From: Bryobacterales bacterium
Lineage (GTDB): Bacteria > Acidobacteriota > Terriglobia > Bryobacterales > Bryobacteraceae
Direction of reading: 5' to 3'
Assembly (NCBI GenBank): GCA_043755435.1
Contig: JAYUSZ010000181.1
Span: 3,228-67,227 of the forward strand
DNA length: 64,000 nucleotides
A model generated the notes under the pieces. That model did not search any database. It worked only from the letters and a program-made list of their open reading frames with translations, and was not told the origin of the DNA. Numbering within the stretch: the first letter of the stretch is position 1; the number at the start of each line of letters is the position of its first letter. Position numbers and translations under genes: made by a program. Positions 1 through 64,000 of the stretch are shown here, one piece after another.

Positions 1-741
1 GTGGAGACGTTCGACAAAATCAACGCCGGTGCCATTGGCAACATTGTCAGTTACTACGGCACTTACTATACATCGCCAGTGAAACCCATGCCTCCAGCAT
101 CGGAACGTCCGGCGGGCATGAGCGATATGGAATGGCAGATCCGGAACTGGTACAACTTTGTGTGGCTGTGCGGCGACAGCCTGGTGGAACAAGCCATTCA
201 TACTGTGGACAAAGTTGCTTGGGCTTTTAACGACCAGCCTCCAGTTAGCTGCGTAGCCGTTGGCGGACGCCAGATTCCTGCTGAGGGCGGCAATATTTTT
301 GACCACTTCCAGGTGAACTATCTTTATCCGAATAACGTGCGGGCAACGGTGGCAAATCGTCAAATGGTGGGCTGCTACAACGAAAACGCGGACTATATTA
401 CGGGGACCAAGGGTGTGGTAACCATTGGCCGCGGCCCAAACCCACGCATCGAAGGCGAAACCACGTGGAGCTTTGAAGGCCAGAAGTACGACATGTATCA
501 GCGTGAACATGATGTGCTGTTTGCCTCTATTCGCAAGGGTCAGGTAATTAACAATGGCGAACGCCTTGCCACCACAACAATGCTTGGCATCATGGGCCGC
601 ATGGCTGCCTACACCGGACAGACCATCACCTGGGAACAAGCTCTGAATTCAAAGGAAAGTCTGGTTCCTGAAAAGTGGGATTGGAACATGAAGCTGGATG
701 TTCCACCAACCGCACTACCAGGCGTGACGAAGTTCGTTTAG
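1..741 (+). CDS. Gfo/Idh/MocA-family oxidoreductase, C-terminal part (5' end lies outside the window)
   Basis: Frame is open from base 1 to TAG 739-741. The translation ([39 protein letters not shown]) resembles the C-terminal domain of exported Gfo/Idh/MocA oxidoreductases. The GTG at base 1 is a window-edge artefact, not a real start. Confidence 0.6.
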
Positions 742-745
742 TGGG

Positions 746-2077
746 ATGCTGCAAAATAATAAAGTTTCGATTTTTCTCGCAGCATTAAGCGTTTTGCAAT
801 CCACTGCGGCAGACTTCACATCAGCTCGCCCGATTCTGGAAAAGAACTGCATGCCGTGCCATTCTGCGGAAAAGGCATCAGGTGGGTTGCGGCTGGATCG
901 GCGTACTAACGCTCTTAAAGTGTTATCGCCAGGGAGCCCGGAAAACAGCGTTCTTCTACTCACTGTCGATCGCCCCGCAAGTAAGCCCGGGGCCATGCCT
1001 CCTGGTGGCCCGCAGTTATCCGCCGATGATCGCGCGGCTCTGCGCAGTTGGATTGCTGGCGGTGCTCCTTGGCCGGAATCTATTGTTGTTGGAGTGAAGT
1101 TGAAAAAACTTCCCGATGATATTGTGCTGGTTGAAAAGCTGCACAAAACCATCACGTCCGCATCGAAAGAAAAGAAAGCGCAAGACATGAAGCCGATGAA
1201 GACGGTGATTCCCGGTACGGACGTATCCTTTGAAATGGTGCCGATTCCGGGTGGTGAATTCCAGATGGGTTCGCTTGAATCGGAAGCTGGTCGAGGCAAG
1301 GACGAAGGTCCGCGGCATAAGGTGAAGCTCGATCCGTTTTGGATGGGGAAGTTTGAAGTTACCTGGGATGAATACCGCTTGTTCATGTTTCCCGATCAGG
1401 CCAAGGAAACCAAAGGCGCTGATCCGAACGTGGATGCCGTTAGCCGTCCGACTAAGCCATATGTTGAGATGAGTTTTGGGATGGGCTTGAATGGCTATCC
1501 GGCAATTAGCATGACCCAACATGCTGCTAACAAATATGCGGAGTGGTTGTCTGCAAAGACGGGACACTTTTACCGGCTGCCCACCGAAGCGGAGTGGGAA
1601 TATGCATGCCGTGCAGGCTCCACAACAGCGTATTCCTTCGGAGAGAATACTTCAAAAGCTGGGGATTTCGCATGGTCGTCAGCCAACGCCAACGGCAAGT
1701 ATGAAAAAGTGGGAACGAAAAAGCCGAATGCCTGGGGCTTGTTCGACATGCATGGCAACGTAATGGAATGGACGCTGGACGCCTACGCTCCTTACAAAAC
1801 AGGCGATGTGCTAAACCCTTGGACGAAATCGAAGGAATCGTACCCGCATGCCGTACGTGGAGGATCTTGGAACGATCCGCCTTCAAAGCTTCGCTGCAGC
1901 ACTCGCGTGGGCAGTGATTCTTCCTGGAAGATGCAGGATCCGCAACTTCCTAAAAGCATCTGGTATCTGACCGATGCTCAGTTTTTAGGATTCCGATTGG
2001 TGAGACCTCTCAATGTGCCATCCGCCCCGGAAATGTTCCAATATTGGAACAACGGTGTTGAAGTGGATAGCAACTAG
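746..2077 (+). CDS. Formylglycine-generating-enzyme (SUMF1/FGE-sulfatase) domain protein with N-terminal c-type cytochrome domain
   Basis: ATG 746, TAG 2075-2077. It has a signal-like N-terminus and a CMPCH haem motif followed by GGLRLD (planctomycete-type cytochrome c). FGE-fold motifs follow: [23 protein letters not shown]. Confidence 0.8.
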
Positions 2078-2987
2078 CGCGCTGGCAGCAACCTGCGTTG
2101 CGCAAGAATGGCATCGCGTGGAGGCTACGGAGCCCCACATGGGTACGCTATTTCGCATCGTTGTTCATGCGCAAGATGAAACCGCCGCACGGGTGGCCAT
2201 GGGGCGAGCTTTCGAGCGTGCAGCCGAACTGGACCAGAAGCTTTCCGACTATAAACCTGACAGCGAATTGAACCGGTTCTGCCGGTCTGTAGTTGGCACT
2301 TCTGTGGCCGTGTCCGGTGATTTGTTCCAAGTGGTGGAGACCTCCTTGCAGATTAGCCGCCAAACTGACGGCGCATTCGATATTACCTTGGGTCCACTAA
2401 CGCATCTTTGGAGAGCGGCGAAGAGGTCGGGGAATTTGCCGTCGCCAAGGGAGATTCTGGAGGCCCGCAAGCGCACTGGCTATAAGAACATTAAAGTGGA
2501 TAGCCGAATGAAAACCCTTTCGCTTCTAAAAGCGCGAATGCAGTTAGATCTGGGCGGGATCGCCAAAGGATACGCAGTTGACCAGATGCTTACCGTTTTG
2601 GTTGCAGCCGGATTCCCACGGGCGCTGGTTGCCGCTTCAGGGGATATTGGGGTTGGTGATCCCCCTCCGGGGCGTGCGGGTTGGACAGTTCAGTTGGAGA
2701 AACAGTCGGTGGAATTGCGAAATCAGGCCGTATCCACGGCGGGCCCAGCAGAGCAGCACCTGGATTCAGGGGGAATTCGATATTCCCATATCATCAACCC
2801 CAAGGCTGGACTAGGGTTGACCAACGGGCTGACCGTAAGTGTGATTGCACCAACTGGAATTCTAGCCGACGGGTGGGATACGGCATTGTCAGTAATGGGG
2901 AAAAGTGGCAAAAACAGATTTAGAAGATATGTTTTAAGCGGCCATGCGCTTTTTTTTAAACCAACTTCGCATCAACCTGAAAAATAA
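2055..2987 (+). CDS. apbE: FAD:protein FMN transferase (ApbE family)
   Basis: ApbE motifs [18 protein letters not shown] and [13 protein letters not shown]. The ORF opens at 2013, but GTG 2055 (or TTG 2058) gives a short lipoprotein-like leader (SALAATC). It overlaps the upstream gene by about 20 nt. Confidence 0.8.
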
Positions 2988-3174
2988 CTAAGCTAAGCTT
3001 TTTCTATGCCTTGAAGCCAGAGATCGGGATAGCGGGTGGTACGTTTTCCCTTTTCCTTGCAACACCAACGATAAAAATAAGTTGTAATAGTACTACTACA
3101 TTTAATATACTGCTGGACAGCGATTAGTTTTACGAGGTCATTGCATTAGCAAAAAGGTCTCTGGAGGAAAATTC

Positions 3175-4734
3175 TTGCTGCTCAACCGTTTAACGCTCAT
3201 GGCCACTTTGGCCTTTGGCATCACTTCTTCTCTTTTCGGCGCCGGCGCCCCAGTTTGGACCGGCCCCATCACTCAAACTTGTACGGTCAACACCGTCTGC
3301 CCCACAGTTAACTTTACGCTGGTTTCCGGCTCTGGCACTGGAGCAGTTACTTTTGCTTTGGCCAGCGGCGCCATTCCAACTGGTATGACTTTGAACGCGA
3401 CCAGCGTCAGCGGAACGCCTACTGCAGTGGGCACTTTCACCTTCCGCATCAGCGCCACTGACACGCTTCATCATCCAGGAACCCAAAACCATTTCGTAAT
3501 CACCGTAACGGCTGCTCCAGTGATCATTGTTGATCCAGGTGCACAGACGTTTGTAACCACCTCACCGCTTCCAAATGCTTCGTCTTGCGCCCACTACACC
3601 ACAACTCTGGTATCCACAGGCGGACAAGCACCTTACACCTACACAATCACCAGTGGCGCACTTCCTCGTCCATTAACAATGAGTTCGGCTGGTGTAATTT
3701 CAGGTTCTGCTTTTCACGATGGTTCTTATAGCTTCACGGTTCAGTCTACCGATTCGTTTAGCCCGGCTCACACCGCATCAAGAACCTTCGTGTTGAACGT
3801 TCTTCCTTGCGCTGGTACGGTGCAACCTTTGGTTCTCAGCACTTCATCCGTGATTCCTGGAACCACAACATGTTCAGCTACTAGCCTTCAGCTTACTGCC
3901 ACAGGCGGAATTGCTCCCTATACCTTTGCTGTTGCAGGCGGTTCATCTCTGCCTGCTGGTGTCACACTGACTTCGGGTGGTCTGCTTTCTGGAACCCCAA
4001 TGACTGCAGCAAGCTATACGTTCAGTCTAACTGTAACGGATTCCAACTCTCCAACCACTACTACGACGAAGGCATTCACTTACGCAGTATCGGTTTGCCC
4101 TCCTCCTCCAGCAGCTTTGGTGATCACCACAACTTCGCCTCTGCCACCTTCTACCATATGCCTGCATACTCCGATCCAACTGGCGGCAACAGGTGGCGTC
4201 CCCGGATACACGTGGTCAATCACTACGGGTGCCCTGCCTCGGCCGACAACGCTATCCTCAAGCGGACTGATCAGCGGCTTGCCTTTCCACGTTGGCGTTT
4301 ACACCTTCACGGTGCAGGTACGCGATTCGGTAGGCACATTGGCTACGCAAGCCTTTAGCTGGACAATCAACGCCTGCAGCGGCGGCTCTTCTAGCGCTCC
4401 TGAACCGGTAGAAGGTTCGTTGACGGTTTCAGAAGACGGCTTGCCCAACTTCACACTGGCTCAAGCAGCAACCACTGATATTGATGGCACGCTGGAAATC
4501 TATCCTGCAAACGCTGAAGGCGAATTTACTTACTTCGCTAACGCAATGCGTCGGGTTTCTTTCAACATCAAGGCTGGCAGCACCACAGCAGTATTCTCGA
4601 AAGCGAATAGCCGCCTGTCAATGCTGTCCGATGGTGGCGCAGCTACTCTTGTGGCAACCTTGTTTGTGGATGGAGTTGAAATGACTCCTGAAGCTGCAAC
4701 GGTCACGGTTCGTGATAACGGCTCGGTGGAATAA
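3175..4734 (+). CDS. Secreted repeat protein with four putative Ig-like (He_PIG / cadherin-like) modules
   Basis: TTG 3175 is preceded by GGAGG (3163-3167), and the N-terminus is signal-peptide-like. Four internal modules share the pattern LP-x-G-(V/M)TL..G-x-(L/I)SG(T/S)P...Y(S/T)F(S/T)(V/L)...D(S/T). Confidence 0.6.
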   Translation: MLLNRLTLMATLAFGITSSLFGAGAPVWTGPITQTCTVNTVCPTVNFTLVSGSGTGAVTFALASGAIPTGMTLNATSVSGTPTAVGTFTFRISATDTLHHPGTQNHFVITVTAAPVIIVDPGAQTFVTTSPLPNASSCAHYTTTLVSTGGQAPYTYTITSGALPRPLTMSSAGVISGSAFHDGSYSFTVQSTDSFSPAHTASRTFVLNVLPCAGTVQPLVLSTSSVIPGTTTCSATSLQLTATGGIAPYTFAVAGGSSLPAGVTLTSGGLLSGTPMTAASYTFSLTVTDSNSPTTTTTKAFTYAVSVCPPPPAALVITTTSPLPPSTICLHTPIQLAATGGVPGYTWSITTGALPRPTTLSSSGLISGLPFHVGVYTFTVQVRDSVGTLATQAFSWTINACSGGSSSAPEPVEGSLTVSEDGLPNFTLAQAATTDIDGTLEIYPANAEGEFTYFANAMRRVSFNIKAGSTTAVFSKANSRLSMLSDGGAATLVATLFVDGVEMTPEAATVTVRDNGSVE

Positions 4735-4761
4735 CAAGCGTCTAAACTAGTAATTGGTCCG

Positions 4762-4801
4762 AAAAACCCGCCAATCAGTATTACTGATTGGCGGGTTTTT
4801 C
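4762..4801 (+). terminator. Rho-independent terminator after the Ig-repeat gene
   Basis: Perfect hairpin CCCGCCAATCAG (4767-4778) / CTGATTGGCGGG (4784-4795) with a 5-nt loop, flanked by AAAAA and TTTTT. Confidence 0.75.
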
Positions 4802-4837
4802 ATTGGGTTTCTAACTTGGCTAGACTGGATTTCTAAC

Positions 4838-5998
4838 ATGTATCTGCTCCTCTACTTGCTTACCTTCGCAATCTCTACCGCTGGTCCATTGCGAGTTCAA
4901 ATAGGAGAACCGCGTTTGGTTGCCGCGGGTCCTCCTGAAGAGCACCGTTGGGGTCGGTGGCAGTTCCCTGTTCTGGAACAGGCGCCGAACGGCAAACTCC
5001 TGCTATTCCTCCACGTGGAGCCTGATTCCGCTGCTTCCTACGGCAAGGCTCGCCGCGTTTATGTCTCAAGCGACCACGGCCGCAATTGGCGGGAAAACGT
5101 TACGGCTGCTCAAGGTGCCTACGGTTTGCGCCTGCCCAATGGCGATTGGCTCCGCACAGATACCGTGGCCGCCACCCCTGCATCATCAATCACGTTGCCA
5201 AAACAGGTTGCTGAACGGGTCAGCTACCGAACCCCTTTCCAACTCTATCGTCTCCGTGATTTGCCAGAGCAGTTACGCCAGATCTTCTTCCAACGCTTCT
5301 ATGGAAGCGCATGGCACCCCCAGCAGCAGGCTCTTGACGATCCGCACGCCCTCCGTTATGCAACCGGCGGACTTATCCCGCAAATCTGGTGGGGCGATAT
5401 AAGAGTGATGCCAAATGGGAAATTAGTAGCTCTAACTTACCCTTATTATCACGACAGCCAACCAGTGCCCTACACCTCCGCAGCATCCTATGTATCCAAC
5501 GACCAAGGCCGGAATTGGATCAAAACCGGACACATTCTTTACGACGAACCCGACCGCCGCCGCGACGGTTTTACCGAACCCGCACTGGAGCGGCTAAGGG
5601 ATGGAAGCCTGTTCGCCGTTCTGCGAACCACCGATGGTAACGGCATCGGTCCCATGTTCAAGAGCCGATCAACAGATGGTGGCAGCACCTGGACAAGACC
5701 ACAGTCATTCACGGAAACAGGCGTGTTGCCGCGGTTGCTTCTACTTGGCAACGGAGTTTTGGTGTTAAGCTCGGGCCGGCCCGGAGTGGATTTGCGTTTC
5801 AGCCAGGATGGTGGGGCAACATGGACCACGCCTCGTCAGTTAGTGCCAGTTCCGGATACAGAAAAGCCGCAGGCCGATTCCTGCGGGTATACTTCGCTGG
5901 TGGCTTTAGGGCGTAACCGCTTCCTGATTGCCTACTCCTGGTTTACGCCCCCAACCGGAAGAAAGTCGATCTTTGTTCGCCAGGTGCTAGTGCGGTAG
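4838..5998 (+). CDS. BNR/Asp-box repeat protein (sialidase-like beta-propeller)
   Basis: Four Asp-box motifs: SSDHGRNW, SNDQGRNW, STDGGSTW, SQDGGATW. I place the start at ATG 4838 (MYLLLYLL..., hydrophobic leader) because the track start at 4754 would include the upstream terminator hairpin. Confidence 0.7.
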   Translation: MYLLLYLLTFAISTAGPLRVQIGEPRLVAAGPPEEHRWGRWQFPVLEQAPNGKLLLFLHVEPDSAASYGKARRVYVSSDHGRNWRENVTAAQGAYGLRLPNGDWLRTDTVAATPASSITLPKQVAERVSYRTPFQLYRLRDLPEQLRQIFFQRFYGSAWHPQQQALDDPHALRYATGGLIPQIWWGDIRVMPNGKLVALTYPYYHDSQPVPYTSAASYVSNDQGRNWIKTGHILYDEPDRRRDGFTEPALERLRDGSLFAVLRTTDGNGIGPMFKSRSTDGGSTWTRPQSFTETGVLPRLLLLGNGVLVLSSGRPGVDLRFSQDGGATWTTPRQLVPVPDTEKPQADSCGYTSLVALGRNRFLIAYSWFTPPTGRKSIFVRQVLVR

Positions 5999-6172
5999 CT
6001 GGTAAGCCCCAGTCACCAGATCAAACGTCCAATACCTATGTACGTGTACGATCGAAGGGCGTCCCACGATTCGTTCATGACACGGCGTGCTATTCGCAAT
6101 TATTGATTCCTCACGTGCATTTTCCCCCTCACTCGATGTACCCTAACTGTTGACAGGGAAGGTCAAACCAAC

Positions 6173-6970
6173 ATGAATGGCAAACTAAAGCTTCTACCTA
6201 TACTCTTGTTCGGAATTTATGCGATCTGGTTCTATTTTGATCACCGGGAAACAGTCCCCATTACCGGTCGCAAACACATGGTGGATATGGACCCGAATCA
6301 GGAGGCCGCGCTAGGGCTTCAATCCTACCAGCAGATTCTCAATGAATCGCAAGTAGCTCCAGCCAGTAGCAAGCTTGTGCAAACGGTGAAGTCGGTAGGC
6401 CAGCGTCTGGCAAAGGTAGCGGAAGACCCGGGATTTAAGTGGGATTTCAATGTGCTGATTTCCGATCAGGCCAACGCATTCTGCCTTCCTGGCGGCAAAG
6501 TGGCGGTCTACACCGGCATCATTCCAGTAGCGAAAACAGATGACGGCCTGGCAATCGTGATGGGTCACGAAATCGCCCACGCCATTGCTCGCCATGGTGC
6601 AGAGCGCATGGCCCAACAGAAGTTGGTTCAAATGGGTGAAATTGCCGCTGGTGTAGCCATCGCCACCATGGAATCGCGCCAACAGCAGGGCATTATGGTG
6701 GCTTTAGGCTTGGGAGCAAAGTATGGAATTCTCATGCCCTTTTCCCGTGATCATGAATCTGAGGCCGACCAGATGGGCCTTATCTATGCTGCCCGCGCTT
6801 GTTTCGATCCCACTGAGGCCCCCAAAGTCTGGGCTCGTATGGGTTCCATCAGTCATGGCCAGCCCAATGAATTCATGTCGACTCACCCCAGCCATGAACG
6901 CCGTATTGAGCAGTTTGAGAAGTGGATGCCCGAAGCTTTAGAAGTGAAGCGAAAGAACTGCGGTAGCTAG
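6173..6970 (+). CDS. M48-family zinc metallopeptidase
   Basis: N-terminal membrane anchor, HEIAHAIARH (HExxH) and a downstream ESEAD motif. The length is typical of YcaL/Oma1-like M48 peptidases. Confidence 0.85.
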   Translation: MNGKLKLLPILLFGIYAIWFYFDHRETVPITGRKHMVDMDPNQEAALGLQSYQQILNESQVAPASSKLVQTVKSVGQRLAKVAEDPGFKWDFNVLISDQANAFCLPGGKVAVYTGIIPVAKTDDGLAIVMGHEIAHAIARHGAERMAQQKLVQMGEIAAGVAIATMESRQQQGIMVALGLGAKYGILMPFSRDHESEADQMGLIYAARACFDPTEAPKVWARMGSISHGQPNEFMSTHPSHERRIEQFEKWMPEALEVKRKNCGS

Positions 6971-7069
6971 CGAGATTCTGCCGATAGTAAAGGCACGTAC
7001 TAGTACGAATGCTTCGAGTCATTCGTGGTTTTGCAATGTAGAATTTGTTCCAGGAGTCTGTCCAAGAGA

Positions 7070-9430
7070 GTGCCGCGCCGTTTGATTTTTCTCAGCCGTT
7101 TCCGGATATTGCTCGCGTTGGTACTCTCCACCGTGCCGTTCGCGCTAGCTCACGCCGCAACGCTGCCTGCCGGAAGTATGCTGGAACTTCGTCTAAGGCA
7201 GGAAGTGAATTCCTTTTCCTCGGAAGAAGGCGCGTTAATCCAGGCTTACCTTTGCTCACCCGTAATGCTGGAAGGCAAGATCTACCTTCCCATGGAAACC
7301 GTTGTACGCGGGCGAATCAAGGAAGTTAAGAGAGTGGGTCTTGGACTGGTCCGGGAACGGGCTTGGCTCCAGTTGGAATTCGATCAGATATTGCTCCCAA
7401 ATGGGGAGATCTACAACATCCGAACCAAAGTTGTTGAGGTGGAAAACGCCAGAGAGCGCGTCCTCGCAAATGGCAGGATCCGCGGCATTCGCTCAGCAGA
7501 CATGCCAGGATATCGCAGTTCCGGCGTAATCACTTCGCTGGCCGCCTTGGATCCCATCGCCCTGGCCTTTGCCAGCACAGCGTCAGCCGCTTTGCTGCGA
7601 TTCCCCGAACCGGAAATCCGCTTCCCTGTGGGCACGGAACTTCTCGTTCGATTGGCTGAACCGGTAGAATTGGGGAACTCCTTTTCCGATCCCACTCACA
7701 AACTACACGTTACAGATGATGATCGACACGAGTTGGGCACAACCATCCGGAAAATGCCTTTCCGCACTAAAACGCTGATCGGCAAACGCGAGTCAGACTT
7801 AGTGAATGTGTTGATGGTTGGCTCACGGAATGCCATCGAAAGGGCTTTTGTAGCCGCCGGCTGGGTAGAGGCTGATCGGGCCACGGCTCAATCCAACTAT
7901 CGGGCTTTGCGGGCCTTTGCAGAAAATCAGGGATATCGGGCTGCGCCCATGTCAACGTTGTTATTGGGCGGAAAGCGGCCCGTTTCCACGTTGTCAAAAG
8001 CCATGAACACGTTCCATAAACGTCACCATGTCCGCATCTTCGAAACTGGCGAGACTTGGCAAGGTCATGAACTTTTCAGCGTATCCTCTACGCAGGATGT
8101 TGGTGTTGGATTTTCCAAGGGAGAAAAGAAATTCACCCATCGTATTGACCCCCATATTGACAACGAGCGGGCAAAGGTTTTGAACGATCTCCTGCTTACT
8201 GGTTGTGTTGATGAGGCTGAGGCTTTGGATCGTCCTTGGGTTCCAAGGGATGCCAAGAACGCTGGTGGCGAAAACCTCGCCACGGATGGAGCCATTGCCA
8301 TCATCCGTTTGAACGATTGCATAGTCCCCCGGCGGTTCGACGAAGCGATTGCTCCTCCACCGGGACCTTTTAGAGGCAACGTCATTTCCCGGGCCAGCCG
8401 GCAAACCATCCTCACCGTGCGCAACGATTTCTATCGCGGAACGTTCGTCTATCAGGGCATTAATGGTGCGATTGCTGGGTTCAAACGCATTCAAAACAGA
8501 AACCTGGAAAAAAGCCCTCGGGAGGTCCGCCAAACTGGAGTCTCTTCTCAATCCTTCCTTCCCTTCAGTTCGTCACTAACTCCCTTACCCAGCCCTATTG
8601 GCCCTGCCCCGCCGCCTCCTCCTCCGCGGGAAACCCCCTACGATATTTGGGAGGCTCCCCGGGTGGAGCTAAGCATGGATTTCGGTTTCCTTCGCTTCGG
8701 AAATAACAGCAGCGGTGCAGAAGGTGTGGTGATTACTCATAGGTTTCCCTCGACGAAAGGTTCCAGCCAACCATTTACGGTGATAGCGGAAAACTTGGTA
8801 CGCTCGGGAATAAGTCTGGGAGGGTCCGTCACGCTGAATTCCCAACGCTGGATGTCTCACGAATTAGGCCTCCATTATCAACGTGGGAGTTTCAAATTAG
8901 GTCTGAAAAGCGTTACCAAAACAGGTTCCGCCGACCTCCCTACAGTGGAGGAACAGAACGCGGGAATCGTAACACGCCAGTTTTCCTACAATACCCTGCT
9001 CAATTTCAAGCCCAGGGAAAGCCGTTGGCGGCCGTATTTGGCGGCAGGACCCGTTCTGCAAATGATCAATCTATCGGATTCCCCGTTTAAGCAAGCTCGA
9101 GGGCTTTTCCGGTTTGGCCTGAACAATGTTGGAATGATTAGTGCTGCCTATAACTTCGGCAACGCAGCCCCGCTGGAAGGTGGTGGCATTTTCCAGATAG
9201 GCGCAATTGTAGGCGCTGGCTTTAAGTACCGTGTGCATCCCCGCTGGACTCTACGATTCGACTATCGCGATACAATAAGCAAGAGTCCTAATTTCCTTAA
9301 GAAGTCACTCACCCAATCCAACATCACCCCAATTGAAGAGGGCGATCCTCAACCAGCCTCAGCACCACCCCTGGTCCGTGGACGGCTGATTCAGCAACGC
9401 ATGACAGTGGGATTTTCTTTTACCTTTTGA
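7070..9430 (+). CDS. LssY_C-like domain protein fused to a C-terminal outer-membrane beta-barrel
   Basis: The ORF opens at 7025, but GTG 7070 gives a signal peptide (VPRRLIFLSRFRILLALVLSTVPFALAHA). The central segment (NVLMVGSRNAIERAFVAAGWVEAD ... HKRHHVRIF) matches my recollection of the LssY C-terminal domain. A poly-Pro linker (PAPPPPPPRE) follows. The C-terminal ~250 aa have alternating beta-strand character and end in the OMP-type terminal F (GFSFTF). Confidence 0.6.
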   Translation: MPRRLIFLSRFRILLALVLSTVPFALAHAATLPAGSMLELRLRQEVNSFSSEEGALIQAYLCSPVMLEGKIYLPMETVVRGRIKEVKRVGLGLVRERAWLQLEFDQILLPNGEIYNIRTKVVEVENARERVLANGRIRGIRSADMPGYRSSGVITSLAALDPIALAFASTASAALLRFPEPEIRFPVGTELLVRLAEPVELGNSFSDPTHKLHVTDDDRHELGTTIRKMPFRTKTLIGKRESDLVNVLMVGSRNAIERAFVAAGWVEADRATAQSNYRALRAFAENQGYRAAPMSTLLLGGKRPVSTLSKAMNTFHKRHHVRIFETGETWQGHELFSVSSTQDVGVGFSKGEKKFTHRIDPHIDNERAKVLNDLLLTGCVDEAEALDRPWVPRDAKNAGGENLATDGAIAIIRLNDCIVPRRFDEAIAPPPGPFRGNVISRASRQTILTVRNDFYRGTFVYQGINGAIAGFKRIQNRNLEKSPREVRQTGVSSQSFLPFSSSLTPLPSPIGPAPPPPPPRETPYDIWEAPRVELSMDFGFLRFGNNSSGAEGVVITHRFPSTKGSSQPFTVIAENLVRSGISLGGSVTLNSQRWMSHELGLHYQRGSFKLGLKSVTKTGSADLPTVEEQNAGIVTRQFSYNTLLNFKPRESRWRPYLAAGPVLQMINLSDSPFKQARGLFRFGLNNVGMISAAYNFGNAAPLEGGGIFQIGAIVGAGFKYRVHPRWTLRFDYRDTISKSPNFLKKSLTQSNITPIEEGDPQPASAPPLVRGRLIQQRMTVGFSFTF

Positions 9431-9434
9431 CTCC

Positions 9435-9896
9435 ATGAAGACCGTAACCAACAAGACAGATCAACAGGAGCTGCGAAACCGGCTCAATGCACTCACTCCC
9501 AATGCACCGCGACAATGGGGCACTATGTCGGCCCATCAAATGATGTGTCACCTAACCGATTCCTTCCGGCTAACCACTGGCGAAAAGGCCGCTAGTATAA
9601 CCGGTGGCTGGTTTGATAGGAACGTCATTAAGCTACTGGCTCTCTACCTTCCCATGCAGTGGCCGAAGGATGTCCCCACCCGTCCGGAAATGGATCAAGT
9701 AAAGGGAAGCGGCACCAAGCCCCAGGATTTCGAAATCGACCGCCAAATTTTACTTGGGTATCTTGATCGATTCTGCCAGCAACCTCGCGATTTCTCCCCA
9801 GGCGCACATCCCATTTTTGGCGAAATGACAGCAGCACAGTGGGACCGTTGGGCTTATCTCCACATGGACCATCATCTTCGCCAATTCGACCGTTAA
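9435..9896 (+). CDS. DinB-superfamily protein (DUF1569-like)
   Basis: 153 aa. The pattern MSAHQMMCHLTDSFR ... IFGEMTAAQWDRWAYLHMDHHLRQF resembles DUF1569/DinB four-helix-bundle proteins. Confidence 0.65.
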   Translation: MKTVTNKTDQQELRNRLNALTPNAPRQWGTMSAHQMMCHLTDSFRLTTGEKAASITGGWFDRNVIKLLALYLPMQWPKDVPTRPEMDQVKGSGTKPQDFEIDRQILLGYLDRFCQQPRDFSPGAHPIFGEMTAAQWDRWAYLHMDHHLRQFDR

Positions 9897-9930
9897 CTTC
9901 CTCTAATTAACCAATTTATATATACCTTGC

Positions 9931-9941
9931 GAGTAGTACTC
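9931..9941. promoter_or_regulatory. 11-bp palindrome upstream of padR-like gene (candidate operator)
   Basis: GAGTA-G-TACTC, about 60 nt upstream of ATG 10002. PadR regulators commonly autoregulate through palindromic operators. Confidence 0.3.
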
Positions 9942-10001
9942 ATAGGTCCAAAAATCGTTTGACTCGTTCAACTATTTTGACTAGTCTTGGGAAATACGCT
10001 T

Positions 10002-10310
10002 ATGGAGGCACCAGCTGATTTCGAGCTTGTCGTCATGCTGGCGGTCTTGCAACTGCCAGGCAAAGCCTATGCCGTGTCCCTCCGCAGGGAAATTGAAGCC
10101 CGGGCGGAAGTGGAAGTGAATTATGGGTCTTTGTACGTAACACTGGAACAGTTGGAGCGTAAGAACTGGTTGCGTTCCAGCAATGGAACGGCAACATCGA
10201 ACCGCGGCGGTTGCCCTAAGCGGCTTTACTATTTCACAGCGGAAGGCCTGAAGGCTTTCCGAAACGCCGGGGTCCAAGTACAGCCCTTGTTGGATGAGCT
10301 TGCAAGTTAA
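10002..10310 (+). CDS. PadR-family transcriptional regulator
   Basis: Winged-helix pattern LVVMLAVLQLPGKAYAVSLRREIE...VNYGSLYVTLEQLERKNWLRS. ATG 10002 is preferred over TTG 9987. Confidence 0.8.
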   Translation: MEAPADFELVVMLAVLQLPGKAYAVSLRREIEARAEVEVNYGSLYVTLEQLERKNWLRSSNGTATSNRGGCPKRLYYFTAEGLKAFRNAGVQVQPLLDELAS

Positions 10311-11269
10311 TGCTGCCCATTTCACCCCGCCATTGGTACACATTAGCCAGACTTTCAGCCCCGCTGCATTTGGGCACCTCCGTCGCCGGTGACCTGCTGG
10401 AGGATTTCCCCGCAATTGCCCAAAAGCGCGGCGACGCATCAGCCCGCCGCTGGTTAGCATCCCAGGTGCTTTCCAGTATCCGTCTCTGGTTTTGGGACGA
10501 TATCAAACATTCCCCGGGCCAACTGGCATTGGGTGTTGCCTTGGGTATGCTCGCTTTTTTTGCCATCAGTGAGGTACTTACCCGCATCCATATATTAGAG
10601 GCGCAGATTCTTCACTTTGTCCTATTCCCATTTACACTAGCTTGGGTTGCAACACTCTTCATGCGTGGAAAGGAGCTATCAGTTGGCTTCCTTTCCGCCA
10701 TAGCTTTAACCTGCCTTCTCCTCCCCGCCAAGTTCTATGCCGTTACAAGCGGAATAGGTTGGATGGCCGGAGCAGGATTATGCAAGTGGCAGCGCGTCAA
10801 ACGCTATCGCAGCAAGGAGGAAGGACCCCAGGCGGTCTACCAAACAGTGACGCACTTTCAATATAGTTCCCTGATTGCCGCACCTGTGGAAACCGTGTTC
10901 GCCTTCCACGAGCGTCCCGATGCCATTCAAGTGCTCACCCCCTGGTGGCTGTTCCCGCGGTTTGAACGTCTCTGCGGAAAGGGCCTCGAAGCAGGTGTGG
11001 AGGTTATAGTAACCACCGCCGGTTTCGCAAAATGGCACGCCCGTCATGTGGCTTATGAAAAGAACAGCCTGTTTGTGGACGAAATGGTCAGCGGCCCCAT
11101 GAAGTCGTGGCGGCATGAACATCATTTCCAGAAACAGGATGGCGGCACACTGCTCACCGATTCAATCGACTTCGTTCCAATCGGCCCCGCTTGGCTAGTG
11201 AAATGGGGGCTTGGGTTATTGTTCCGATTCCGTCATGCTGTGACTCGAAAAGAGTGTGCTAACAACTGA
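10310..11269 (+). CDS. Membrane protein with C-terminal SRPBCC (START/cyclase-dehydrase-like) domain
   Basis: The start overlaps the padR stop (TAATG). The N-terminal cytoplasmic segment contains GDLLEDF...ARRW, followed by 3-4 hydrophobic helices. The C-terminal ~150 aa carry SRPBCC-like motifs (HFQYSSLIAAPVETVFAFHERPD, WRHEHHFQ..DGGTLLTD). Confidence 0.65.
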   Translation: MLPISPRHWYTLARLSAPLHLGTSVAGDLLEDFPAIAQKRGDASARRWLASQVLSSIRLWFWDDIKHSPGQLALGVALGMLAFFAISEVLTRIHILEAQILHFVLFPFTLAWVATLFMRGKELSVGFLSAIALTCLLLPAKFYAVTSGIGWMAGAGLCKWQRVKRYRSKEEGPQAVYQTVTHFQYSSLIAAPVETVFAFHERPDAIQVLTPWWLFPRFERLCGKGLEAGVEVIVTTAGFAKWHARHVAYEKNSLFVDEMVSGPMKSWRHEHHFQKQDGGTLLTDSIDFVPIGPAWLVKWGLGLLFRFRHAVTRKECANN

Positions 11270-11364
11270 CATCTCATCAGCCGCTACTAACCTCGGATAT
11301 TTTGCGTCTGGGTCCGCTAAAATCTCCCCAAACAAACTTTAATTCAAAGTATTACCATTTGAAT

Positions 11365-11700
11365 ATGGCGAAATCCAGTCCAAAGCTCCGTGTGAAAAAA
11401 CCCACCAGCCTTCTAAACAAACCCGTTAAAGCAAACTTCAAAGACCTCTTCAAGGGACTTGCCAAGTTTGCAACGCACACCTTAACTTTCAAGTGGGAAG
11501 ATCTGCCAGCGGACGGGGTTGAATCCCTCGCTGCTCTCAACTTGGTTACAGAACCAAGCGAGCTTGCATTCGAACTGATTCAACGTGCCCTTTCCAATGC
11601 GGTAATACACGCTGATAGGAGAAAGTTCCAACCAACTGACCGTTATGAAAGATGCCGACCGGATGGCAGAGCAGTTGGATTACGAGATATCGTATCGTGA
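11365..11700 (+). CDS. Hypothetical ORF, probably the detached 5' part of the NACHT gene
   Basis: ATG 11365 (MAKSSPKLRVKKPT...). The last ~30 codons are Arg-rich and look non-coding. They overlap the next ORF, whose frame is already open from 11606. Confidence 0.4.
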   Translation: MAKSSPKLRVKKPTSLLNKPVKANFKDLFKGLAKFATHTLTFKWEDLPADGVESLAALNLVTEPSELAFELIQRALSNAVIHADRRKFQPTDRYERCRPDGRAVGLRDIVS

Positions 11701-14038
11701 TATTCATTTCGACCCAAAGTTCCTCGACAGGCCTACTGAACTGCCCATGCTCAAAGACATGGAAGCACTCCTCGAGCAGTGGCTATCAGCTCAAACCGAA
11801 ACCGCCATTTCAGCAAAATTAATCGCGCAGCGGCTCCCCAGCTATTTCGTTTACGCGCTGAATCAAGAATGGCGCCGAAACACCAAATCCTATAAGCCTC
11901 TTCTCGATGCAATGGACACCCCCTTCAGCAAGGCTGGCGACCGCGAGTGGGCTTGGGCCGCATACTCCGCACTGCTCGACAAGCGAACACAGGAAGCCGT
12001 TTTTGACGAGTCCTTTGGTCTGGTTCAAATGTACGTTCCCTTGAATGCTTACTACGTGAAGGAGAAAGACGGCAAGGATTTACATGGTCCGAACAAAGAC
12101 AAACCTCGCCAGCGTATCGTTGTCGTCTTACAGCAGGAATTGGAAGGCTGGCTTCAGAAATCCAAATCGCAGGACGCGATTCGGGTGATAAGTGGTGGAC
12201 CGGGCAGCGGAAAGTCTTCCTTCGCCAGAATCTTCGCTGCGCACCTTTCCAAAAACCAAGGGCTAAAAGTTTTATATGTCCCTCTGCACTTGATTGACGC
12301 AACAAAAGACCTGGTCGATGAAGTGGGACGGTTTGTCAGGGATGAAGGGATACTTTTGCAAAACCCTCTAGACCCAGCTTCACCTGAATCAAACCTGCTA
12401 ATCATCTTCGACGGCCTCGATGAATTGGCCAGCCAAGGAAAGGTTGCTGCAGAAACAGCTAGATCTTTCGTCAGGGAGGTGGAAAGAACAGTTGAAAAAC
12501 GAAATCTCCAAAGCGTCAAGCTTCGAATTCTGCTCTGTGGTCGTGAATTGGTGGTGCAAGACAATGAATCTGAATTTCGGCGCGAGGGGCAGATCCTCAC
12601 ACTATTGCCCTATTTTGTTGGTGGGCTCTCAAAGGATCAGCCGCGTCGGTTGCATGACGGAGAGCAATATCACGATCCCAAAAAAATATTGGAACAGGAT
12701 CTGCGAAATCGTTGGTGGAAGAACTATGCTCAACTCACGGGCAGAAGCTACCAAGGCCTACCAAAGGAGCTGGATCGCCCGGATCTCGAAGAAGTTACGG
12801 CACAACCACTTCTCAATTACTTGGTTGCCCTCAGCTATACACGTGGGGGGTTAGATTTCACCAAAGGAGTGAACCTCAATTCGATTTACCAGGACCTTGT
12901 GAAGGCAGTCCACGAACGCGGCTATGAAAAGAGTCGTGCCTTTGTACCCATTAGAAGTATGAACTTCCAGGACTTCTTTCGGGTTCTTGAAGAAATAGGA
13001 CTGGCAGCCTGGCACGGTGATGGAAGAACCACAACAGTAAAGGAAATCGAGAACCATTGCAGCAACAGCGGGCTTGGCGGCTTGCTGCAGACCTTTAAGG
13101 AAGGGGCGGAAGCGGGTGTAACTCGATTGCTCGCAGCCTTTTTCTTTCGACAATATGGGCAACGACAAAGCGGGGATCCCACCTTTATATTCACGCATAA
13201 GAGTTTCGGCGAGTACCTCACCGCTCGAAGGATTGTGCGCGCAGTAGAAAGCATTGTCAGAGAATCAGAACGTCATGCCGATTATCCGGATGGTGGTTGG
13301 GATGAGAAAAGTGCGCTTAAGCATTGGGTTCAGGTTTGCGGACCCAGCGCAATGTCACAATATCTGCACACATTCCTCCTCAACGAAATTGAATTGCGGG
13401 ATGCAGGTATTCAGGCAAAGTGGCAAACACATTTGGCAAAGCTATTTAGTTATATGTTGCGACACGGAATGCCGATGGAGCTCCAGCCGCTGTCTTTTAG
13501 AGAAGCGATGTTCCAATCCAGAAATGCCGAAGAGTCCTTGCTTGTCGCTTTGAACGCATGCGCTAGAAATACAAAGCAGTTGAGTCCAATAGAATGGCCG
13601 ACTCCGACCACCTTCGGAGAATGGTTTAAGCGGATACAGGGCCAAAGAACAGGCGGTGAATCAGCACTTGCCGCAGACGGCCTTTCATACTTGGATTTGA
13701 GCTCATCAATACTGTTCAATGGCGATTTCTACGGATCGAATCTTAGCTCTTCCCGTATAAGCTCGGGCACTTTTGCTTGCTTTGTTACAGCCAGCCTTCA
13801 AAACGCCAATCTACAGGGGGCCTTCCTCATAAACGCTAACCTCGAAGGCGCTAACCTCGAAGGCGCCGACCTCAAAGTCGCCTATCTCGACCGCGCCCAC
13901 CTCGAACGCGCCCACCTCGAACGCGCCAACCTCGAGGGTGCCAACCTCACAGGGGCGACCGTCGAAATAAACCAATTATCACTTGCTATTACAGACTCGA
14001 CGACAAAGGGAATGCCTACTGTCCGTAAAATCAAGTAA
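11645..14038 (+). CDS. NACHT-type STAND NTPase with C-terminal pentapeptide-repeat domain
   Basis: Walker A is GGPGSGKSSF and Walker B is LLIIFDGLDEL, followed by a long helical/winged-helix region. The C-terminus has 11 consecutive A(N/D/H)L(E/Q)(G/R) pentapeptides. Confidence 0.85.
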   Translation: MKDADRMAEQLDYEISYRDIHFDPKFLDRPTELPMLKDMEALLEQWLSAQTETAISAKLIAQRLPSYFVYALNQEWRRNTKSYKPLLDAMDTPFSKAGDREWAWAAYSALLDKRTQEAVFDESFGLVQMYVPLNAYYVKEKDGKDLHGPNKDKPRQRIVVVLQQELEGWLQKSKSQDAIRVISGGPGSGKSSFARIFAAHLSKNQGLKVLYVPLHLIDATKDLVDEVGRFVRDEGILLQNPLDPASPESNLLIIFDGLDELASQGKVAAETARSFVREVERTVEKRNLQSVKLRILLCGRELVVQDNESEFRREGQILTLLPYFVGGLSKDQPRRLHDGEQYHDPKKILEQDLRNRWWKNYAQLTGRSYQGLPKELDRPDLEEVTAQPLLNYLVALSYTRGGLDFTKGVNLNSIYQDLVKAVHERGYEKSRAFVPIRSMNFQDFFRVLEEIGLAAWHGDGRTTTVKEIENHCSNSGLGGLLQTFKEGAEAGVTRLLAAFFFRQYGQRQSGDPTFIFTHKSFGEYLTARRIVRAVESIVRESERHADYPDGGWDEKSALKHWVQVCGPSAMSQYLHTFLLNEIELRDAGIQAKWQTHLAKLFSYMLRHGMPMELQPLSFREAMFQSRNAEESLLVALNACARNTKQLSPIEWPTPTTFGEWFKRIQGQRTGGESALAADGLSYLDLSSSILFNGDFYGSNLSSSRISSGTFACFVTASLQNANLQGAFLINANLEGANLEGADLKVAYLDRAHLERAHLERANLEGANLTGATVEINQLSLAITDSTTKGMPTVRKIK
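13790..13954 (+). repeat. 15-nt-periodic tandem repeat encoding the pentapeptide-repeat domain
   Basis: GCNAACCTCGAAGGC-like units are repeated in frame (ANLEGANLEGADLKVAYLDRAHLERAHLERANLEGANLTG). Confidence 0.9.
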
Positions 14039-14044
14039 GACCAG

Positions 14045-14254
14045 TTTCGCCTTCGTCTGCTACCGGTTAACCCGATAGAACGACTGCTGGAAGCCGACGT
14101 TTAGGTGATGGTTAAACCGCCGTCGGTTTTTTAGAATGTCACATCCGTCAATGTAACCTATGAAAAGAACCGCCTGTTTGTGGACGAGATTGTCAGCGGG
14201 CCTCATGATGTCGTAGTAGCCAAGCTTGGCCAGATTCAGAAGTTCGAGAGGTAA
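14045..14254 (+). pseudogene. Decayed fragment of an SRPBCC-domain paralogue
   Basis: One + frame reads ...PIERLLEADV*VMVKPPSVF*NVTSVNVTYEKNRLFVDEIVSGPHD... This aligns with residues ...PRFERLCGKGLEAGVEVIVTTAGFAKWHARHVAYEKNSLFVDEMVSGPMK... of the intact gene at 10310-11269. It has two in-frame stops and no upstream part. Confidence 0.55.
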
Positions 14255-14630
14255 TAGAGACCGTTCTTCCAATCCACCCGGGCAGTGGCCAAGCGGGCAA
14301 AGCGGCGCACTATCTCTCCGGTGGAATACCGCTGTTGCGGGATGACAAGCGAGGCACGAACACCCTCATCGTAGGCTTGCTCTTCCGCCGCAATGTCAGC
14401 GTCAATCTCTTTCTTGTTGGAGTGATAAAATGCCACCTTGGAGTTGGCTGTTCGCCTTTATCCGCGTCCATCGGCGTGCATCCGTGGCCCAAATTCTTAA
14501 TTCTGATCCCATCGAAACCCCAATCACACATCATCAAAAATCCCCAACCCCCTCACTCCAAACCACTTCCACCAACACCCAACCCAGCCCGCTTGCCACC
14601 CCATGGGAAAATCCAATCAAGGAAAAATCC

Positions 14631-15197
14631 ATGACATCCGCATCCCAAATCGCCGCCAACATCGCTAACTCCCAGCATTCCACGGGACCCACCACCTTCG
14701 AAGGCAAAGCCCGATCCGCCGAAAATGCCCGTAAATTCGGCTTCTACTCAAAGCAAGCCGTCCTGCTAAGCGACGAAGACCACTACCACTTCGATTGCAT
14801 CTGCGAAACCTTCGAATTCGATCTCCAACCCCAAAACACCATCGAACACACGCTAGTCGAATTAATCATCCTCGCCGCCTGGAATATTCAAAGGTCCAAC
14901 TACCTTGAAGCCAAACTCGCACGCACCGAAGGTGCCGACCCCTTGCTCTCAACCTCTAAAACCATCGATCGAATCCACGCCTTCCGCCACCGCACCGAAC
15001 GCAGTTTGCTCAAACTACTCAAAGAATTCCAGCGTGTGAAATCCGAAACCCCACCCGCCAAACCAATTTTGCGAAACGAACCCAATTTCCCCGCTCCCTT
15101 GCAGTTCATCCCGGCCAACACCCGCCAAAAGTCGCCACCCTACGTCCGCCCCGATGCGAAAGTAAGCGGCGGTTGCACGGTGTCTGACTTTGTTTGA
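14631..15197 (+). CDS. Hypothetical protein
   Basis: ATG 14631 is preceded by AAGGAAAAA. The N-terminal motif ANIANSQHSTGPTTFEGKARSAENARKFG resembles a recurrent uncharacterised family that I cannot name. The 5' extension to 14430 in the track is low-complexity and unlikely to be coding. Confidence 0.5.
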   Translation: MTSASQIAANIANSQHSTGPTTFEGKARSAENARKFGFYSKQAVLLSDEDHYHFDCICETFEFDLQPQNTIEHTLVELIILAAWNIQRSNYLEAKLARTEGADPLLSTSKTIDRIHAFRHRTERSLLKLLKEFQRVKSETPPAKPILRNEPNFPAPLQFIPANTRQKSPPYVRPDAKVSGGCTVSDFV

Positions 15198-15505
15198 CAA
15201 ACATTATCGCGTCCAGTAGCTGGTCGCTGAGATCCTCCGGCAACGGCCAACTTTAATTGGCGGCCTTGGCCTGTTTCAATTTGCCGCTAGTCTGATTACC
15301 TCAGGATTTAAACGCCTGATCCGCCGAGGAACAGCACAGATGAACTGGAAAGGCCATCTAAGGAATGGCTGGCAACCTGGAATGGCGAACACCCCATTCG
15401 TTTGGAAAGCGTCTGCCGATGTCATCCTCGACAAGGTCCGGACGTTGTAAAGAATTATCTGAGACAGGAGACTAGATGGCTGAATTTGCGCGGCTGTAAA
15501 CAAAG

Positions 15506-17056
15506 TTACAGCTTCAATTCCCAACCTTTCTTGAACACCGGCTTGACGAACTTATTGGCTTCCACACTATTGGTGAAGCGCATGTTTTTTGCGTCCCAAT
15601 CCAACTTGCCTGGAACATGCAGGGAAATTGCGGCCAATGCCAACCACTCTGCGTAAGGTGCTGTAACGCTGAAATCGGAACAGGAAGTTTCACCACCCTT
15701 GCAGGCGCGGACCCAATCCAACATGTGCCCAGGTGATCGTGTTAGTAACTGTGGAGGCAGGCGATATTCCTTCCATCGCGCTTCCGGAAGTAAGTGCACA
15801 CCCTCGCCGCGCGATGAAGTCGCCATCACACCTTTTGATCCAATGAACACTGCTCCGTTACCGCTCAAAATTCCAGGCTGCGCTGCGGGACCGCGCGATC
15901 CAAACACCTTCACGCCAGGACCACCGGCACCCATCGCCGGCATCGCGCCACCCGTTGGCGGTGGACCACCTTTGCGATTTGCGCCACCAGCACCACCGGC
16001 GCCGCCTCTTCTGCCACCCTCACTTTGGCCTCGTCCCTTGTCTCCCAAATTATTCACCGGCGGCAGAATGGCTTCGTTTTCCATGCCTGGAATGCGGTAA
16101 GCCAACGGATCGTCGGAACGCGGCCCGTCGTGATAATAGACTTTGACTGGTGGCATACCGCCACGTGCTGGAAAATCAAGCCGCACTACAGCCTGCGTTG
16201 GATAGGTAACGGAACTGGCGCCTTCCACGCGAATGCATTCAATGCTGGTAGGCGCACCCAATTGCAGAGCAACATGTACCGGACCTGCGGTATGAGTTGC
16301 CCAATTGCCGATTTGCCCGGTTCCGAATTCCAGGAATCCGCGCCAATTGTAAGGCACGTAATAGGAACTAAACGGACGTTGCGACGCGCCGCCCAACCAC
16401 AGGTTCCAATCAATGGTGCTGGGCACAGATTCCGATGGAGGCAAGTCTTTGAGCGCGGTGGGATGAGTTCCCGGAGTTACTGAAATGTGCGCTTCGGTGA
16501 CGTCACCAATTTCGCCAGACCACACAATTTCCGCTGCCACGCGATTGGCTTCGTGCGAAAATCCTTGATTGCCCATCTGCGTGGCCACTTTGTATTTGGC
16601 CGCTGCGTCCATTAGCAAACGCGCTTCCCATGGTGTGCGGGTAAGTGGCTTTTCACAGTAAACGTGCTTTCCGCGTTGCATGCAGGCGAGCGCGACGGTA
16701 GCGTGCATGAAGTCTGGAATGCCGATTGTGACGGCATCAATATTCTTGCCTTCCTTATCCAGCATCACCCGGAAGTCTTTATACTTTGGGACCTTAGAAT
16801 ATTTTTGAAAATTCGCTGCCGCACGGGCTTCATCCACATCGCACATTGCGACAATATTTTCAGTTCTTGCGGCATCGTTTAGATCAACGCCGCCCTGACC
16901 GCCGCAACCAACTGCGGCCACATTCAATTTGTCGTAAAAGGGTTTGTACCCCAGCGCTCGTAGAGAAGGAACCGAGCCAAACCCCGCAGCGGGAACGGGG
17001 CCAGCGAGCAATGCCCCGAAAAAGAAGTGACGTCGCGAGACGTTGTTGTCAGACAT
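15506..17056 (-). CDS. Tat-signal Gfo/Idh/MocA-family oxidoreductase with Gly-rich insertion
   Basis: Twin-arginine leader (SRRHFFFGALLAG), Rossmann motif VAAVGCGGQGG and EKPL motif. There is a ~55-aa G/P/A-rich low-complexity insert. Confidence 0.85.
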   Translation of the reverse strand: MSDNNVSRRHFFFGALLAGPVPAAGFGSVPSLRALGYKPFYDKLNVAAVGCGGQGGVDLNDAARTENIVAMCDVDEARAAANFQKYSKVPKYKDFRVMLDKEGKNIDAVTIGIPDFMHATVALACMQRGKHVYCEKPLTRTPWEARLLMDAAAKYKVATQMGNQGFSHEANRVAAEIVWSGEIGDVTEAHISVTPGTHPTALKDLPPSESVPSTIDWNLWLGGASQRPFSSYYVPYNWRGFLEFGTGQIGNWATHTAGPVHVALQLGAPTSIECIRVEGASSVTYPTQAVVRLDFPARGGMPPVKVYYHDGPRSDDPLAYRIPGMENEAILPPVNNLGDKGRGQSEGGRRGGAGGAGGANRKGGPPPTGGAMPAMGAGGPGVKVFGSRGPAAQPGILSGNGAVFIGSKGVMATSSRGEGVHLLPEARWKEYRLPPQLLTRSPGHMLDWVRACKGGETSCSDFSVTAPYAEWLALAAISLHVPGKLDWDAKNMRFTNSVEANKFVKPVFKKGWELKL

Positions 17057-17084
17057 GCCTTACATTATATAGTCCGGTAAGGAA

Positions 17085-19382
17085 CTAGGGCAGGGAAAAT
17101 GTCAACAGAGTGGAATCGTTTGCAATCGCGATGAACTGCTTACCATCCACGGAATAGGACATCGGAGAACTGCGCATCGAAGCGCCAGTCTGGTAGTGCC
17201 ACAAAATCTTGCCGGAAATGGCATCGAGAGCAATGAAATTTCCCTCTTTCGATGCTGCAAATACTGCGCCTCCAGCCGTTGCCAGCACTCCCGCAGCATG
17301 GGAACCGATTTGGATTGGAGTGCTCCACTTCACGTCGCCGGTGGCCGGATCGAGGGCACGGATAAAGCCTTGCTCTCCTTGCTTTTCATCTTCCCGCTGG
17401 CCGCCGCCTGTATACGGTTGGCCTGGCTCGGGCCTCTTGATTACGCTTGTGTAAGTGGCACAAGTCTCTCGCACAGCAACATAGAAGAGCCCGGTTTTCT
17501 CGCTATAAGATGGCGCGGCGAAGTTAGCGGCACCCAATGCATCGGGGCAAACATAGTTCCCTTCAGGTGTGGGGTCGGTTCCTGGGATAACAATTGGATG
17601 GCCGCGAGCATCCAAACCCTTCGCCCAGGTTTGCTTTGCAAAGGCCTTGCCAGTAACAAACTCGCCTGTGATTCGGTCAATCGCATAATAGAACGCATTG
17701 CGATTGGCCATGATCAGCAACTTACGCATTTGTCCCTTCACCATTGCGTCAATTAACACCGGCGTTTCATTGGCATCCCAATCATGCACGTCGTGAGGAG
17801 TGTATTGGAAATACCATTTCAGCCGTCCGGTAGTAGGGTCAAGTGCCAACACGCTGCAGCTGTATAAGTTATCGCCAGCGCGCACAGTGCCTTCATAATC
17901 TGGGCCGGGGTTTCCTGTGGTCCAAAACAGTGTGTCGGTAGCGGCATCATAAGTTCCAGTCATCCAAGTTGGCGCGCCGCCATATTTTGCGGAATCTCCA
18001 GCCCAGCTTGCTCGATTCGGATCTCCAGGTTGTGCCACGGAGTGTGTGCGCCACAGCTTCTTGCCAGTAGTTGCGTCAAAGCCGTCCACCCAACCACTTA
18101 GTGCGCACTCGCCGGAAGTAACTCCTACAAAGACCTTGTTATTCACAACTAACGGAGCATGTGTAATGGAAAAGCCCTTGCGATAGTCTTCCACTTCAAC
18201 ATCCCAAATAACTGCGCCCGTTTTGGCATCAAGAGCAACCAGGTGGGCATCGAGAGTTGCAAGGTAAACGCGATCACCAAGAATTCCGACGCCACGATTC
18301 GTCATCACTGTGCAGTAATTGTGAACCTCCGGCAGGCGGCGTTTGTAGTCCCAAATCTTGCGGCCGTTGCGTGCATCAAGGGCAGCCATGTTGCTGCCAG
18401 GACCAGTGACGAACATTACTCCATCGGCGACAATGGGAACGGTTTCAATATTCGATGCACCGAACTGGTGCGACCAGGCACTTTGCAGGGAAGCCACATT
18501 GGATGGAGTAACTTGTGCTAGCCGGGAATAGTGGCGACCGTTAAGGTCCCCCCAATAAGTGAGCCAGTTATGAGGTTCGCTTGCCGCTTGCTTGATACGA
18601 GTGCTGGTAATGTTGAAATCGGCAGAGGGGGTCCATGGCATGGGTTCAGCCTTGCCGGTTTTTAGGAAGGCCAGAAGATCGGAAGTGACTGCGGCATCGA
18701 GGGTCATTTTGGGCATCAGCGATTGATGGGTTTGCTTCACTTCAGTAAGGGCAGACTTACTCAGCAACTGCAGCCGACCTGTTGTATCCATCATCTGTAA
18801 AGAGAAAGTGTCTTCGTTCTTTGCAACTCCAGTAAGCTTCCGGCCGTCTTTGAAAGTAACTTCAACGGTGCGATAGCCGCTGCGCAGCGCAGCACTCGGA
18901 TCTTCAATCGACTTGCGTAACTCGGCTACTTTACGTTCCGTGCCAGCATTGGTCAAATCGGGTCCCAGCCGTCCGCCGCGACCTTGAAACATATGGCAGT
19001 TTCCACACTTTGCTGAACCGAAAAATAGCGCTGCACCTGTTTCAGCATTCCCCGTTACCGCCTCATCCGGTTTACTGCTTTCAAGTGATCGCAGATAAGC
19101 CACAATGGCCTTTGTATCGTCATCAGGCATTGCGAAAGCAGGCATCTGCGTACCTGCAATCCCCTTGGCGATGTTGCGCGCAATGGCCTCATCACTGCCG
19201 CCGAATTTCCAATCACCACGCGTCAAATTTGGAGCGCGGCCGCCTTGAGCTTTGGCACCATGGCATGCTGTGCAGGATTTATCGAACAACCCTGCGCCTT
19301 TCTGAACGGCGGTTTCGTGAGGAGACTGAGCCAGCAGAGCAGTGGAAACAATCAGAAGGAATTGAGCAGGACGAGCACGCAT
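17085..19382 (-). CDS. PQQ-dependent dehydrogenase (beta-propeller) with two N-terminal c-type cytochrome domains
   Basis: Signal peptide, then two CxxCH motifs (CTACH, CGNCH). These are followed by a quinoprotein-dehydrogenase-like propeller (NWLTYWGDLNGRHYSRLAQVTPSNV, repeated W-containing blades). Confidence 0.85.
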   Translation of the reverse strand: MRARPAQFLLIVSTALLAQSPHETAVQKGAGLFDKSCTACHGAKAQGGRAPNLTRGDWKFGGSDEAIARNIAKGIAGTQMPAFAMPDDDTKAIVAYLRSLESSKPDEAVTGNAETGAALFFGSAKCGNCHMFQGRGGRLGPDLTNAGTERKVAELRKSIEDPSAALRSGYRTVEVTFKDGRKLTGVAKNEDTFSLQMMDTTGRLQLLSKSALTEVKQTHQSLMPKMTLDAAVTSDLLAFLKTGKAEPMPWTPSADFNITSTRIKQAASEPHNWLTYWGDLNGRHYSRLAQVTPSNVASLQSAWSHQFGASNIETVPIVADGVMFVTGPGSNMAALDARNGRKIWDYKRRLPEVHNYCTVMTNRGVGILGDRVYLATLDAHLVALDAKTGAVIWDVEVEDYRKGFSITHAPLVVNNKVFVGVTSGECALSGWVDGFDATTGKKLWRTHSVAQPGDPNRASWAGDSAKYGGAPTWMTGTYDAATDTLFWTTGNPGPDYEGTVRAGDNLYSCSVLALDPTTGRLKWYFQYTPHDVHDWDANETPVLIDAMVKGQMRKLLIMANRNAFYYAIDRITGEFVTGKAFAKQTWAKGLDARGHPIVIPGTDPTPEGNYVCPDALGAANFAAPSYSEKTGLFYVAVRETCATYTSVIKRPEPGQPYTGGGQREDEKQGEQGFIRALDPATGDVKWSTPIQIGSHAAGVLATAGGAVFAASKEGNFIALDAISGKILWHYQTGASMRSSPMSYSVDGKQFIAIANDSTLLTFSLP

Positions 19383-19411
19383 GAAGTGAATTCTATCGCA
19401 ACAACCATCTG

Positions 19412-20059
19412 CTAAGGTAACTCTTTCTCAATCCTGTTCAAAAGCCGTTCGACGAACCGAACGCCCTTATCTCCGGTGCGTTGCACGTGATACATCAGCC
19501 CGACTTGCTTGTAAAGCGACATTGCCTCGTGAAGATCGGCCATCACATCGTCGATAGGTCGAAAACGAACGGGCGAGCAACCCAGAACCATGTCCACTGA
19601 AATATCCAATCGCTGAAGTGATGTTCTGGGTCGGTACCTTCGATTGCCGGAAAAACACTGAAACCCCAACTCCTCCAAGAGTTGATGAGCAACTCCCGAT
19701 GTCTTGTTCCATGGCGGCACATATCCCACGATAGGTTCCCCAATGGCCTGTTGTAGAATCTGTTTCCCATGCTCCAATTCTTTGCTTATCAGACTTCGCT
19801 CTAAGTGACCTGGAAATTCATCGGAGTAGCCTGACGGCCGCGCGCGATTGATATGCGCATAGCCGTGCTGAAATACTGCAATGCCGGGGCGCTCACGAAA
19901 CATGCGTGAAGTTGCCGCTTCAAGGTGTTGTGGGATCACTGCCGCGATGGTTGGCAATTGCCGTTCCCGCAGCGTCCGCAACACGCCATGGACTGCGACA
20001 TCATCTGGACCCACGTCATCCAAACGATGGAACAAAGTCGATTGCAACAAATGTTTCAT
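19412..20059 (-). CDS. Polysaccharide-deacetylase-like protein (DUF2334-like)
   Basis: FHRLDDVGPD and QHGYAHIN motifs resemble the Asp and His metal/catalytic motifs of the CE4/DUF2334 fold. Start ATG 20059 forms an ATGA overlap with the upstream stop. Confidence 0.5.
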   Translation of the reverse strand: MKHLLQSTLFHRLDDVGPDDVAVHGVLRTLRERQLPTIAAVIPQHLEAATSRMFRERPGIAVFQHGYAHINRARPSGYSDEFPGHLERSLISKELEHGKQILQQAIGEPIVGYVPPWNKTSGVAHQLLEELGFQCFSGNRRYRPRTSLQRLDISVDMVLGCSPVRFRPIDDVMADLHEAMSLYKQVGLMYHVQRTGDKGVRFVERLLNRIEKELP

Positions 20060-20805
20060 CGCCGAAAAGCTCCCCCGCCACACTTGCCCATCAACCCTTC
20101 AGGACGTGAAACGCTGCGATAGTGAAATACAAAACTGGAAGGCACAAAGCCAGTGACCATCCCTGCCTTCTTCCATCGCTTTTGCAATTCAGTCTCATTG
20201 CCAACTAGCCGAAATCCAGGATCAAAAACGCAATGCCGGGAAAACGCACCCTGCCTCCATCGCTCTGTTTTAGCCATCATAAAAAAGCCGTTTATGGGTG
20301 CAGAAACCGCATCAGGTGCAGCTTTACGCAGCGCTCGTGCAATGGAATCGATCTGCTTTGGGGAATCAGTCACCGCCTCAGTATTAGACAAGTAGCATTG
20401 CACATCCTGGCCCGGGGCATCCCCCGGGGCGTTTGTTACTGGGCCCACTAAGTCGAATCCATTTTCCAAAGCATTAGCCAATGGTTCAAACCAATGCGGG
20501 GAAAATTGCACGTCGCTATTGGTGCAAACTGAATACTCCGCGCCGATCGATACAGCCTCGCGAAGCCCCGCATTCCAGGAACGCGTCAAGCCACCTCTTC
20601 TGGAAAATCGCAGCTTGTGGCAATCCGGCTCAGGCCAAGTTTTCCAATCAACCGCATCCCATTCGGGACTTGCATCATCCACCAACAGGTACTGTAGCGT
20701 GGCTCCTCGCACGGGGCAGCGCAACAGAGATTGCACTGCCCGGCGAGCATATTCAAAATGATTGAACGTGGGAATGATGACGCATACGGTTGGTGGCATA
20801 CTCAT
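20056..20805 (-). CDS. Family-2 glycosyltransferase
   Basis: VCVIIPTFNHFEYARRAVQSL...LVDDASPE (GT-A fold with DxD-type motif). Start ATG 20805 overlaps the upstream stop as ATGA. Confidence 0.8.
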   Translation of the reverse strand: MSMPPTVCVIIPTFNHFEYARRAVQSLLRCPVRGATLQYLLVDDASPEWDAVDWKTWPEPDCHKLRFSRRGGLTRSWNAGLREAVSIGAEYSVCTNSDVQFSPHWFEPLANALENGFDLVGPVTNAPGDAPGQDVQCYLSNTEAVTDSPKQIDSIARALRKAAPDAVSAPINGFFMMAKTERWRQGAFSRHCVFDPGFRLVGNETELQKRWKKAGMVTGFVPSSFVFHYRSVSRPEGLMGKCGGGAFRR

Positions 20806-21878
20806 CCAGCCTTTTGTCGCGCTTGCCAATAGGGTGCGCTGGGCCATCGTGTTTCAAGCTGATATTGTTCCAAGCAGCCTGCCAGGTAAGCATCATACGA
20901 TCGTTGCATCACATGGATGTAGGCTAGCTGCGCCTCCCTGTTTCCACTCAACATTTCGGCGGCCGCATGGGCTGCATAATATCCAGAGCCCATGGCCGCG
21001 CCGATGCCGTAGGACGACACCGGATCGTGAGCTGCGGCCGCGTCACCAACGGCTATCCATGCATCCCCAGCAATGGATTCCAATTGTTCGCTTCCTGCAG
21101 GCCAGACGCGCAATGGCCCATTCAAGCTTCCGCCATAAGCTTCCACTCTGGCAAGACTATGCGGTGCGGCGCGCATCAAGGTTAACCAACCTTCCTCTGT
21201 GCGTCCCTGCGTATACTCCGGCAAATCTGAATCAGTTAGGAAAATTACCGATAGTTTTCCGTCGCGAAGCAATCCCGAATACCACCAGCCAGCAGGTACG
21301 GTTTCAACCAATGTGAAGGTGTCTTCCATGCTGCCATTTCGAAAGTCGCCGGCAATTGCCAACTGCTTGTCGTGACGTGCCCGGACAATGCCCATGCCAC
21401 GAGCAATGGAAGCTCGTCGACCAGTAGCATCAATCACAAATTGAGCGGTGATCTGTTTGCCATCGACAATCAGCGACCACTGCTGATCCTCCCACCGGCA
21501 ACTGGTAACCGCCGTGCCGAAGTTCCACTGCGCACCACATTCCACAGCGGAACAAGCAAGCATCGCAGCAAACGCGCGCCGGTCCAATCGCCATCCCGAA
21601 CCGTTCTTGCGTAGGATCGCATCGAAATCATGAACTTCGTCAGATCCCCAAGCAGCGCGATTTCCATGCACGCGGGCATGTGGGCCTGCATTCAATTTTG
21701 CTTCCAGATTCAGCTTCCTGATGAGTGGAGCAAAATCCGCAGGCAGACAATCACCGACGTGGGATGGAGCTTCCGGCTCCCGTTCAAAAACAGCTACAGA
21801 AACGCCGCGGCTGGCAAGCACCATCGCCGCAACAGCACCAGCTGGACCACCGCCTGCGATGGCAACTTCCAGCTTCAT
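20802..21878 (-). CDS. FAD-dependent flavoprotein, LodB/GoxB-like (candidate CTQ-maturation enzyme)
   Basis: N-terminal dinucleotide-binding motif VAIAGGGPAGAVAAMVLASRGVSVAVFERE; halogenase/geranylgeranyl-reductase-like size (358 aa). It lies immediately downstream of the LodA-like gene and is ATGA-coupled to it. Confidence 0.65.
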   Translation of the reverse strand: MKLEVAIAGGGPAGAVAAMVLASRGVSVAVFEREPEAPSHVGDCLPADFAPLIRKLNLEAKLNAGPHARVHGNRAAWGSDEVHDFDAILRKNGSGWRLDRRAFAAMLACSAVECGAQWNFGTAVTSCRWEDQQWSLIVDGKQITAQFVIDATGRRASIARGMGIVRARHDKQLAIAGDFRNGSMEDTFTLVETVPAGWWYSGLLRDGKLSVIFLTDSDLPEYTQGRTEEGWLTLMRAAPHSLARVEAYGGSLNGPLRVWPAGSEQLESIAGDAWIAVGDAAAAHDPVSSYGIGAAMGSGYYAAHAAAEMLSGNREAQLAYIHVMQRSYDAYLAGCLEQYQLETRWPSAPYWQARQKAG

Positions 21879-23749
21879 GCTTTCGAACGGGGCTGTACAC
21901 GATTCAGAGCTTGAGTTGAGTGTGGAACTGGGGCTAGAAGGGGAGCTTCAGCATGTGTCAACTGATGCAACGAAGCATCGTGAACGCTGAACTTGTCCGA
22001 CCGGCCAATTTCCACCCACATTTCCGCAGGCATTCCCAAATCTGCGTGATCATCTGGTCCAAGTTGCCTGGTGACAATTCCTAACAAGTCCCACTCAGCA
22101 ATCATGTTGTTGATCCTGGTTTGAAAGCCTGCTTTCAAGTCACGCATCCAAAACAGCCGGTAATCAAAATGTTTTAGGCGCTGTGCTTTAGTAAGGGAAG
22201 TGTCCTTTGCCCGTTGATATCCATCCAGCGGGTAGACAGTGTTGGGCACCCGTGCAGGCCAATAAGCAGGCAAAGGTAAGTAAGTAGATTGATCGTAACC
22301 TGCAAGGCAACTTGCGGCATCAGTGTGCCAGGGAACTCCAGTCCATCGTGTTATGGATCCTGGCCCACTAGTCATCAGTGGACCACCAGGGTACATGCAA
22401 TGTGCGGGCCGAAGAATAGGACCATAGTCGTCAATTACAGGAGCACCCTCCGGGGCAACATTCAATCGGAAGGGAGCTTTCCACATGATTGCCGAACGGA
22501 ATATCCATGTTATTTCAATGCCTGGATGAAACGGCCCACCCAAACATTGTTCCAATGCTGAGCGGTCAAGCGCCGCCGTGCGATCGGCAATCGGCAGGTC
22601 TTCAAGAACGGCGGGTGTACTAAGAAACCCCGTCAAATCATTTTCAAAATCACCCAGGGACCAGCGTTCCAACCAATCGTGCTGGGTGTGAGTGATAGAC
22701 AAATACTGAAACGGGGTGTTTGGAAAATCACCATGCCCGTCTCCATACATCGGCGGCAGTTTTTCTGCTTGCACCTGCTGGCCGCTTGGGTCGCGGAAGT
22801 TGCTAAAAACAGTTTTCCGCAAACCCTCATTCGTTGGCGAAGGGTCAGCTAGTTTCAGCAGATTTTCCCGCAGCGTGAATTCGCTGGGTGAATTTGCACC
22901 AAACAGGAAATAGTAACCTTGGTTGACCCACTGTAGATCCACCATGCGATGCAGGATGGGGCGGATATGTTGGGTGAACATGATTTTCTTAACCGGTGGA
23001 ATCATGCCTTGTCGTGTATATAGATCAATCACTACGTCATACATGGTTACCGGCGAATCGATACCTGGGGCGAAGTTCGGCGGGGTCACCACAACTGTTG
23101 CGGGCTCGGCTTCAAAGGTGTGGTTGCCAACCGTGATGGTGGCGCGAACGGGCCCGTCGGAAGTATCGTCATACCAACCGTCGTTATTGGCAAATGTGGT
23201 GGCCGGTATCGAAGAGTGGTCGAACGCAGCACCTAAACCTCGGCCACCTAAAACTATCAGGCGTCCTTTATCGTCGGTACGCAATTCACCCAGATAAACC
23301 TTGATTCCTTCGCATTCGCCGGTATCGAATAGCTTGCCTTGTTGATCGATGCCGGAAATGGATCGGGGCCCAGGATCAATCACCAGCTTGGCCCGATCGG
23401 CACCCACATAGTTCATGTTTCGGAAAGTTGACTCCAGCGCGAAGTCTCCCAAATCCATTGCATTGTTAAATTGATACCAGGCGGATTTCCGATTGGCGAT
23501 GTGGACGCGCCAATCGATTTTCGCATCGGTGTCTGTGATCTCCTGAACTGCTTGTCCGTTGGCATCCAATCCGAAAACGCGAAACAGCGCAGCTTGACGC
23601 TTCACTCGGCCTTGGGCATCTTTGAATGGTGGAGGTGGGCTGTGACCGGGGAGATCCGGGGAAAGAAAAAACTCGTCTGGAGAATTGCCTACCCGGGCAA
23701 TTCCAATGCCCGGGTAGATGGCGTAGCTAACAACTGTATCTAGCACCAT
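21875..23749 (-). CDS. LodA/GoxA-family quinoprotein amino-acid oxidase homologue
   Basis: Blocks I recall as conserved in L-lysine epsilon-oxidase LodA: IYPGIGIARVGNS at the N-terminus, WRVHIANRKSAWYQF, DPGPRSISG, GRLIVLGGRG, NNDGWYDDTSDGPV, TPPNFAPGI, HPGIEITW, VPWHTDAASC and AYWPARVPN. AAGGA lies 9 nt upstream of ATG 23749. Confidence 0.7.
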   Translation of the reverse strand: MVLDTVVSYAIYPGIGIARVGNSPDEFFLSPDLPGHSPPPPFKDAQGRVKRQAALFRVFGLDANGQAVQEITDTDAKIDWRVHIANRKSAWYQFNNAMDLGDFALESTFRNMNYVGADRAKLVIDPGPRSISGIDQQGKLFDTGECEGIKVYLGELRTDDKGRLIVLGGRGLGAAFDHSSIPATTFANNDGWYDDTSDGPVRATITVGNHTFEAEPATVVVTPPNFAPGIDSPVTMYDVVIDLYTRQGMIPPVKKIMFTQHIRPILHRMVDLQWVNQGYYFLFGANSPSEFTLRENLLKLADPSPTNEGLRKTVFSNFRDPSGQQVQAEKLPPMYGDGHGDFPNTPFQYLSITHTQHDWLERWSLGDFENDLTGFLSTPAVLEDLPIADRTAALDRSALEQCLGGPFHPGIEITWIFRSAIMWKAPFRLNVAPEGAPVIDDYGPILRPAHCMYPGGPLMTSGPGSITRWTGVPWHTDAASCLAGYDQSTYLPLPAYWPARVPNTVYPLDGYQRAKDTSLTKAQRLKHFDYRLFWMRDLKAGFQTRINNMIAEWDLLGIVTRQLGPDDHADLGMPAEMWVEIGRSDKFSVHDASLHQLTHAEAPLLAPVPHSTQALNRVQPRSKA

Positions 23750-23761
23750 GAGATTGAATCC

Positions 23762-23989
23762 TTACTTCTTTTTCTTAGCGGCAACCTTCTTAACTACTTT
23801 CTTGCCAGGCTGTGTTCCCTTTGCTACAACTTTCTTCTTCGCTTTGCCACCAGGGGTTCCCTTAGCTACAACCTTCTTCTTCGCTTTACCGCCAGGAGTC
23901 CCCTTTGCTACGACCTTCTTCGCTTTACCACCAGGGGTTCCTTTTGCTACAACCTTCTTCTTTACTACTTTTTTCGTTGCTGATTTCAT
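23762..23989 (-). CDS. Lysine-rich repeat protein (histone-H1-like composition), 75 aa
   Basis: ATG 23989 with AAGGAG 7 nt upstream. The sequence is MKSATKKVVKKK(VVAKGTPGGKAKK[K])x3 VVAKGTQPGKKVVKKVAAKKKK, with 29 Lys of 75 residues and no acidic residue. The three full repeats differ only at synonymous third positions. Confidence 0.7.
   Translation of the reverse strand: MKSATKKVVKKKVVAKGTPGGKAKKVVAKGTPGGKAKKKVVAKGTPGGKAKKKVVAKGTQPGKKVVKKVAAKKKK
23798..23953 (-). repeat. 39/42-nt tandem repeat inside the Lys-rich ORF
   Basis: GTT GTA GCA AAA GGA ACC CCT GGT GGT AAA GCG AAG AAG and two further copies plus a partial fourth. Confidence 0.9.
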
Positions 23990-24011
23990 TCTGATTCTCC
24001 TTTTATTCCAG

Positions 24012-24959
24012 TCATCTTTTACGAGCGACCGGCTTACTCGTTGTCCGTCGGAATCGACGGAAAAACCATGCATCATCATGCACTCTACGTTCAGACCAGC
24101 GAGCCCGGCGCACCGCCGCGTCGCTATCTACTGTGAGTGCCAGTGCTGCAGAAAAACCTTCATACTCCTGCAGTGCGTCCACAACCTGTTTGAATCGGGT
24201 GGGTGCAAAGTGGATCATTGCCAACCGCAACCGGTTGTGAAGAATTGTGGCTGATTCAATCGGATAGGGTTGCTCAAGTTGGCGGAAGAAGTGCAGCACC
24301 TCCACCGAAGGCTCAATCCATTGTTCATAACCCAACAGCCACAACCGCATAAAGAACTCGTTATCCACTCCGCCGGAGCAAATCATGCCATCGTCGAACC
24401 CACCCACTTTTTCAAAAACGTCGCGGCGGATAGCTACGCAACATCCAGGCAGAATCGGCACACGAGTCGGGCGTCCTTTGGTTTCATCTACCCAGGCTGC
24501 ATTCAAGGCGTCGTCCTGCAGGTAAAGCCCAAAGCCACGCCACTCACGATTTTCAACGTCAATGATGGTTGGTGCCGCACCACCCACTGAAGGATCAGCA
24601 GCGCGCTCCAACAGTGGTTGCCACCAATTTTCCTGAAGCCAAATGTGAGCATCGCAAAAAATCAGAACCCTGCCTCGCGTATTCTTCGCTCCGAAGTTGC
24701 GAGCACCGGCTACACCAAGGCCAGAGGATCGCAATAGTTTTGCTGGTGCATGGCGGCTGTTCAGGAAGCGAGTTGACCCGTCCGTTGAACCATCATCCAC
24801 CACCAACATTTCGGTACTGGAAGGTAATGTGTCTCGCAAATTTTCCAATGTTTGGCGGAGATATGCACGCTCGTTGCGAGCGATCACCACTACACTCATG
24901 TCTATTTTGTTCGTGGAAGGGGGCATTTTCCTATTGAACTTGTAATGGGATAGTACCAT
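24012..24959 (-). CDS. Family-2 glycosyltransferase
   Basis: MSVVVIARNERAYLRQTLENL...MLVVDDGSTDGS. The true start may be ATG 24926 or 24899 rather than 24959. Confidence 0.8.
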   Translation of the reverse strand: MVLSHYKFNRKMPPSTNKIDMSVVVIARNERAYLRQTLENLRDTLPSSTEMLVVDDGSTDGSTRFLNSRHAPAKLLRSSGLGVAGARNFGAKNTRGRVLIFCDAHIWLQENWWQPLLERAADPSVGGAAPTIIDVENREWRGFGLYLQDDALNAAWVDETKGRPTRVPILPGCCVAIRRDVFEKVGGFDDGMICSGGVDNEFFMRLWLLGYEQWIEPSVEVLHFFRQLEQPYPIESATILHNRLRLAMIHFAPTRFKQVVDALQEYEGFSAALALTVDSDAAVRRARWSERRVHDDAWFFRRFRRTTSKPVARKR

Positions 24960-24985
24960 AGGTTTAGTTAAATTTCACCCAAATT

Positions 24986-25726
24986 ATGAGCAACGAGCTA
25001 ATTTCCTGCATCCTCGCTACGCGCAATCGCCAGCGATTCATTGAACAAGCGCTTCGATGCTTCGAAGCACAGACATATCGGAACAGCGAATTAATAGTCG
25101 TCGATGATGGAGACGAACCAGTGCGAAACGCATGCCTGGGCCGTCGAAACGTACGTTACATCGGCTTGCCAACGCCCACATTGACCGGTACGAAAATGAA
25201 CATTGGCATAGCAAGTGCCAGTGGCAACATACTGCAGAAGTACGATGACGATGATTATTATCATCCGAAATTTCTTGAGACTGCTATAGCGCACATGCCT
25301 GTCCGCGGGCGTGATCACGCGATTGTTGCCTGGGATTGTTTCCTTGGTCTTGAAGTGGGAGACCCACAGATTCGTTTTTCCGGACATGGTTGGAAGGTTG
25401 GTGGAACGCTTTCGTTTAGCCGCGCACTGTGGGAGAGAAAACCATTTCGCGATCTGCCGCGGTCGATTGATTCCTGGTTTCTGAAAGACCACAAAAAATC
25501 TGCGCGCGTGATTCCTGTATGCGCACCGCAGTATTACGTAGTGGTGCGGCATGGTAACAACACCTGGAAATATGTTGACTACGGCCGCCCCGTGGAAGAC
25601 TATTTCAAAGAGTTGGATGTGTGGCCGAAGCCCATTGAAAAAGTTGTGGCACGGCGTGATCGGGAATTCTATTTGTCGCTAGTGAATGCAGATAAGCCAA
25701 AGCGCACCCGGTGGATAAGAATATGA
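24986..25726 (+). CDS. Family-2 glycosyltransferase
   Basis: ISCILATRNRQRFIEQALRCFEAQTY...LIVVDDGDE. It is transcribed divergently from the minus-strand cluster. Confidence 0.75.
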   Translation: MSNELISCILATRNRQRFIEQALRCFEAQTYRNSELIVVDDGDEPVRNACLGRRNVRYIGLPTPTLTGTKMNIGIASASGNILQKYDDDDYYHPKFLETAIAHMPVRGRDHAIVAWDCFLGLEVGDPQIRFSGHGWKVGGTLSFSRALWERKPFRDLPRSIDSWFLKDHKKSARVIPVCAPQYYVVVRHGNNTWKYVDYGRPVEDYFKELDVWPKPIEKVVARRDREFYLSLVNADKPKRTRWIRI

Positions 25727-26088
25727 AAAAAGAAGAAAGCCTGCTGAAGCAGGTTGCCGGTATCTGTCTGGCTCTTGCTGGTGTAACGCAGGAAACACGC
25801 CCGAGCTGCACAATTTTCCGAGCCGGTAAGAAGGTGTTCGTCTATTTCTTAAATGAAGATCACAGTGATGGAATTCTCTCAGTTTGTTGCAAGGTGTTCC
25901 CAGGGGACAATCAGGCTTTAGTGGCCGCAGAGCCTAAACGGTTTTATCTTCCCGATTACATTGGAGCCAAAGGATGGGTGGGTCTGCGGCTAGATGTTGG
26001 CAAAGTAGATTGGGAAGAAGTGCAGCAACTGGTGTTAGGTAGCTATAAATTGACCGCACCCAAGAAGTTGCTGAAGCCGCTATCCTAA
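25723..26088 (+). CDS. MmcQ/YjbR-like small protein
   Basis: ATG 25723 overlaps the upstream stop as ATGA. The pattern CLALAG..E....[10 protein letters not shown] ... [25 protein letters not shown] resembles the YjbR/MmcQ fold family. This assignment is tentative. Confidence 0.45.
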
Positions 26089-26089
26089 A

Positions 26090-27517
26090 ATGAACCAGAT
26101 GTTCCCATCATTCTCTTTATCCAGGCGCGGATTGCTATCCGCTTTGGCCTTCCCCGCTATTGCGGCACCTAAACAAACTTCCATCCGCGTTGAGGAAGTA
26201 AGTTTCTCATTTGAAGATATTCGCTATCGCTCTCCATACAAGTTTGGAGGTGTGGCAGTGGACCGTGCCACCTTGCTGAATGTGCAATGCACAGTGCGAA
26301 CGCGCAATGGAAAAATGGCAAAGGGGTTTGGTTCCATGCCCCTTGGAAACGTGTGGGCTTTCCCTTCGCGCACGCTTCCTTACGATGGAACGTTAGGTGC
26401 GATGAAAGAGTTGGCCAGCAGGCTTGGGCCACTAACCGCAAGCTATAAAGAATACGGCCACCCAATCGACATCAATACCGCTTTGGAACCAGCCTACTTG
26501 AAGGCTGCGGCGGAAGCCAGTGCCGCTTTGAAGCTTATAGTTCCCATTCCGAAACTTTGCACGCTGGTAACAGCCAGCCCATTTGATGTGGCAATTCACG
26601 ATGCTTTCGGCAAAGTACACAAACGGAATTGCTACTCCACTTACGGCCCCGATCTGATGGAGCGGGATTTGTCAGCCTACCTTGGCACTTCCTTCCGTGG
26701 TGAGTATCTGAACAAGTATCTGCTTCAAAAACCCCGCCCCTCCGTGAATTTGTACCATTCAGTTGGCGGGTCGGATTCGCTGACTGCCGAGCAATTGACA
26801 ACGCGAATCAACGATGGATTACCGGAAACACTTCCCGATTGGATTCGCTACAACGGACTGCACCATATCAAAATAAAGCTGCAAGGTGATGAACTGAAAT
26901 GGGACGTGGACCGCGTGGTTGCCATTGATAGAATCGCGCAGGAAACCAGTCCTGCTGTTGATTGGCGTTATTGTGTGGACTTCAACGAACGCTGCCCGAA
27001 CGTGGAATATCTGCTGGAGTTTCTACGCAAGGTGAAGGAGCAAACTCCCAAAGGTTTTGAGCGAATTGAATACATTGAGCAACCAACTGCCCGTGATTTA
27101 AAGGCTGATCGGGCCAATGTGATGCATCAGGCGGCGAAGCTACGTCCAGTGGTGATTGACGAATCACTGACAGATCTTGAAGCGCTGCTTATGGCAAGGG
27201 AGCTTGGATATTCGGGAATCGCATTGAAAGCCTGCAAAGGGCAAAGCCAAGCAATGCTTATGGCGGCAGCAGGACAGAAGTACAAGATGTTTCTTTGTGT
27301 TCAGGACTTGAGTTGCCCGGGCGCTTCCTTGATTCATTCGGCTAGCATCGCCTCGCGCGTTCCCGGCGTTTCTGGAATCGAAGCGAATTCACGGCAGTAT
27401 CTACCATCTGCGAACCAAGCGTGGGCTGGTAAATTTCCGGGAATTTTCGCCATTAAGAAGGGCGTGCTGGATACGTCCCGACTTGACGGAATGGGCATCG
27501 GTGCAGTCGACGCTTGA
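26090..27517 (+). CDS. Enolase-superfamily (mandelate racemase/muconate-lactonising-enzyme-like) protein with Tat-type signal
   Basis: [17 protein letters not shown] leader. Candidate catalytic/metal motifs appear in the canonical order: HIKIKLQG (KxK), DFNE, IEQP, VIDES, ALKACKG. The start is 1 nt after the upstream stop. Confidence 0.65.
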
Positions 27518-27602
27518 CCCACGCGCTTGACCAGCAAGATTGACTTAACTTGACGATTGTTATAGCATCGCGGAATCGATTCTGTACAGTGATGAGGTCC
27601 GT

Positions 27603-30600
27603 GTGTCCAGACATTTGTCCGCATTCATTCTATTTGTCCTCGCATTTTCGAATACAGTCTTGGGGCAAGGGGTAACAGGCCAAATTTCAGGAACTGTAAC
27701 CGATTCCGGGGGATCCTCCATAGCGGGAGCTTCCGTCCGCTTAACCCATGAACTTTCCCAACAGGTACGCGAGTTCACCACGGAACCAAGTGGAGATTTT
27801 CAATTCCCCAACTTAGTTCCAGGCGACTATACCGTTCGAATTGAGCGTTCCGGATTCAAGACTTATTCGCAAAAATCAATCAAGGTAAGCGCAGAAGATC
27901 GGGTTACCTTGGGCCAGCTGAAATTGACAGTCGGTGAAGTTAGCAGCACTATCCAAGTGATTGCCGAAAGTTCTCGGGTATCCACTGAAACATCGGACCG
28001 GTCGATCTTGATTGACCGCCAGCAGATTGAAGATACTCCAATCAGCGGGCGTGATTATCTGGGGATTCTCCGCTCTCTGCCGGGCGTCCAGATGGTTTCA
28101 ACTAACGACATGCCTGGCTGGTTCAATACGGAAAATAACTTGGTGAACGGCGGCCAGAGCGGTCAATTCGTAGTTACTCTGGATGGCATTATCAGCCAGG
28201 ATAGCGGTGCGCCACGAACTGGCGGTTACCTTGCGCCGAACGTCGATGCCATTGGTGAAGTGAAAGTACTGGTGTCCAACTACACTGCTGAATCCGGAGC
28301 GCGCGCCGGTGGGCAAATGAATGTGTCCATCAAAAATGGGACGAATCAGTATCATGGCTCCGCTTACCATTTCTGGCGGCATGAAATGCTGTCTGCCAAC
28401 GAGTTCTTCAATAACAAGAACGTGACCATAGTAAATGGCGTGGGAGTGCCAATTGCCAAACCTCGCTACCGCTTTCAGAATCCTGGAGCAACCATAGGCG
28501 GGCCTGTAATCATCCCAGGCCTCGGCTTCAACAAAAGCCGTACTCGAATGTTCTTTTTCTTTTCGGAAGACTATCTGCATACCTTGACCACTGGTGGCGT
28601 GAATGGCTTCAACATGCCAAGCAGTTTGGAACGTGCGGGGGACTTTTCGCAAACAGTAACCAGCACAGGCCTAAAAATTGGAATCAAGGATCCACTGGCT
28701 GGCGGTGTTTTCCCCGACAATATCATTCCGCCTAGCCGCATTCATCCCATAGGTAGCGCCATGATGAATTTGTTTCCGAACCCTTCCACTGTTGACCCGT
28801 CTGGCAGGCGTGGTTTCAATGGACAATATCAGTTCAATCGCGACCGTCCGCGCGAAGACCGCATTCTACGTATCGACATTAGTCTAGGTCCCAAAACCAG
28901 TTCTTACGTCCGTTTGATTCAGGATTTCCAAGCGGACCGAGGAGTGGGTGCAACCCTCAATGGCGGCGGAGCCTGGGGACAGTTCGCCAGTAACTACGAT
29001 ATTCAATCGGCGGGTGCTGTTTATAGTGTCATTCACACGTTTCGCCACAATTTGATCAATGAATCCACTGTTGGAATTAACCGTGGAACACAGAGTACCT
29101 ATGCTGCAGACCTTGAAAAATTTAAAGCCATCAATGATCTATCTGCACTGACAGGGCCAGATGGAAAGCAGGTGAAGTTGCCGCAATTTTTCAATGCGAA
29201 CTACTTGAACATCATTCCAAATATCCGCTTCACCACCAATAGCCCCCAATCGGCCGGGCAAGCTGTAACCGCTCCGCCCAGTTTCACATTCGATAGCCGC
29301 TGGCCGTTCCATGGCACCGATCAGTTGACGAACATCACAGACAATATTACTTGGATCAAGAAGAGACACACAGTAAAAGCAGGCTTCTATTTTGAACGCA
29401 ATTCCAGGAACGTAAGTGTTTATTCTACTTACAATGCCGCTGGTTCTTATTGGTTTGGATCCGATACCGCGAATCCAAATGATACAGGCTACGCCTACTC
29501 AAATTTGATGTTGGGAACCGTTCAAGCCTATGGTGAGGACAATGGAAAGCTGATCAATCATGCCCGATATAACCAAGTGGAATGGTTTTTCCAGGACACA
29601 TGGAAAGCCACGCGGCGCCTAACTTTCGATCTCGGAATTCGATTTCAAGTGCTGCAGCCGACATACTCTCAAGGAGCGACTTTAGGTTTGTTCAACGGCG
29701 ATTCCTACGATAAGAAAAAATCCGGACAGCTGTTGTTTCCAGCCCTAGTAAATGGTCAGAAGGTTGCAATCAATCCTCAAACAAAAGCCACCTATTTGTT
29801 CGCTCGGGCAACGTCGTTCGATCCGGCATCTTATCCCGCTGATGGGTTGCCTTACTCGGGCATCAATCAGTACAAGGATAAATTCTTCCACACTCCTCCA
29901 GTTCAATACGGTCCGCGTCTGGGCTTTGCTTGGGACGTGTTTGGGAAAGGTAAAACGGCTATTCGCGGTGGGTTTGGCATTTTCTATGGCAGGGCTTATG
30001 GCGTCGATACGATTGGAGCGACTGCTTCCGGCGTAGGCCCAATGGCTGCCCCACCTGCCTTTCGTGCTCCAATCTACTACAACACCACCTTCGACAATCT
30101 TCTTACTACTCAAGGCTTCTATGGTGCGCAGAACGTTACTGGCGGGTCGCAGGATTATAAGAACCCCACCACTTACAATTGGAGTTTTGGAATTCAACAA
30201 GACCTTCGCAAGGGAGTGATTCTGGATGTCTCTTATGTGGCGAACGTTTTCCATCATGGATTTGGCACTGCGAATGACGCGAATTCAGTACCTCCACTAA
30301 CGACTTGGACTCCCCAAGGCGGCCCAAACAAAACCTACCTTGATCCCACCAGTGCCAATAATGGTACGGGCGCTTTCTATGGTGTTAATTTGATTCGTGG
30401 GTTACAAAAGTATGAAGGATATGGGTCAATCAGCACTTACACCAGCGCGGGAGAATCTTCTTATAATTCGTTACAGGCGCAGGTGAACAAACGCTTCAAT
30501 AAGCGTTATCAGTTCAGCGTGAATTACACCTGGTCGAAGACCATCATATTTAGCCGCCAACAATGGATCCCCGATAACTTGACCAAGAATGTGGTGAATC

Positions 30601-31208
30601 GACCGCATGCGGTGAACCTGAATTTCGGATATGACATTCCCAAGGGAAGTAAGTTGTGGTCAAACTGGTTCACCAAAGGCGCACTTGATGGGTGGCGATT
30701 CAATGGAGTTGGTGCGTTCTTTAGCGGCACTCCGTTCACCGTCGGATGCACCGCAACAGCTCCGCCTATCGGCTACTGGACGGGGACACCCACAGGGGGC
30801 ATTCCTTTCCGCTGCCAGATGAATGGAAGTTTGTGGCGCACAGACGAAGGCAAAGCACCTGGCACCATTGATCAGCGCTTATACTATCCGCTGAATGCGG
30901 CAAGCTTTAGCCTCCCCCCCATTGATTCACTGGGGTTTGGAAACACTCCGCCAACTCTAACATACGGACCCGGAATGGAAAATCTTGATTTGTCATTGTC
31001 GAAGAATTTCAAAGTGGCGGAACGCAAAACGCTTGAGTTCCGTGCCGAAGCATTTAATACGTTCAACCACTTCAATCCAAGTAATCCGAATGCGGGATTA
31101 ACATTCAATTTCGGCACAGGCGTACAGACGAATGCGAACTTCGGGCAGATTACTGGTGCGCAGCATGTTGCACGCCGCATGGCCATGTCGCTTAAGTTTC
31201 GGTTCTGA
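27603..31208 (+). CDS. TonB-dependent outer-membrane receptor with N-terminal carboxypeptidase-regulatory-like domain
   Basis: Signal peptide, CarboxypepD_reg-like start (GQISGTVTDSGGSSIAGASVRL), plug region (DRSILIDRQQIEDTP), long beta-barrel and terminal SLKFRF. Confidence 0.85.
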   Translation: MSRHLSAFILFVLAFSNTVLGQGVTGQISGTVTDSGGSSIAGASVRLTHELSQQVREFTTEPSGDFQFPNLVPGDYTVRIERSGFKTYSQKSIKVSAEDRVTLGQLKLTVGEVSSTIQVIAESSRVSTETSDRSILIDRQQIEDTPISGRDYLGILRSLPGVQMVSTNDMPGWFNTENNLVNGGQSGQFVVTLDGIISQDSGAPRTGGYLAPNVDAIGEVKVLVSNYTAESGARAGGQMNVSIKNGTNQYHGSAYHFWRHEMLSANEFFNNKNVTIVNGVGVPIAKPRYRFQNPGATIGGPVIIPGLGFNKSRTRMFFFFSEDYLHTLTTGGVNGFNMPSSLERAGDFSQTVTSTGLKIGIKDPLAGGVFPDNIIPPSRIHPIGSAMMNLFPNPSTVDPSGRRGFNGQYQFNRDRPREDRILRIDISLGPKTSSYVRLIQDFQADRGVGATLNGGGAWGQFASNYDIQSAGAVYSVIHTFRHNLINESTVGINRGTQSTYAADLEKFKAINDLSALTGPDGKQVKLPQFFNANYLNIIPNIRFTTNSPQSAGQAVTAPPSFTFDSRWPFHGTDQLTNITDNITWIKKRHTVKAGFYFERNSRNVSVYSTYNAAGSYWFGSDTANPNDTGYAYSNLMLGTVQAYGEDNGKLINHARYNQVEWFFQDTWKATRRLTFDLGIRFQVLQPTYSQGATLGLFNGDSYDKKKSGQLLFPALVNGQKVAINPQTKATYLFARATSFDPASYPADGLPYSGINQYKDKFFHTPPVQYGPRLGFAWDVFGKGKTAIRGGFGIFYGRAYGVDTIGATASGVGPMAAPPAFRAPIYYNTTFDNLLTTQGFYGAQNVTGGSQDYKNPTTYNWSFGIQQDLRKGVILDVSYVANVFHHGFGTANDANSVPPLTTWTPQGGPNKTYLDPTSANNGTGAFYGVNLIRGLQKYEGYGSISTYTSAGESSYNSLQAQVNKRFNKRYQFSVNYTWSKTIIFSRQQWIPDNLTKNVVNRPHAVNLNFGYDIPKGSKLWSNWFTKGALDGWRFNGVGAFFSGTPFTVGCTATAPPIGYWTGTPTGGIPFRCQMNGSLWRTDEGKAPGTIDQRLYYPLNAASFSLPPIDSLGFGNTPPTLTYGPGMENLDLSLSKNFKVAERKTLEFRAEAFNTFNHFNPSNPNAGLTFNFGTGVQTNANFGQITGAQHVARRMAMSLKFRF

Positions 31209-31220
31209 TCTTCAACGCAA

Positions 31221-33947
31221 TTACAACTGGACGGTAAACTGTGTATGAAAAGTGTCCCGAGGATCAATTCTAGCTTTCAGCGCTTTGAGGCGGGTGTAAT
31301 TATTGTGGTTGTCATAATATAAGTCGATTACGGACTGTTTGGTCATGTCAGTGTCACCAAAAGAGCCCCAGAAAAGCCGCTTCTCCTGTCCTGGGCTGAA
31401 TTCAATATCAACCAACAGTTGCATCCGCTGTTGCAGGTCCTCCGCCGTTTGCTCAAACCCATCGTCATAGAAAAGGTCGAAAACAAAACTGAAAACAAAC
31501 TCCCTTTGCGGAATCGAAGTGCTCAGCCGTCTAGCCGAATTCTTGTAATTACCTCCTCCAATCATCATCTGAAAGACCAGGTAAACGCCGTCAGTGTCAT
31601 TGACAACCTCTTCCACTAAACCGACAAACTGATCGACAAATTTGTCAGTCAAAGCACTCATGGTGCAGTTGACTCGCTTCTTGTACGGATACTTAAATTC
31701 ACGCCCGTCCCATGTTGTTGAAGGTGGACGACGCACGAAGGAATCGGCCAAGGTGGAAAGCGGTTGCCTGCCTTCAGTGGTTAAAATGCCCCAAGGAAAG
31801 CCTGCGTTCGCATCAGCAATCTGAATAATGGATTGGAATGGCTGGCCACCATCCACAGGCTCGCCTGCCAAATTTGAATTCACGAGTTCAACCAGAAGAA
31901 GAGGGGGAAGGAAGAATGCAGAACTCGATTCAACGGTCATTGTGAAATCGATGCCAGTCCGAAGCGTCCCAGCTACGACTTGTTTTGTCCACGCTTGAAC
32001 CTCTTTCATGAGGCTCCTATAGCGATTGAATTCATACCTTCGAGTCGCAGCATAGCCGTAGGACTCGCGATGGTCGCTGTCCTTGATGCACTCAATACGA
32101 TAGTTGATGACAATGCCAAAGGATCCGGCGTTCCCGCCCAGTACACCCCAGAAGAGTTCCTCGTCAAGATTGCCTGGCGTGGGTGCGCCGGCTGGGCGTT
32201 GAACAGTACGGATGCTCCCGTCAGCCAGAATGATGGTGAAAGCGGTTACGTAATCCAGAGCCAATCCAAAGCCACGCAGGAAATGGCCGAAGCCTCCAGT
32301 TTGCGCGTGCCCACCAACGCAAACTAATGGACACTCGCCATGTGGGATCGTAATCCCCCGACCTTTGAACCCGGCTGCCAGCGTGGTTAATCCGACGCCC
32401 GGACCCACCTCAACGATGTTGCCGGAAATGTCACGGAAGTGATTAAATGCATCGAGCGACAGTACGATGGTCGAATTATCGCCGGATGACTTGCCGGTGT
32501 ATTGGTGACCTCCGCTGCGCGCTACAACGCGTTTTCCCTGTCCCCGTGCAAACTGAATCGCCGCCTGAATGTCGGCCGCATCAAGAGGGTAGGCAACCAT
32601 GAATGGCGTCATCTGGGCCGTTGGGTACGAAGATGTGGCGTACTGCTTCGCGCGCTGTTTGAACGTCCTATCCGATGGGATGAAGACATCGCCGCGAAAG
32701 CCAGGAATTCGGGGCGCAACTGCTGCAAATAGACCCACGCTTTTGAGGGCCGGAGCAGTAGCGCGGGTCAACGGGGAGAGCGATTCCAACCCATGAGAAA
32801 AAGAAGTTTGGACAGCCCGCGGCGTATATATAGAGCTACTGAGTTCAAGGCTGTTTTCACGATTCAATTGGATTCGAATGAATAAGCTGCGGTCCTTATC
32901 GAGCATGCCATGGCGGCTTTCGCTGAAGGCGAGCTTGCTATGGATTTGTCCGGTGACGCCATTTAAGGCTTCGTTGCGATCCGTGTCCGCCGCAACAATT
33001 TGGTGCAGCTCATGCGTGTCAATGCCTGGATCCTCCGGTACGGCGAACCCAGCATCCACAATGGATTTGATGACTCTGGAACCATAGTAATTCTCCGCAA
33101 TAATGTTGCCTTCAAACTCCTTAGGCAACCCACCCAGGGCGTTGGCCACCAGGGCTTCCAAAGCTGCCTTGTCTTCCGCAGTGGAGCAGGTTGCTGTAAT
33201 CCGAATCACGGAAAGGCCGTGCCTTGCCGAGAAAGCATCAAGAACAAGATCGGAATGTGCGGGAATTTTGGTGTTCAGGAAAAGTGCTTTAGCAAGAAGT
33301 GCAAACTGATCCTTGCCAGGATAAGGGAACGACCGTCTGAACATTAACAAACTCTCGCCCGATGCAGGCTTGAAGGCAATCCTGGTGATTATGTCCGAGT
33401 TCGCGCGTGACCGTGGCAAGGCGGATGCTCCTGAACGGGTCACTGGCTTGCCTACTGGAGTCACGACGCTGAGCTTCGAGACGTAGCCGGAAAGGGGGCC
33501 AAGAGTGCGCATCAGGCAAGATGGTCCTTCGTGAATTACGGATGCGGCAATGCTGCGCTGTGGGTTATCCGCAAGTGGAAGAGCCAGGCCATGTTTAGTT
33601 AACAGTTTCGTCATCTCGCCGGTTGTTGTTCCGGCCTCAGCATTAATTACTCCCTTCGTAACGTCGAGAACATTCAAATCCGCGAGGTTGAGGACAACTC
33701 CACCAACGGGGTCAACCCGGTCGGTCACTGCTTGAGCTTGCATTCCGCTTCTAACGAATAACTTTTCGTTCTGAGAGAGCGCAACGGCCGTCGCGACATC
33801 TGTCATGGACTTTGGGAATAGGACCGGACGCGGGATTTTCACATCAGCAAAGGCGGTCAAACTTTCCGCAGGATAGTTAACGATCCTACCCTGAAACTTA
33901 GGAGTCTTCCGTTTTCCTGTTTTCGATCTAGCAACCTTCTTTGCCAT
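31221..33947 (-). CDS. BBE-like FAD-linked oxidase with tandem duplicated PCMH (FAD_binding_4) modules
   Basis: The second half has canonical motifs RSGGHQY, HGECPLVCVGGHAQTGGFGHFLRGFGLALDYV and a BBE-type tail YTRLKALKARIDPRDTFHTQF. The first half is collinear but degenerate (RSGMQAQ; ASVIHEGPSCLMRTLGPLSGYV). There is no signal peptide, and the N-terminus is basic. Confidence 0.75.
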   Translation of the reverse strand: MAKKVARSKTGKRKTPKFQGRIVNYPAESLTAFADVKIPRPVLFPKSMTDVATAVALSQNEKLFVRSGMQAQAVTDRVDPVGGVVLNLADLNVLDVTKGVINAEAGTTTGEMTKLLTKHGLALPLADNPQRSIAASVIHEGPSCLMRTLGPLSGYVSKLSVVTPVGKPVTRSGASALPRSRANSDIITRIAFKPASGESLLMFRRSFPYPGKDQFALLAKALFLNTKIPAHSDLVLDAFSARHGLSVIRITATCSTAEDKAALEALVANALGGLPKEFEGNIIAENYYGSRVIKSIVDAGFAVPEDPGIDTHELHQIVAADTDRNEALNGVTGQIHSKLAFSESRHGMLDKDRSLFIRIQLNRENSLELSSSIYTPRAVQTSFSHGLESLSPLTRATAPALKSVGLFAAVAPRIPGFRGDVFIPSDRTFKQRAKQYATSSYPTAQMTPFMVAYPLDAADIQAAIQFARGQGKRVVARSGGHQYTGKSSGDNSTIVLSLDAFNHFRDISGNIVEVGPGVGLTTLAAGFKGRGITIPHGECPLVCVGGHAQTGGFGHFLRGFGLALDYVTAFTIILADGSIRTVQRPAGAPTPGNLDEELFWGVLGGNAGSFGIVINYRIECIKDSDHRESYGYAATRRYEFNRYRSLMKEVQAWTKQVVAGTLRTGIDFTMTVESSSAFFLPPLLLVELVNSNLAGEPVDGGQPFQSIIQIADANAGFPWGILTTEGRQPLSTLADSFVRRPPSTTWDGREFKYPYKKRVNCTMSALTDKFVDQFVGLVEEVVNDTDGVYLVFQMMIGGGNYKNSARRLSTSIPQREFVFSFVFDLFYDDGFEQTAEDLQQRMQLLVDIEFSPGQEKRLFWGSFGDTDMTKQSVIDLYYDNHNNYTRLKALKARIDPRDTFHTQFTVQL

Positions 33948-34234
33948 GCTTTCTCCTCTTCTTACCTAGCGCTGCACTGCTCTCCCAAAGACAAGACCCA
34001 GCGGGCCTTCAAGATGCGGCAAGAGTGCCGAATAAGCTCTTAAGGCTGAAATTCATATAATCATTACATACTGGCGTCTGCGGCGGATTGAGCAATCACC
34101 GCCAACCGGCCGCACGAACTTGGCGATTTACTTGATCTGATCTAGGGCAACTACGGGACACGCAGAGTCGCCAAGCTCAAAGCTTAGTTGAAGCGCGTAT
34201 TGCGCACTCGCCGAATTCATCCTCAAGAAAAAAG

Positions 34235-37078
34235 CTAGAAGGTAAGCTTCAAGCCAAACTGAACCAGTCGTTGATCCAACGCTGAGGTAAAGGCTTTGGT
34301 CATCGGCGTCAGAACATTCCCTGCGGCGTCTAACGTGTTTGTGACGTTCAGCCCAGTAACATTCGTGTGGTTCAGAATATTTGTGGACTCAAAGAAAAAC
34401 TCCGGCTTCAAGCGCTCTCCAATTGGGAAGATTCGCGAGTACCGGACATTCAACTCATAAGTCGCCGGGGCCACAATTGTATTTCGCCCCACATACAGAG
34501 GACGCTGGAATGCAGCCCCTGCAGATGTGTCGCCATTCAAGATTCGGTTGCCTGCCATGTTGAAGTTCTCACCGCTTTGCGCATTAAACAACAGTGCAAC
34601 GCGATTGTTGCTCAACACATAATTGAGTGGCTTTAACGATAAGTTGGTGGTTGTGTTCCACACAAGGTTCCCATTGAATGCATGGCGGCGGTCAGTAAGT
34701 GAGTTGCCACGATCCCTGCGACGGTTGTTCACATCCGATAGAAAGTTGCCACCGGAATCAATGTTGTTCTGCTCTGGGGCATCATCAATAGAATGCGACC
34801 AGGTCCAAGTGGCGAAGGCATCCAAGCCGCGCGAAAAGCGCTTGTCATATCGCAAGTTGAAGCCATTGTAATTCGATCGGCCCACTGATTCCGCAACAAT
34901 AATATTGTTGAATGCAGGGTTGATCCGGCTCGCACCAAAAATAGTGCGGCCATCGGCCAAAGAGGAGCCGCTAGCAATCAAGTTAATGTTCCGCCATACC
35001 GGAAGCCGGTTGCCGCGGGTGTAAAGATAGGTGGCCGTAATACCCGAGTCCTTCCCAAAATCACGTGAAATTGAGGCGTTCCCGTTCATCGAATACAAGT
35101 TGGCGAAGTCCGGTGAAACAGTCAGGATGTCCTGAGGGGCAAGAACGAATCCAGTTGGCGCGGCGCTAAAAACGTTAGGGAATGCTGGAGCGAATGGCGA
35201 TGTGGGACCCACATTGATGGAGAAGAAAATAGGCGATCCATTCTGAAGAATCGACTTGCGGTACTGGTCTGTTTGGAATGGATCATAGAATACTCCGCCA
35301 CTGGCTCGCAGTACCCATTTACCCAATCCGACGGATGCCCCTAACCTTGGGGCGAAGTTATTCTTATCAGTTCGGAAACTCTTCGAGAAACTGAAAGGGG
35401 AAGAGGCGTTAGCCGCAGGAGGACTAAACACGTCGTAGCGCAATCCATAAGTCAACGTTACGTTTTTACGGGGCTTCCACGTGTCCTGGCCGTAGAATCC
35501 GGCGAATCGGGAATTGTACTTTATTGAAGGATTTCCAATAGTTTGTGCAAAAGAAGCGTAGCCTTTTGGTGTGGCACCTGAAACGGCAGCAAGATAGGCA
35601 GCAATTGTTGGGAAGGTATAAGTAGCGCTGGTTTGCTGCGTTTGGATATCGCGAATCCAACGGATGGATGTGCCCACCTTGAAGGAATGGCGATCCCGGT
35701 TGTAACTGAAATTTTCGTTGATCTCCGGAGTTTGTTCCTCATAAAGGAACCCCACATTAGGCGAGTTACCGAAGTTAGCAACCCCCGAAATGGCCAGCGT
35801 TGGCCCGGCCACATTGGCTTCAAAAGTGTTCTGTGCTTGTGTGCGGTTTGGAATTTGAATTCGTAGTTCGTTCACCGCGTTTGAGGAAATGGAAGAGATC
35901 AATTGAATGCCGCCAGCATGGGACCGATCAACGAAGTTATAGGTTTGGGATACCAGCGTAAGTCCGCCGCCATTGTTATAAGGGGAATCGTTACGATGGC
36001 CGTTGTAGCGAAGCGTAAGGCGGTTGCTCGTGTTGATCTGCCAATCAGCTTTTGCCAGGAAGAATGTCACATTCTGCTTAAAGGGGATAGCATTCGCATA
36101 GTTCGCTGGAAGTCCAAGTTGGGAAACAATGGCCGGTGTGACGGTTACGGGCTGCGGCAAATCACGGACAACTTTTTCGTAGGAACCAAAGAAGAACAAC
36201 TTGTCTTTTACAATGCGTCCACCAGCACTGGCGTTAAATGCATTTACATTCACATCTGGAGTCGGCCTGTTGAACGCAAGCAGGGCGGGCCGTGCACTGA
36301 AAGGAGTTCGGCGGAAAATATAAGCTCCGGAACCATGCAACTCATTTGAACCGGACTTAGTAATGGTGTTGAACACGCTGCCGACTGTATTTCCGAATTC
36401 TGGCGCAAATCCATTGCTGATAGTCTGCACCTCGTCAATCCATTCATTAGAAACAGGGAGCAAGCGAATCCCAGCGCGATCACTTTGGGTGTTGTTCGAC
36501 CCATCCAATTGGTAATTAATGCGCCCGTTGAAGCCATTGGCGTTCACTTTACGAGGCACGCCGAATTCGGTATTACCGCGGCCAGTAACGTTTGGTTGTT
36601 GCAGGATGAAGTTGAACGGATTGCGCGATACCAGGGGCAAATTCGCAATGACGAAGCTGGAAAGACTGCGCCCTGTATCCGTTCGGCTTGGGTCAATCAC
36701 TGCGGACGATGCGGAAACAACCACTTCGGTTGTGACACCTTTTACGTCCAGCATAATGTCCTGAGTAGCCGTAGCTCCAGCATTCAGTTCAATCCCTGTC
36801 CGTTTCACTGGGGCAAAACCGGGAGACTCTACGCGCACGTTGTAACGCCCAAGCGGCAATATGCTAAATCGGTACAAGCCGCTGGATTCAGTTTCGGTAG
36901 TCTGCGTGAATCCTGTGTTGATGTTGTCGGCAGTAACCTTGGCACTGGCAATTGGTGCACCAGTGGCATCGGTTATTGTCCCTGTGATCTGGCCGTTGAT
37001 GGCCGAAGCTTGCCCAAAGGCGATATGGGAGAAAATGGCAAGCAAGCTTGCCCCTAGTAAAACCCTGAATTGTCTCAT
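34235..37078 (-). CDS. TonB-dependent outer-membrane receptor with carboxypeptidase-regulatory-like domain
   Basis: Signal peptide ending AFGQ, GQITGTITDATGAPIASAKV, plug and barrel, terminal LKLTF. Confidence 0.85.
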   Translation of the reverse strand: MRQFRVLLGASLLAIFSHIAFGQASAINGQITGTITDATGAPIASAKVTADNINTGFTQTTETESSGLYRFSILPLGRYNVRVESPGFAPVKRTGIELNAGATATQDIMLDVKGVTTEVVVSASSAVIDPSRTDTGRSLSSFVIANLPLVSRNPFNFILQQPNVTGRGNTEFGVPRKVNANGFNGRINYQLDGSNNTQSDRAGIRLLPVSNEWIDEVQTISNGFAPEFGNTVGSVFNTITKSGSNELHGSGAYIFRRTPFSARPALLAFNRPTPDVNVNAFNASAGGRIVKDKLFFFGSYEKVVRDLPQPVTVTPAIVSQLGLPANYANAIPFKQNVTFFLAKADWQINTSNRLTLRYNGHRNDSPYNNGGGLTLVSQTYNFVDRSHAGGIQLISSISSNAVNELRIQIPNRTQAQNTFEANVAGPTLAISGVANFGNSPNVGFLYEEQTPEINENFSYNRDRHSFKVGTSIRWIRDIQTQQTSATYTFPTIAAYLAAVSGATPKGYASFAQTIGNPSIKYNSRFAGFYGQDTWKPRKNVTLTYGLRYDVFSPPAANASSPFSFSKSFRTDKNNFAPRLGASVGLGKWVLRASGGVFYDPFQTDQYRKSILQNGSPIFFSINVGPTSPFAPAFPNVFSAAPTGFVLAPQDILTVSPDFANLYSMNGNASISRDFGKDSGITATYLYTRGNRLPVWRNINLIASGSSLADGRTIFGASRINPAFNNIIVAESVGRSNYNGFNLRYDKRFSRGLDAFATWTWSHSIDDAPEQNNIDSGGNFLSDVNNRRRDRGNSLTDRRHAFNGNLVWNTTTNLSLKPLNYVLSNNRVALLFNAQSGENFNMAGNRILNGDTSAGAAFQRPLYVGRNTIVAPATYELNVRYSRIFPIGERLKPEFFFESTNILNHTNVTGLNVTNTLDAAGNVLTPMTKAFTSALDQRLVQFGLKLTF

Positions 37079-37111
37079 ACTTCATTATCAGACATTAAGA
37101 CCAATCATTCT

Positions 37112-37129
37112 GTTACTTATGTTACTTAT
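37112..37129. repeat. Tandem 9-bp direct repeat in divergent promoter region
   Basis: GTTACTTAT GTTACTTAT, between the receptor start (37078, minus) and the dnaE start (37212, plus). Confidence 0.8.
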
Positions 37130-37211
37130 GGCTTGGAACTCAATCACTTGCCGGACAAGTATTTTTTAGATGATGGAGTAGCCAAGGAAGCCTTATACTG
37201 GACTTCTGGCC

Positions 37212-40200
37212 ATGTCCGACGCTCCTTTTGTTCACCTGCACTGTCATACCGATTATTCTCTGCTTGACGGAGCTTGCGAAATCTCTCAACTGATGGATCT
37301 TGCAGCCGAGCAGAAAATGCCTGCGGTCGCAATGACGGACCATGGCAACTTGTTCGGGGCCGTGGAGTTCTACAACACAGCCAAAGCTAAGGGCGTTCAT
37401 CCCGTAATCGGCTGCGAAGTTTACGTCAATTCGAAATCGTACAAGACGCGCGACGATTCCGACCGCTACAACCATCTGGTTCTGCTTGCTGAAAATCAGG
37501 AGGGTTACAAGAACCTTCTGAAGTTGGTATCAACCGGTTATTTGGAAGGCTTCTATTACAAGCCGCGAGTAGACAAAGACCTGCTGGCGCAATACTCAAA
37601 GGGCATCATCGCCATGTCGGCGTGTCTTCGTGGTGACGTCAATGAAGCGCTACTCGCCGATAAGTACAAGCAGGGTCAGGAACTGGCTTACCAGTATCGC
37701 GACATCTACGGCAAAGACAATTTTTTCCTGGAAATTCAGGATCACGGTATGGAGCAGGATAAGCGTCTGGTGCCGCTGGTGAATCGCCTGGCTAAGGAAA
37801 TGGGCGTGCCGCTGGTGGCCACCAACGACGCGCATTACCTGCGCAAAGACGATGCCCGTGCCCACGAAATTTTGATGTGCATCTCCACCGGCAAAACGAT
37901 TACTGACCCAAATCGTATGCGCTTCGATCATCCGGAATTTTATATGAAAACCCGGAAGGAGATGGAAGCGATTTTCGGGGACTATCCGCAGGCCCTCGAT
38001 TCCACTTGGGAGATCGCCCAACGCTGCCAAGTGAAGATGGAAAAGGTGAAGGATCCATTCCCTCGCTTCGATGTTCCGCCCGAACATAACATTGATTCCT
38101 ACTTCGAATACGCCTGCCGTCAAGGATTTGAAAAACGGCGTCCGCGCCTGGAAGCCATGGCTGCGCGAGGTACACTCCGCGAACCCTTAGGCGCATACGC
38201 TGATCGTTTGGATCGGGAAATCCAGATGATTCAGAAGATGAAGTTCTCTGGCTACTTCTTAATTGTTTGGGACTTTATTCGCTTTGCTAAATCACGCAGC
38301 ATTCCTGTTGGTCCTGGACGTGGCTCCGCAGCGGGATCACTGGTTAGCTATGCAATGGAAATCACTGATATAGACCCGTTGCAGTATGGTCTGCTGTTTG
38401 AGCGGTTCCTGAATCCGGAACGCATCAGTATGCCTGATGTGGATACGGACTTCTGCCCGCGCGGCCGCGGTGAAGTGATTCAATACGTCACAGAAAAGTA
38501 CGGGCGTGAACAGGTAGCGCAAATTATCACCTTTGGAACATTGAGTTCCAAGGCTGCATTGAAAGACGTTGGCCGCGTGCTGGACATGACCTTTGCCGAA
38601 GTGGACAAGCTGACCAAGATGGTTCCACCCACTTTGAACATCAAGCTGAAGGATGCGTTTGCGCAAGAACCAGGGTTTGAAACGGAAGCCAAACGCGACC
38701 CCCGTGTGCGTGAGGTTCTGAACGTAGCACTGAAGCTGGAAGGCATGTCGCGCAATGCATCGGTGCATGCTGCTGGAGTGGTAATTTCGCCGCAGCCTCT
38801 GCGCGAAATTGTTCCGCTGTACAAGACAAACAAAGACGAAGTTGTAACCCAGTATGATATGAACGGGCTTGATAAATTGTCCCTTCTGAAGTTCGACTTC
38901 CTGGGTTTGACAACGCTTTCCATCGTTGCCGATGCGTTGAAGCTGATTGAAAAAACTACTGGACAGCTTTTTCAGATTGAAGATTTTCCGTTGGATGACG
39001 AGAAGACTTACGGGATCTTCAGCAAAGGCTTTACCTCAGGCGTTTTCCAGTTTGAATCTCCCGGCATGCGGGACATTCTGCGCCGCTATCAGCCGGAACG
39101 AATTGAAGATTTGTGCGCACTGAACGCACTGTACCGCCCTGGTCCAATTCAAGGTGGAATGATTGACGATTTCATTGCCCGCAAGTTGGGCAAGAAGGCG
39201 ATTGTTTACGATCTTCCGCAGTTGGAACCGCTGCTGAATGAAACCTACGGTGTGATTGTGTATCAGGAACAAGTGATGCAGATCTCGAACGTATTGGCGG
39301 GTTATTCACTTGGGGACGCCGACATTCTGCGCCGCGCCATGGGCAAGAAGAATGCCGACGAAATGGAGAAGCAGAAGGTCCGTTTCCTCATCGGTGCTAA
39401 TGCAAACGGCCACAACGCGAAGAAGTCGGAAAAGATTTTCGACCTAATGGCGCAGTTTGCCGGCTATGGATTCAACAAGTCGCACTCAGCGGCTTATGCT
39501 TACATGGCCTATGTAACGGCCTACCTAAAAGCACATTACCCAGTTGAATTCATGTCGGCTCTGCTGACCTCGGAAACAGGCAACACGGCGAAAGTTGTGA
39601 AGTACATTAACGAATGCCGCGATATGGGCATCATCGTAAAACCGCCTGATGTGAACTCTTCCGATTTCAACTTCACTCCAGATGGTCCAGCGATTCGCTT
39701 CGGGCTTGGCGCGATTAAGAATTTGGGCCAAGGCGCGGTGGAAGCAATCATCAAGGCTCGCAATGAAGTGGGCAAGTTCACTTCACTATTTGAATTCTGC
39801 GACAAAGTGAGTTTAGGGGCTTTGAACAAACGAGCGATTGAAAGCCTGATCAAGGCTGGGGCGATGGACGCACTGGAAGGAAATCGTGCGCAGCAGTGGG
39901 CCATATTAGATCGGGCGATTGAGCACGGTACCCGGTCGCAGAAGGATCGCGAAAGCGGCCAAACCGGCCTGTTTGGCGATATGTTTGCTGCTGAGTCAGA
40001 AACGCCAGAGAAGCTGCCCGATGTTCCTGACTGGAATTCATTTGAGATGCTAGGCGGCGAGAAAGAAATGATCGGTTTCTATGTTACTGGTCATCCGCTA
40101 GACCAATATATGGATAAGGTCCGGGAGTTGCGCACACACGAAACGGATCAATTGGAAGGCTTGGCGAAAGGTACGGAAGTGGCAATGTGCTGCATCCTTA

Positions 40201-40682
40201 CTGGCATCAACCGGCGGCGGAATAAGGATGGCAAACGGTGGGCGTCTATGTTGCTGGAAGATCATAAGGGTGCGCTGGAAGCAATGGTGTTTGCTTCCTC
40301 CTTTGAATCGGTGATGGGCTCACTCTTTGAAGATAAAGCAATGCTGGTGCGTGGAGTGGTGATGCCTGAAGAGGGTGCTCTTTCCAAGATAAGCATTAAG
40401 GATGTTATAGCTCTGGAAAACGCCCGAGTTAATCTTCCGAGTATGATTTCCATCCGCGTACGAGTGAATGGCGCAGGCGGCGAAGACGAAACGATAGCCC
40501 CCAAACTTGCGGATCTATTTAGCCGTAAGCCCGGTGGGGCCGAGGTTCGATTGAAAATAGACAAGTCCAAAGATTTTTCGGTGATGATGGACTTGCATAC
40601 CAAGGTGAGAGCGGATAAGGAATTCAAGGCGGAGCTTGAGAGGATCTGCGGGCCGGACAGTTTAGAAATCATGTCCATGTAG
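37212..40682 (+). CDS. dnaE: DNA polymerase III alpha subunit
   Basis: The PHP domain start FVHLHCHTDYSLLDGA, the polymerase core and the OB-fold are conserved throughout; 1156 aa. Confidence 0.97.
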   Translation: MSDAPFVHLHCHTDYSLLDGACEISQLMDLAAEQKMPAVAMTDHGNLFGAVEFYNTAKAKGVHPVIGCEVYVNSKSYKTRDDSDRYNHLVLLAENQEGYKNLLKLVSTGYLEGFYYKPRVDKDLLAQYSKGIIAMSACLRGDVNEALLADKYKQGQELAYQYRDIYGKDNFFLEIQDHGMEQDKRLVPLVNRLAKEMGVPLVATNDAHYLRKDDARAHEILMCISTGKTITDPNRMRFDHPEFYMKTRKEMEAIFGDYPQALDSTWEIAQRCQVKMEKVKDPFPRFDVPPEHNIDSYFEYACRQGFEKRRPRLEAMAARGTLREPLGAYADRLDREIQMIQKMKFSGYFLIVWDFIRFAKSRSIPVGPGRGSAAGSLVSYAMEITDIDPLQYGLLFERFLNPERISMPDVDTDFCPRGRGEVIQYVTEKYGREQVAQIITFGTLSSKAALKDVGRVLDMTFAEVDKLTKMVPPTLNIKLKDAFAQEPGFETEAKRDPRVREVLNVALKLEGMSRNASVHAAGVVISPQPLREIVPLYKTNKDEVVTQYDMNGLDKLSLLKFDFLGLTTLSIVADALKLIEKTTGQLFQIEDFPLDDEKTYGIFSKGFTSGVFQFESPGMRDILRRYQPERIEDLCALNALYRPGPIQGGMIDDFIARKLGKKAIVYDLPQLEPLLNETYGVIVYQEQVMQISNVLAGYSLGDADILRRAMGKKNADEMEKQKVRFLIGANANGHNAKKSEKIFDLMAQFAGYGFNKSHSAAYAYMAYVTAYLKAHYPVEFMSALLTSETGNTAKVVKYINECRDMGIIVKPPDVNSSDFNFTPDGPAIRFGLGAIKNLGQGAVEAIIKARNEVGKFTSLFEFCDKVSLGALNKRAIESLIKAGAMDALEGNRAQQWAILDRAIEHGTRSQKDRESGQTGLFGDMFAAESETPEKLPDVPDWNSFEMLGGEKEMIGFYVTGHPLDQYMDKVRELRTHETDQLEGLAKGTEVAMCCILTGINRRRNKDGKRWASMLLEDHKGALEAMVFASSFESVMGSLFEDKAMLVRGVVMPEEGALSKISIKDVIALENARVNLPSMISIRVRVNGAGGEDETIAPKLADLFSRKPGGAEVRLKIDKSKDFSVMMDLHTKVRADKEFKAELERICGPDSLEIMSM

Positions 40683-40718
40683 GATTGCACAGGAATCCTA
40701 CATAGACCTGGAGTTAGT

Positions 40719-42044
40719 TTACTTTTCAACCAGTCGACCGCTGGGGTTGAACTCGATGATTCGATCCAACTTGATATAGCGCCATTTCTCTGAATTATTC
40801 CTATATACTTCTTTCTCGTCCGATGGACCCAATTGAATGTAAATCCGTCCACGGTCTGTCCGCCACCCACTTGTACCAGCTTCGCCGAAACGTTCGTTGG
40901 AATAGAAAATGCGACGATAGTGTTCTTCTTTATACTCATTCTCCATAGTGCCGGGACTGGGATCACGACGAAGCCAAAACTGCTCAATGAATTTTTCGTA
41001 CTCGGCGTCAGCCTTTAGTGAGAGGAATTGTTGGCGTTCTGCGGGCTCAATGATGTAGACCACGTCTTCGTTCAACCATTTTTGATATGGCCCTGAGGTT
41101 GATTGAGATTGAGCCCGGACTCCAGGCGATAGAAAGAGAGTGCCAATGGCCAAAGCCAGCACAACAAGCGCGGCAAGAGGATGGCCATTGCGGCGAGGTG
41201 GTTCCAGCAAGCGACGAACACGGCTGGTAAGGTCGCTACCATTCGCCCCCAAGGTTGCCAGTTCTCCGTGTCGGTATTCTTCAAAGCTCAACAGAGCTTT
41301 GACGTATTGGGCGCGTTCCCCGTGAATGGCTACTGCTAAATCGTCACAGCAATGCTCCCGTTCAAGGCGAATCACGGAAGAGATCCACCATACTGCCGGA
41401 TGATAGAACAGCGTGGTTTCAATCAGCAACTGGAACCAATTGACCAGATAGTCATGACGAGCAATATGCGCCAGTTCGTGGGCAATCACTGCTTCTATGT
41501 GATTCGGCGGAGTGCTGGTTAGCGAACCCAAGGGGAGCAAAATTACAGGCTTCAGCCAGCCGATAACCGTCGGAACACTAACTCGGGCTGACTCAAGAAA
41601 ACGTACTCGGCGGCGAACGCCGATACGCGCTGATACACTTTGCCAACGATCCACCACCTCTCTGCCACCAGATTTAAGACGATGGATGGCTATGGCTCCG
41701 GCAACGAGCCGTAGAGAGAACAGCGAGACCCCAATCATCCAAAACCAGGGTACCCATTCAAGCAAAAGGGAGGTGCTATTGACAGGCGATTCTATGTTGC
41801 CGCTTGGCAGCAAATCTACCCAGTGCTCGACAGTTGCAGGCGTGGTGCTTGGGCTGGCTGCGATTCTTGCATATGTGAGCAGGGGCACGATTGACAAGAA
41901 AAGAAGTGTTGCGCACGCAAGCGCATAGCGTAACTTCGTTGTGCGGTTGTCGAGCATCGCCAGCACTAAGGCAAGAAGTCCCGCCAAAATTGGGGCTTGC
42001 CAAACAAAGTGGATTAGTGTCCAAGCAAGTGTTTCCATTGTCAT
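40719..42044 (-). CDS. BlaR1-like M56 peptidase/signal transducer with C-terminal GWxTD domain
   Basis: N-terminal TM helices, HELAHIARHD zinc motif and a C-terminal domain with ...SGWRTDRGRIYI... (GWxTD). ATGA overlap with the upstream repressor gene. Confidence 0.8.
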   Translation of the reverse strand: MTMETLAWTLIHFVWQAPILAGLLALVLAMLDNRTTKLRYALACATLLFLSIVPLLTYARIAASPSTTPATVEHWVDLLPSGNIESPVNSTSLLLEWVPWFWMIGVSLFSLRLVAGAIAIHRLKSGGREVVDRWQSVSARIGVRRRVRFLESARVSVPTVIGWLKPVILLPLGSLTSTPPNHIEAVIAHELAHIARHDYLVNWFQLLIETTLFYHPAVWWISSVIRLEREHCCDDLAVAIHGERAQYVKALLSFEEYRHGELATLGANGSDLTSRVRRLLEPPRRNGHPLAALVVLALAIGTLFLSPGVRAQSQSTSGPYQKWLNEDVVYIIEPAERQQFLSLKADAEYEKFIEQFWLRRDPSPGTMENEYKEEHYRRIFYSNERFGEAGTSGWRTDRGRIYIQLGPSDEKEVYRNNSEKWRYIKLDRIIEFNPSGRLVEK

Positions 42045-42496
42045 TTTAGATTCTCCTTTTCGAAACGATTCAAGATTTCACGAATCTCCGCCAATTCCTT
42101 CGGCGACGCTTTCCGCGCGGCCAATGCCTGCTGCACCATTTGAGCAGCTGAGTTTTCAAACGCCTTCTCCAAAAGATCCTTCATCAGTTGTCCTTGTGTT
42201 TGAATACGCGCGGCGCGCGGCCTGTAAACATGGGCCCTTTCTGATTCGTCTCGCTGCAGCAGTCCCTTTTCAGACATGATTTGCATCAGCTTAAGAACAG
42301 TTGTATAGCCGGTGCTCTGGTCAAGCTGATCGTGGACACTGCGAACTGTGGCCGGTCCTATGCGCCATAGGACTGCGAGGATTTCCAGTTCGCCAGCGGT
42401 AGGTTTTGGTAGCTTCACCTTGCCAGCATATACGAAGCTCTTCGTAGTGTCAACGAATTTCTTCGTAGATGAGTGTACCATCGGGGTTTCAATCAT
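42041..42496 (-). CDS. BlaI/MecI/CopY-family transcriptional repressor
   Basis: GELEILAVLWRIGPATVRSVHDQL...GYTTVLKLMQIMSEKGLLQRDE winged-helix pattern. Confidence 0.85.
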   Translation of the reverse strand: MIETPMVHSSTKKFVDTTKSFVYAGKVKLPKPTAGELEILAVLWRIGPATVRSVHDQLDQSTGYTTVLKLMQIMSEKGLLQRDESERAHVYRPRAARIQTQGQLMKDLLEKAFENSAAQMVQQALAARKASPKELAEIREILNRFEKENLK

Positions 42497-42524
42497 CTGC
42501 TAGACTAGACTGAACCTAAGAATC

Positions 42525-43142
42525 ATGTATTCCAAACTAATTTTATTCTTGGCTGTGGGCCTGTTTGTTCTTCTTACAAGTTGCGGGGAAGAGCCTAAAA
42601 AGGTCGAAAAGCCCAAAAAGGTCCCTGAACCTGTTTCAGCGTTGAAGGCCTTTTACGCCGTTTTCGGTAACGCCCGTTCCTGGGGTACCGATCTACAGGT
42701 GCTGAAGATAAAAAGTATTGATATCGATGACAAGCACATGTGCAAGGAAGGGAAATGCTGGGCTTGGGCTGTGTCCTTGGTCTCACCGTCAAAAGGGAAG
42801 TTGAAGAGTTTTACTTATTCTGTGATTGAAGCAGAGGGGAACTTGCATGAAGGGGTTTTCGGCGGTCTTGAGGAAAATTGGCGAGGTCCGCGTGGCCGGG
42901 AAAAGCCATTCCTAATGCAAGCTTTAATGCATGACTCAACGGATGCATACAAAGTGGCCGCAGGCAAATCCGCGGACTACATGAAGAAGCATCCAAATGT
43001 CCCAGTTACATACGAAGTCAGCTTGACCCCAGAACATGGGCAGCCGGTCTACCGCGTGATTTGGGGAGAGTCGGTATCAACCAGCGACTATTCGATTTTA
43101 GTCGATACGGCGACCGGCACATATACCGAAACACTTCACTAA
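42525..43142 (+). CDS. Hypothetical lipoprotein
   Basis: Lipobox-like LLTSC after a hydrophobic leader; I recognised no family. Confidence 0.5.
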   Translation: MYSKLILFLAVGLFVLLTSCGEEPKKVEKPKKVPEPVSALKAFYAVFGNARSWGTDLQVLKIKSIDIDDKHMCKEGKCWAWAVSLVSPSKGKLKSFTYSVIEAEGNLHEGVFGGLEENWRGPRGREKPFLMQALMHDSTDAYKVAAGKSADYMKKHPNVPVTYEVSLTPEHGQPVYRVIWGESVSTSDYSILVDTATGTYTETLH

Positions 43143-43145
43143 GCA

Positions 43146-44084
43146 ATGTTGACGAATACGGACATTCAGGCAGCACGGCAGCGTATTGCGGGAATCGCCA
43201 AAGTCACACCTGTGCTCACTTGCAGTAGCTTCAACGTGAAAGCGGGTGTGCAAGTTTTCTTTAAATGCGAGAATTTTCAACTTGGCGGAGCCTTCAAAAT
43301 CCGTGGAGCTTCAAACTTTATAAATTCAATTCCCAAGGATAAACTGTCTCGCGGGGTTGTTGCATTTTCCTCAGGCAATCATGCACAAGCAGTAGCGATT
43401 GCCGCACTGCTAGCAGGAACCCACGCCACAGTAGTGATGCCCGAAGATGCACCCAAGGCAAAGGCTGACGCTACCGCAGCCAGGGGGGCGCGGATTGTTC
43501 GATATAACCGGTTCCTTGAGGACCGCGAAGCATTAGCTGCAAAGGTATCGCAAGAAACAGGTGGTGAAACAGTGCCTCCTTTTGATCATCCATTAATCAT
43601 GGCCGGACAAGGAACCGCTGCGGCAGAATTACTGGAACAAGTCAGTAATCTTGACGCAGTGATAACTCCAGTTGGCGGAGGTGGCTTGCTAAGCGGGACA
43701 GCGATTGCGGTGAAAGCGGCGAACCCACGATTGCGAGTATTCGGAGCTGAACCTGCGCTTGCCAACGACACTTGGCTTTCCCTCCAAAAGGGTTCCATTG
43801 TTACTATCCCTGCACCAGAAACTGTTGCCGATGGCTTGCGTGCTCCTGCTCCAGGAAAACTTACTTTTCCTATCATTCAAGAACATGTAGAAGAAATTCT
43901 TCTGGTAACAGAGGAAGAGATTCTTGCGGCTATGAAATTCCTGCTGGAGCGCATGAAGATCCTTGTTGAGCCAAGTGGCGCTGTACCAGCCGCTGCTGTC
44001 CTATTCAACAAATTGCCAGCGGGCATTGGTCGAGTTGGAGTAATTCTCTCAGGCGGGAACGTCGATTTTCCGCTTCCCTTTTAA
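43146..44084 (+). CDS. PLP-dependent threonine/serine dehydratase (serine-racemase-like fold type II)
   Basis: FFKCENFQLGGAFKIRGA (PLP-lysine motif), SSGNHAQA and the GGGGL loop. Confidence 0.85.
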   Translation: MLTNTDIQAARQRIAGIAKVTPVLTCSSFNVKAGVQVFFKCENFQLGGAFKIRGASNFINSIPKDKLSRGVVAFSSGNHAQAVAIAALLAGTHATVVMPEDAPKAKADATAARGARIVRYNRFLEDREALAAKVSQETGGETVPPFDHPLIMAGQGTAAAELLEQVSNLDAVITPVGGGGLLSGTAIAVKAANPRLRVFGAEPALANDTWLSLQKGSIVTIPAPETVADGLRAPAPGKLTFPIIQEHVEEILLVTEEEILAAMKFLLERMKILVEPSGAVPAAAVLFNKLPAGIGRVGVILSGGNVDFPLPF

Positions 44085-44134
44085 GAAGTGAGCATCGTCT
44101 GACGCTCATCGTCGTTTCACGATAGAATCATTTC

Positions 44135-44728
44135 TTGCGCTTCATATGCACACTGTTGTTGTCTGCGGCCCCGTCATTTGCCGTCGACTACGCTGCCTGG
44201 GCAGGCCGGAACAATACAGGTTCGTGGACGAAAGCAACTGAAGACGCGGTGACCGAAGTGGGACTTCCCGCAACAACACCGTCTGATGTAACTAAATTCT
44301 GCCCAAATTATCATACCCTTGCTGCGTCGGACCGGAGAAAGTTTTGGGTTGGCTTGCTGTCAGCCATCGCTCGTCCAGAGAGCGGCTTTAATCCAACAAT
44401 CCGGCATGTTGAAAAGTTTGGGGACAAGTTTGAAAGTCCAGCAATCAGCCGGGGTTTGCTGCAGATTTCATTTGCCACCGCAATGGCACCTCGTTATGGG
44501 TGCAGCGTGCAGAAGGCATCAGACTTGGAGAAAGCGGAAAAGAATTTGGCCTGTGGTGCACGGATCCTTTCCAATTGGGTTAAGCACGATGGCACAATCG
44601 CCAACTTCGGCACTTCCAAGTCGAAAGGCGGGGCTCGCGCGTGGCCAGTTTTGAGAGAAAAAAACAGCAGATTTCCAGCCATAACGAGGTTTACAAAGCA
44701 GCTCCCTTTTTGCGTTTCTGCGAAGTAA
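44135..44728 (+). CDS. Lytic-transglycosylase-like (SLT domain) protein
   Basis: TTG start, signal-like leader, ARPESGFNP (catalytic Glu-Ser) and RGLLQIS motifs. This assignment is tentative. Confidence 0.45.
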   Translation: MRFICTLLLSAAPSFAVDYAAWAGRNNTGSWTKATEDAVTEVGLPATTPSDVTKFCPNYHTLAASDRRKFWVGLLSAIARPESGFNPTIRHVEKFGDKFESPAISRGLLQISFATAMAPRYGCSVQKASDLEKAEKNLACGARILSNWVKHDGTIANFGTSKSKGGARAWPVLREKNSRFPAITRFTKQLPFCVSAK

Positions 44729-44791
44729 ACATTTTTCGATCTTCCTCGGTTTCTTATACAACTGAAATGAACCGGCGCTAAACTAGCTGGT

Positions 44792-47700
44792 ATGAAACAC
44801 TCGCTTCTGGTCTTATTGGCCATTCCCATGTTGTGTCTAGCCCAGTACGATACCTCGACGATTCTAGGCACTGTGAAAGATCCTTCGGGTTCACAAGTCC
44901 CTTCCGCCAAGGTCACCCTCGAGAATACTCAAACCGGCGTCAAGCAAGTCGCCAGTTCGGACCCCTCGGGTAATTTTCTCTTCCTAAACCTCCGCATTGG
45001 TACTTATAGAGTTAGCGCCGAAATGCAAGGATTCAAGAAAGTCAGTTCCGAAGTATTCACCCTTGTTGTGAATGCTCGTCAACGTGTGGATCTCACACTG
45101 GAAGTTGGCAATGTAACAGAGAGTGTCACCGTGACTGGTTCTGCGAATCTGCTTGAAACAGATTCAAGTGACCGCGGCCAAGTGATCACCCGCGAGGCGA
45201 TCATCAATCTGCCGTTGAACGGTCGCGCATACGCTGATCTGGCACTGCTCTCGCCTGGCGTTAGAAAATCGAATATCGCCAACCGCGATGCGTCTTTCAA
45301 CGTGAACGGCCTGCGTAGTTCCTTAAACAATTTCATGGTTGATGGTGTGGACAACAACGCCTACGGCACATCGAACCAAGGTTTTTCCAACCAAGTGGTG
45401 CAGTTGACTCCAGACGCAGTACAGGAATTTAAGGTGCAAACCAACAACTTTTCAGCGGAGTATGGCCGTGCTGGTGGTGCCGTTATCAACGCCTCTGTTC
45501 GCAGCGGAACGAATCAGTTCCATGGTTCAGTTTGGGAGTATTTGCGAAACACCAAGTTGAACGCAGTGGGCTTCTTCAAACCGAGTACTGGCAAGCCAAC
45601 TTTAGTGCAGAACCAGTTTGGCGGCGCACTTGGCGGCCCTATTAAGAAGGACAAGATGTTCATCTTCGGCGATTACGAAGGCTTCCGGCGAGTCGATCGC
45701 ACTTTGCAATTTGCAAGCCTGCCTTCGGCCGATCAGCGCGTAGGCCGCATTGGTGTTCCAGTGCGCAACCCATTCACAGGCGATGTTTACTCCGATGGCG
45801 TAATTCCGGCCAACGTGATTACTCCGTTTGCCAAGCGCGTGTTGGGTGACCTTCCCGCTGCAATTCGCAACACCAATACTGGTGCGCTTCCTTCTAACAA
45901 TTGGGATTTTCTCACGCCAACAACATGGCAGGACGATAAAGGCGATGTACGCTTCGACTATTATGTTTCATCGAAACTGAACGCCTTTGGCCGCTATAGT
46001 CATCGTCTGTTGAATCGTGTGGAGAACAGCGTGATTCCTGGTCCTTCCGGCGGTGATGCCAACGGGTTCGTCCGGGTGCTGAATCAGCAAACAGCGGTGG
46101 GTTTTAACTATAACGTTTCGCCAACTTCCTTGATAGATTTTCGAATTGCCGTCTCCACCTTTGAAGGTGGGAAGAGCGCGTTGGGCGGTGAACGGAAGAA
46201 CATGCTGGAGGAGTACGGAATCCCTGGTCTGCCCGATAAGCCAGAAATTGGTGGTGGTCTGACCAGGCAGGGAGTAACTGGGTTCACGGCCTTCGGACGT
46301 CAAAGCTCAAACCCGCAATTCCAGAATCCAACGACTATTAATCCAAAAGTGAATTACTCCAAGGTGCTCCGCCGTCATTCGTTGAAAGCTGGCTACGAGT
46401 ATCAAGCAATCAACACAGATATTTTGGATTTCAATCCGCAATATGGCCAGGACGATTACGCCGGCCAGTTCTCTCGCCCAACTACATCGCCTGCGACCAA
46501 CCTGTATAACTTGGCCGATTTCATGTTTGGCGCTCGTTCCGCATACAGCCTCAACAACGCAGTGGTCCTCAATTACCGTCAGCGTATGCACTTCGGCTAT
46601 CTGCAGGACGACTTCAAGGTGAACGCCAAACTTACCCTAAACCTGGGCGTACGCTACGAATTCGCCACTCCTCAATACGAGGCAACCAACCGTTTGGCGA
46701 ACTTCGATCCGGCTACCAAAACCCTTATCCAAGCCAAAGCAGGCGGCCTTTACGATCGTGCCTTGGTCAACCCTGACCGCAACAACTTTGGTCCTCGTTT
46801 CGGCATGGCTTACCAGTTCAATAGCAAGACGGCAATTCGCGCGGGCTATGGATTGAGTTACGTCCATTTCAATCGCCTGGGCGGAGAGAACCTCTTGGGT
46901 TACAACGGACCCAGCATTGTCAACCTGACCATCAACCAGTTACCAACCTTACCTGCTTGCGCTGCTCAACAATTCCGCAACTGCTTCCGTACAACTCAGC
47001 AAGGCTATCCAACCGGTCTGGTGGATCCTTCCAGTTTTTCCACAGCACTTACACGCACTAACTACACTCCATCTGACTATCGCTCCAGCGACGTGCAAAG
47101 TTACCACTTCACAGTCCAGCGCGAGCTTGCTAGTAACCTGGTGCTGGATGTTGCTTATGTGGGTAATCGGTCTAGAGGGCTGATGATTTTAGGAGACTTC
47201 AATCAGGCGCGGCCAAATGCAATAGGCGAAAATGCTTCACTCATTTCGCGCCGCCCCATTCAAGGCTTCGATTTTATTCAGGTGTCTTTCGGCGGAGGCT
47301 TTGCCAATTACAACTCACTGCAAGCCAAAATAGAGAAGCGCTATTCGAACGGGTTCTACTTACTAAACAGTTTCACGTGGTCGAAGGCGATTGATAACGC
47401 TGGTGGCCATCTGGAGACATTCAACGGTGATAATTCGCGAATCAATTACCGCAATCTTCCCAGTGAAAAGGGGCAAGGAAGTTACAACCAACCTCTCAAT
47501 AACACCACCTCATTCGTTTATGAACTCCCTTATGGCAAAGGCCGCCGCTTCGGTAGCAGCACTAACGGATTCATGGATGCAATCCTCGGTGGCTGGCGCC
47601 TCAGTGGTATCCATATTGCACAGAGCGGCCAGCCCATCAACATCAGTTATTCGGCGCCCAGCCAATTCCAAGTATCTGGAGCACCAACTTACAGGCCCAA

Positions 47701-48070
47701 CTATGTAGGCGGAAACGTCTACGCCCCAGAAGGAACTGCGCAACGCTACCTGAACCCGGCCGCGGTGATTGCACCGAACGTGCAGAATCCAAACGACCCT
47801 TCCCAACCATTCGGCACGTTGGGCCGCAATGTGGGTCGTAGCGAATCAATCTTTCAATTTGATGGCGGTGCTCACAAGGCTTTTTCAATACCAAAAAGTG
47901 AAAACATGAAGCTTGAGTTCCGTGCGGAGTTTTTCAATTTGTTCAACACGACTAATTGGGGTGCTCCAAACGCGAACGTTTCCAATACAAATTACGGCAC
48001 AATTACCAGCTACGCATACCCAGCTATTCCGGCGCGGCAAATTCAGTTTGCTTTGCGGTTTTCTTTCTGA
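44792..48070 (+). CDS. TonB-dependent outer-membrane receptor with carboxypeptidase-regulatory-like domain
   Basis: Signal peptide CLAQ, ILGTVKDPSGSQVPSAKVTL, plug (DRGQVITREAIINLP), barrel, terminal ALRFSF. Confidence 0.85.
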   Translation: MKHSLLVLLAIPMLCLAQYDTSTILGTVKDPSGSQVPSAKVTLENTQTGVKQVASSDPSGNFLFLNLRIGTYRVSAEMQGFKKVSSEVFTLVVNARQRVDLTLEVGNVTESVTVTGSANLLETDSSDRGQVITREAIINLPLNGRAYADLALLSPGVRKSNIANRDASFNVNGLRSSLNNFMVDGVDNNAYGTSNQGFSNQVVQLTPDAVQEFKVQTNNFSAEYGRAGGAVINASVRSGTNQFHGSVWEYLRNTKLNAVGFFKPSTGKPTLVQNQFGGALGGPIKKDKMFIFGDYEGFRRVDRTLQFASLPSADQRVGRIGVPVRNPFTGDVYSDGVIPANVITPFAKRVLGDLPAAIRNTNTGALPSNNWDFLTPTTWQDDKGDVRFDYYVSSKLNAFGRYSHRLLNRVENSVIPGPSGGDANGFVRVLNQQTAVGFNYNVSPTSLIDFRIAVSTFEGGKSALGGERKNMLEEYGIPGLPDKPEIGGGLTRQGVTGFTAFGRQSSNPQFQNPTTINPKVNYSKVLRRHSLKAGYEYQAINTDILDFNPQYGQDDYAGQFSRPTTSPATNLYNLADFMFGARSAYSLNNAVVLNYRQRMHFGYLQDDFKVNAKLTLNLGVRYEFATPQYEATNRLANFDPATKTLIQAKAGGLYDRALVNPDRNNFGPRFGMAYQFNSKTAIRAGYGLSYVHFNRLGGENLLGYNGPSIVNLTINQLPTLPACAAQQFRNCFRTTQQGYPTGLVDPSSFSTALTRTNYTPSDYRSSDVQSYHFTVQRELASNLVLDVAYVGNRSRGLMILGDFNQARPNAIGENASLISRRPIQGFDFIQVSFGGGFANYNSLQAKIEKRYSNGFYLLNSFTWSKAIDNAGGHLETFNGDNSRINYRNLPSEKGQGSYNQPLNNTTSFVYELPYGKGRRFGSSTNGFMDAILGGWRLSGIHIAQSGQPINISYSAPSQFQVSGAPTYRPNYVGGNVYAPEGTAQRYLNPAAVIAPNVQNPNDPSQPFGTLGRNVGRSESIFQFDGGAHKAFSIPKSENMKLEFRAEFFNLFNTTNWGAPNANVSNTNYGTITSYAYPAIPARQIQFALRFSF

Positions 48071-48100
48071 TCAAGATTGCAGTCGCGCAGAGTTAAGTTA

Positions 48101-48130
48101 GAAATGGCCAATCTTTGAGTTGGCCATTTC
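48101..48130 (+). terminator. Hairpin downstream of the receptor gene (possible terminator)
   Basis: GAAATGGCCAA (48101-48111) / TTGGCCATTTC (48120-48130) with an 8-nt loop. No clear T-tract follows. Confidence 0.45.
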
Positions 48131-48255
48131 CACTTGATGACAGCATGTCTTGGGTACTTGAGCGCTTGACTCAGCCCCACCCCAAGCGATATCATTCCAA
48201 CACTATTTGAATTTGAGCATCCACAGGTCCTAACTTGCGGATGATGGGAGATTTT

Positions 48256-51200
48256 ATGAACAGGCAAAGTTTGCTTGCCACTGTGCTTTCTTTATTGGCA
48301 GTGCTGCCATTAGCTAACGCTCAATCCGTAACCGGCCAGATATATGGCGTGGTTGCCGATTCCACCGGTGCCGTTGTCAGCGGTGCCACCATTAAATTAA
48401 CCAATGATAATTCTCAGGCTGTCATCAGCTACGAAACGGCGGCTAATGGATCGTTCGCTTTCATCGGGCTCTTCCCGGCTGTTTACAACCTTAAGGTTTC
48501 TCACCCAGGGTTCAAGAGCTATGAACAGAAAAACATCCGTGTGAATACACAGGAGCGCGTCGATCTCAACGCGATCAAGTTGGAAGTTGGCGACATCACA
48601 ACATCCATCGCCGTAGAGGCATCGGCAGTTCGTGTTGCGACGGATAGTTCCGACCGCGCCATCTCCATTGGGCTTCGGCAAATTGAAGACACTCCTACAC
48701 GTGGACGCAACCCTCTCTCTCTAGTAATGACCTTGCCTGGCGTGCAAACGCTGGCCGGTAACGATTTCCGTGGCTGGTCCGGCGGCGGCATCCCCGCAGT
48801 AAACGGCGGCCGAAATGGTCAAATAATTTTGAATCTGGACGGCGTAGCCAGTCAGGATTCCGGCAACCTGAATCCCGGCTACATGTCACCCAGTATCGAT
48901 GCCATCGGCGAAGTGAAGCTACTGGTTTCTAACTATACGGCGGAGTACGGCGGACGCACCGGCGGCCAGTTGACATTTACCATTAAAGGCGGCACACCAC
49001 AATTTCATGGAACCGCCTACTATTACATGCGGCATGAAATGTTCAACGCGAACGAGTTCTTCAACAACAAGAACAAAGTCCAAATACAGAAGTACCGCTA
49101 TCAGAATCCTGGCGGAACATTTGGTGGCCCACTGCTCATTCCAGGCACAAGGTTTAATAAGGATCGGCAGAAGCTGTTCTTCTTTTTCTCATGGGATCAA
49201 CTGCGCAATAAGAACACCATCAACAATACATATACGATGCCCTCCGCACTGGAGCGTGCTGGTGACTTCTCCAGAACAGTTACAACCGCTGGCATTCAAG
49301 TCCCAATCTTCGATCCGCTAACGCAAGCCGTTTTCCCTGGAAACATCATCCCAGCCAGCCGCATCAGCCCACAAGGCCAAGCCATGTTGAACCTTTTCCC
49401 GTTGCCCGATCCACAAGGCTTGTCACTTGATCCAACTGGCAACCGCGGCTTTAACTTCCGCAATATCTTGCCGCAATCGCGCCCCAACGTAGGCAAGGTT
49501 CTACGTGTGGATTACAACATCAGTTCCAAGTTGCAAACATTTGTCCGATTGCTGAATGATTATCAGGCTGTAGACGGCTATGCAGGCACTGTTGGCCCTT
49601 CCGGCGGCAATTGGGGCCAGTTCCCGCACAGCTATCACGTTCAGGCTGCTGGTGCAGTTGGAACGCTGATCTACACCATATCGCCAACCATGATCAACGA
49701 ATTCAGCTATGGTTTGAATCGAGGTAAACAGGGTGTGAATCCGCTGGACGATGCTAGCGGAAACAAATCCGTGGGCGGAACCAGAACATATGCGGACAAC
49801 CTACTCCCGTTGAAAGACTCAAGCGGCAAACCACTTACACTGCCTCGCATCTTCCCATCCAGCAACATCCTAAACATCCTTCCTCAGGTGAATTTCGGAC
49901 TCCCCTCCGGTTTCGCAGCACAATCTTCGGGCCAAGGTATTTCGGCAGCCCCAAATTTCGGTCACGATTCCCGTTGGCCATTCGTGGGCACCGATCTGGT
50001 CCAATCCATCCAGAACAAAATCACTTGGGTTAAAGGTTCGCACAACGTAAAGGCAGGCATCTATGTTGAGCGGATGGCTCGTAACGTCAGTGTTTATTCG
50101 GTCTACAACACAGGCGGAACTTACTATTTCGGTTCCGATAGATCGTCTTCCTTCGACACAAATTACCCATACTCAAATGCGTTGCTGGGCAGCATCTTCG
50201 CCTACGGAGACGATAACAAGAAGCAAGTGAATCACGCCCACTACACTCAAGTGGAATGGTTCCTGCAAGACACTTGGAGAGCCACCCGCCGCTTAACTCT
50301 TGATTACGGCTTGCGGATGTATAGGGTCGGCGATTTGCACTCCTCAGGTGGAACTCTTGGTTTGTTCAGCAAGGAAGAATACAGCGCCAGCAAGTCTGGC
50401 CAACTCATTTTCCCAACCTTGATCAATGGCCAGCGTGCCGCCATTAACCCAGCCACAGGTGCCACGTTCCCTTACGTCCGGCAGGGTACGTTCGACACTG
50501 CTTCCTACACTGGTCTACCGTTTTCGGGCATCAAGCAGTATGACACCCACTTCTTCAAAGTTCCGCCGATTCAATATGGACCTCGGGCTGGCTTCGCCTA
50601 CGATGTTTTTGGAAACGGCAAAACTGCGGTTCGTGGCGGTGCAGGCATTTCCGTGGGCCGTAATTGGACCGTGGATTTCATTGGAGCTTTAGGTGCTGGA
50701 ACAGGCCCGTTGGCCGCTCCTCCTAATTTCCAGGCACCAGTGATTCTCTACACCAACTTCTCAAATCTTGCCAACGCTCAACCATTCTTCACGCCTCAAA
50801 ACGTGGTTGGTGGAGGACAGGATGAGAAGGTCCAGACAACTTACAACTGGAGTTTCGGCATTCAGCATGATCTAGGCAAGGGGATGATTATGGATGTCTC
50901 CTACGTGGGCAATGCGTTGCGCCATGGTTATGGCCAAGGTATCGATTTCAACGCTGTGCGACCGCTGACCACCTGGAACCCCAAGGATGGACCGAACCCA
51001 AGGTTCCGTGATCCAACCAGCACTGGATTCTATTCCACGAACTTGATCCGATCACAAGTGGGATATGTTGGCTTCGGCGCGATTCCGATCTGGACTTACA
51101 AAGACACAAGTTCCTATAACGCATTGCAGGTTCAATTGAATCGACGTTTTGGCAATCTGCAATGGAACGCCAACTATACCTGGTCGCACACGCTTATTTA

Positions 51201-51873
51201 TGACACTGGCCAGGGGGCCCAATGGGTGGATACGAAGTTAACCAAAAACACCGTGAACCGTCCACACGCAGTAAACTTCAACATGGGCTACGAATTGCCG
51301 AAGCTTAGCAACATGTGGAAAAACGGCATAGCCAAGTTTATTGGTGACAGTTGGAAGGTGAACGGCAACGGTGCCATCTTCTCCGGCAGTCCCTATACCA
51401 TCGGCTGTGGGGCACAGAACGCACCCATTGGTTATTGGACAGGAACACCAACCGGTGGCATTCCTTTCCGCTGCCAGATGGGAAGCAACGTCTATCTGCC
51501 TGAAGGGCAGTTCCCTTCAGCAACGGAAGATCCCCGCTTGCAAGTTCCTTTCAACAGGGCAAACTTCACACTACCAGCCATCGATTCGCTGGGCATTGGC
51601 AACACGCCTCCAACTCTGCGGTATGGTCCTGGAGCGTTCAACCTCGACATGTCCTTGGCCAAGAACTTCAAGTTCGGCCGGGAAGATCGTTATGGCATGG
51701 AATTCAGAGTGGAGACCTTTAACACTTTGAACCATTTCAATCCTAACAACCCGAACACAGGTCTGAATTACAACTTCGCGACTGGCGCACAAACCAACGC
51801 AGCCTTTGGAACCATCCAAGGTGCGCAGGTGCAGGCACGCCGGGCGATTATGTCGTTGCGGTTTAGATTCTAA
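48256..51873 (+). CDS. TonB-dependent outer-membrane receptor, paralogue of 27603-31208
   Basis: ATG 48256 with GGGAG 6 nt upstream (the track starts at TTG 48235). Signal peptide ANAQ, and collinear similarity to the 27603 gene along the whole length. Terminal SLRFRF. Confidence 0.85.
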   Translation: MNRQSLLATVLSLLAVLPLANAQSVTGQIYGVVADSTGAVVSGATIKLTNDNSQAVISYETAANGSFAFIGLFPAVYNLKVSHPGFKSYEQKNIRVNTQERVDLNAIKLEVGDITTSIAVEASAVRVATDSSDRAISIGLRQIEDTPTRGRNPLSLVMTLPGVQTLAGNDFRGWSGGGIPAVNGGRNGQIILNLDGVASQDSGNLNPGYMSPSIDAIGEVKLLVSNYTAEYGGRTGGQLTFTIKGGTPQFHGTAYYYMRHEMFNANEFFNNKNKVQIQKYRYQNPGGTFGGPLLIPGTRFNKDRQKLFFFFSWDQLRNKNTINNTYTMPSALERAGDFSRTVTTAGIQVPIFDPLTQAVFPGNIIPASRISPQGQAMLNLFPLPDPQGLSLDPTGNRGFNFRNILPQSRPNVGKVLRVDYNISSKLQTFVRLLNDYQAVDGYAGTVGPSGGNWGQFPHSYHVQAAGAVGTLIYTISPTMINEFSYGLNRGKQGVNPLDDASGNKSVGGTRTYADNLLPLKDSSGKPLTLPRIFPSSNILNILPQVNFGLPSGFAAQSSGQGISAAPNFGHDSRWPFVGTDLVQSIQNKITWVKGSHNVKAGIYVERMARNVSVYSVYNTGGTYYFGSDRSSSFDTNYPYSNALLGSIFAYGDDNKKQVNHAHYTQVEWFLQDTWRATRRLTLDYGLRMYRVGDLHSSGGTLGLFSKEEYSASKSGQLIFPTLINGQRAAINPATGATFPYVRQGTFDTASYTGLPFSGIKQYDTHFFKVPPIQYGPRAGFAYDVFGNGKTAVRGGAGISVGRNWTVDFIGALGAGTGPLAAPPNFQAPVILYTNFSNLANAQPFFTPQNVVGGGQDEKVQTTYNWSFGIQHDLGKGMIMDVSYVGNALRHGYGQGIDFNAVRPLTTWNPKDGPNPRFRDPTSTGFYSTNLIRSQVGYVGFGAIPIWTYKDTSSYNALQVQLNRRFGNLQWNANYTWSHTLIYDTGQGAQWVDTKLTKNTVNRPHAVNFNMGYELPKLSNMWKNGIAKFIGDSWKVNGNGAIFSGSPYTIGCGAQNAPIGYWTGTPTGGIPFRCQMGSNVYLPEGQFPSATEDPRLQVPFNRANFTLPAIDSLGIGNTPPTLRYGPGAFNLDMSLAKNFKFGREDRYGMEFRVETFNTLNHFNPNNPNTGLNYNFATGAQTNAAFGTIQGAQVQARRAIMSLRFRF

Positions 51874-51890
51874 TTCGGTAGCAGTAAATC

Positions 51891-51930
51891 AAAAGGCGGG
51901 CAGAGTTTAAGAACTCTGCCCGCCTTTTTA
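51891..51930. terminator. Bidirectional rho-independent terminator
   Basis: 13-bp perfect stem GGCGGGCAGAGTT (51895-51907) / AACTCTGCCCGCC (51912-51924) with a 4-nt loop. It is flanked by AAAA and TTTTT and lies between convergent genes. Confidence 0.85.
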
Positions 51931-51936
51931 TTCCCC

Positions 51937-52587
51937 TCACCCAATAATCCCTTTCCTCACTGCATACAAAATCAACTCCGGCACCGAATGCAATCCCAAC
52001 TTCTGCATCAAATTCGTGCGATGCGTTTCCACTGTATACGCACTCAAATTCAACAACGCCGCTGATTCTTTATTCGACTTACCTTCCGCCGCCAATTGCA
52101 GCACTTCCCGCTCCCGTGGAGTTAGTAAGTCGTAACTATCCTCTATCCCCCGCTGCCGCAAGTTCTGTACATAATCCTCCAGCAACATCTTACTCACCGC
52201 CGCACTAAAGTACGACTTCCCGGTAACCACAGTCCGAATCGCCTGAATCAGATCCGCCTCTGCAGAATCCTTCAGTAAATACCCCTTTGCCCCGGCCTTC
52301 AATGCCCGCATCACGTAACTCTCATCGGAGTGCATGCTCAGCACTACCACCGCCACCTTCGGCAGCGCCGTTGTAATCTGCCGCGTCGCCTCAATGCCAT
52401 TCAAATTCGGCATCGCCACGTCCATCACAATCGCATCGGGCTGCAACGATTCCGCTAGTTGAATCGCCTTTCTGCCATCCTCGGCTTCCCCCACAACCTC
52501 GAAATCCGCCTGCCGCTCCAGCAGTAACTTCAAACCCAGACGGATCACTGTATGGTCATCCGCCAGTAAGATGCGAATTTTCGTCAA
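51937..52587 (-). CDS. NarL/LuxR-family two-component response regulator
   Basis: Receiver start KIRILLADDH and a C-terminal LuxR HTH (LTPREREVLQLAAEGKSNKESAALLNLSAYTVETHRTNLMQKLG). The TTG start overlaps the kinase stop (TTGA). Confidence 0.9.
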   Translation of the reverse strand: MTKIRILLADDHTVIRLGLKLLLERQADFEVVGEAEDGRKAIQLAESLQPDAIVMDVAMPNLNGIEATRQITTALPKVAVVVLSMHSDESYVMRALKAGAKGYLLKDSAEADLIQAIRTVVTGKSYFSAAVSKMLLEDYVQNLRQRGIEDSYDLLTPREREVLQLAAEGKSNKESAALLNLSAYTVETHRTNLMQKLGLHSVPELILYAVRKGIIG

Positions 52588-53942
52588 AGTGGCAGCTCCA
52601 CAGCAATATCAGTGCCCTGACCTACAATCGAATCCACCCGCAGAATCCCTTTCAAGTGCCGCACTCGCTCCTCCATCCCAATCAGACCCAGCCCCCGAGT
52701 CTTGCTGGTATCGAACCCTTTCCCATTGTCTTCAATCTTCACCCGGAGCCGTTCAGGCTGCTCCTCCACATGGATCTTCACGTTCGTAGCGGCCGAATGC
52801 TTCGCCGCATTATTCAGTGCTTCCTGCACCAACCTATAGATACAAGTCTTATGTTCATCCGGCAAAGTATCCGGTAAGTCTTCAGCCTCAACAGTTACGT
52901 TCATCCCCGTCCGCCTACTCATTTCCCGAGCCTGCCAATGCAACGCCGGCACTAAACCAAAGTCATCCAGCATGGAAGGGCGCAATAGTAACGACATGTT
53001 ACGGACTGCATTCACACTGCTCTCTCCCAACTTACGCGCCGATTGCAGCCGCACCGCCAAAACCTGCTGATCCGCAGGAACCTCAGCCGCTACGTTCCCC
53101 AATTCCACTAACAGCGCCGAGAGTGTTTGCCCCACTTCATCGTGCAATTCGCGCGAAATGTTCCGCCGCTCTTCCTCCTGCGCATCTACTAACCGCCTGG
53201 ACAACGCTTCCAAATTCTCCTGCCCTGCCTGAATTTCCTGATACCTTCGCCCAAGATCTTGCTCCAGGCTAAGAATGTTGCGACTCGTCCAGGTGCCCAG
53301 GAATAGCGCCAAGCAAAGCGTTGCCCCAAGGATCCAGAACATGCGCCGCGTGAACGCTTCAAACAGCCGTTCCGATTGCACTCGGCCTGCCTCCAACTGC
53401 TGGCCATTCAACACACCAACAGATTCAGCCACACTCAACAATCGCGCTCGCTGCGGAAGCAATCGTCTCGCCAAAAATTCATAACCGTATTGACGTCTTT
53501 CCAGCGGTGTCCAATCAAACACCGGCAATAGCCCATTCCAATATTCCGAAATGCTCACCTGCAGTGCCCGCTCCGCTTCAGGCACAGCTCCATGAAGATA
53601 TTGCAGGGCCACATCAATTTCAGCCTTGGTTTTTAGGAGATTTTGTAAGTGGTCAGCAGCATTCTGCGGATCAGGATCCACCAGATAATCCCGTGCATAT
53701 ACCGCCGAAAGAACAATCGACCAGCGAATCCGTTCCAACGCTATGTTGCGTTGCAGGAATCCGCCGTAAATGCTGACGTCATTTTCCTGCACCTGCCGGA
53801 TGGCGGCAATTGCATAGATGCCAGCAAGCGCCATCAATAGTGCCATGCCGCCAAAGCCCGCCACCAGCAGCCAGCGTGACCCACCGGGCCGGTACGTGCT
53901 CGAATCCAATTTTGCCACCCAGTGCCAGTGTACCGGATCCAC
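52584..53942 (-). CDS. Sensor histidine kinase (HisKA_3 type, NarX/LiaS-like)
   Basis: Two TM segments flank a periplasmic region. H-box is RRNISRELHDEVGQTLSAL, with a C-terminal HATPase_c (DNGKGF, GLGLIGMEERV). GTG start at 53942. Confidence 0.85.
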   Translation of the reverse strand: MDPVHWHWVAKLDSSTYRPGGSRWLLVAGFGGMALLMALAGIYAIAAIRQVQENDVSIYGGFLQRNIALERIRWSIVLSAVYARDYLVDPDPQNAADHLQNLLKTKAEIDVALQYLHGAVPEAERALQVSISEYWNGLLPVFDWTPLERRQYGYEFLARRLLPQRARLLSVAESVGVLNGQQLEAGRVQSERLFEAFTRRMFWILGATLCLALFLGTWTSRNILSLEQDLGRRYQEIQAGQENLEALSRRLVDAQEEERRNISRELHDEVGQTLSALLVELGNVAAEVPADQQVLAVRLQSARKLGESSVNAVRNMSLLLRPSMLDDFGLVPALHWQAREMSRRTGMNVTVEAEDLPDTLPDEHKTCIYRLVQEALNNAAKHSAATNVKIHVEEQPERLRVKIEDNGKGFDTSKTRGLGLIGMEERVRHLKGILRVDSIVGQGTDIAVELPL

Positions 53943-54052
53943 CAGCGATTACCCATACCGGCGAGACTGTAGATGGGCGACTTTCCCGTCGGCGATCCAA
54001 ACTCACATTCGCACTCCTACGCCGCAGAACAATGACCCTGGTTCTCACTGGA

Positions 54053-54093
54053 GATAGATCCGGGAAGATAGATCCGGGAGGATAGATCCGGGA
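54053..54093. repeat. Three tandem 14-bp-period direct repeats
   Basis: GATAGATCCGGGA at 54053-54065, 54067-54079 and 54081-54093, separated by single nucleotides. They lie in the kinase/smc divergent intergenic region. Confidence 0.9.
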
Positions 54094-54410
54094 CGGTGGT
54101 AACTACCCTGACCCCGCATCTTCCAAGGCAATTACACCCGCCAGTCCTAAGTTTCCTTCAACTTGCACCAAACCTCTCGTCCAATGCTTTGCTACAATCC
54201 TGTAACAGATTCCAAACAAAGGAATTTCGCCTTATCCCCGCAACATGTTGTATCTATTTCAAAAAGACCACTAGAAGATGTGGTTCACGTGCTTGCTTTT
54301 TGCCTTAGGCCGGTTTACTATTACCTCATCCCCCGAGCGGCTGAAACTCTCTCGTCTTAAGAGAATTCAGACCGGAATCACAAATTTAAAACAAGAAGAG
54401 GGCTTAAGCC

Positions 54411-57400
54411 TTGCTCAAACTGAAAAAGATAGAAATCCAGGGTTTCAAATCGTTTGCAGACCGCACTGAAATGCGCTTCCATGGTTCTGGAGTTGCCGCA
54501 GTAGTTGGCCCCAACGGCTGCGGAAAGTCGAACCTTAGCGATGCCATCAGCTGGGCACTTGGCGAGCAATCCGCCAAAAGCCTGCGTGGTGCGCGCATGG
54601 AAGACGTGATTTTCGCGGGAACGCGGGATCGCAAACCTATGGGGATGGCTTCAGTCACATTGACTTTAACCGACCCCCGCATTGAACCTGCACCTCAACA
54701 AATTGAAGTGCTGGAACTTGCACCCGGGGCAGACGTTGTGGCCGCAGCTCCCACCGGCAACATCCCATCGGATAAATCGGACAAGAAACGCGATGTGGTC
54801 ATCACGCGCCGCTTGTTCCGCTCTGGCGAAAGCGAATACCTTGTGGACGGCAAAACTGCGCGTCTACGAGACATTCAAGACATCTTTATGGGTTCTGGCC
54901 TTGGACCGGAATCTTACGCAATTATTGAGCAGGGCCGCATTGGCCAGATTCTTAGCAGCCGTCCGCACGATCGCCGCGCAGTGATTGAAGAAGCAGCCGG
55001 TGTCACTCGCTTCAAAACCAAGCGCCGTTTGGCTGAGGCGAAGTTGGAAGGGGCCAAGGCGAATCTGTCGCGTGTGTTCGACATTCTGGAAGAAGTGGGC
55101 CGGCAGGTGAATTCGTTGAAGCGCCAAGCAGCCAAAGCCAAGCGTTGGGAAGAACTGAAGACCGAAATGGTTGCCCACCTCCGCCGTTTGTTGGCCGGCA
55201 AGTTCAAAACATTGGATCGCGAAGCCACCAAAGCATCATCCAGCCTGCAAACCGCCACCGCAGCACTTACGGAACTGGTTTCTGATGTCCAGGTGAAAGA
55301 GAAGGAACAGGGAACCCTTCAAGAAGAGTTCTACAAACTGGAACAGCAGCTTACTGAAAAGCGCAAACTGCTTTCTGAATATCGCGTCGAGACGGAACGC
55401 ACCAGTGGCCGTATTCAAACCCAAGCCCAGCAGATTGGCTCTATTGAGCAGCGCCTTGGGCAGGGTGAAGCGGAATCGCAATCGGTGGAAATGCGCTTGG
55501 CCCGCTTGGCGGAAGAAGCGTTACAGAATGAACAGAGCTTGCAGCAGCTGGAAACGGAAACCGAATCGGCACGCCAGCGGCTGGGACTGAAAAACGAAGA
55601 GCGTGCCCGGTTGGAACAGGATTTGCGCGGCAGAGAAGGTGCCATTGAAACGGCTCGCCGCGAAGTGCTTCGATTGCTGGGTGAATCCTCAACCTTGCGC
55701 AATCAACTGGCGCAAGTGGATGAGTATCTTGCTTCTACAGAGCGTGATCGTACTCGGGCTCAAAAGGAAGAGGAACTTTGCAGCGGCGAATTACAGCGCA
55801 TTGACGGCGCACGCAAGGAAATGAACGACCGCGTTGCGTCCCGTCAGATGGAGCTGGAATCCTTGTTGGACCGGCGTAAGGGTGTGGAATCCACACTGGG
55901 CGAACGCAAGCAGATGATGATGGAATCGCGCCGCCAGTTGGATCAATTCCGCAACGAAGTTTCCCGCTTGAAAGCGCGCAAGGATTCGCTGGCAGAGATT
56001 CTTTCACATCGAGCCTACACTACCGAATCAGTGAAGCGCTTATTCACGGCAGTAGAGCGCGGGCAGGCGCAAGAGCTGAAGCCCGCCGGTGTGCTGGCCG
56101 ATTTCGTGGAAGTGGATCCTCAGTACGAAAAAGCCGCCGAAGAATTTCTGCATGAAGAACTGGAATACGTTGTAGTTCATCATTGGAACGAAGCCGAAAA
56201 AGGGATTGACCTGATGCGTGGCGACCTCGATGGCCGCGCAACATTCCTGGTCCATCCTGAACCGGGCAGCGGGTTTGCATCAGCACCTGCGCGGGAACCG
56301 GCCATTGGTCCGGAAACGGGTTTGCAGTGCCGGTTAAGCGAAGTGTTGAAGATGACCAACGGGTTGACCAAGGCTCCGGCTGAACTGTTGCCCCGCCTTT
56401 CGCGCTGCTATTTGGCCACTGACCGCGCTTCAGCACAGCGGCTTGCTCTTCAATATCCTGACTTGTATTTCCTGCTACCTGATGGCATCTGCTATCACGG
56501 TCATGCTGTTAGCGGTGGACGCAAAACCGGCAGCGGACCTTTGGGCCTGAAGCGTGAACTTCGCGAAGTGTCGGGATTGTGGGCCAGCCGCAACCGGCAA
56601 ATGGAAGGCACAGCGACGCAGATTGAGGAACTGGAAGTTGAGATCCACCGCCTGAGTGAGGATCTGGAAGCACTTCGTCAAACCCAGCAGAAGGAAGAAA
56701 AGGAGGCGCTGGCACTGGATCATGAGACTCGTAAGTTAAGCGAGGAGCTGGCACGCACCAATCAACGGCTTTCGGTGGCTCGCCTTGAGTTGGAACGCTT
56801 GGCCCGGGAATCGGAACGCGCCTTGGCGCAGCGGGAATCAAACCACGCAGCGATTACTCAGCGGGAACAAGGCCGGCAAGCGCAGGAACTGGCATTGGAA
56901 GCGGCGCGCGCGCTACTTTCCGAATTGCAAAGTGGCGTCTCTCGTGTTGTAGAAGAGCATTCGGTGCTGCGTGTGGAATTGGCTTCGCTGGACGAACGCC
57001 GTCGTTCCGAAACACAAGTGCGCGACCGCGTGGATGGGCAACAGCGCGATGCGAATCGCCGCAAGCAAGAGCTCAGCCAGGAAATGGAACGCCTGGGCGT
57101 AAATCGTGCACGCCTGTTGGCCGACAACATTGAATTGGATGCACTGGCGCAGCGGCTGGCAGAGCAAGTTACCCAAACGCAAACCGAAGTGACCACCCTA
57201 GCAGCTGAAGACGAAAAGATGCGTGCTGGTCTGGCCGCATTGGATGAAGCGTTGAAGCAGCGGCGGTCTGGTTTGGAACAGGCGCATGAGAATAAGTCGC
57301 GCATTGAACTCGAACTGGTGCGGTTGCAATCGGACCTGAAGCATTTGGAAGAAACGGGCCGCAAGGAACTGAACTGTTCGCCTCAGGAACTAATGGAAGC

Positions 57401-58124
57401 GGAGCCAAACGAGTTGGACGAAGACGCGCTGACCGCAGCCGAGACGCAATATATGGAAGTGCGTGGGCGCATTGAAGCCTTGGGTGCCGTGAATCCACAG
57501 GCGTTGGAAGAGTACAACGAAGCACAGCAGCGTTACGACTTCCTGAACACGCAGCGGCAGGATTTGCTGGATTCCATTCGCGACACGGAAAAGGCAATTC
57601 AGGAAATCGATGTGGAATCGCGGAAACGATTCCAGGAAGCCTTTGAGCACATCAACATCAACTTCCGCGAAATGTTCAAGACGTTGTTTGGTGGTGGCAC
57701 TGGTGAAATGCGGCTGACCGACGAATCAAACGTTGGGGAAAGCGGCATTGAAATGGTGGCCTCGCCTCCCGGAAAGCGGCTGCAAAATGTGTTGTTGCTA
57801 TCGGGCGGTGAGAAATCGCTGACAGCAATGGCGCTGTTAATGGCCATCTTCAAGTACCAGCCCAGCCCGTTCTGCATTCTGGACGAAGTGGATGCGCCGC
57901 TTGATGAAGCCAACACGGCCCGCCTTGCCAAGCTGTTAAAAGAGATGGCTGGCGATACGCAGTTCATTGTAATCACACACGCCAAGCGCACCATGGAAGC
58001 GGCGCAGACGATGTATGGCGTGACCATGGAAGAGCCTGGGGTCTCGAAACTGGTGTCCGTTAAGTTCAATCCAGCGCCAATTCCAGTGGCAGAGCCGAAG
58101 GCGACGATGGCCCACGCGAATTAG
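54411..58124 (+). CDS. smc: Chromosome segregation protein SMC
   Basis: TTG start; LKLKKIEIQGFKSFADRTEMRF..VVGPNGCGKSN (Walker A); long coiled coils with a central hinge; C-terminal LSGGEKSLTAMALLMAIF and ILDEVDAPLD. Confidence 0.95.
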   Translation: MLKLKKIEIQGFKSFADRTEMRFHGSGVAAVVGPNGCGKSNLSDAISWALGEQSAKSLRGARMEDVIFAGTRDRKPMGMASVTLTLTDPRIEPAPQQIEVLELAPGADVVAAAPTGNIPSDKSDKKRDVVITRRLFRSGESEYLVDGKTARLRDIQDIFMGSGLGPESYAIIEQGRIGQILSSRPHDRRAVIEEAAGVTRFKTKRRLAEAKLEGAKANLSRVFDILEEVGRQVNSLKRQAAKAKRWEELKTEMVAHLRRLLAGKFKTLDREATKASSSLQTATAALTELVSDVQVKEKEQGTLQEEFYKLEQQLTEKRKLLSEYRVETERTSGRIQTQAQQIGSIEQRLGQGEAESQSVEMRLARLAEEALQNEQSLQQLETETESARQRLGLKNEERARLEQDLRGREGAIETARREVLRLLGESSTLRNQLAQVDEYLASTERDRTRAQKEEELCSGELQRIDGARKEMNDRVASRQMELESLLDRRKGVESTLGERKQMMMESRRQLDQFRNEVSRLKARKDSLAEILSHRAYTTESVKRLFTAVERGQAQELKPAGVLADFVEVDPQYEKAAEEFLHEELEYVVVHHWNEAEKGIDLMRGDLDGRATFLVHPEPGSGFASAPAREPAIGPETGLQCRLSEVLKMTNGLTKAPAELLPRLSRCYLATDRASAQRLALQYPDLYFLLPDGICYHGHAVSGGRKTGSGPLGLKRELREVSGLWASRNRQMEGTATQIEELEVEIHRLSEDLEALRQTQQKEEKEALALDHETRKLSEELARTNQRLSVARLELERLARESERALAQRESNHAAITQREQGRQAQELALEAARALLSELQSGVSRVVEEHSVLRVELASLDERRRSETQVRDRVDGQQRDANRRKQELSQEMERLGVNRARLLADNIELDALAQRLAEQVTQTQTEVTTLAAEDEKMRAGLAALDEALKQRRSGLEQAHENKSRIELELVRLQSDLKHLEETGRKELNCSPQELMEAEPNELDEDALTAAETQYMEVRGRIEALGAVNPQALEEYNEAQQRYDFLNTQRQDLLDSIRDTEKAIQEIDVESRKRFQEAFEHININFREMFKTLFGGGTGEMRLTDESNVGESGIEMVASPPGKRLQNVLLLSGGEKSLTAMALLMAIFKYQPSPFCILDEVDAPLDEANTARLAKLLKEMAGDTQFIVITHAKRTMEAAQTMYGVTMEEPGVSKLVSVKFNPAPIPVAEPKATMAHAN

Positions 58125-58182
58125 ATTTTAGTCGACTTTTGAGTTTGCGGAGGGATCGAGACGGGTCCACTTCGCGCGAACC

Positions 58183-58222
58183 CCTCACGGTCCTCCCCTC
58201 CAGAGCACCGTGAGGTTTTTTT
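58183..58222 (+). terminator. Rho-independent terminator after smc
   Basis: CCTCACGGT (58183-58191) / ACCGTGAGG (58207-58215) followed by seven T. Confidence 0.75.
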
Positions 58223-58273
58223 ATATAACCAGACGGAAAGTACTTAGTCGCGAATCGAGGACAATTCTACAGC

Positions 58274-58715
58274 GTGGATGGAAAACATCCGGTTCCCGCG
58301 CCGCTGGAACCTTCAGCCGGATTCCGGTTTTCTCCTGACGGGAAATGGCTGGCATTGCACGTCCAAGGGAATGACGGTTACGTGGTCTTTGTACAAAGCT
58401 TCCCCGATGCCGCCAATCGGTTGCAGGTTTCAACCGCTGGAGGAAGTTATCCATCGTGGGCGCGGCGATGGGAAAGAGATTTACTACCGGTCAACCAATG
58501 GAATGCTGACGGCCTTGACTGTAACTCCTCGTGACAACACGCTTTTGTTCGGCCCACCTGAGCCTCTTTTCCTTGTCAGAGGGGAATTGACAACCGCTCC
58601 CTTTACCGCCGCACCGGATGGCCAGAAGTTTCTGGTGCGAGTTCCATTGTTGAATGGAAGAGGCTCAGACGAAATTACCGTGCTAACCGATTGGCGCGCG
58701 GGATTGAAGCAATGA
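58274..58715 (+). pseudogene. Truncated, frameshifted remnant of a PD40/TolB-like beta-propeller protein
   Basis: One frame reads FSPDGKWLALHVQGNDGYVVFVQSFPDAANRLQVSTAGGSYPSWARR. The next frame continues GDGKEIYYRSTNGMLTALTV...APDGQKFLVRV...ITVLTDWRAGLKQ. There is no N-terminal part and no credible start. Confidence 0.6.
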
Positions 58716-59295
58716 ATCCTGCGCTAGCTTGACAAACCCAAAGACGCAACCTATAAACTAGTGGGCTCTGCGCCAGAGGAGCTGATTTTTGTGATTGAGC
58801 TTACGGGTGACTTTAAGAAGTTTTGTGGGAACGTGGCCAGTTGTTTGGTATGAGTCGCTCCGATTGCTATTTTCATGTCTGTAATTTAACAGTTGGGTTG
58901 GCGGGGGAAGGTTTGGAAATAGGACAATGTGTTTTGAATGAAAGAGTTATAGGATCTTTTTGTGGTGTGAATCGAGTTTTTGGGGTCTTGGACTACATGC
59001 CGGTTTATCCCGGCGCGTGGACGTGATTCCCAGGCCTGAAGCGCCAGAACGCAGAAAGAATTTATCAACCAACCCAAAAACGGCTGTTAGAAGCCATAAT
59101 CGTGAAATCCAGCTTCTATTGGCGACTGCACTCCTTTACGGTCGCGCCTTTGTAGATTCATGCACTTACAGAGGCGGCCGTAAGGAAGTGACATACCAGC
59201 AGTAGTAGTGGGCATTCACCATGCAGGTGAAGACGCGTTGAAGTCTGTGAGGGTGGGTTATGCTGACAAATAATTGAGTCCGCTTTCAGCAGTGC

Positions 59296-60549
59296 TTATT
59301 CGTAGCGCAGTGCTTCCACTGGGTCCAGTTGAGCGGCTTTGTAGGCAGGCCAAACTCCAAAGAACAACCCCACTGCAACGGAAACAGCAAAGCCCAATAC
59401 CAATGCGAAGGGGGGCACTTCTGACGGAAGCGAGGTTACTAACTTACCAATCAACAGAGTAATGGCCACAGCGATAATAATCCCCAGTACACCACCCAGT
59501 CCGGTTAACGTAACGGCCTCCATCAGAAACTGGAAGATGATGTCCGTTTTCCTTGCCCCTAATGCTTTCCGCACGCCGATTTCCCGAGTGCGTTCCGTCA
59601 CGCTAACCAGCATGATGTTCATCACGCCGATGCCGCCGACTAACAATCCCAGTCCTGAAAGCGCAGTTGAGACAAGCACAATCATCGCCGTCAAGCTGTT
59701 GAAGCGCGCCACAATTTGATCGGGCGTGGAGATCACAAAATCATCGGGATTCGCCGTTTCCACTTTCCGTGCCCGGCGCATCACTGCTTTCACTTCTTCA
59801 AACGCATCTTCTTTCTGCCCCTGTCGCGCCTTGGCTGTTATTTGGAATCGATCAATCATCCCCGGGTAACGCATCCGCGCCGTCTGTAAGGGAATGGTCA
59901 CCATTCGATCCAAGCCGTTCTCGCCGAAAAACCCGCCTTTGGCTTCTTCGGTAACTCCGATCACAACGAAATCCGCACCGGAAACATTCAAAGTTAGCCC
60001 AACCGGATTCACCCCTGGGAAAAGTGCCTCGGACAGTTTGGGACCAATTACACCGACGCGCGCTCCGCGAGTATCTTCCTCTTGTGTAAACACACGGCCC
60101 CATTTCAAATTCTTGGGTTGCGTCAACCAGCCCGACGCCGAAAGCCCCATCATAGAAACGGAGTCTGATTCATAACCGGGGACCTTGGCGATCATTGCCT
60201 GCCGCCCAATAATCGGCGGAATAAACATACTTACTGATGTTTCCTCAATCGATGGCGCCAGCCGCTTGATCATCTCCGCATACTCCGGCTTCATGGGCCG
60301 CCGCTTTGCTTCCTTAGGATTGGGACGCCCGTTAGGATCGCCGTTGAAGGTGCTCAAGAATATGTTGTTTGTTCCAAATTCCTCGAAGAAAGTAACTACG
60401 CCTTTGCGCAGCCCAGTAAGTAAGCTTGATACTGTAACCACCGTTGTAATTCCAATTACAATGCCCAGGATTGTCAGCATGGAGCGGAAGCGGTTTGTCC
60501 ACACTGCAATCAGTGCAATTCGTACGTTTTCTTGAATAGGGATTCTCAT
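59296..60549 (-). CDS. ABC transporter permease (MacB/FtsX family)
   Basis: N-terminal TM, large periplasmic domain and a C-terminal FtsX module (MIVLVSTALSGLGLLVGGIGVMNIMLVSVTERTREIGVRKALGA). Confidence 0.85.
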   Translation of the reverse strand: MRIPIQENVRIALIAVWTNRFRSMLTILGIVIGITTVVTVSSLLTGLRKGVVTFFEEFGTNNIFLSTFNGDPNGRPNPKEAKRRPMKPEYAEMIKRLAPSIEETSVSMFIPPIIGRQAMIAKVPGYESDSVSMMGLSASGWLTQPKNLKWGRVFTQEEDTRGARVGVIGPKLSEALFPGVNPVGLTLNVSGADFVVIGVTEEAKGGFFGENGLDRMVTIPLQTARMRYPGMIDRFQITAKARQGQKEDAFEEVKAVMRRARKVETANPDDFVISTPDQIVARFNSLTAMIVLVSTALSGLGLLVGGIGVMNIMLVSVTERTREIGVRKALGARKTDIIFQFLMEAVTLTGLGGVLGIIIAVAITLLIGKLVTSLPSEVPPFALVLGFAVSVAVGLFFGVWPAYKAAQLDPVEALRYE

Positions 60550-61796
60550 TCGGACTGCAAAGCCTCCACCGGATTCAACTTCGCTGCCCTACTGGCCGGA
60601 TACCACCCTGACACCATGCCTACCACTGAGGAAACAACGATTGCCAAGACAACGTAGATCACTGAAACTCCCAATTTCACGCCTAGCGCAAACGACAAGG
60701 CGTAGGCCGTCGCGGCCCCTAATCCAAGCCCCATTAAGCCACCCATGGCCGACATCATTACGGACTCAATCAGAAACTGCAGCATGATGTCACCGCGGCG
60801 TGCGCCTAGCGCCTTCCGTAACCCAATTTCCCTGGTTCGTTCCGTGACACTTACTAACATGATGTTCATCACTACAATGCCGCCCACCACTAGTGAGATA
60901 GCTATAACTGGAATCACAATCGCCTTTACTAATCCGAGGATCGAATCCACAAAGGCGCGAATAGCGTCCGGGGTCAATGTATCGAAAGGATCATCGGCGT
61001 TTGGTTTAGCCTTGAATCGCGTACGCAGCGCAACTCGTGACAGGTCCAACGATTCTGCCAAGCTCAATCCAGACTTCGCCTTCGGTCTGGCAAAAATGGA
61101 CAGGCTTTTCGGCGGCCCATAAATCCGATTGAATACCGGTGCAGGGATGTAAACAGAATTATCCTGAGAGCGCCCATCGGCAGACCCCAGCTTTTCCTGG
61201 ACTCCAACCACCGTGAAGACGAATCCGCGCATGGTGAACATTTGCCCCACTGGAACCACCGAAGGAAAAAGCTCAGCTACAACGTCCTGGCCAATCACTG
61301 CTACCTGCTGCCGGGCCTGCTCTTCCTGTTCGGTAAAGAAGCGTCCTTCCACCACCACCAAATCGCGAATTTCAGCAATGTTCGCTGCCACTCCAAGGAC
61401 GCTGGCCGCTTCCATGGTTTGATTGCCGTGCTTCACGTCGTCTGGTTGATTGCGGTAAGGGCTGTATAGGACCTCATCGCCTGTTGCGGTAATAAGATAG
61501 TCTAAGTCTTCATTGCGAAGTTGACGGTTCTTTCGTAGTTTATCCGCGCGCTCCTTGCGAGTCATGCGGCCTACATTTGTAATTTGCGCCACTAAATAGG
61601 TTTCGCTGCCGAAAGCTTTCGACGTGCTTTCCTCAGCATAATTTCCCAACCCGTCAATAGCAGTTCCAACCAGAACAACAGAGGCAACGCCGATAATTAC
61701 GCCGAGCAGCGTAAGGAAGCTCCGCAACTTATGCGCAACTAAGGAGGAGACCGCAAGAGCGGATGCGGTGAACAATCGATACCGAATAGAATTCAA
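60546..61796 (-). CDS. ABC transporter permease (MacB/FtsX family)
   Basis: Same architecture as the downstream paralogue (VVGGIVVMNIMLVSVTERTREIGLRKALGA). ATGA overlap with it. Confidence 0.85.
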   Translation of the reverse strand: MNSIRYRLFTASALAVSSLVAHKLRSFLTLLGVIIGVASVVLVGTAIDGLGNYAEESTSKAFGSETYLVAQITNVGRMTRKERADKLRKNRQLRNEDLDYLITATGDEVLYSPYRNQPDDVKHGNQTMEAASVLGVAANIAEIRDLVVVEGRFFTEQEEQARQQVAVIGQDVVAELFPSVVPVGQMFTMRGFVFTVVGVQEKLGSADGRSQDNSVYIPAPVFNRIYGPPKSLSIFARPKAKSGLSLAESLDLSRVALRTRFKAKPNADDPFDTLTPDAIRAFVDSILGLVKAIVIPVIAISLVVGGIVVMNIMLVSVTERTREIGLRKALGARRGDIMLQFLIESVMMSAMGGLMGLGLGAATAYALSFALGVKLGVSVIYVVLAIVVSSVVGMVSGWYPASRAAKLNPVEALQSE

Positions 61797-61946
61797 GGGA
61801 GCCTTATTCCAGAATAAACCTTATTCAGAATCCAGATGCAAACATCTGCGGGTTCGATCTATTTTCAGCGCCCTTTGGAAGGCGAATTCATTAACAAATA
61901 TTAATAAACTGTAAAACACATGTAAACAACAACTTAAAAGAAACTC

Positions 61947-61976
61947 TTGTCACTCCTCCCCAGAGTGTGCTAATAA
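61947..61976 (+). promoter_or_regulatory. Candidate groESL promoter overlapping a degenerate CIRCE-like inverted repeat
   Basis: TTGTCACTC-N9-GTGTGCTAA versus the CIRCE consensus TTAGCACTC-N9-GAGTGCTAA (3 mismatches). TTGTCA (61947-61952) and TAATAA (61971-61976) are spaced 18 nt apart as possible -35/-10 boxes, about 90 nt upstream of groES. Confidence 0.35.
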
Positions 61977-62065
61977 TATACCCAAGAGACGTTGCGCGCC
62001 TAGTCGCGCTTTGACTCTGAAGATTGTCCACGAGTTCCTCAATCACCCTTGGAGGTTTAACAGGT

Positions 62066-62374
62066 ATGAATATCCGTCCGTTACACGACCGTATTGTGGT
62101 CAAGCGCCTTGATGATCAGGCAGAACAGGTTCTGAACGGGATTATTATCCCCGACAGTGCGAAAGAAAAGCCGCAGGAAGCGGAAGTGGTTGCCGTCGGC
62201 AAGGGCAAGCGCTCCGATGATGGCAAATTGATCCCGCTCGACGTAGAAGTCGGCGACAAGATCCTATTCGGTAAGTACTCCGGCAGCGACATTAAGGTCG
62301 ACGGCCAGGAATACTTGATCATGCGCGAAGACGAAGTTCTCGCTGTGATCGAACCAACAAAGAAGAAGAAGTAG
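62066..62374 (+). CDS. groES: Co-chaperonin GroES
   Basis: [16 protein letters not shown]...[28 protein letters not shown] at 62051-55. The track start at 62024 is an upstream extension. Confidence 0.95.
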
Positions 62375-62378
62375 TTAG

Positions 62379-64000
<1,622 letters not shown>

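Follow-up and report, generated by a model that had tools for sequence, protein, structure and literature searches.

By its sequence, the stretch 11365-14038 (+) of the window, the 64-kb piece of DNA that was analysed, is a single gene and not two, and it belongs to the NNH3-NACHT-pentapeptide family. The reading that we favour, and consider probable as a whole with appreciable room for error, is that of a stand-alone clade-9-type gene in an Acidobacteriota genome. It carries a +1-nt insertion within NNH3 that would have turned it into a pseudogene not long ago, and it lies in a 4.2-kb segment that is strain-specific and decaying; its intact relatives would act through an immune-type mechanism and spread by horizontal transfer. 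The features on which this reading is built are collected in Table 1.

Table 1. Positions of the NACHT gene, its parts and neighbouring features in the window
Feature	Position	Strand	Basis or remark
Strain-specific 4.2-kb segment	11261..15483	.	Lies between blocks syntenic with relatives ~85% identical in DNA; contains two remnants of other genes besides the NACHT gene
DNA homology with the intact closest relative L002	11319..14031	+	83.6% over 2718 nt; one blastn HSP
5' part of the NACHT gene, original frame	11365..11604	+	Start codon and first ~80 codons; N-terminal third of NNH3
NNH3 (NACHT N-terminal helical domain 3, PF22735), frameshift-interrupted	11419..12022	+	All-alpha, ~9 helices
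Frameshift site, one extra base (A in GTAATAC)	11604..11605	+	DNA alignment with L002 (GCGCT-ACAC)
Rest of the NACHT gene, +1 frame	11606..14038	+	Annotated 797-aa ORF starts at internal ATG 11645
NACHT module NBD-HD1-WHD, approximate limits	12100..13290	+	Motifs; Pfam; fold match
Walker A GGPGSGKS	12194-12217	+	Invariant in 22 family members
Walker B LLIIFDGLDEL with DGLDE signature	12395-12427	+	D348-G-L-D-E352 invariant in family alignment
GRE sensor-1-like motif	12530-12547	+	Motif coordinates
FTHKSFGEYL	13190-13219	+	Invariant in family
C-terminal helical linker between NACHT module and repeats, approximate limits	13291..13690	+	AF2 secondary structure of P0002 residues ~640-770, mapped by alignment
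Pentapeptide-repeat beta-helix	13694..13969	+	Pfam, PDB matches, AF2
SRPBCC/DUF8410-type gene remnant	14086..14214	+	Paralogous fragment of intact gene 10310-11269
Terminator-like hairpin followed by T-run	14106..14135	+	~70 nt 3' of the stop codon; consensus scan only, such sites being no commoner than in shuffles
3'-truncated gene for a ~211-aa SEC-C-motif protein	14631..15167	+	88% identity to P0274 over residues 1-180 of 211

One gene interrupted by one inserted base

The main ORF (11645-14038, +) encodes 797 aa (P0001 of our protein collection). The 5' frame, as annotated, continues to a stop at 11700 and gives a 111-aa ORF, and the N-terminus of the gene, MAKSSPKLRVKKP, matches the one found in intact homologues. 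Both ORFs match complementary parts of the Pfam NNH3 profile, the upstream ORF with residues 19-80 (profile positions 5-67) and the main ORF with residues 28-126 (profile positions 115-213, E=6e-23). The N-terminal region of ~175 aa, which the first-pass annotation had described as unassignable, is therefore NNH3. Since both ORFs match the same profile, the upstream ORF is part of the gene as had been considered there, though only across a 1-nt frameshift. The exact inserted base is ambiguous within 11603-11609, and the insertion also generates a TAA at 11603-11605 in the downstream frame. When one A is deleted, an 890-aa ORF free of further lesions results, and the repaired N-terminus gives one continuous NNH3 match (profile positions 5-213, 119 bits). 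Annotations should treat the ORFs 11365-11700 and 11645-14038 as one gene and mark it as frameshifted.

The window copy thus has no uninterrupted frame from the family's conserved start to its stop. Owing to the +1-nt insertion, translation from the native start stops after 111 aa, and expression of the other 797 codons would require initiation at the internal ATG, with the first ~80 residues missing. Because the frameshift interrupts the gene, the window copy is probably a pseudogene that yields an N-terminally truncated product at best; such a product, re-initiated at 11645, could keep some activity as the ORF is otherwise intact. Compared with L002, dN/dS is 0.14 overall, 0.07 in the NACHT module and 0.38 in the repeat region. 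The low values, together with the frameshift as the sole lesion, suggest purifying selection until recently, and the copy is most likely a recently inactivated pseudogene. Other family copies are disrupted as well, though not at this position (L014, L026, L049 and L071).

We wondered whether the frameshift might instead have arisen in sequencing or assembly, or represent a minority allele, in an organism that carries an intact and functional 890-aa gene. The contig is metagenome-assembled and the full ORF is regained by removing a single base, but the extra base is also present, in identical sequence, in the independently assembled Logan contig L001, which is reported for 2 samples; the Logan assembly may share reads with the MAG, in which case both could show the same systematic read error or the same minority allele. 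Furthermore, GTAATAC is no homopolymer run, which is the usual error context. The overall dN/dS and the lack of further stops would fit an intact gene, and the four split copies from other species representatives may in part be MAG errors likewise; against this, the gene at hand is surrounded by other truncated genes. Given the same sequence in the Logan assembly and a site outside any homopolymer run, the lesion is probably genuine, and we regard an artefact as unlikely while allowing it a real chance. Joint expression of both ORFs on purpose, whether through a programmed +1 shift of the ribosome or as two parts of a functional split protein, could draw on the 797 open codons of the downstream frame and on an overlap that would permit a +1 shift at GUA-A-UAC, but we rejected it as highly improbable because the close and distant relatives examined are all in frame at the site and the other split copies are interrupted at different positions; the site lacks any conserved slippery or stall motif, and ATG 11645 has no SD-like sequence at a functional distance.

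Domain architecture of the encoded protein

NACHT domains are defined by a Walker B motif that runs into a D[GAS]hDE signature (Kibby et al., bioRxiv 10.1101/2022.07.19.500537). The P-loop and Walker B motif from which the first-pass annotation had deduced a NACHT-like arrangement are both in place, and the Pfam NACHT profile is passed marginally (28.3 bits, cut-off 26.7) and NPHP3_N more clearly (30.2 bits, cut-off 24.8), with similar scores for the intact relative P0002. The best PDB match of the full-length AF2 model of P0002 (pLDDT 70.8) is NLRP9 (7wbt; Foldseek, E=5e-7). Downstream in the module lies FTHKSFGEYL, which we take to be the winged-helix (WHD) histidine motif. With its Walker A motif, D[GAS]hDE signature, profile score above threshold and winged-helix/NLR-like fold, the protein is a NACHT-type STAND NTPase.

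The N-terminal domain (residues 1-235) was modelled by AF2 as all-helical at low confidence (pLDDT 61). Foldseek found no match for this model in the PDB (best E 1.2), and the NNH3 profile gave chance matches only against PDB sequences. An enzymatic effector fold was thus not recognisable by either route, with a model of low confidence, and the proposal of an N-terminal effector domain gained no support from the fold, since NNH3 does not resemble any known effector enzyme. Among the best 150 of the 1078 NNH3-carrying clusters at 50% identity, almost all have the domain at the extreme N-terminus, a location from which we suggest that NNH3 occupies the output position.

At the other end of the protein, the 11 perfect-period pentapeptide repeats noticed at first were recovered as exactly 11 strict A-x-L-x-x units (13790-13954), which lie within a longer degenerate solenoid of ~19 units. 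Most family members have longer arrays (median 28, range 14-75). The region matches Pfam Pentapeptide (E=4e-16) and pentapeptide proteins of the PDB (best E=1.7e-44), the AF2 model of P0002 has a strand every 5 residues here, and the tail is predicted to form a right-handed quadrilateral beta-helix. The repeats are the most variable part of the protein: mean identity is 0.43 there, 0.64 in the linker and 0.70-0.73 (pairwise, across phyla and domains) in the NACHT module. The idea of an NLR-like protein with a pentapeptide beta-helix and an N-terminal non-NTPase domain therefore stands for the architecture, but this copy is frameshifted.

A strain-specific segment with gene remnants

Relatives of the left flank (L088-L090) align to window 6094-11260 and end there, those of the right flank (L086/L087) align to 27052-15484 and likewise end there, and the segment in between is missing from these ~85%-identical relatives. 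We attempted to reconstruct the empty site and abandoned it, as the tails of the left- and right-flank relatives overlap neither each other nor the window segment. The gene debris that had been seen at the flanks is real. The SRPBCC remnant shares 52 nt at 87% identity with window 11046-11097 and 129 nt at 74% identity with the orthologous gene in L088-L090, and the truncated SEC-C gene lacks the C-terminal CPC...CC motif, its homologues carrying PF02810 and the window copy not. With this fragment and this truncated gene beside the NACHT gene, the segment appears to be decaying.

The first-pass annotation had further spoken of an inserted cassette more A/T-rich than its neighbours. The segment is indeed strain-specific, with synteny only up to 11260 and from 15484, but its composition is not foreign. 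GC of the NACHT gene is 0.50 vs 0.523 +/- 0.018 for the genes of the window, a marginal difference that falls on the 8th percentile among sliding windows of equal length, and codon usage is typical for the window (distance 0.093). Foreign composition was accordingly dismissed, since GC, GC3 and codon-usage distance are all inside the window's range. No tRNA, rRNA or Rfam family was found in the 64-kb window, no convincing terminal repeats at the locus and no recognisable integrase or transposase ORF in the 4.2-kb segment. With no rRNA or tRNA to go by, an uncultured member of the Acidobacteriota was deduced as host from named homologues of the PQQ dehydrogenase.

The L002 genome holds the gene in a different context (MutL, a Bro-N protein and DUF433). 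The unit common to both genomes is the gene with a leader of ~46 nt, and the flanks are unrelated.

A widespread family of solitary genes

The combination NNH3+NACHT+Pentapeptide is catalogued as NACHT clade 9 (Kibby et al., bioRxiv 10.1101/2022.07.19.500537, Table S1), and the clade-9 rows that we examined in that table carry no tested-bNACHT label. The window gene appears to belong to this clade, an assignment resting on identical architecture. Our protein search returned more than 1600 relatives, and at least 285 GTDB species representatives encode a family member at ~60% identity (Cyanobacteria, Acidobacteriota, Nitrospirota, Methanothrix and others). The best 80 genome loci are mostly cyanobacterial (Nostoc, Calothrix, Coleofasciculus), with Methanothrix among them too.

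When the 1430 ORFs of 86 loci were clustered all against all, no conserved partner gene emerged, and the commonest neighbour family occurs in 11 of the 86 loci at most, as Nostocales-only synteny. In the loci examined, the family gene is always solitary and its contexts are unrelated and mostly housekeeping, in agreement with the single-gene system that had been postulated. The family seems to spread by horizontal transfer as a single gene. Points counted for mobility were the lack of shared neighbours, the restriction of homology with L002 to 11319-14031, the ~60% identity between Methanothrix and several bacterial phyla, and the synteny breaks at 11260/15484.

A possible role in defence

PADLOC, run on both ORFs and the downstream ORF as the first-pass annotation had advised, assigned no defence system and matched no NACHT or Avs model; the sole match was mad8 at 17.2 bits, confined to the P-loop (residues 180-229). 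A PHROGs scan gave repeat and P-loop matches only. Homologues had also been expected in defence islands. Around them we found mostly housekeeping genes, with small nuclease, toxin or defence-like neighbours occurring sporadically: roughly 10% of the 278 nearest neighbours in 83 loci match a PADLOC model at E<=1e-5, a rough count from top-25 family tables that comes without a background rate. These neighbours include Uma2/PDC-S03, TnpB-like Cas12f, BstA, CARF/Csx1 and PD-T4-6, and the rest are mostly housekeeping genes such as those for ribosomal protein L3, DAHP synthase and adenylosuccinate synthetase. The literature consulted on pentapeptide STAND proteins in defence holds nothing past cataloguing papers and no phage-protection experiment with clade 9. 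For the clade-9 proteins we infer a putative role in defence.

The steps that we propose for the intact relatives are taken from NLR/STAND biology. At rest, the protein would be an autoinhibited monomer. Its C-terminal pentapeptide beta-helix would bind a trigger, either a component of the invader or a guarded host component, and binding would free the NACHT module for nucleotide exchange and oligomerisation. Oligomerisation would then cluster the N-terminal NNH3 helical domains into a non-enzymatic output, which may recruit another factor or act on a cellular target directly. This last step is purely speculative, as no effector fold can be recognised in NNH3 and confidence in its model is low (pLDDT 61).

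Alternatively, the family might be no immune sensor at all and rather a conserved regulatory STAND NTPase, active for instance in the stress or developmental signalling of prokaryotes that form filaments or aggregates, its pentapeptide helix being the scaffold to which a host partner binds. The conservation of the NACHT module, both across phyla and domains and in its dN/dS of 0.07, is unusually high for a sensor, but the repeats are far more variable in identity, dN/dS and unit number. Chiefly housekeeping neighbours, and best loci dominated by Cyanobacteria with Methanothrix beside them, would suit a regulator; yet the distribution is patchy, contexts are unrelated even between close copies, the gene is missing at the site in the host's near relatives and disruption recurs in other copies, all of which points to an accessory, conflict-type gene. 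The lack of a PADLOC model and of an enzymatic effector also fits regulation. However, phage protection is known for many other NACHT clades of bacteria, and clade-9 variants bear EAD10 or Ntox49 domains (Kibby et al., bioRxiv 10.1101/2022.07.19.500537). A regulatory role consequently appears unlikely to us.

A bolder version of the immune reading is conceivable, in which the family is a pan-domain (Bacteria and Archaea) mobile immune receptor whose uniform acidic beta-helix serves, like Qnr and MfpA, as a DNA-mimic bait that traps DNA-binding proteins of the invader, and in which NNH3 is a new non-enzymatic death or adaptor module. We consider this combination decidedly doubtful; if it were true, the window would contain an allele of this system that was lost not long ago.

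Returning to the immune-type reading without these additions, the window gene itself is fairly ordinary, a further and broken copy of an architecture already described by Pfam (NNH3, NACHT, Pentapeptide) and by Kibby et al., and probably an inactivated member of a catalogued NLR-like clade. What deserves notice is the picture at family level, that of a large clade with a solitary gene, present in methanogenic archaea and many bacterial phyla at ~60% identity and with a non-enzymatic N-terminal domain that has no structural relative. Its size and breadth, the solitary gene and this N-terminal domain make clade 9 a reasonable candidate for studying NLR-like signalling without an enzymatic effector. 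Intact homologues from culturable hosts, such as Hymenobacter jeongseonensis BT683, Anabaena azotica SJ-1 and Nostoc strains, are better suited to this than the window locus.

Comparison with known systems

The closest likeness is to clade 9 as listed by Kibby et al. (Table S1), in which the N-terminal domain is NNH3 or NNH4: NNH3 at the N-terminus, NACHT with D[GAS]hDE in the middle and pentapeptides at the C-terminus follow each other in the same order in a single gene, and the listed hosts (Cyanobacteria, Nitrospirae, Proteobacteria) overlap with those found here. The window copy differs in being frameshifted within NNH3, in its shorter array (~19 units vs a median of 28) and in its host, an Acidobacteriota MAG, and it is assigned to the clade by its architecture. 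With the validated antiphage bNACHTs (bNACHT01, which is clade 14, and bNACHT11/12/25/32) it shares the NACHT core, the effector-NACHT-sensor logic and the organisation as a lone gene preceded by an upstream region of its own. These proteins nevertheless belong to another clade and differ in the domains at both ends; bNACHT01, for one, has only a short extension at the C-terminus where the window gene has repeats.

Similarity to animal NLRs lies in the predicted succession NBD-HD1-WHD-HD2 followed by a repeat solenoid, seen in the model match to bovine NLRP9 over 728 columns. Identity to NLRP9 is however ~12% and the whole-chain TM-score is low (0.2), and animal NLRs combine LRRs with PYD/CARD where the clade-9-type protein has a pentapeptide beta-helix and NNH3. 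HetL, Rfr23, Np275/276, Qnr, MfpA and AlbG have the same A(D/N)LXX repeats and the right-handed quadrilateral beta-helix predicted here, but they are small single-domain proteins, some of them DNA mimics that protect gyrase, whereas the helix is here a module of a STAND NTPase. Avs/AVAST systems likewise have a STAND NTPase with repeats as C-terminal sensor and with an output domain at the N-terminus, and an AVAST5 filament (9nc9) is among the fold matches of the P0002 model (E=7e-4). In contrast to the window protein, which is matched by no PADLOC Avs model and whose NTPase has the NACHT signature, Avs proteins typically carry a nuclease or other enzyme as N-terminal domain and TPR-like sensors.

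A frameshifted NNH3-NACHT-pentapeptide gene

The first-pass annotation had described an NLR-like gene whose N-terminal region was unassignable and might extend into an upstream ORF. As an account of the sequence this largely stood: the P-loop, the Walker B motif and the 11 pentapeptide units are all present (table), the last of these within a longer, more degenerate array of ~19 units in total (Pfam Pentapeptide, E=4e-16). As an interpretation it needed correction on the identity of the N-terminal domain, on the clade, which is already catalogued, and on the state of the copy, which is broken. The main ORF matches both Pfam NACHT (28.3 bits, cut-off 26.7) and NPHP3_N (30.2 bits, cut-off 24.8), and its Walker B region contains D-G-L-D-E, in agreement with D[GAS]hDE, the signature by which Kibby et al. 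(bioRxiv 10.1101/2022.07.19.500537) tell NACHT proteins apart from the remaining STAND NTPases.

The N-terminal region matches the known Pfam domain NNH3 (NACHT N-terminal helical domain 3, PF22735), whose profile is divided between the two ORFs: positions 5-67 correspond to residues 19-80 of the upstream ORF and positions 115-213 to residues 28-126 of the main ORF (E=6e-23). Alignment with the DNA locus of the closest relative, the intact protein P0002, revealed one surplus base at window 11604/11605 (GTAATAC vs CT-ACAC); the downstream frame thereby also acquires a TAA, at 11603-11605. Deleting one A restores an 890-aa ORF without any other stop, and NNH3 then matches the repaired N-terminus once, across profile positions 5-213 (119 bits). 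The two ORFs are therefore one gene of NNH3-NACHT-pentapeptide architecture, interrupted by a frameshift.

Features of the NACHT gene and the segment around it (window positions)
Feature	Position	Strand	Remarks
Frameshifted NACHT gene	11365-14038	+	within the 4.2 kb between the breakpoints
Upstream ORF, 111 aa	11365-11700	+	ATG at 11365; neighbouring frame, 56-nt overlap with main ORF
Main ORF, 797 aa	11645-14038	+	
GGPGSGKS	12194-12217	+	in main ORF
LLIIFDGLDEL	12395-12427	+	in main ORF
11 strictly periodic A-x-L-x-x units	13790-13954	+	in main ORF
SRPBCC/DUF8410 gene remnant, 129 nt	14086-14214	+	downstream of NACHT gene, within the 4.2-kb segment
SEC-C-motif protein gene (~211 aa)	14631-15167	+	cut off at 15167, where homology ends

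We consider the frameshift probably real because a Logan contig from a separate assembly (SRR23617201; listed for two samples), which may share reads with the window assembly, carries the identical insertion, and because the site is not a homopolymer run; an assembly artefact is accordingly unlikely. Against the closest relative, dN/dS of the whole gene is 0.14, with 0.07 for the NACHT module and 0.38 for the repeats. Purifying selection therefore acted on the gene during most of its history, and it carries no lesion other than the frameshift. This copy is most likely a recently inactivated pseudogene, from which re-initiation at 11645 could conceivably still yield a truncated product. A programmed frameshift is disfavoured, as the family copies that are likewise split into two ORFs in four species representatives (L014, L026, L049 and L071) break at other positions, which fits sporadic decay or assembly error. 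In L026, a second, fragmentary family copy lies upstream of the split gene. An intact homologue would be a better subject for experiments than the window copy.

The gene lies in a strain-specific segment

Synteny with relatives ~85% identical in DNA flanks the locus: on the left it spans window 6094 to 11260, and on the right it runs from 27052 down to 15484; past both breakpoints the DNA of the relatives is unrelated. The 4.2 kb in between hold the NACHT gene and what had been called gene debris, a description borne out by two features. Over 52 nt the SRPBCC/DUF8410 remnant shares 87% identity with the intact window gene at 10310-11269, and over 129 nt it shares 74% with the orthologue in the relatives, which points to loss of a tandem paralogue or to a past rearrangement. 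The SEC-C-motif gene, whose ORF as listed (14430-15197) begins 67 codons too early, is 88% identical to its homologue P0274 over residues 1-180 and lacks the C-terminal Zn-binding motif (PF02810). The closest NACHT relative is homologous to window 11319-14031 only, that is, to the gene and a 46-nt leader. The NACHT gene is solitary, in a strain-specific segment amid gene remnants. No integrase or transposase ORF was recognised in this segment, and the 64-kb window contains no tRNA genes and no Rfam families at gathering threshold.

The locus had also appeared A/T-rich by eye. By composition the gene does not stand out as foreign, with a GC of 0.50 vs 0.523 +/- 0.018, a GC3 of 0.526 vs 0.546 +/- 0.041 and a typical codon-usage distance. 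The best named homologue of a neighbouring PQQ dehydrogenase is from 'Acidobacteria bacterium' (74%), with Bryobacteraceae matches at ~62%; these homologues indicate an uncultured Acidobacteriota as the host.

Several further observations concern the surroundings. The ~25 nt ahead of the start (AAAGTATTACCATTTGAAT-ATG) hardly differ between window 11365 and position 4076 of L002, the P0002 locus, and contain no Shine-Dalgarno-like sequence in either. To the left, window 9987-11269 encodes a PadR-family regulator and, directly behind it (start/stop overlap at 10310), a membrane protein whose C-terminal domain is SRPBCC/DUF8410; the syntenic relatives L088-L090 keep this pair along with the DUF1569 and LssY_C genes upstream of it. 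Past the break at 15484, the syntenic relative L086 encodes at 11623-13373, after a 133-aa ORF, a 449-aa protein that matches SNF2-type helicases in their C-terminal half only (PADLOC PLD_Helicase/DrmD/BrxH models, E~1e-39) and adjoins a Gfo/Idh/MocA gene. This may be another degraded defence-type gene, and its presence is a hint of a variable hotspot at this site.

A large, conserved family of solitary genes

Searching with the conceptually joined sequence returned more than 1600 relatives, nearly all of 860-1080 aa and with 97-100% query coverage; P0002 (886 aa) is 84% identical. Across 22 diverse members the mean column identity is 61%, and mean pairwise identity is 0.62 in NNH3, 0.70 in the nucleotide-binding domain, 0.73 in the helical and winged-helix domains (HD1-WHD), 0.64 in the C-terminal helical linker and 0.43 in the pentapeptide repeats. 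Repeat counts range from 14 to 75 units (median 28; 119 homologues), which puts the window copy at the short end. In an exhaustive profile search NNH3 occurred in 1078 clusters (50% identity). In nearly all of the best 150 hits it forms the very N-terminus of a protein of ~900-1000 aa; in a few, a further 30-100 aa precede it.

The intact relative was modelled with AlphaFold2 (pLDDT 70.8), and the model's best PDB match was bovine NLRP9 (E=5e-7), followed by pentapeptide-repeat proteins, ORC/Cdc6 and AAA+ ATPases and an AVAST5 filament; a PDB sequence search matched pentapeptide proteins only. Modelled alone, the NNH3 region is all-alpha with ~9 helices at low confidence (pLDDT 61), and it matched no PDB fold significantly (best E=1.2) and no PDB sequence meaningfully.

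Relatives occur in at least 285 GTDB species (one genome scanned per species). Cyanobacteria make up the majority of the best 80 loci, which also include Acidobacteriota, Alpha-, Beta- and Gammaproteobacteria, Desulfuromonadaceae, Bacteroidota, Nitrospirota, Verrucomicrobiota, Chloroflexota and Gemmatimonadota (Longimicrobiaceae) as well as the archaeal Methanothrix/Methanotrichaceae and Thermoplasmata. The family is thus large, conserved and patchily distributed in both prokaryotic domains.

When ORFs called in 86 loci were clustered all-against-all, no family besides the NACHT gene recurred in more than 11 loci, and the largest neighbour cluster (11/86) is confined to Nostocales. Its member, a conserved ~157-aa protein encoded on the same strand 0.5-1 kb upstream (L039, L047 at 3.7 kb, L048, L059, L061, L066, L073-L075, L078 and L083), is the sole recurrent neighbour and probably reflects lineage synteny. 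On each side of the gene, the two closest ORFs that reach 110 aa (278 proteins, 83 loci) are mostly housekeeping, such as ribosomal protein L3, DAHP synthase, adenylosuccinate synthetase, GcvT and peptidases; raw counts for families scattered among them were seven for Uma2, five for PIN, three for DUF559/MTES_1575, two for TIR_2, about two for TnpB-like proteins and one each for BstA, CARF/Csx1 and PD-T4-6. Four contexts with precomputed Pfam annotation agree with this. The gene is thus solitary, its sites differ widely, and now and then it has a small selfish or defence-type gene as a neighbour. In Symploca sp. SIO1C2 (L053), two full-length paralogues (41-3007 and 9989-12934; 988 and 981 aa) lie on the same strand within 10 kb.

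Relation to known bacterial NACHT proteins

No PADLOC model recognises the protein, so that the proposed scan for defence systems lent the candidate no assignment. The architecture itself is on record. Kibby et al. (bioRxiv 10.1101/2022.07.19.500537) define the NNH domains and count pentapeptide repeats among 'antigen-receptor type' C-terminal sensors. Their Table S1 places NNH3+NACHT+Pentapeptide and NNH4+NACHT+Pentapeptide proteins in NACHT clade 9, with hosts among Cyanobacteria, Nitrospirae, Vibrio, Bacteroidetes and others, and with variants carrying EAD10 before NNH3, a C-terminal REC domain or Ntox49. None of the clade-9 rows examined bears a 'bNACHTxx' label, and the clade therefore appears not to be among the 27 bacterial NACHT proteins tested in that study. 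We found no later literature characterising clade 9; the architecture is thus already known and named, yet experimentally untested.

Strong conservation, housekeeping neighbourhoods and the absence of an enzymatic effector keep a non-immune regulatory role a live alternative. A defence role of clade 9 is plausible but unproven. By analogy with NLR and STAND proteins and with other bacterial NACHT clades that have antiphage activity, intact members would be ligand-triggered oligomerising switches, in which the pentapeptide helix would act as the sensor and NNH3 as a non-enzymatic output or adaptor.

Follow-up and report, generated by a model that had tools for sequence, protein, structure and literature searches.

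A LodA/LodB-like quinoprotein pair conserved with family-2 glycosyltransferase genes and a putative CE4-fold de-acetylase gene in a Bryobacterales bacterium and two further lineages

The closest described relatives of the system reviewed here are LodA/LodB of Marinomonas mediterranea and GoxA/GoxB of M. mediterranea and Pseudoalteromonas luteoviolacea. Like the present pair, they combine an oxidase made up of the domains LodA_N and LodA_C, with the Cys, the Trp and the upstream Asp of the cysteine tryptophylquinone (CTQ) cofactor, and, immediately downstream, the gene of a flavoprotein, in the present pair a predicted maturase. The characterised LodA and GoxA loci consist of two genes in one operon, and their enzymes act on free Lys or Gly, whereas the present pair is embedded between glycosyltransferase (GT) genes, followed by a CE4-like gene. 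[quoted passage not shown] A review of 2025 lists LodA, GoxA and QHNDH as the only CTQ enzymes (PMC11951088). The lodA-like operons of group ID share with the present locus the recruitment of extra genes including a small one; there, however, the product of the small gene has 138-142 aa, and the gene is placed between A and B and accompanied by tyrosinase and multicopper oxidase (PMC4417212), while here the product has 75 aa and is Lys-rich, and the gene is lineage-specific, is found upstream of A and has GT2 and CE4 genes as its partners. A first-pass annotation of the locus knew of no described system with this composition, and indeed no paper linking LodA-like genes to glycosyltransferases was found in the literature searched.

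The window, that is the whole stretch of DNA analysed, comprises 64,000 nucleotides from a Bryobacterales bacterium (GenBank assembly GCA_043755435.1, contig JAYUSZ010000181.1, positions 3,228 to 67,227). In it, the first-pass annotation had described eight minus-strand ORFs running from 24959 down to 15506 around a LodA/LodB-type pair. All eight are present at these coordinates, with inter-ORF gaps, in gene order from the first glycosyltransferase gene (GT2a), of 22, 12, -4, -4, -4, 29 and 28 nt. The three ATGA overlaps, read as TCAT on the plus strand at 21875-78, 20802-05 and 20056-59, are likewise as claimed: the start of the LodB-like gene overlaps the stop of the LodA-like gene by 4 nt, and a second glycosyltransferase gene, GT2b, is joined in the same way to both the LodB-like and the DUF2334 gene. 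The domain calls of that annotation hold in Pfam and NCBIfam profile searches. Co-transcription of the cluster is inferred from overlaps and gaps alone; a promoter and terminator scan of the locus gave a result at chance level. A third glycosyltransferase gene, GT2c (24986-25726, plus strand), is divergent from GT2a across a 26-nt gap; this conserved module gene had been overlooked.

The 624-aa LodA-like protein (21875..23749, minus strand) is spanned over its full length by LodA_N (PF17990, 250.7 bits) and LodA_C (PF18417, 112.8 bits), and the GoxA model matches residues 8-585 with an E-value of 1e-132. It scores nearer GoxA than LodA, but differs from the characterised enzymes in lying far below both NCBIfam equivalog cutoffs (GoxA NF038173, 443 bits against 750; LodA NF038172, 195 bits against 600), and the identity of the substrate is therefore not transferable from either; in having no assigned substrate it resembles the uncharacterised groups of the survey. 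It probably falls into group III of that survey, as judged by the taxa among its homologues. Unlike the group II GoxA proteins, which have a Tat signal, it carries no signal peptide. The CTQ cofactor is predicted to form from Cys481 (22307-22309) and Trp497 (22259-22261), since D477, C481 and W497 align to 'SDAASC...SWW' of PlGoxA (6byw/6vmv; 'SDAASC...PSWW' in the 6byw chain). The Asp four residues before the CTQ Cys, the Cys and the Trp are conserved in the homologue alignment, and the translation of the cofactor segment (D477-A-A-S-C481 ... P-A-Y-W497; 22259..22321, minus strand) was confirmed. The protein groups in its own clade with P0001 and P0002; of nine substitutions specific to this cluster-linked clade, three (S495A, F496Y and A498P) flank the cofactor Trp. 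Directly downstream, in the position and pairing of the LodB/GoxB family, lies the gene for a 358-aa FAD monooxygenase (20802..21878, minus strand; Pfam FAD_binding_3), the predicted CTQ maturase. Its best NCBIfam matches, all full length, are GoxB (239.7 bits), LodB (228.3 bits) and QhpG (169 bits), each below cutoff (equivalog cutoff 400), and its orthologues in the two other lineages (L001 and L165) are 50-52 % identical. The profile matches and the aligned cofactor residues support the membership of both ORFs in the LodA/GoxA and LodB/GoxB families, as first proposed; a mature CTQ and O2-dependent oxidase activity are predicted only.

To judge from gene order, the conserved unit is a set of six genes, GT2c and, divergent from it, GT2a-LodA-LodB-GT2b-DUF2334/CE4. 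The conservation rests on three known lineages, in two of which GT2a and GT2c are visible. In L001, a metagenome contig with a GC content of 66 %, the order is GT2c / GT2a-A-B-GT2b-DUF2334 and the LodA protein is 63 % identical, the LodA identity being measured in this contig. The third lineage, L165, shows only the last 34 LodA residues, followed by LodB, GT2b, DUF2334 and then a convergent gene. The module ends at the DUF2334 gene in both. Accessory proteins are 50-63 % identical between lineages and the GC content of the hosts is 51 % versus 66 %, with gene order and tight spacing kept throughout, and the LodA-like pair sits between GT2a and GT2b, inside the GT/CE4 set. Of the other LodA-like loci, about 160, almost all consist of the A-B pair alone, in agreement with the survey of 2015 (PMC4417212) and with the first-pass view of the characterised loci as two-gene operons. 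In none of these loci was a GT2b or DUF2334 homologue found near LodA, and only one, L114, has a GT2a-like gene (41 % identity, 3.8 kb from the LodA-like gene). On these comparisons, the synteny of the GT2a-LodA-LodB-GT2b-DUF2334 part is more than chance. The expectation that the neighbouring genes would recur beside LodA-like genes thus stood for the GT2 and deacetylase-like genes, kept with the pair in three lineages, and failed for the Lys-rich ORF, which occurs in Bryobacterales only. None of the six core proteins has a transmembrane segment or a signal peptide, and no conserved flippase, polymerase, priming transferase or exporter was found among the compared lineages.

All three glycosyltransferases match Pfam Glycos_transf_2, GT2a (24012..24959, minus strand, 315 aa) with 101.8 bits, the short GT2b (20056..20805, minus strand, 249 aa) with 58.7 bits and GT2c (246 aa) with 54.6 bits. 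DxD or DxH motifs are kept across lineages (VVDDGS/CDAH in GT2a, VDDxS/TNSD in GT2b, VVDDG/DDDD in GT2c), and in each of the three the Kyte-Doolittle hydropathy, taken over 19 residues, peaks below 1.3. GT2a, a GT-A enzyme, also matches Glyco_transf_7C above cutoff (25.9 bits), and its top 15 PDB matches are polypeptide GalNAc-transferases (E 8e-16 to 1.6e-10), in an alignment that takes in the motifs DxH (CDAH) and GGxxNE..RxW. Membership in that family (GT27) was rejected: the catalytic domain alone is similar, and GT2a has neither a ricin-type lectin domain nor a transmembrane segment. It may nevertheless work like a polypeptide GalNAc-transferase (ppGalNAc-T). Comparison with L001, where the orthologue is 60 % identical, suggests that Met12, at 24926, may be the true start of GT2a. 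GT2b has orthologues of 59 % (L001) and 63 % (L165) identity, with invariant VDDxSPEWD and TNSDV motifs, and weak PDB similarity to the catalytic domains of DPMS and ArnC. GT2c has orthologues at the same divergent position in L001 (62 %) and in L005 (95 %), with an invariant DDDDYYHP motif. MftF is among the best NCBIfam matches of GT2a and GT2c, but below cutoff.

The last gene of the module (19412..20059, minus strand) encodes a 215-aa protein that exceeds the Pfam cutoffs of both DUF2334 (44.9 against 26 bits) and Polysacc_deac_1 (27.5 against 23.1 bits). Its FHRxDDVGP, FQHGxxHxN, GYVPPWN and MYHVQRTG motifs are invariant across the three lineages, as are D14-D15, H65-G-Y-A-H69, Y113-VPPW and H191 in all seven members of the subfamily, and H65-G-Y-A-H69 aligns to HGYSH of HpPgdA (3qbu). 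With an AF2 model of moderate confidence (pLDDT 74.8, built from an alignment of seven sequences), all Foldseek matches with E <1e-3 belong to the deacetylase superfamily and nearly all of them to CE4 (TM 0.42-0.67), among them ArnD, peptidoglycan deacetylases and chitin deacetylases. The model and the motifs point to a putative metal-dependent CE4-fold de-acetylase with the Asp and His-x3-His of the metal site and the Asp/His motifs of catalysis. The subfamily is small, with no more than 7 clusters in a total of 5.8 billion proteins, and is set apart in an exhaustive HMMER search by a score drop from 381 to 174 bits to the next relatives; every member with readable flanks sits behind LodB and GT2b. 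Wider relatives of the domain form Rosetta-stone fusions with GT2 or GT28, and also occur in GT-rich clusters without LodA.

Between GT2a and the LodA-like gene, separated from them by 22 and 12 nt, the Bryobacterales loci carry an insertion that encodes a 75-aa protein of about 40 % Lys (23762..23989, minus strand), built of 'KKVVAKGTPGGKAKK' units. The underlying tandem DNA repeat (23814..23962) has a 42-nt period, 3.6 copies, a score of 221 and 82 % matches (Tandem Repeats Finder). The ORF is preceded by an AAGGAG Shine-Dalgarno sequence 7 nt upstream of its start, shows only indels in multiples of 3 nt and mostly synonymous changes across three aligned loci, and varies in repeat number with the frame kept in four Bryobacterales-lineage variants; on these features it is a genuine gene. 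Every repeat contains 'AKGT', with the Thr invariant in 14/14 units. The protein has no family match in Pfam and NCBIfam profile searches and only one homologue among 5.8e9 proteins; a relation to histone H1-like HC2 (PF07382) was rejected as compositional likeness only (8-11 bits with E 0.3-4.5, where the cutoff is 40 bits). In L001, GT2a and LodA share an 8-nt overlap and there is no Lys-rich ORF within 22 kb, which speaks against the ORF as a general component of the system, as it had been taken to be.

The analysis shows the domain identities, the conservation of catalytic motifs, a core free of export signals and an evolutionary coupling between the genes. That the pair is kept with three GT2 genes and a deacetylase-like gene in three distant lineages suggests a glycoconjugate, and not a free amino acid, as substrate of the oxidase. 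We give a probability of roughly 45 % to a single pathway in the cytoplasm: the GT2 enzymes would make a glycoconjugate, the CE4-like enzyme would deacetylate it and the oxidase would deaminate one of its amines. By analogy with the established LodA/LodB and GoxA/GoxB systems, the LodB-like flavoprotein would mature the Cys481-Trp497 CTQ of the LodA-like enzyme. The three soluble GT-A transferases would build a short N-acetyl-hexosamine glycan on a soluble acceptor, the CE4-like enzyme would take off an acetyl group and expose a primary amine, and the CTQ oxidase would turn an amine of the same glycoconjugate into a carbonyl, with release of NH3 and H2O2; as candidate substrate, the amine just unmasked would be the most economical. 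Pairs of GT2 and CE4 enzymes that unmask a sugar amine are NodC/NodB, PgaC/PgaB (IcaA/IcaB) and ArnC/ArnD, and these share with the module a family-2 glycosyltransferase gene that adjoins a gene for a CE4-fold metal-dependent de-acetylase or deformylase. However, glycosyltransferases of the NodC, PgaC and ArnC type are embedded in the membrane or anchored to it and supply export or lipid-linked pathways, while the three present ones are short and soluble and have no conserved exporter; an amine oxidase also stands where those systems have the acyltransferase (NodA) or the transfer step (ArnT). A synthase-dependent exopolysaccharide system (Pga/Ica, Bcs or Pel-like) was considered and rejected, with no processive membrane GT2 and no exporter conserved among lineages. 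To our knowledge, the substrates of all characterised CTQ, TTQ and TPQ enzymes are amines of the type R-CH2-NH2 (Lys epsilon, Gly alpha); in a hexosamine the C2 amine is on a secondary carbon, and oxidation of an unmasked sugar amine would thus be without precedent. A cytoplasmic oxidase that produces H2O2 would also be costly, which counts against the pathway. LodA of M. mediterranea leaves the cells without a signal peptide, and the missing leader is thus no proof of cytoplasmic action.

The first-pass annotation had gone further and joined all eight co-directional genes into one envelope or extracellular-polymer pathway, including a quinohaemoprotein with two cytochrome c domains, a PQQ-type propeller and a Sec signal (17085..19382, minus strand; Pfam, NCBIfam) and a Gfo/Idh/MocA oxidoreductase with a twin-arginine SRRHFF motif (15506..17056, minus strand; GFO_IDH_MocA 73.5 bits), which resembles glycoside 3-dehydrogenases (BT_2158 family, 332 bits; cutoff 750). 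The 29- and 28-nt gaps and the absence of a detected terminator suggest co-transcription in the source organism, the order is the same in L005 and L169, and a distant sister DUF2334 gene in L172 also precedes a PQQ dehydrogenase; that enzyme, however, shows an identity of only 24 % and is a member of another PQQ subfamily. The PQQ gene is present in L005, L167 and L169, but both it and the Gfo gene are missing from L001 and L165, and their Sec and Tat leaders place them in another compartment than the core proteins. They are separate periplasmic neighbours restricted to the Bryobacterales lineage, and the second quinoprotein drops out as a part of the pathway. With six soluble, leaderless core proteins, no transmembrane glycosyltransferase and no conserved exporter, the envelope-polymer role is not supported, and we consider the eight-gene scheme very improbable; the link of the pair with GT2 and deacetylase-like genes is the part of the earlier interpretation that stood. 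In the opposite direction, LodA/LodB might be an ordinary stand-alone H2O2-generating amino-acid oxidase inserted by chance in a small glycan-modification cluster, the shared order reflecting common descent or joint horizontal transfer. This fits the more than 150 orthologous loci that are bare two-gene units, the sister DUF2334 proteins in GT clusters without LodA, the number of known lineages, three only, and the CTQ residues and overall length of the LodA-like protein, which match those of two-gene orthologues with no large indels. It is nevertheless unlikely, given that order, overlaps and tight spacing survive 50-63 % protein identity and a 15-point GC difference, that the pair lies inside and not beside the GT/CE4 set, that the DUF2334 subfamily is never observed without the pair in members with readable flanks, and that clade-specific changes adjoin the cofactor Trp.

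The substrate could also be a protein. GT2a would then O-glycosylate the Thr of the 'AKGT(P)' repeats in the Lys-rich protein, or glycosylate the LodA-like protein itself, GT2b and GT2c would extend the glycan and the CE4-like enzyme would trim it, and the CTQ enzyme would be a peptidyl-lysine epsilon-oxidase that forms allysine for cross-linking, in the manner of lysyl oxidase with elastin and collagen. The Lys-rich gene, with its strong ribosome-binding site, does sit tightly between GT2a and LodA, and it is present in 4/4 Bryobacterales-lineage variants, with Thr in each 'AKGT' unit; GT2a aligns in its catalytic motifs with polypeptide GalNAc-transferases, although few bacterial GT2 structures are in the PDB and the likeness may reflect a shared GT-A/Glyco_transf_7C core only; and LodA, the founder of the family, oxidises the Lys epsilon-amine (PMC4417212), although the present oxidase scores nearer GoxA. 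The Lys-rich ORF is missing from L001, its composition would also suit a histone-H1-like nucleic-acid binder, and it has no export signal, which together make this reading unlikely. We consider quite unlikely a bacterial equivalent of the lysyl-oxidase/matrix-protein system, in which ppGalNAc-T-like O-glycosylation of the invariant Thr in the repeats of a Lys-rich disordered protein would be followed by CTQ oxidation of peptidyl-lysine, or of a de-N-acetylated sugar amine of this glycoprotein, to a reactive aldehyde for cross-linking; if true, it would give the first macromolecular or glycoconjugate substrate of a LodA-like quinoprotein.

The glycoconjugate pathway, which we prefer, has analogies in lysyl oxidase and in the oxidative deaminations of glycosylated-metabolite pathways, by MftD with the GT2 enzyme MftF (mycofactocin) and by KanJ (kanamycin). 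With lysyl oxidase it would share the logic of a quinone-cofactor oxidase that works on a macromolecular or glycosylated substrate and turns a primary amine of it into a carbonyl. This likeness is one of chemical logic only: the present oxidase is not homologous to lysyl oxidase (LTQ, copper), MftD (FMN) or KanJ (a 2-oxoglutarate dioxygenase), and the module differs from the mycofactocin and kanamycin pathways in having no radical-SAM, peptidase or aminoglycoside genes. The module gives the DUF2334 subfamily a working context. It offers a testable lead to a biosynthetic rather than an antimicrobial role for a CTQ oxidase and to a new class of CTQ-oxidase substrates, amines on glycoconjugates or glycopeptides. 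If the oxidase does accept peptidyl-lysine or a deacetylated sugar amine, its chemistry would be new among quinoproteins, and the enzyme might be of use in bioconjugation.

The eight minus-strand ORFs of the first-pass annotation were all recovered at exactly the coordinates it had given, and its spacing also proved real, with gaps of 22, 12, -4, -4, -4, 29, and 28 nt and ATGA overlaps at three junctions (TCAT at 21875-78, 20802-05, and 20056-59). Profile searches bore out every one of its domain calls. The genes encode a family-2 glycosyltransferase (GT2a, 24959-24012), the 75-aa Lys-rich repeat protein (small ORF, 23762-23989), a 624-aa protein with LodA_N and LodA_C domains (23749-21875), a 358-aa FAD monooxygenase whose best NCBIfam matches are GoxB, LodB, and QhpG (21878-20802), a second family-2 glycosyltransferase (GT2b, 20805-20056), a protein matching DUF2334 and Polysacc_deac_1 (20059-19412), a protein combining two cytochrome c domains with a PQQ propeller (19382-17085), and an oxidoreductase of the Gfo/Idh/MocA type that bears the twin-arginine motif SRRHFF (17056-15506). 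Divergent from GT2a, on the plus strand, lies a third family-2 glycosyltransferase (GT2c, 24986-25726), which is matched on metagenome contig L001 by an orthologue (62%) with the same divergent placement. A promoter and terminator scan gave counts equal to the shuffled expectation and was uninformative, and PADLOC returned zero matches to known anti-phage defence systems for any core protein. Elsewhere in the window, a 797-aa STAND NTPase (NNH3 and NACHT, C-terminal pentapeptide repeats; 11645-14038, plus strand) has only a marginal PADLOC match (mad8, E 7e-4). An enolase-superfamily (MR_MLE_C) gene is found at 26090-27517, and a 908-aa FAD_binding_4 protein (31221-33947, minus) lies between two giant outer-membrane proteins of the CarboxypepD_reg and OMP_b-brl_4 type (27603-31208, plus; 34235-37078, minus).

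To survey the neighbourhoods of LodA-like genes, 164 loci were collected (80 from species-representative genomes, 80 metagenome contigs, and four contigs reached via individual homologues; duplicates such as L001 and L085 are included) and screened by tblastn with all eight window proteins. Homologues of GT2b and the DUF2334 protein adjoin LodA nowhere but in the lineage of the window itself (L005, and later L167 and L169) and in L001 (= L085), which is identical to the window at 63% for LodA, 60% for GT2a, 52% for LodB, 59% for GT2b, and 62% for DUF2334; the remaining loci in the screen are bare A-B pairs. A third lineage, L165, is defined by protein P0127 (56% to the DUF2334 protein) and has the order LodA end, LodB, GT2, and DUF2334, followed by a convergent Uma2 gene. 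The GC content is 66% in L001 and L165 against 51% in the window, so that the synteny spans distant organisms. From this synteny and the GT2c orthologue it follows that the conserved module is GT2c, divergent from GT2a-LodA-LodB-GT2b-DUF2334. These are six genes, which differ from the eight-gene unit proposed earlier; that unit was rejected because neither L001 nor L165 has the PQQ and Gfo genes, whose products are exported, with a Sec leader on the PQQ protein and a Tat leader on the Gfo protein. No transmembrane segment or signal peptide was found in the six core proteins. The co-occurrence that the first-pass annotation had proposed to look for thus exists in part: GT2 and deacetylase-like genes accompany LodA in L001, as do GT2b and DUF2334 in L165, but the Lys-rich ORF is absent from L001, where GT2a overlaps LodA.

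Several neighbouring features were also recorded. In L001, a beta-eliminating lyase and a DNA ligase lie downstream of the module, and beside it (6201-8389) are a 492-aa multi-pass membrane protein and a class I O-methyltransferase, both without a window counterpart; the former was discarded as a conserved GT-C partner, its only match being a sub-threshold one to PMT_2. On the microbial-mat contig L114 (4498-12942), a LodA-like (46%)/LodB pair is preceded at 3.8 kb by a methyltransferase gene and a GT2a-like one (41%); between these and the pair lie a PD40-repeat Ser/Thr kinase gene and an unknown gene of 262 aa. With these two intervening genes and neither GT2b nor DUF2334, L114 was not accepted as a further case of the module, and its GT2a link is suggestive only. 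In L005 (13224-16181) the Gfo homologue is matched in several reading frames, with about 1.5 kb of extra sequence between the Gfo and PQQ genes, which suggests frameshifts or an assembly problem. The window quinohaemoprotein (17085-19382, minus), with both cytochrome c domains N-terminal, stays below the cutoff of TIGR04528 'acido-empty-quinoprotein group A' (522 vs 650 bits) and narrowly passes the methanol/ethanol PQQ-dehydrogenase subfamily model (495.6 vs 480).

The oxidase pair itself is of a known kind. The LodA-like protein aligns with the solved structures of GoxA (E 7e-55) and LodA (E 2e-37), and its Asp477, Cys481, and Trp497 match the PlGoxA cofactor segment 'SDAASC...SWW'. Since it falls below the equivalog cutoffs of both models (GoxA, 443 bits, cutoff 750; LodA, 195 bits, cutoff 600), it is a LodA-like CTQ protein of unassigned specificity. 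It has more than 3000 homologues, the best at 90% identity (same lineage) and the next at 63%, after which comes a plateau at 50-58% with, among others, members from Pyrinomonadaceae, Thermoanaerobaculia, Dyadobacter, Archangium, and Streptomyces, a Bryobacterales MAG (L005) being the nearest genome. When 121 homologues are aligned, P0001, P0002, and the window protein group in one clade, which differs at nine positions from residues otherwise at least 85% conserved. Three of these flank the cofactor Trp (PSFWAA to PAYWPA), three sit in the NFAPGI.SP segment, and one is F339H, inside the clade-specific segment YGDGHGDFPNTPFQ. The pattern is consistent with, and no proof of, an altered substrate site; large clade-specific indels that would open the active site were looked for in the alignment, and only 2-residue indels were found.

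The DUF2334 protein bears the CE4-type motifs FHRxDDVGP, FQHGxxHxN, GYVPPWN, and MYHVQRTG, invariant in all members of its subfamily, and its HGYAH aligns with HGYSH of the Helicobacter pylori peptidoglycan deacetylase. The structures matched by an AlphaFold model (pLDDT 74.8, pTM 0.76) all belong to the deacetylase superfamily, and almost all are CE4 (acetylxylan esterases, peptidoglycan and chitin deacetylases, ArnD). A search of 5.8 billion proteins returned only seven clusters, the L165 protein P0127 among them, and exhaustive HMMER searching across 1.84 billion representatives marked the subfamily as isolated, with 381 bits for its own representative against 174 bits for the nearest relative beyond it. 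Next-tier relatives lie beside or are fused to glycosyltransferases (GT2-DUF2334, GT28C-DUF2334, and a GT28-GT2-radical SAM-DUF2334 giant), which lends Rosetta-stone support to a DUF2334 domain that would act on a glycosyltransferase product. These relatives sit in GT-rich clusters without LodA, and the LodA link is therefore specific to the window-type clade. The giant, P0212 (1065 aa, from the representative library), joins GT28-C, a GT2 with Glyco_transf_7C as in GT2a, radical SAM, and DUF2334. The fusion GT28C-DUF2334 recurs in six other relatives, and one (P0274) has the domain together with an alginate-export porin. The GT domain of fusion P0163 was dismissed as a GT2b orthologue (20% identity, E 0.002). 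On contig L172 (1-11800) a sister DUF2334 gene clusters with GT9, GT28/EryCIII-like, and GT4 genes, a 716-aa PP-binding protein, and a 4'-phosphopantetheinyl transferase. The next gene encodes a membrane-type PQQ dehydrogenase, which is of another PQQ subfamily and shares 24% identity with the PQQ protein of the window, and the adjacency was therefore taken as coincidence. Among the glycosyltransferases, GT2a has polypeptide GalNAc-transferases as its top 15 PDB relatives, with the DxH and Gal/GalNAc-T motifs aligned, GT2b weakly resembles the catalytic domains of DPMS and ArnC, and GT2c resembles generic GT2s such as heparosan synthase.

The small ORF, whose product MKSATKKVVKKKVV(AKGTPGGKAKK...)n...KKK derives from a 42-nt tandem repeat, has four variants in the lineage (window, L005, L169, and P0128) that differ in repeat number. 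Its indels in three aligned loci are of 3, 6, 42, and 9 nt, many changes are synonymous, and the ribosome-binding site and start and stop codons are conserved, which together identify a real gene. An AAGGAG Shine-Dalgarno sequence precedes the ATG at 23989. In L005 (6246-6275) and L169 (6042-6070), gene callers start the ORF at an earlier ATG, which is in frame there and overlaps the GT2a stop (ATGA); in the window (24010-24030) a 1-nt deletion shifts that ATG out of frame, and the conserved start is thus the MKSAT ATG behind the Shine-Dalgarno sequence. Membership in a known family was rejected (no Pfam or NCBIfam match; HC2 only at E 0.3-4.5), and a protein search returned a single relative, from the same lineage. 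The small ORF is a Bryobacterales-specific addition outside the core. A plus-strand 168-aa Phe/Leu/Thr-rich ORF (23748-24254), which gene callers could report, mirrors the Lys-codon repeat and is no gene.

Taken together, a rare, cross-lineage module of six soluble proteins couples a predicted CTQ oxidase and its putative maturase with three GT-A transferases and a CE4-like hydrolase, and we infer that these act on one substrate. The most economical scheme would be that the glycosyltransferases assemble a short N-acetyl-hexosamine-containing glycan on a soluble acceptor, that the CE4-like enzyme de-N-acetylates it, and that the CTQ enzyme oxidatively deaminates an amine of the same glycoconjugate. 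Two caveats apply to this scheme: to our knowledge, the known CTQ, TTQ, and TPQ enzymes act on R-CH2-NH2 amines, and LodA itself exits cells without a signal peptide. A protein-directed version would have the Lys-rich protein or LodA as acceptor, with peptidyl-lysine being oxidized; the small ORF was rejected as a universal substrate gene, since L001 lacks it and ORFs with a Lys content of 20% or more are missing from L001, L165, and L114 alike. The oxidase may also be functionally independent of the glycan genes, a reading that the bare pairs favour and the conserved embedding speaks against. Least supported is the envelope or extracellular-polymer reading of the first-pass annotation, because the PQQ and Gfo genes are unconserved with the module and their products act in a different compartment.

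In a 2015 genomic survey, lodB almost always comes next after lodA-like genes, extra genes are mentioned for group ID only, and glycosyltransferases are unmentioned (PMC4417212). The conserved embedding of LodA/LodB among glycosyltransferases and a CE4-like enzyme is undescribed in that survey, in reviews, and in the literature found, in keeping with the earlier remark that no system of such composition was known. Known from only three lineages, and with a chemistry that we infer, the module gives a tangible lead to substrates of a new class for LodA-like quinoproteins.

Follow-up and report, generated by a model that had tools for sequence, protein, structure and literature searches.

By gene order across the sampled loci, the conserved partner of a short lysine-rich (K-rich) repeat ORF in the window, by which we mean the whole stretch of 64,000 acidobacterial nucleotides analysed here, is the upstream glycosyltransferase gene GT2a and not the LodA/GoxA-family oxidase gene that follows it. 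The K-rich ORF is a real gene under purifying selection. We give about the same weight to the view that its product is a disordered acceptor for O-glycosylation by GT2a as to everything else together.

A repeat gene under selection for its peptide sequence

The K-rich ORF occupies positions 23989..23762 on the minus strand (228 nt), and its translation and codon table give a protein of 75 amino acids (7.6 kDa, pI of about 11.4) in which 29 residues (38.7%) are lysine and none is aspartate or glutamate. The protein consists of MKSATKKVVKKK, three copies of VVAKGTPGGKAKK(K), and VVAKGTQPGKKVVKKVAAKKKK; it contains four V-V-A-K-G-T units, three of which are followed by P-G-G, and it has no cysteine, leader, or double-Gly motif. 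A Shine–Dalgarno sequence, AAGGAG (24002..23997, minus strand), precedes the ATG with a 7-nt spacer, and AAGGAGA is kept 6 to 8 nt before the ATG upstream of all the K-rich orthologues, mostly as AAGGAGAATCA. Twelve nucleotides separate the TAA stop codon (23764..23762) from the ATG (23749) of the LodA-like gene, and the stop overlaps a putative AAGGA Shine–Dalgarno sequence of that gene. An earlier note on this DNA had described the 39%-lysine, D/E-free ORF, its ribosome-binding site and spacer, and its distance from the oxidase gene without giving a strand, and all of this was borne out; the overlap of its stop codon with the next Shine–Dalgarno sequence is likewise present, the latter as a possible site.

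Tandem Repeats Finder located a DNA repeat within the ORF (23814..23962, minus strand) with a 42-nt period, 3.6 copies, 82% matches, and a score of 221. The three full repeat units differ at seven nucleotide sites, all seven of them third-position and synonymous, as the note had read them. Compared pairwise, the units show zero nonsynonymous versus three to six synonymous differences (S = 10.3 and N = 28.7 sites), and by our own calculation, with 26% of the sites synonymous, seven synonymous changes out of seven would arise by chance with a probability of ~1e-4. The dN/dS values of the ORF between the window and three orthologues were 0.07 to 0.19, and the flanking genes gave 0.09 to 0.11 (GT2) and 0.08 to 0.09 (LodA) in the same comparison. 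Across the pairs including the window or locus L085, dN/dS of the ORF ranged from 0.07 to 0.22; the closest pair, L004 and L084, gave 0.51, from only 15 differences. All indels among the orthologues are multiples of three and keep the frame, the number of repeats varies between close relatives, and the V-V-A-K-G-T core is invariant despite a pS of about 0.3 to 0.6 between units. The claim that selection acts on the peptide and not on the DNA repeat is thus upheld, both by the lack of nonsynonymous repeat differences and by dN/dS across these pairs. Because dN/dS is low, the indels are in frame, and the AAGGAG sequence is conserved, we count the ORF as a real gene; an ORF on the plus strand (23748..24254) was dropped as an unsupported antisense of it.

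The AF2 model of the K-rich protein (pLDDT 57.5, pTM 0.12) contains no secondary structure and no fold, and the protein is predicted to be intrinsically disordered. It matched no family in Pfam (E ≤ 0.01) or NCBIfam (E ≤ 1), including H1-like or NAP models, and no signal peptide or transmembrane segment was predicted for it or its partners. The best explanation of these sequence features is a strongly translated, polycationic mini-protein.

The K-rich ORF travels with GT2a

GT2a homologues with a K-rich ORF directly 3′ were found at 71% (L114-116), 62% (L117), 61% (L118), and 59% (L124) identity. The K-rich ORFs of these loci encode 81 to 108 amino acids, start with MK[LF]A[IT]KK, share the Shine–Dalgarno sequence of the window ORF, and are separated from GT2a by −4 to +18 nt; none of these loci has a LodA gene. 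Seen from the other side, among 79 LodA-like loci elsewhere with readable upstream DNA, a K-rich ORF is present in two, both in relatives at least 90% identical. One relative, whose LodA is 63% identical, keeps the GT2-LodA-LodB-GT2-DUF2334 cluster and wholly lacks the K-rich ORF, and the entire LodA block occurs without the ORF in L001-3. The conserved K-rich/LodA synteny for which the earlier note had called as a check is therefore not found.

In a neighbor-joining tree of GT2a, K-rich lineages lie on both sides of the K-rich-less L001 lineage, which implies that the K-rich ORF was lost in the latter. LodA 5′ stubs lie 3′ of the K-rich ORF in L118 and L124, so adjacency of the K-rich and LodA genes was ancestral in the clade. 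These arrangements show, at the level of gene content and in a sample of only about 10 lineages, that the K-rich and LodA modules were lost independently after this ancestral adjacency. Judged by its distribution, the LodA/GoxA-like block (LodA, LodB, GT2b, and DUF2334) is a facultative downstream module, neither required for the K-rich gene nor dependent on it.

More distant GT2a homologues are followed by small ORFs whose kinship with the K-rich ORFs is positional only. In L119 (52% identity), this is a non-basic 65-aa ORF with three GGTPLP and one AGTPLP, and in L121 (49%), a 102-aa ORF with three 24-aa S/T-rich repeats. No small ORF was found downstream of the GT2a homologues in L001-3, L122, L123, and L125-134, though their catalytic motifs are kept. 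This counts against the acceptor reading, since the enzyme family must use acceptors of another kind or ones encoded in trans.

Searches with the small protein itself were of little use. HMMER searches against 5.8e9 and 1.84e9 proteins returned only P0121 and a spurious repeat match, P0122; most such small ORFs are absent from the collection (seven of the eight looked up), so this negative carries little weight, and a four-member orphan family drawn from the HMMER result was dropped for the same reason. In JGI metagenomes, a pattern search followed by tblastn confirmed none of 501 candidates; tblastn with default composition settings also misses orthologues of 90% identity, which makes this confirmation unreliable. 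A DNA pattern scan of the metagenomes for KVVAKGTPG matched only FtsH genes. Protein-database searches cannot see families like this one, which come to light only when the DNA beside an anchoring neighbor is inspected.

GT2a resembles ppGalNAc-Ts, and the small ORFs share a G-T...P motif

GT2a (24959..24012, minus strand) is a soluble glycosyltransferase of 315 amino acids that resembles the polypeptide GalNAc-transferases (ppGalNAc-Ts) of eukaryotes, as judged from Pfam, PDB sequence matches, motifs, and Foldseek. It matches Glycos_transf_2 (E 4.9e-29) and Glyco_transf_7C (PF02709; 25.9 bits, cutoff 23) in Pfam, and its best PDB sequence matches are ppGalNAc-Ts (phmmer E 8e-16). D103-A-H105 and H223, which do not vary across 32 homologues, line up with the DxH and VGHVFR motifs of GalNAc-T2/T3. 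All of the top 50 Foldseek matches to its AF2 model (pLDDT 90.2) are ppGalNAc-Ts, with TMq values of 0.70 to 0.79. The family has at least 548 members at E ≤ 1e-20, and a scan of viral contigs gave only relatives at 26% identity. The DxH motif and the C-terminal histidine are traits of GT27 and GT60, and the GT-A enzymes of the clade to which GT2a belongs also include glycan-elongating enzymes (PMC7185993).

GT2c (24986..25726, plus strand), a 246-aa GT2 protein identified with Pfam, is divergently transcribed and is conserved beside GT2a in all the K-rich loci; its copies are 78% (L114), 65% (L117), and 51% (L119) identical. Its PDB matches are glycan-elongating GT2s, which makes it a candidate glycan-extending enzyme of the GT2a/K-rich module.

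Eight of the nine small ORFs contain three or four G-T dipeptides, and that of L114 contains two; composition predicts 0.5 to 0.9. Proline occurs at +1 to +3 of 28 of 29 G-T sites (15 at +1 and 15 at +3) versus 7 of 19 other threonines. The window protein has three AKGTPGG sites and one AKGTQPG, and L004 has one KGTEIG unit, which means that proline after the threonine is not invariant. GalNAc-Ts favor proline at +1 and +3 (PMC9950641). Candidate acceptor residues in the window protein are Thr18, Thr31, Thr45, and Thr59, and candidate acceptor peptides for GT2a are VVAKGTPGGKAKK and GGTPLPAGTPLP.

The parallel with mucin-type O-glycosylation has two sides. Like GT27 ppGalNAc-Ts, GT2a has a whole-length GT-A fold, the DxH and C-terminal histidine metal ligands, and the Gal/GalNAc-T motif, and like mucin-type acceptors, the K-rich protein is a disordered tandem repeat whose threonines have proline at +1 or +3. 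However, GT2a is bacterial, is predicted to be cytoplasmic, is only 22 to 25% identical to GalNAc-Ts, and stops after the catalytic domain, with no ricin-type lectin domain detected by Pfam; the low identity and the missing lectin domain count against the acceptor reading, as do the glycan-elongating members of the clade and the threonine of L004 that proline does not follow. Mucins, moreover, are large and secreted, whereas the candidate acceptor is a polycation of 7.6 kDa. GT2a resembles peptide O-glycosyltransferases in motifs and fold, and we infer transfer to peptide Ser/Thr from its synteny with ORFs carrying G-T...P repeats. Modification by the flanking glycosyltransferases, an aside in the earlier note, has become the best-supported link, through the GT2a synteny, the ppGalNAc-T-like sequence and fold, and the G-T...P sites.

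The small protein could instead be a plain histone-H1-like polycation whose only tie to the glycosyltransferase genes is co-transcription and which would bind DNA, RNA, or polyphosphate in unmodified form. Its 39% lysine content, lack of acidic residues, pI of about 11.4, and predicted disorder would suit such a role, as would the varying repeat number in close relatives, which is also seen in Chlamydia Hc2 (PMC2848022). Extreme lysine content, low complexity, and strain-variable repeat number are shared with Hc2, Pseudomonas AlgP, and the tails of mycobacterial HupB/HBHA, and the orthologues in L117, L118, and L124 carry the classic AKKA/PAKKA repeats of H1-like K/A/P proteins. Unlike those proteins, however, the window protein has a high content of Val, Gly, and Thr, matches no H1-type model in Pfam or NCBIfam, and keeps a neutral V-V-A-K-G-T core that purely electrostatic binding would not need; its translational coupling to a ppGalNAc-T-like glycosyltransferase is conserved over 59 to 100% identity, and the positional counterpart in L119 is non-basic yet keeps G-T-P-x-P. 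We consider unmodified binding unlikely, and the null hypothesis of an H1-like gene lying here by chance does not fit a conserved operon member.

The downstream LodA/GoxA block

The gene 3′ of the K-rich ORF (21875..23749, minus strand) encodes a LodA/GoxA-family CTQ-dependent oxidase of 624 amino acids, with Pfam matches to LodA_N (E 1.8e-74, 250.7 bits, cutoff 26.3) and LodA_C (E 1.6e-32, 112.8 bits, cutoff 25). Its NCBIfam scores were 442.9 bits for GoxA (NF038173, cutoff 750) and 195.2 bits for LodA (NF038172, cutoff 600), both below cutoff, and its best PDB match is PlGoxA. D477, C481, and W534, the CTQ Cys/Trp and the active-site Asp, are invariant in 26 homologues; D477 and C481 align to D678 and C682 of PlGoxA, and H408 is conserved too. 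By these scores, the neighbor is a LodA/GoxA-family enzyme nearer to the glycine oxidase GoxA than to the lysine oxidase LodA and is probably not lysine-specific. The note's "lysine-oxidase homologue" is therefore a loose label for it.

Three more genes on the minus strand complete the block. The first (20802..21878) encodes a LodB/GoxB-like flavoprotein, the putative CTQ-forming maturase (NCBIfam GoxB 240, LodB 228, and QhpG 169 bits), and a LodB-type gene is paired with LodA in nearly all of 84 loci. GT2b (20056..20847), a 263-aa GT2 by Pfam, and a DUF2334/CE4-like putative deacetylase (19412..20083; Pfam DUF2334 E 1.3e-11, Polysacc_deac_1 27.5 bits, cutoff 23.1) are both conserved in L001 and L004. 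A PDB search with the DUF2334 protein gave no matches. In L119, a YdjC enzyme occupies the place equivalent to that of the deacetylase.

The retained CTQ residues and LodB maturase liken the locus to the lodAB/goxAB operons of Marinomonas and Pseudoalteromonas, unlike which the window oxidase falls under both equivalog cutoffs and is set among three GT2 genes and a CE4-like deacetylase. Characterized members of the family oxidize free amino acids, and a 2015 survey of the LodA/GoxA family does not mention a glycosyltransferase context and contains no "glycosyl" term (PMC4417212). The present context is thus unreported and suggests substrates beyond free lysine and glycine.

The K-rich protein was proposed in the note to be a dedicated peptidyl-lysine substrate of this quinoprotein, its ε-amines being converted to allysine for cross-linking or adhesion. 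The model is lysyl oxidase with the cross-linking domains of elastin and collagen, where, as here, an amine oxidase with a quinone cofactor is found alongside a protein rich in K/A/G/P; lysyl oxidase is a copper/LTQ enzyme, to which the window oxidase is not homologous. The 12-nt operon spacing, the very high lysine content, the intact CTQ residues and maturase, and the ancestral adjacency recorded by the stubs in L118 and L124 all speak for the proposal, and a facultative interaction is possible. The linkage nevertheless fails both ways: K-rich ORFs occur at only those two near-identical loci of the 79, L001-3 hold the full block without the ORF, and four lineages have the ORF with GT2a and GT2c and without LodA. 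The enzyme's closer match to glycine oxidase and the use of free amino acids by its characterized relatives also weigh against it. The LodA proteins of K-rich-bearing genomes show no acidic shift of the kind expected of an electrostatic partner, but this comparison says little: the net charge is −15 in the window and −9 in L001, which has no K-rich ORF, and other homologues span −4 to −30. We judge the proposal quite unlikely.

A hairpin 3′ of the K-rich ORF

An 11-bp GC-rich RNA hairpin (23689..23717, minus strand; fold z = −2.9) lies within LodA codons 11 to 21, about 45 to 75 nt 3′ of the K-rich stop codon. L118, L124, and L117 retain the same hairpin in their LodA stubs, with compensatory changes; L001, which has no K-rich ORF, lacks it, and among 83 LodA loci it is atypical. 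It is a candidate 3′ stabilizer or attenuator. A consensus scan for promoters and terminators found nothing over the shuffled expectation, and an Rfam search gave no match.

Attenuator hairpins also follow the structural genes of RiPPs, and glycocin glycosyltransferases are GT2-family enzymes that modify their peptide in the cytoplasm. As in the clusters for sublancin (SunA/SunS), glycocin F, and pallidocin, a gene for a small, cationic ribosomal peptide here adjoins a GT2-family gene, and the product might be a precursor that in modified form is exported and acts outside the cell, as a cationic (glyco)peptide of the glycocin-like RiPP or antimicrobial kind. Unlike glycocins, however, the K-rich peptide is repetitive and disordered, has no signal peptide, leader, double-Gly motif, cysteine, or disulfides, and is paired with an enzyme that is ppGalNAc-T-like and not SunS-like; the locus has no ABC transporter, peptidase, or thioredoxin genes, and a transporter, peptidase, or immunity gene is found in none of the sampled loci. 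An exported precursor is accordingly very unlikely in our view.

The 29 lysine codons, the stop codon overlapping the putative oxidase Shine–Dalgarno sequence, and the nearby hairpin would also be expected of a regulatory leader ORF through which the supply of lysyl-tRNA gates translation of the oxidase. Purifying selection extends to residues beyond lysine (dN/dS 0.07 to 0.22, no nonsynonymous repeat differences), the ORF survives where the oxidase is deleted, and the oxidase is probably not lysine-specific; a leader ORF is already strongly disfavored and scarcely credible.

Proposed mechanism and significance

For the preferred reading, glycosylation of the K-rich protein by GT2a, we envisage that GT2a would put a sugar on the threonine of every repeated G-T-(x0-2)-P site, GT2c would possibly lengthen the glycan, and the downstream hairpin would allow the small-protein message to build up above those of the enzyme genes. 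We infer the actual glycosylation, the identity of the sugar, and the role of the glycosylated polycation; binding of polyanions by such a molecule is physically likely.

A more elaborate scheme, which we regard as a long shot, would unite all the genes. An ancestral acidobacterial operon, GT2a-Krich-LodA-LodB-GT2b-deacetylase with divergent GT2c, would have made a ribosomally templated polycationic glycopeptide: HexNAc would be placed on the G-T-P sites by the mucin-type-like glycosyltransferase, the sugar amine would be bared by the CE4/DUF2334 deacetylase, and that amine or the lysine ε-amines would be oxidized by the CTQ quinoprotein to cross-linking carbonyls. If true, the LodA/GoxA family would gain its first macromolecular substrate, and mucin-type O-glycosylation would have a bacterial counterpart whose "mini-mucin" is encoded alongside the enzymes.

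If GT2a does glycosylate the mini-protein, the pair would be a compact and tractable bacterial analogue of mucin-type O-glycosylation, in which a lectin-less, ppGalNAc-T-like enzyme of 315 amino acids has a tandem-repeat protein of 7.6 kDa as its natural acceptor and G-T-(x)-P as a simple sequon. Such a system would bear on the origin of GT27/GT60-type peptide glycosylation, on cytoplasmic protein glycosylation in Acidobacteria, and on tools for glyco-engineering.

The Lys-rich ORF is a genuine gene

The earlier note had reported a 75-aa Lys-rich repeat ORF with a strong Shine–Dalgarno (SD) motif 12 nt before a LodA-like gene, and this ORF (hereafter the K-rich ORF) was present on the minus strand at 23989..23762. 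Its product has 29 Lys residues, lacks Asp and Glu, and is arranged as MKSATKKVVKKK + 3 x VVAKGTPGGKAKK(K) + VVAKGTQPGKKVVKKVAAKKKK; the SD (AAGGAG) lies 7 nt upstream of the ATG, and a 12-nt gap separates the TAA from the start codon of the gene for a 624-aa LodA_N/LodA_C protein. Tandem Repeats Finder gave a 42-nt period in 3.6 copies. The accompanying claim that the repeats differ only synonymously was also borne out: the three full units differed at seven sites, all third-position and synonymous (pairwise, 3 to 6 synonymous and no nonsynonymous differences), an outcome with a probability of ~1e-4 when 26% of sites are synonymous. Three orthologues, in L004 (a Bryobacterales MAG with 90% LodA identity), L084, and L085, shared the SD, start, N- and C-termini, and stop with the window, and repeat number varied by in-frame indels (62, 70, 75, and 77 aa among the four). 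The dN/dS values against the window were 0.07 to 0.19 for the K-rich ORF, 0.09 to 0.11 for the flanking GT2, and 0.08 to 0.09 for LodA. The K-rich ORF is thus a genuine gene, and we regard a mere Lys-codon leader as extremely improbable.

No family in Pfam, NCBIfam, or Rfam matched the ORF, and AlphaFold predicted no structure for its product (pLDDT 57.5, pTM 0.12). None of the operon proteins carries a signal peptide or transmembrane segment, and an exported glycocin-like peptide is very unlikely.

Linkage to LodA-like genes is not conserved

The neighbouring oxidase had been labelled a lysine-oxidase homologue, but it is not a lysine-oxidase equivalog: its NCBIfam score for LodA was 195 bits (cutoff 600), below that for GoxA (443 bits; cutoff 750), and its best PDB matches were a Pseudoalteromonas glycine oxidase. 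Its CTQ residues are conserved. Most groups of the LodA/GoxA family are uncharacterised (PMC4417212).

We surveyed 80 species-level genome loci (LodA-like proteins of 47–90% identity) together with metagenome loci, thereby running the synteny check that the earlier note considered decisive. LodA–LodB pairing was near-universal; the K-rich ORF occurred in only 2 of 79 loci with readable upstream sequence, both near-identical relatives, so the expected synteny failed, and no other small repetitive ORF preceded LodA among the surveyed loci. In L001-3 (63% LodA identity), the cluster order GT2c / GT2a-LodA-LodB-GT2b-DUF2334 was as in the window, with GT2a and LodA overlapping by 8 nt and the small ORF absent. 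Near this cluster, L001:2201-3679 encodes a 492-aa multi-pass membrane protein without a Pfam match, which gives the impression of a GT-C/ArnT-PMT-type glycosyltransferase. Many Bacteroidota and Myxococcota loci (L026, L035, L040, L041, L046, L061, L063, and L081) have a different conserved upstream partner of LodA, an ORF of ~335–340 aa in the region ~1 kb upstream that ends 10–60 nt before LodA and has the C-terminus ...GSINDARRVVYKASADLRRFKNGVPxVEP. In the window, a 908-aa FAD_binding_4/BBE-like oxidase (31221-33947, minus) starts with a short basic tract (MAKKVARSKTGKRKTPKFQ) and appears unrelated to the K-rich protein.

GT2a is the conserved partner of the K-rich ORF

We then searched for GT2a homologues and read their contigs, covering ~10 lineages. 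Directly downstream of GT2a, L114-116 (GT2a identity 71%) encode an 81-aa K-rich ORF (MKLAIKKAIKK...KGTPKPYPKK...GPTVKPPKK x2), and L117 (62%) a 100-aa K-rich ORF (MKFATKKK..., AKKA/PAKKA repeats) with three G-T-x-x-P sites in its C-terminal tail, a design repeated in L118 (61%; 107 aa) and L124 (59%; 108 aa). In the same position, L119/120 (52%) have a non-basic 65-aa ORF (GGTPLP x3 + AGTPLP) and L121 (49%) a 102-aa ORF of three 24-aa S/T-rich repeats. L122, L123, and L125-134 (50–53%) lack any small ORF there, which means that GT2a homologues must also have other acceptors. None of these loci has a LodA gene. All K-rich loci also carry the divergent GT2c; every K-rich ORF is preceded by an AAGGAGA SD motif 6–8 nt before the ATG (mostly AAGGAGAATCA), at −4 to +23 nt from GT2a. 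The conserved partner of the K-rich ORF is the upstream GT2a, not LodA.

Several other features adjoin these genes. A YdjC-family gene (putative carbohydrate deacetylase; L119:5132-5881) directly follows the GGTPLP-repeat ORF and parallels the DUF2334/CE4-like deacetylase of the window (19412-20083), a recurring theme of glycosyltransferase, small putative acceptor, and deacetylase. In most sampled lineages, GT2a homologues adjoin a ~900–970-aa fusion of a Ser/Thr protein kinase with PD40/Tricorn-like beta-propellers (L117:2493-5201; L118:1296-4070; L119:374-3202; L121:1179-4025; L122:218-3004; L125:1-2504; L124:2754-3695), a gene absent from the 64-kb window; interplay of phosphorylation and glycosylation on Thr sites is possible. 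Downstream of GT2a, in some cases after a small ORF, the ~50%-identity branch encodes a ~730–750-aa BNR/Sortilin-Vps10-like protein (L121:5246-7441; L122:3880-6111; L125:3503-5761), a possible acceptor or partner in place of the small ORF product. The 123-nt gap between these genes in L125 (3385-3495; also L126) consists of a long inverted repeat that is nearly perfect (TTGTGGGGCGGACCCCCTGGTCCGC ... GCGGACCAGGGGGTCCGCCCCACAA), REP-like or terminator-like and not a small ORF. In L114, the subtilase encoded convergently to the K-rich ORF (3897-5546, minus) has a C-terminal tandem array of heptapeptides, DMAVWG[D] x5 within GGMAVWGDMAVWGDMAVWGDMAVWGDMAVWGDASVAG.

The oxidase block and the K-rich ORF were lost independently

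Using tblastn with composition statistics off, we detected LodA remnants of ~20–23 codons in loci otherwise lacking LodA and LodB: a 23-codon 5' stub (MVDDAIVSYAIHPGIGIARVGNS) directly 3' of the K-rich stop in L118 (6122-6190), the same in L124 (~2511-2575), and a more degraded one in L117 (~7300-7330). These stubs show that deletion of the oxidase block was a secondary event and that the ancestor of the whole 59–100% clade had the order GT2a-Krich-LodA. K-rich lineages bracket the L001 lineage in a neighbour-joining tree of GT2a, which implies that the K-rich ORF was lost there. The stub lineages later lost the LodA block and kept K-rich, GT2a, and GT2c, whereas the L001 lineage did the opposite; the two modules are independent of each other. 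The ancestral adjacency speaks for the earlier proposal that the K-rich protein is the substrate of the LodA-like oxidase, but we consider it improbable.

What the stubs have kept is a GC-rich RNA hairpin, formed in the window by 11 bp at 23717..23689 (minus) within LodA codons 11–21 and recurring at L118:6150-6185, L124:2540-2575, and L117:7300-7330 (9–12 bp across the four loci). A compensatory change distinguishes the window (CCG/CGG) from the stubs (CCU/AGG), and the fold z-scores are −2.5 to −3.1. The hairpin was seen only where the K-rich ORF lies upstream; it was absent from L001, and 83 LodA loci showed it to be untypical. It is a candidate 3' stabiliser or attenuator that may protect or end the transcript downstream of the small gene.

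GT2a resembles polypeptide GalNAc-transferases

The best solved relatives of GT2a (24959..24012; 315 aa) were polypeptide GalNAc-transferases (ppGalNAc-Ts; E 8e-16), with an alignment spanning the DxH motif, the Gal/GalNAc-T motif, and the C-terminal His. D103 and H105 (DxH) and H223 (C-His) were invariant across 32 homologues, and DxH specifically replaces DxD in GT27 and GT60, families that O-glycosylate peptide Ser/Thr (PMC7185993). The best 50 PDB structural matches of the AF2 model (pLDDT 90.2, pTM 0.88) were ppGalNAc-Ts only (TMq 0.70–0.79). Eight of nine small ORFs contained three to four G-T dipeptides each and that of L114 two, against 0.5–0.9 expected. Pro occurred within +1 to +3 at 28 of 29 G-T sites (15 at +1, 15 at +3), compared with 7 of 19 other Thr; +1 and +3 are the positions at which GalNAc-Ts favour Pro (PMC9950641).

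The best-supported reading, to which we give roughly even odds, is that the K-rich protein serves as a disordered acceptor O-glycosylated by GT2a at G-T-(x)-P sites. GT2a would transfer a sugar onto these sites, GT2c would possibly extend the glycan, and the oxidase block would be a facultative module. An unmodified H1-like polyanion binder, a role suited to a Lys-rich protein free of acidic residues, seems unlikely.

Novelty and visibility of the family

Dedicated pairs of glycosyltransferase and acceptor are known for glycocins, serine-rich repeat adhesins with GtfA/B, and EF-P with EarP. Our literature search found no account of a bacterial ppGalNAc-T-like enzyme coupled to a tandem-repeat mini-acceptor encoded beside it, and none of a LodA/GoxA-family gene in a glycosyltransferase/deacetylase cluster. 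Protein-database searches with the K-rich protein gave the appearance of a tiny orphan family. By exact look-up, however, seven of eight small repeat ORFs were missing from a 15-billion-protein collection, including ORFs called as genes on their own contigs, so protein-level homology searches are blind to the family; default tblastn statistics also suppress these ORFs. The K-rich family becomes visible only when the search is anchored on the neighbouring enzyme gene.
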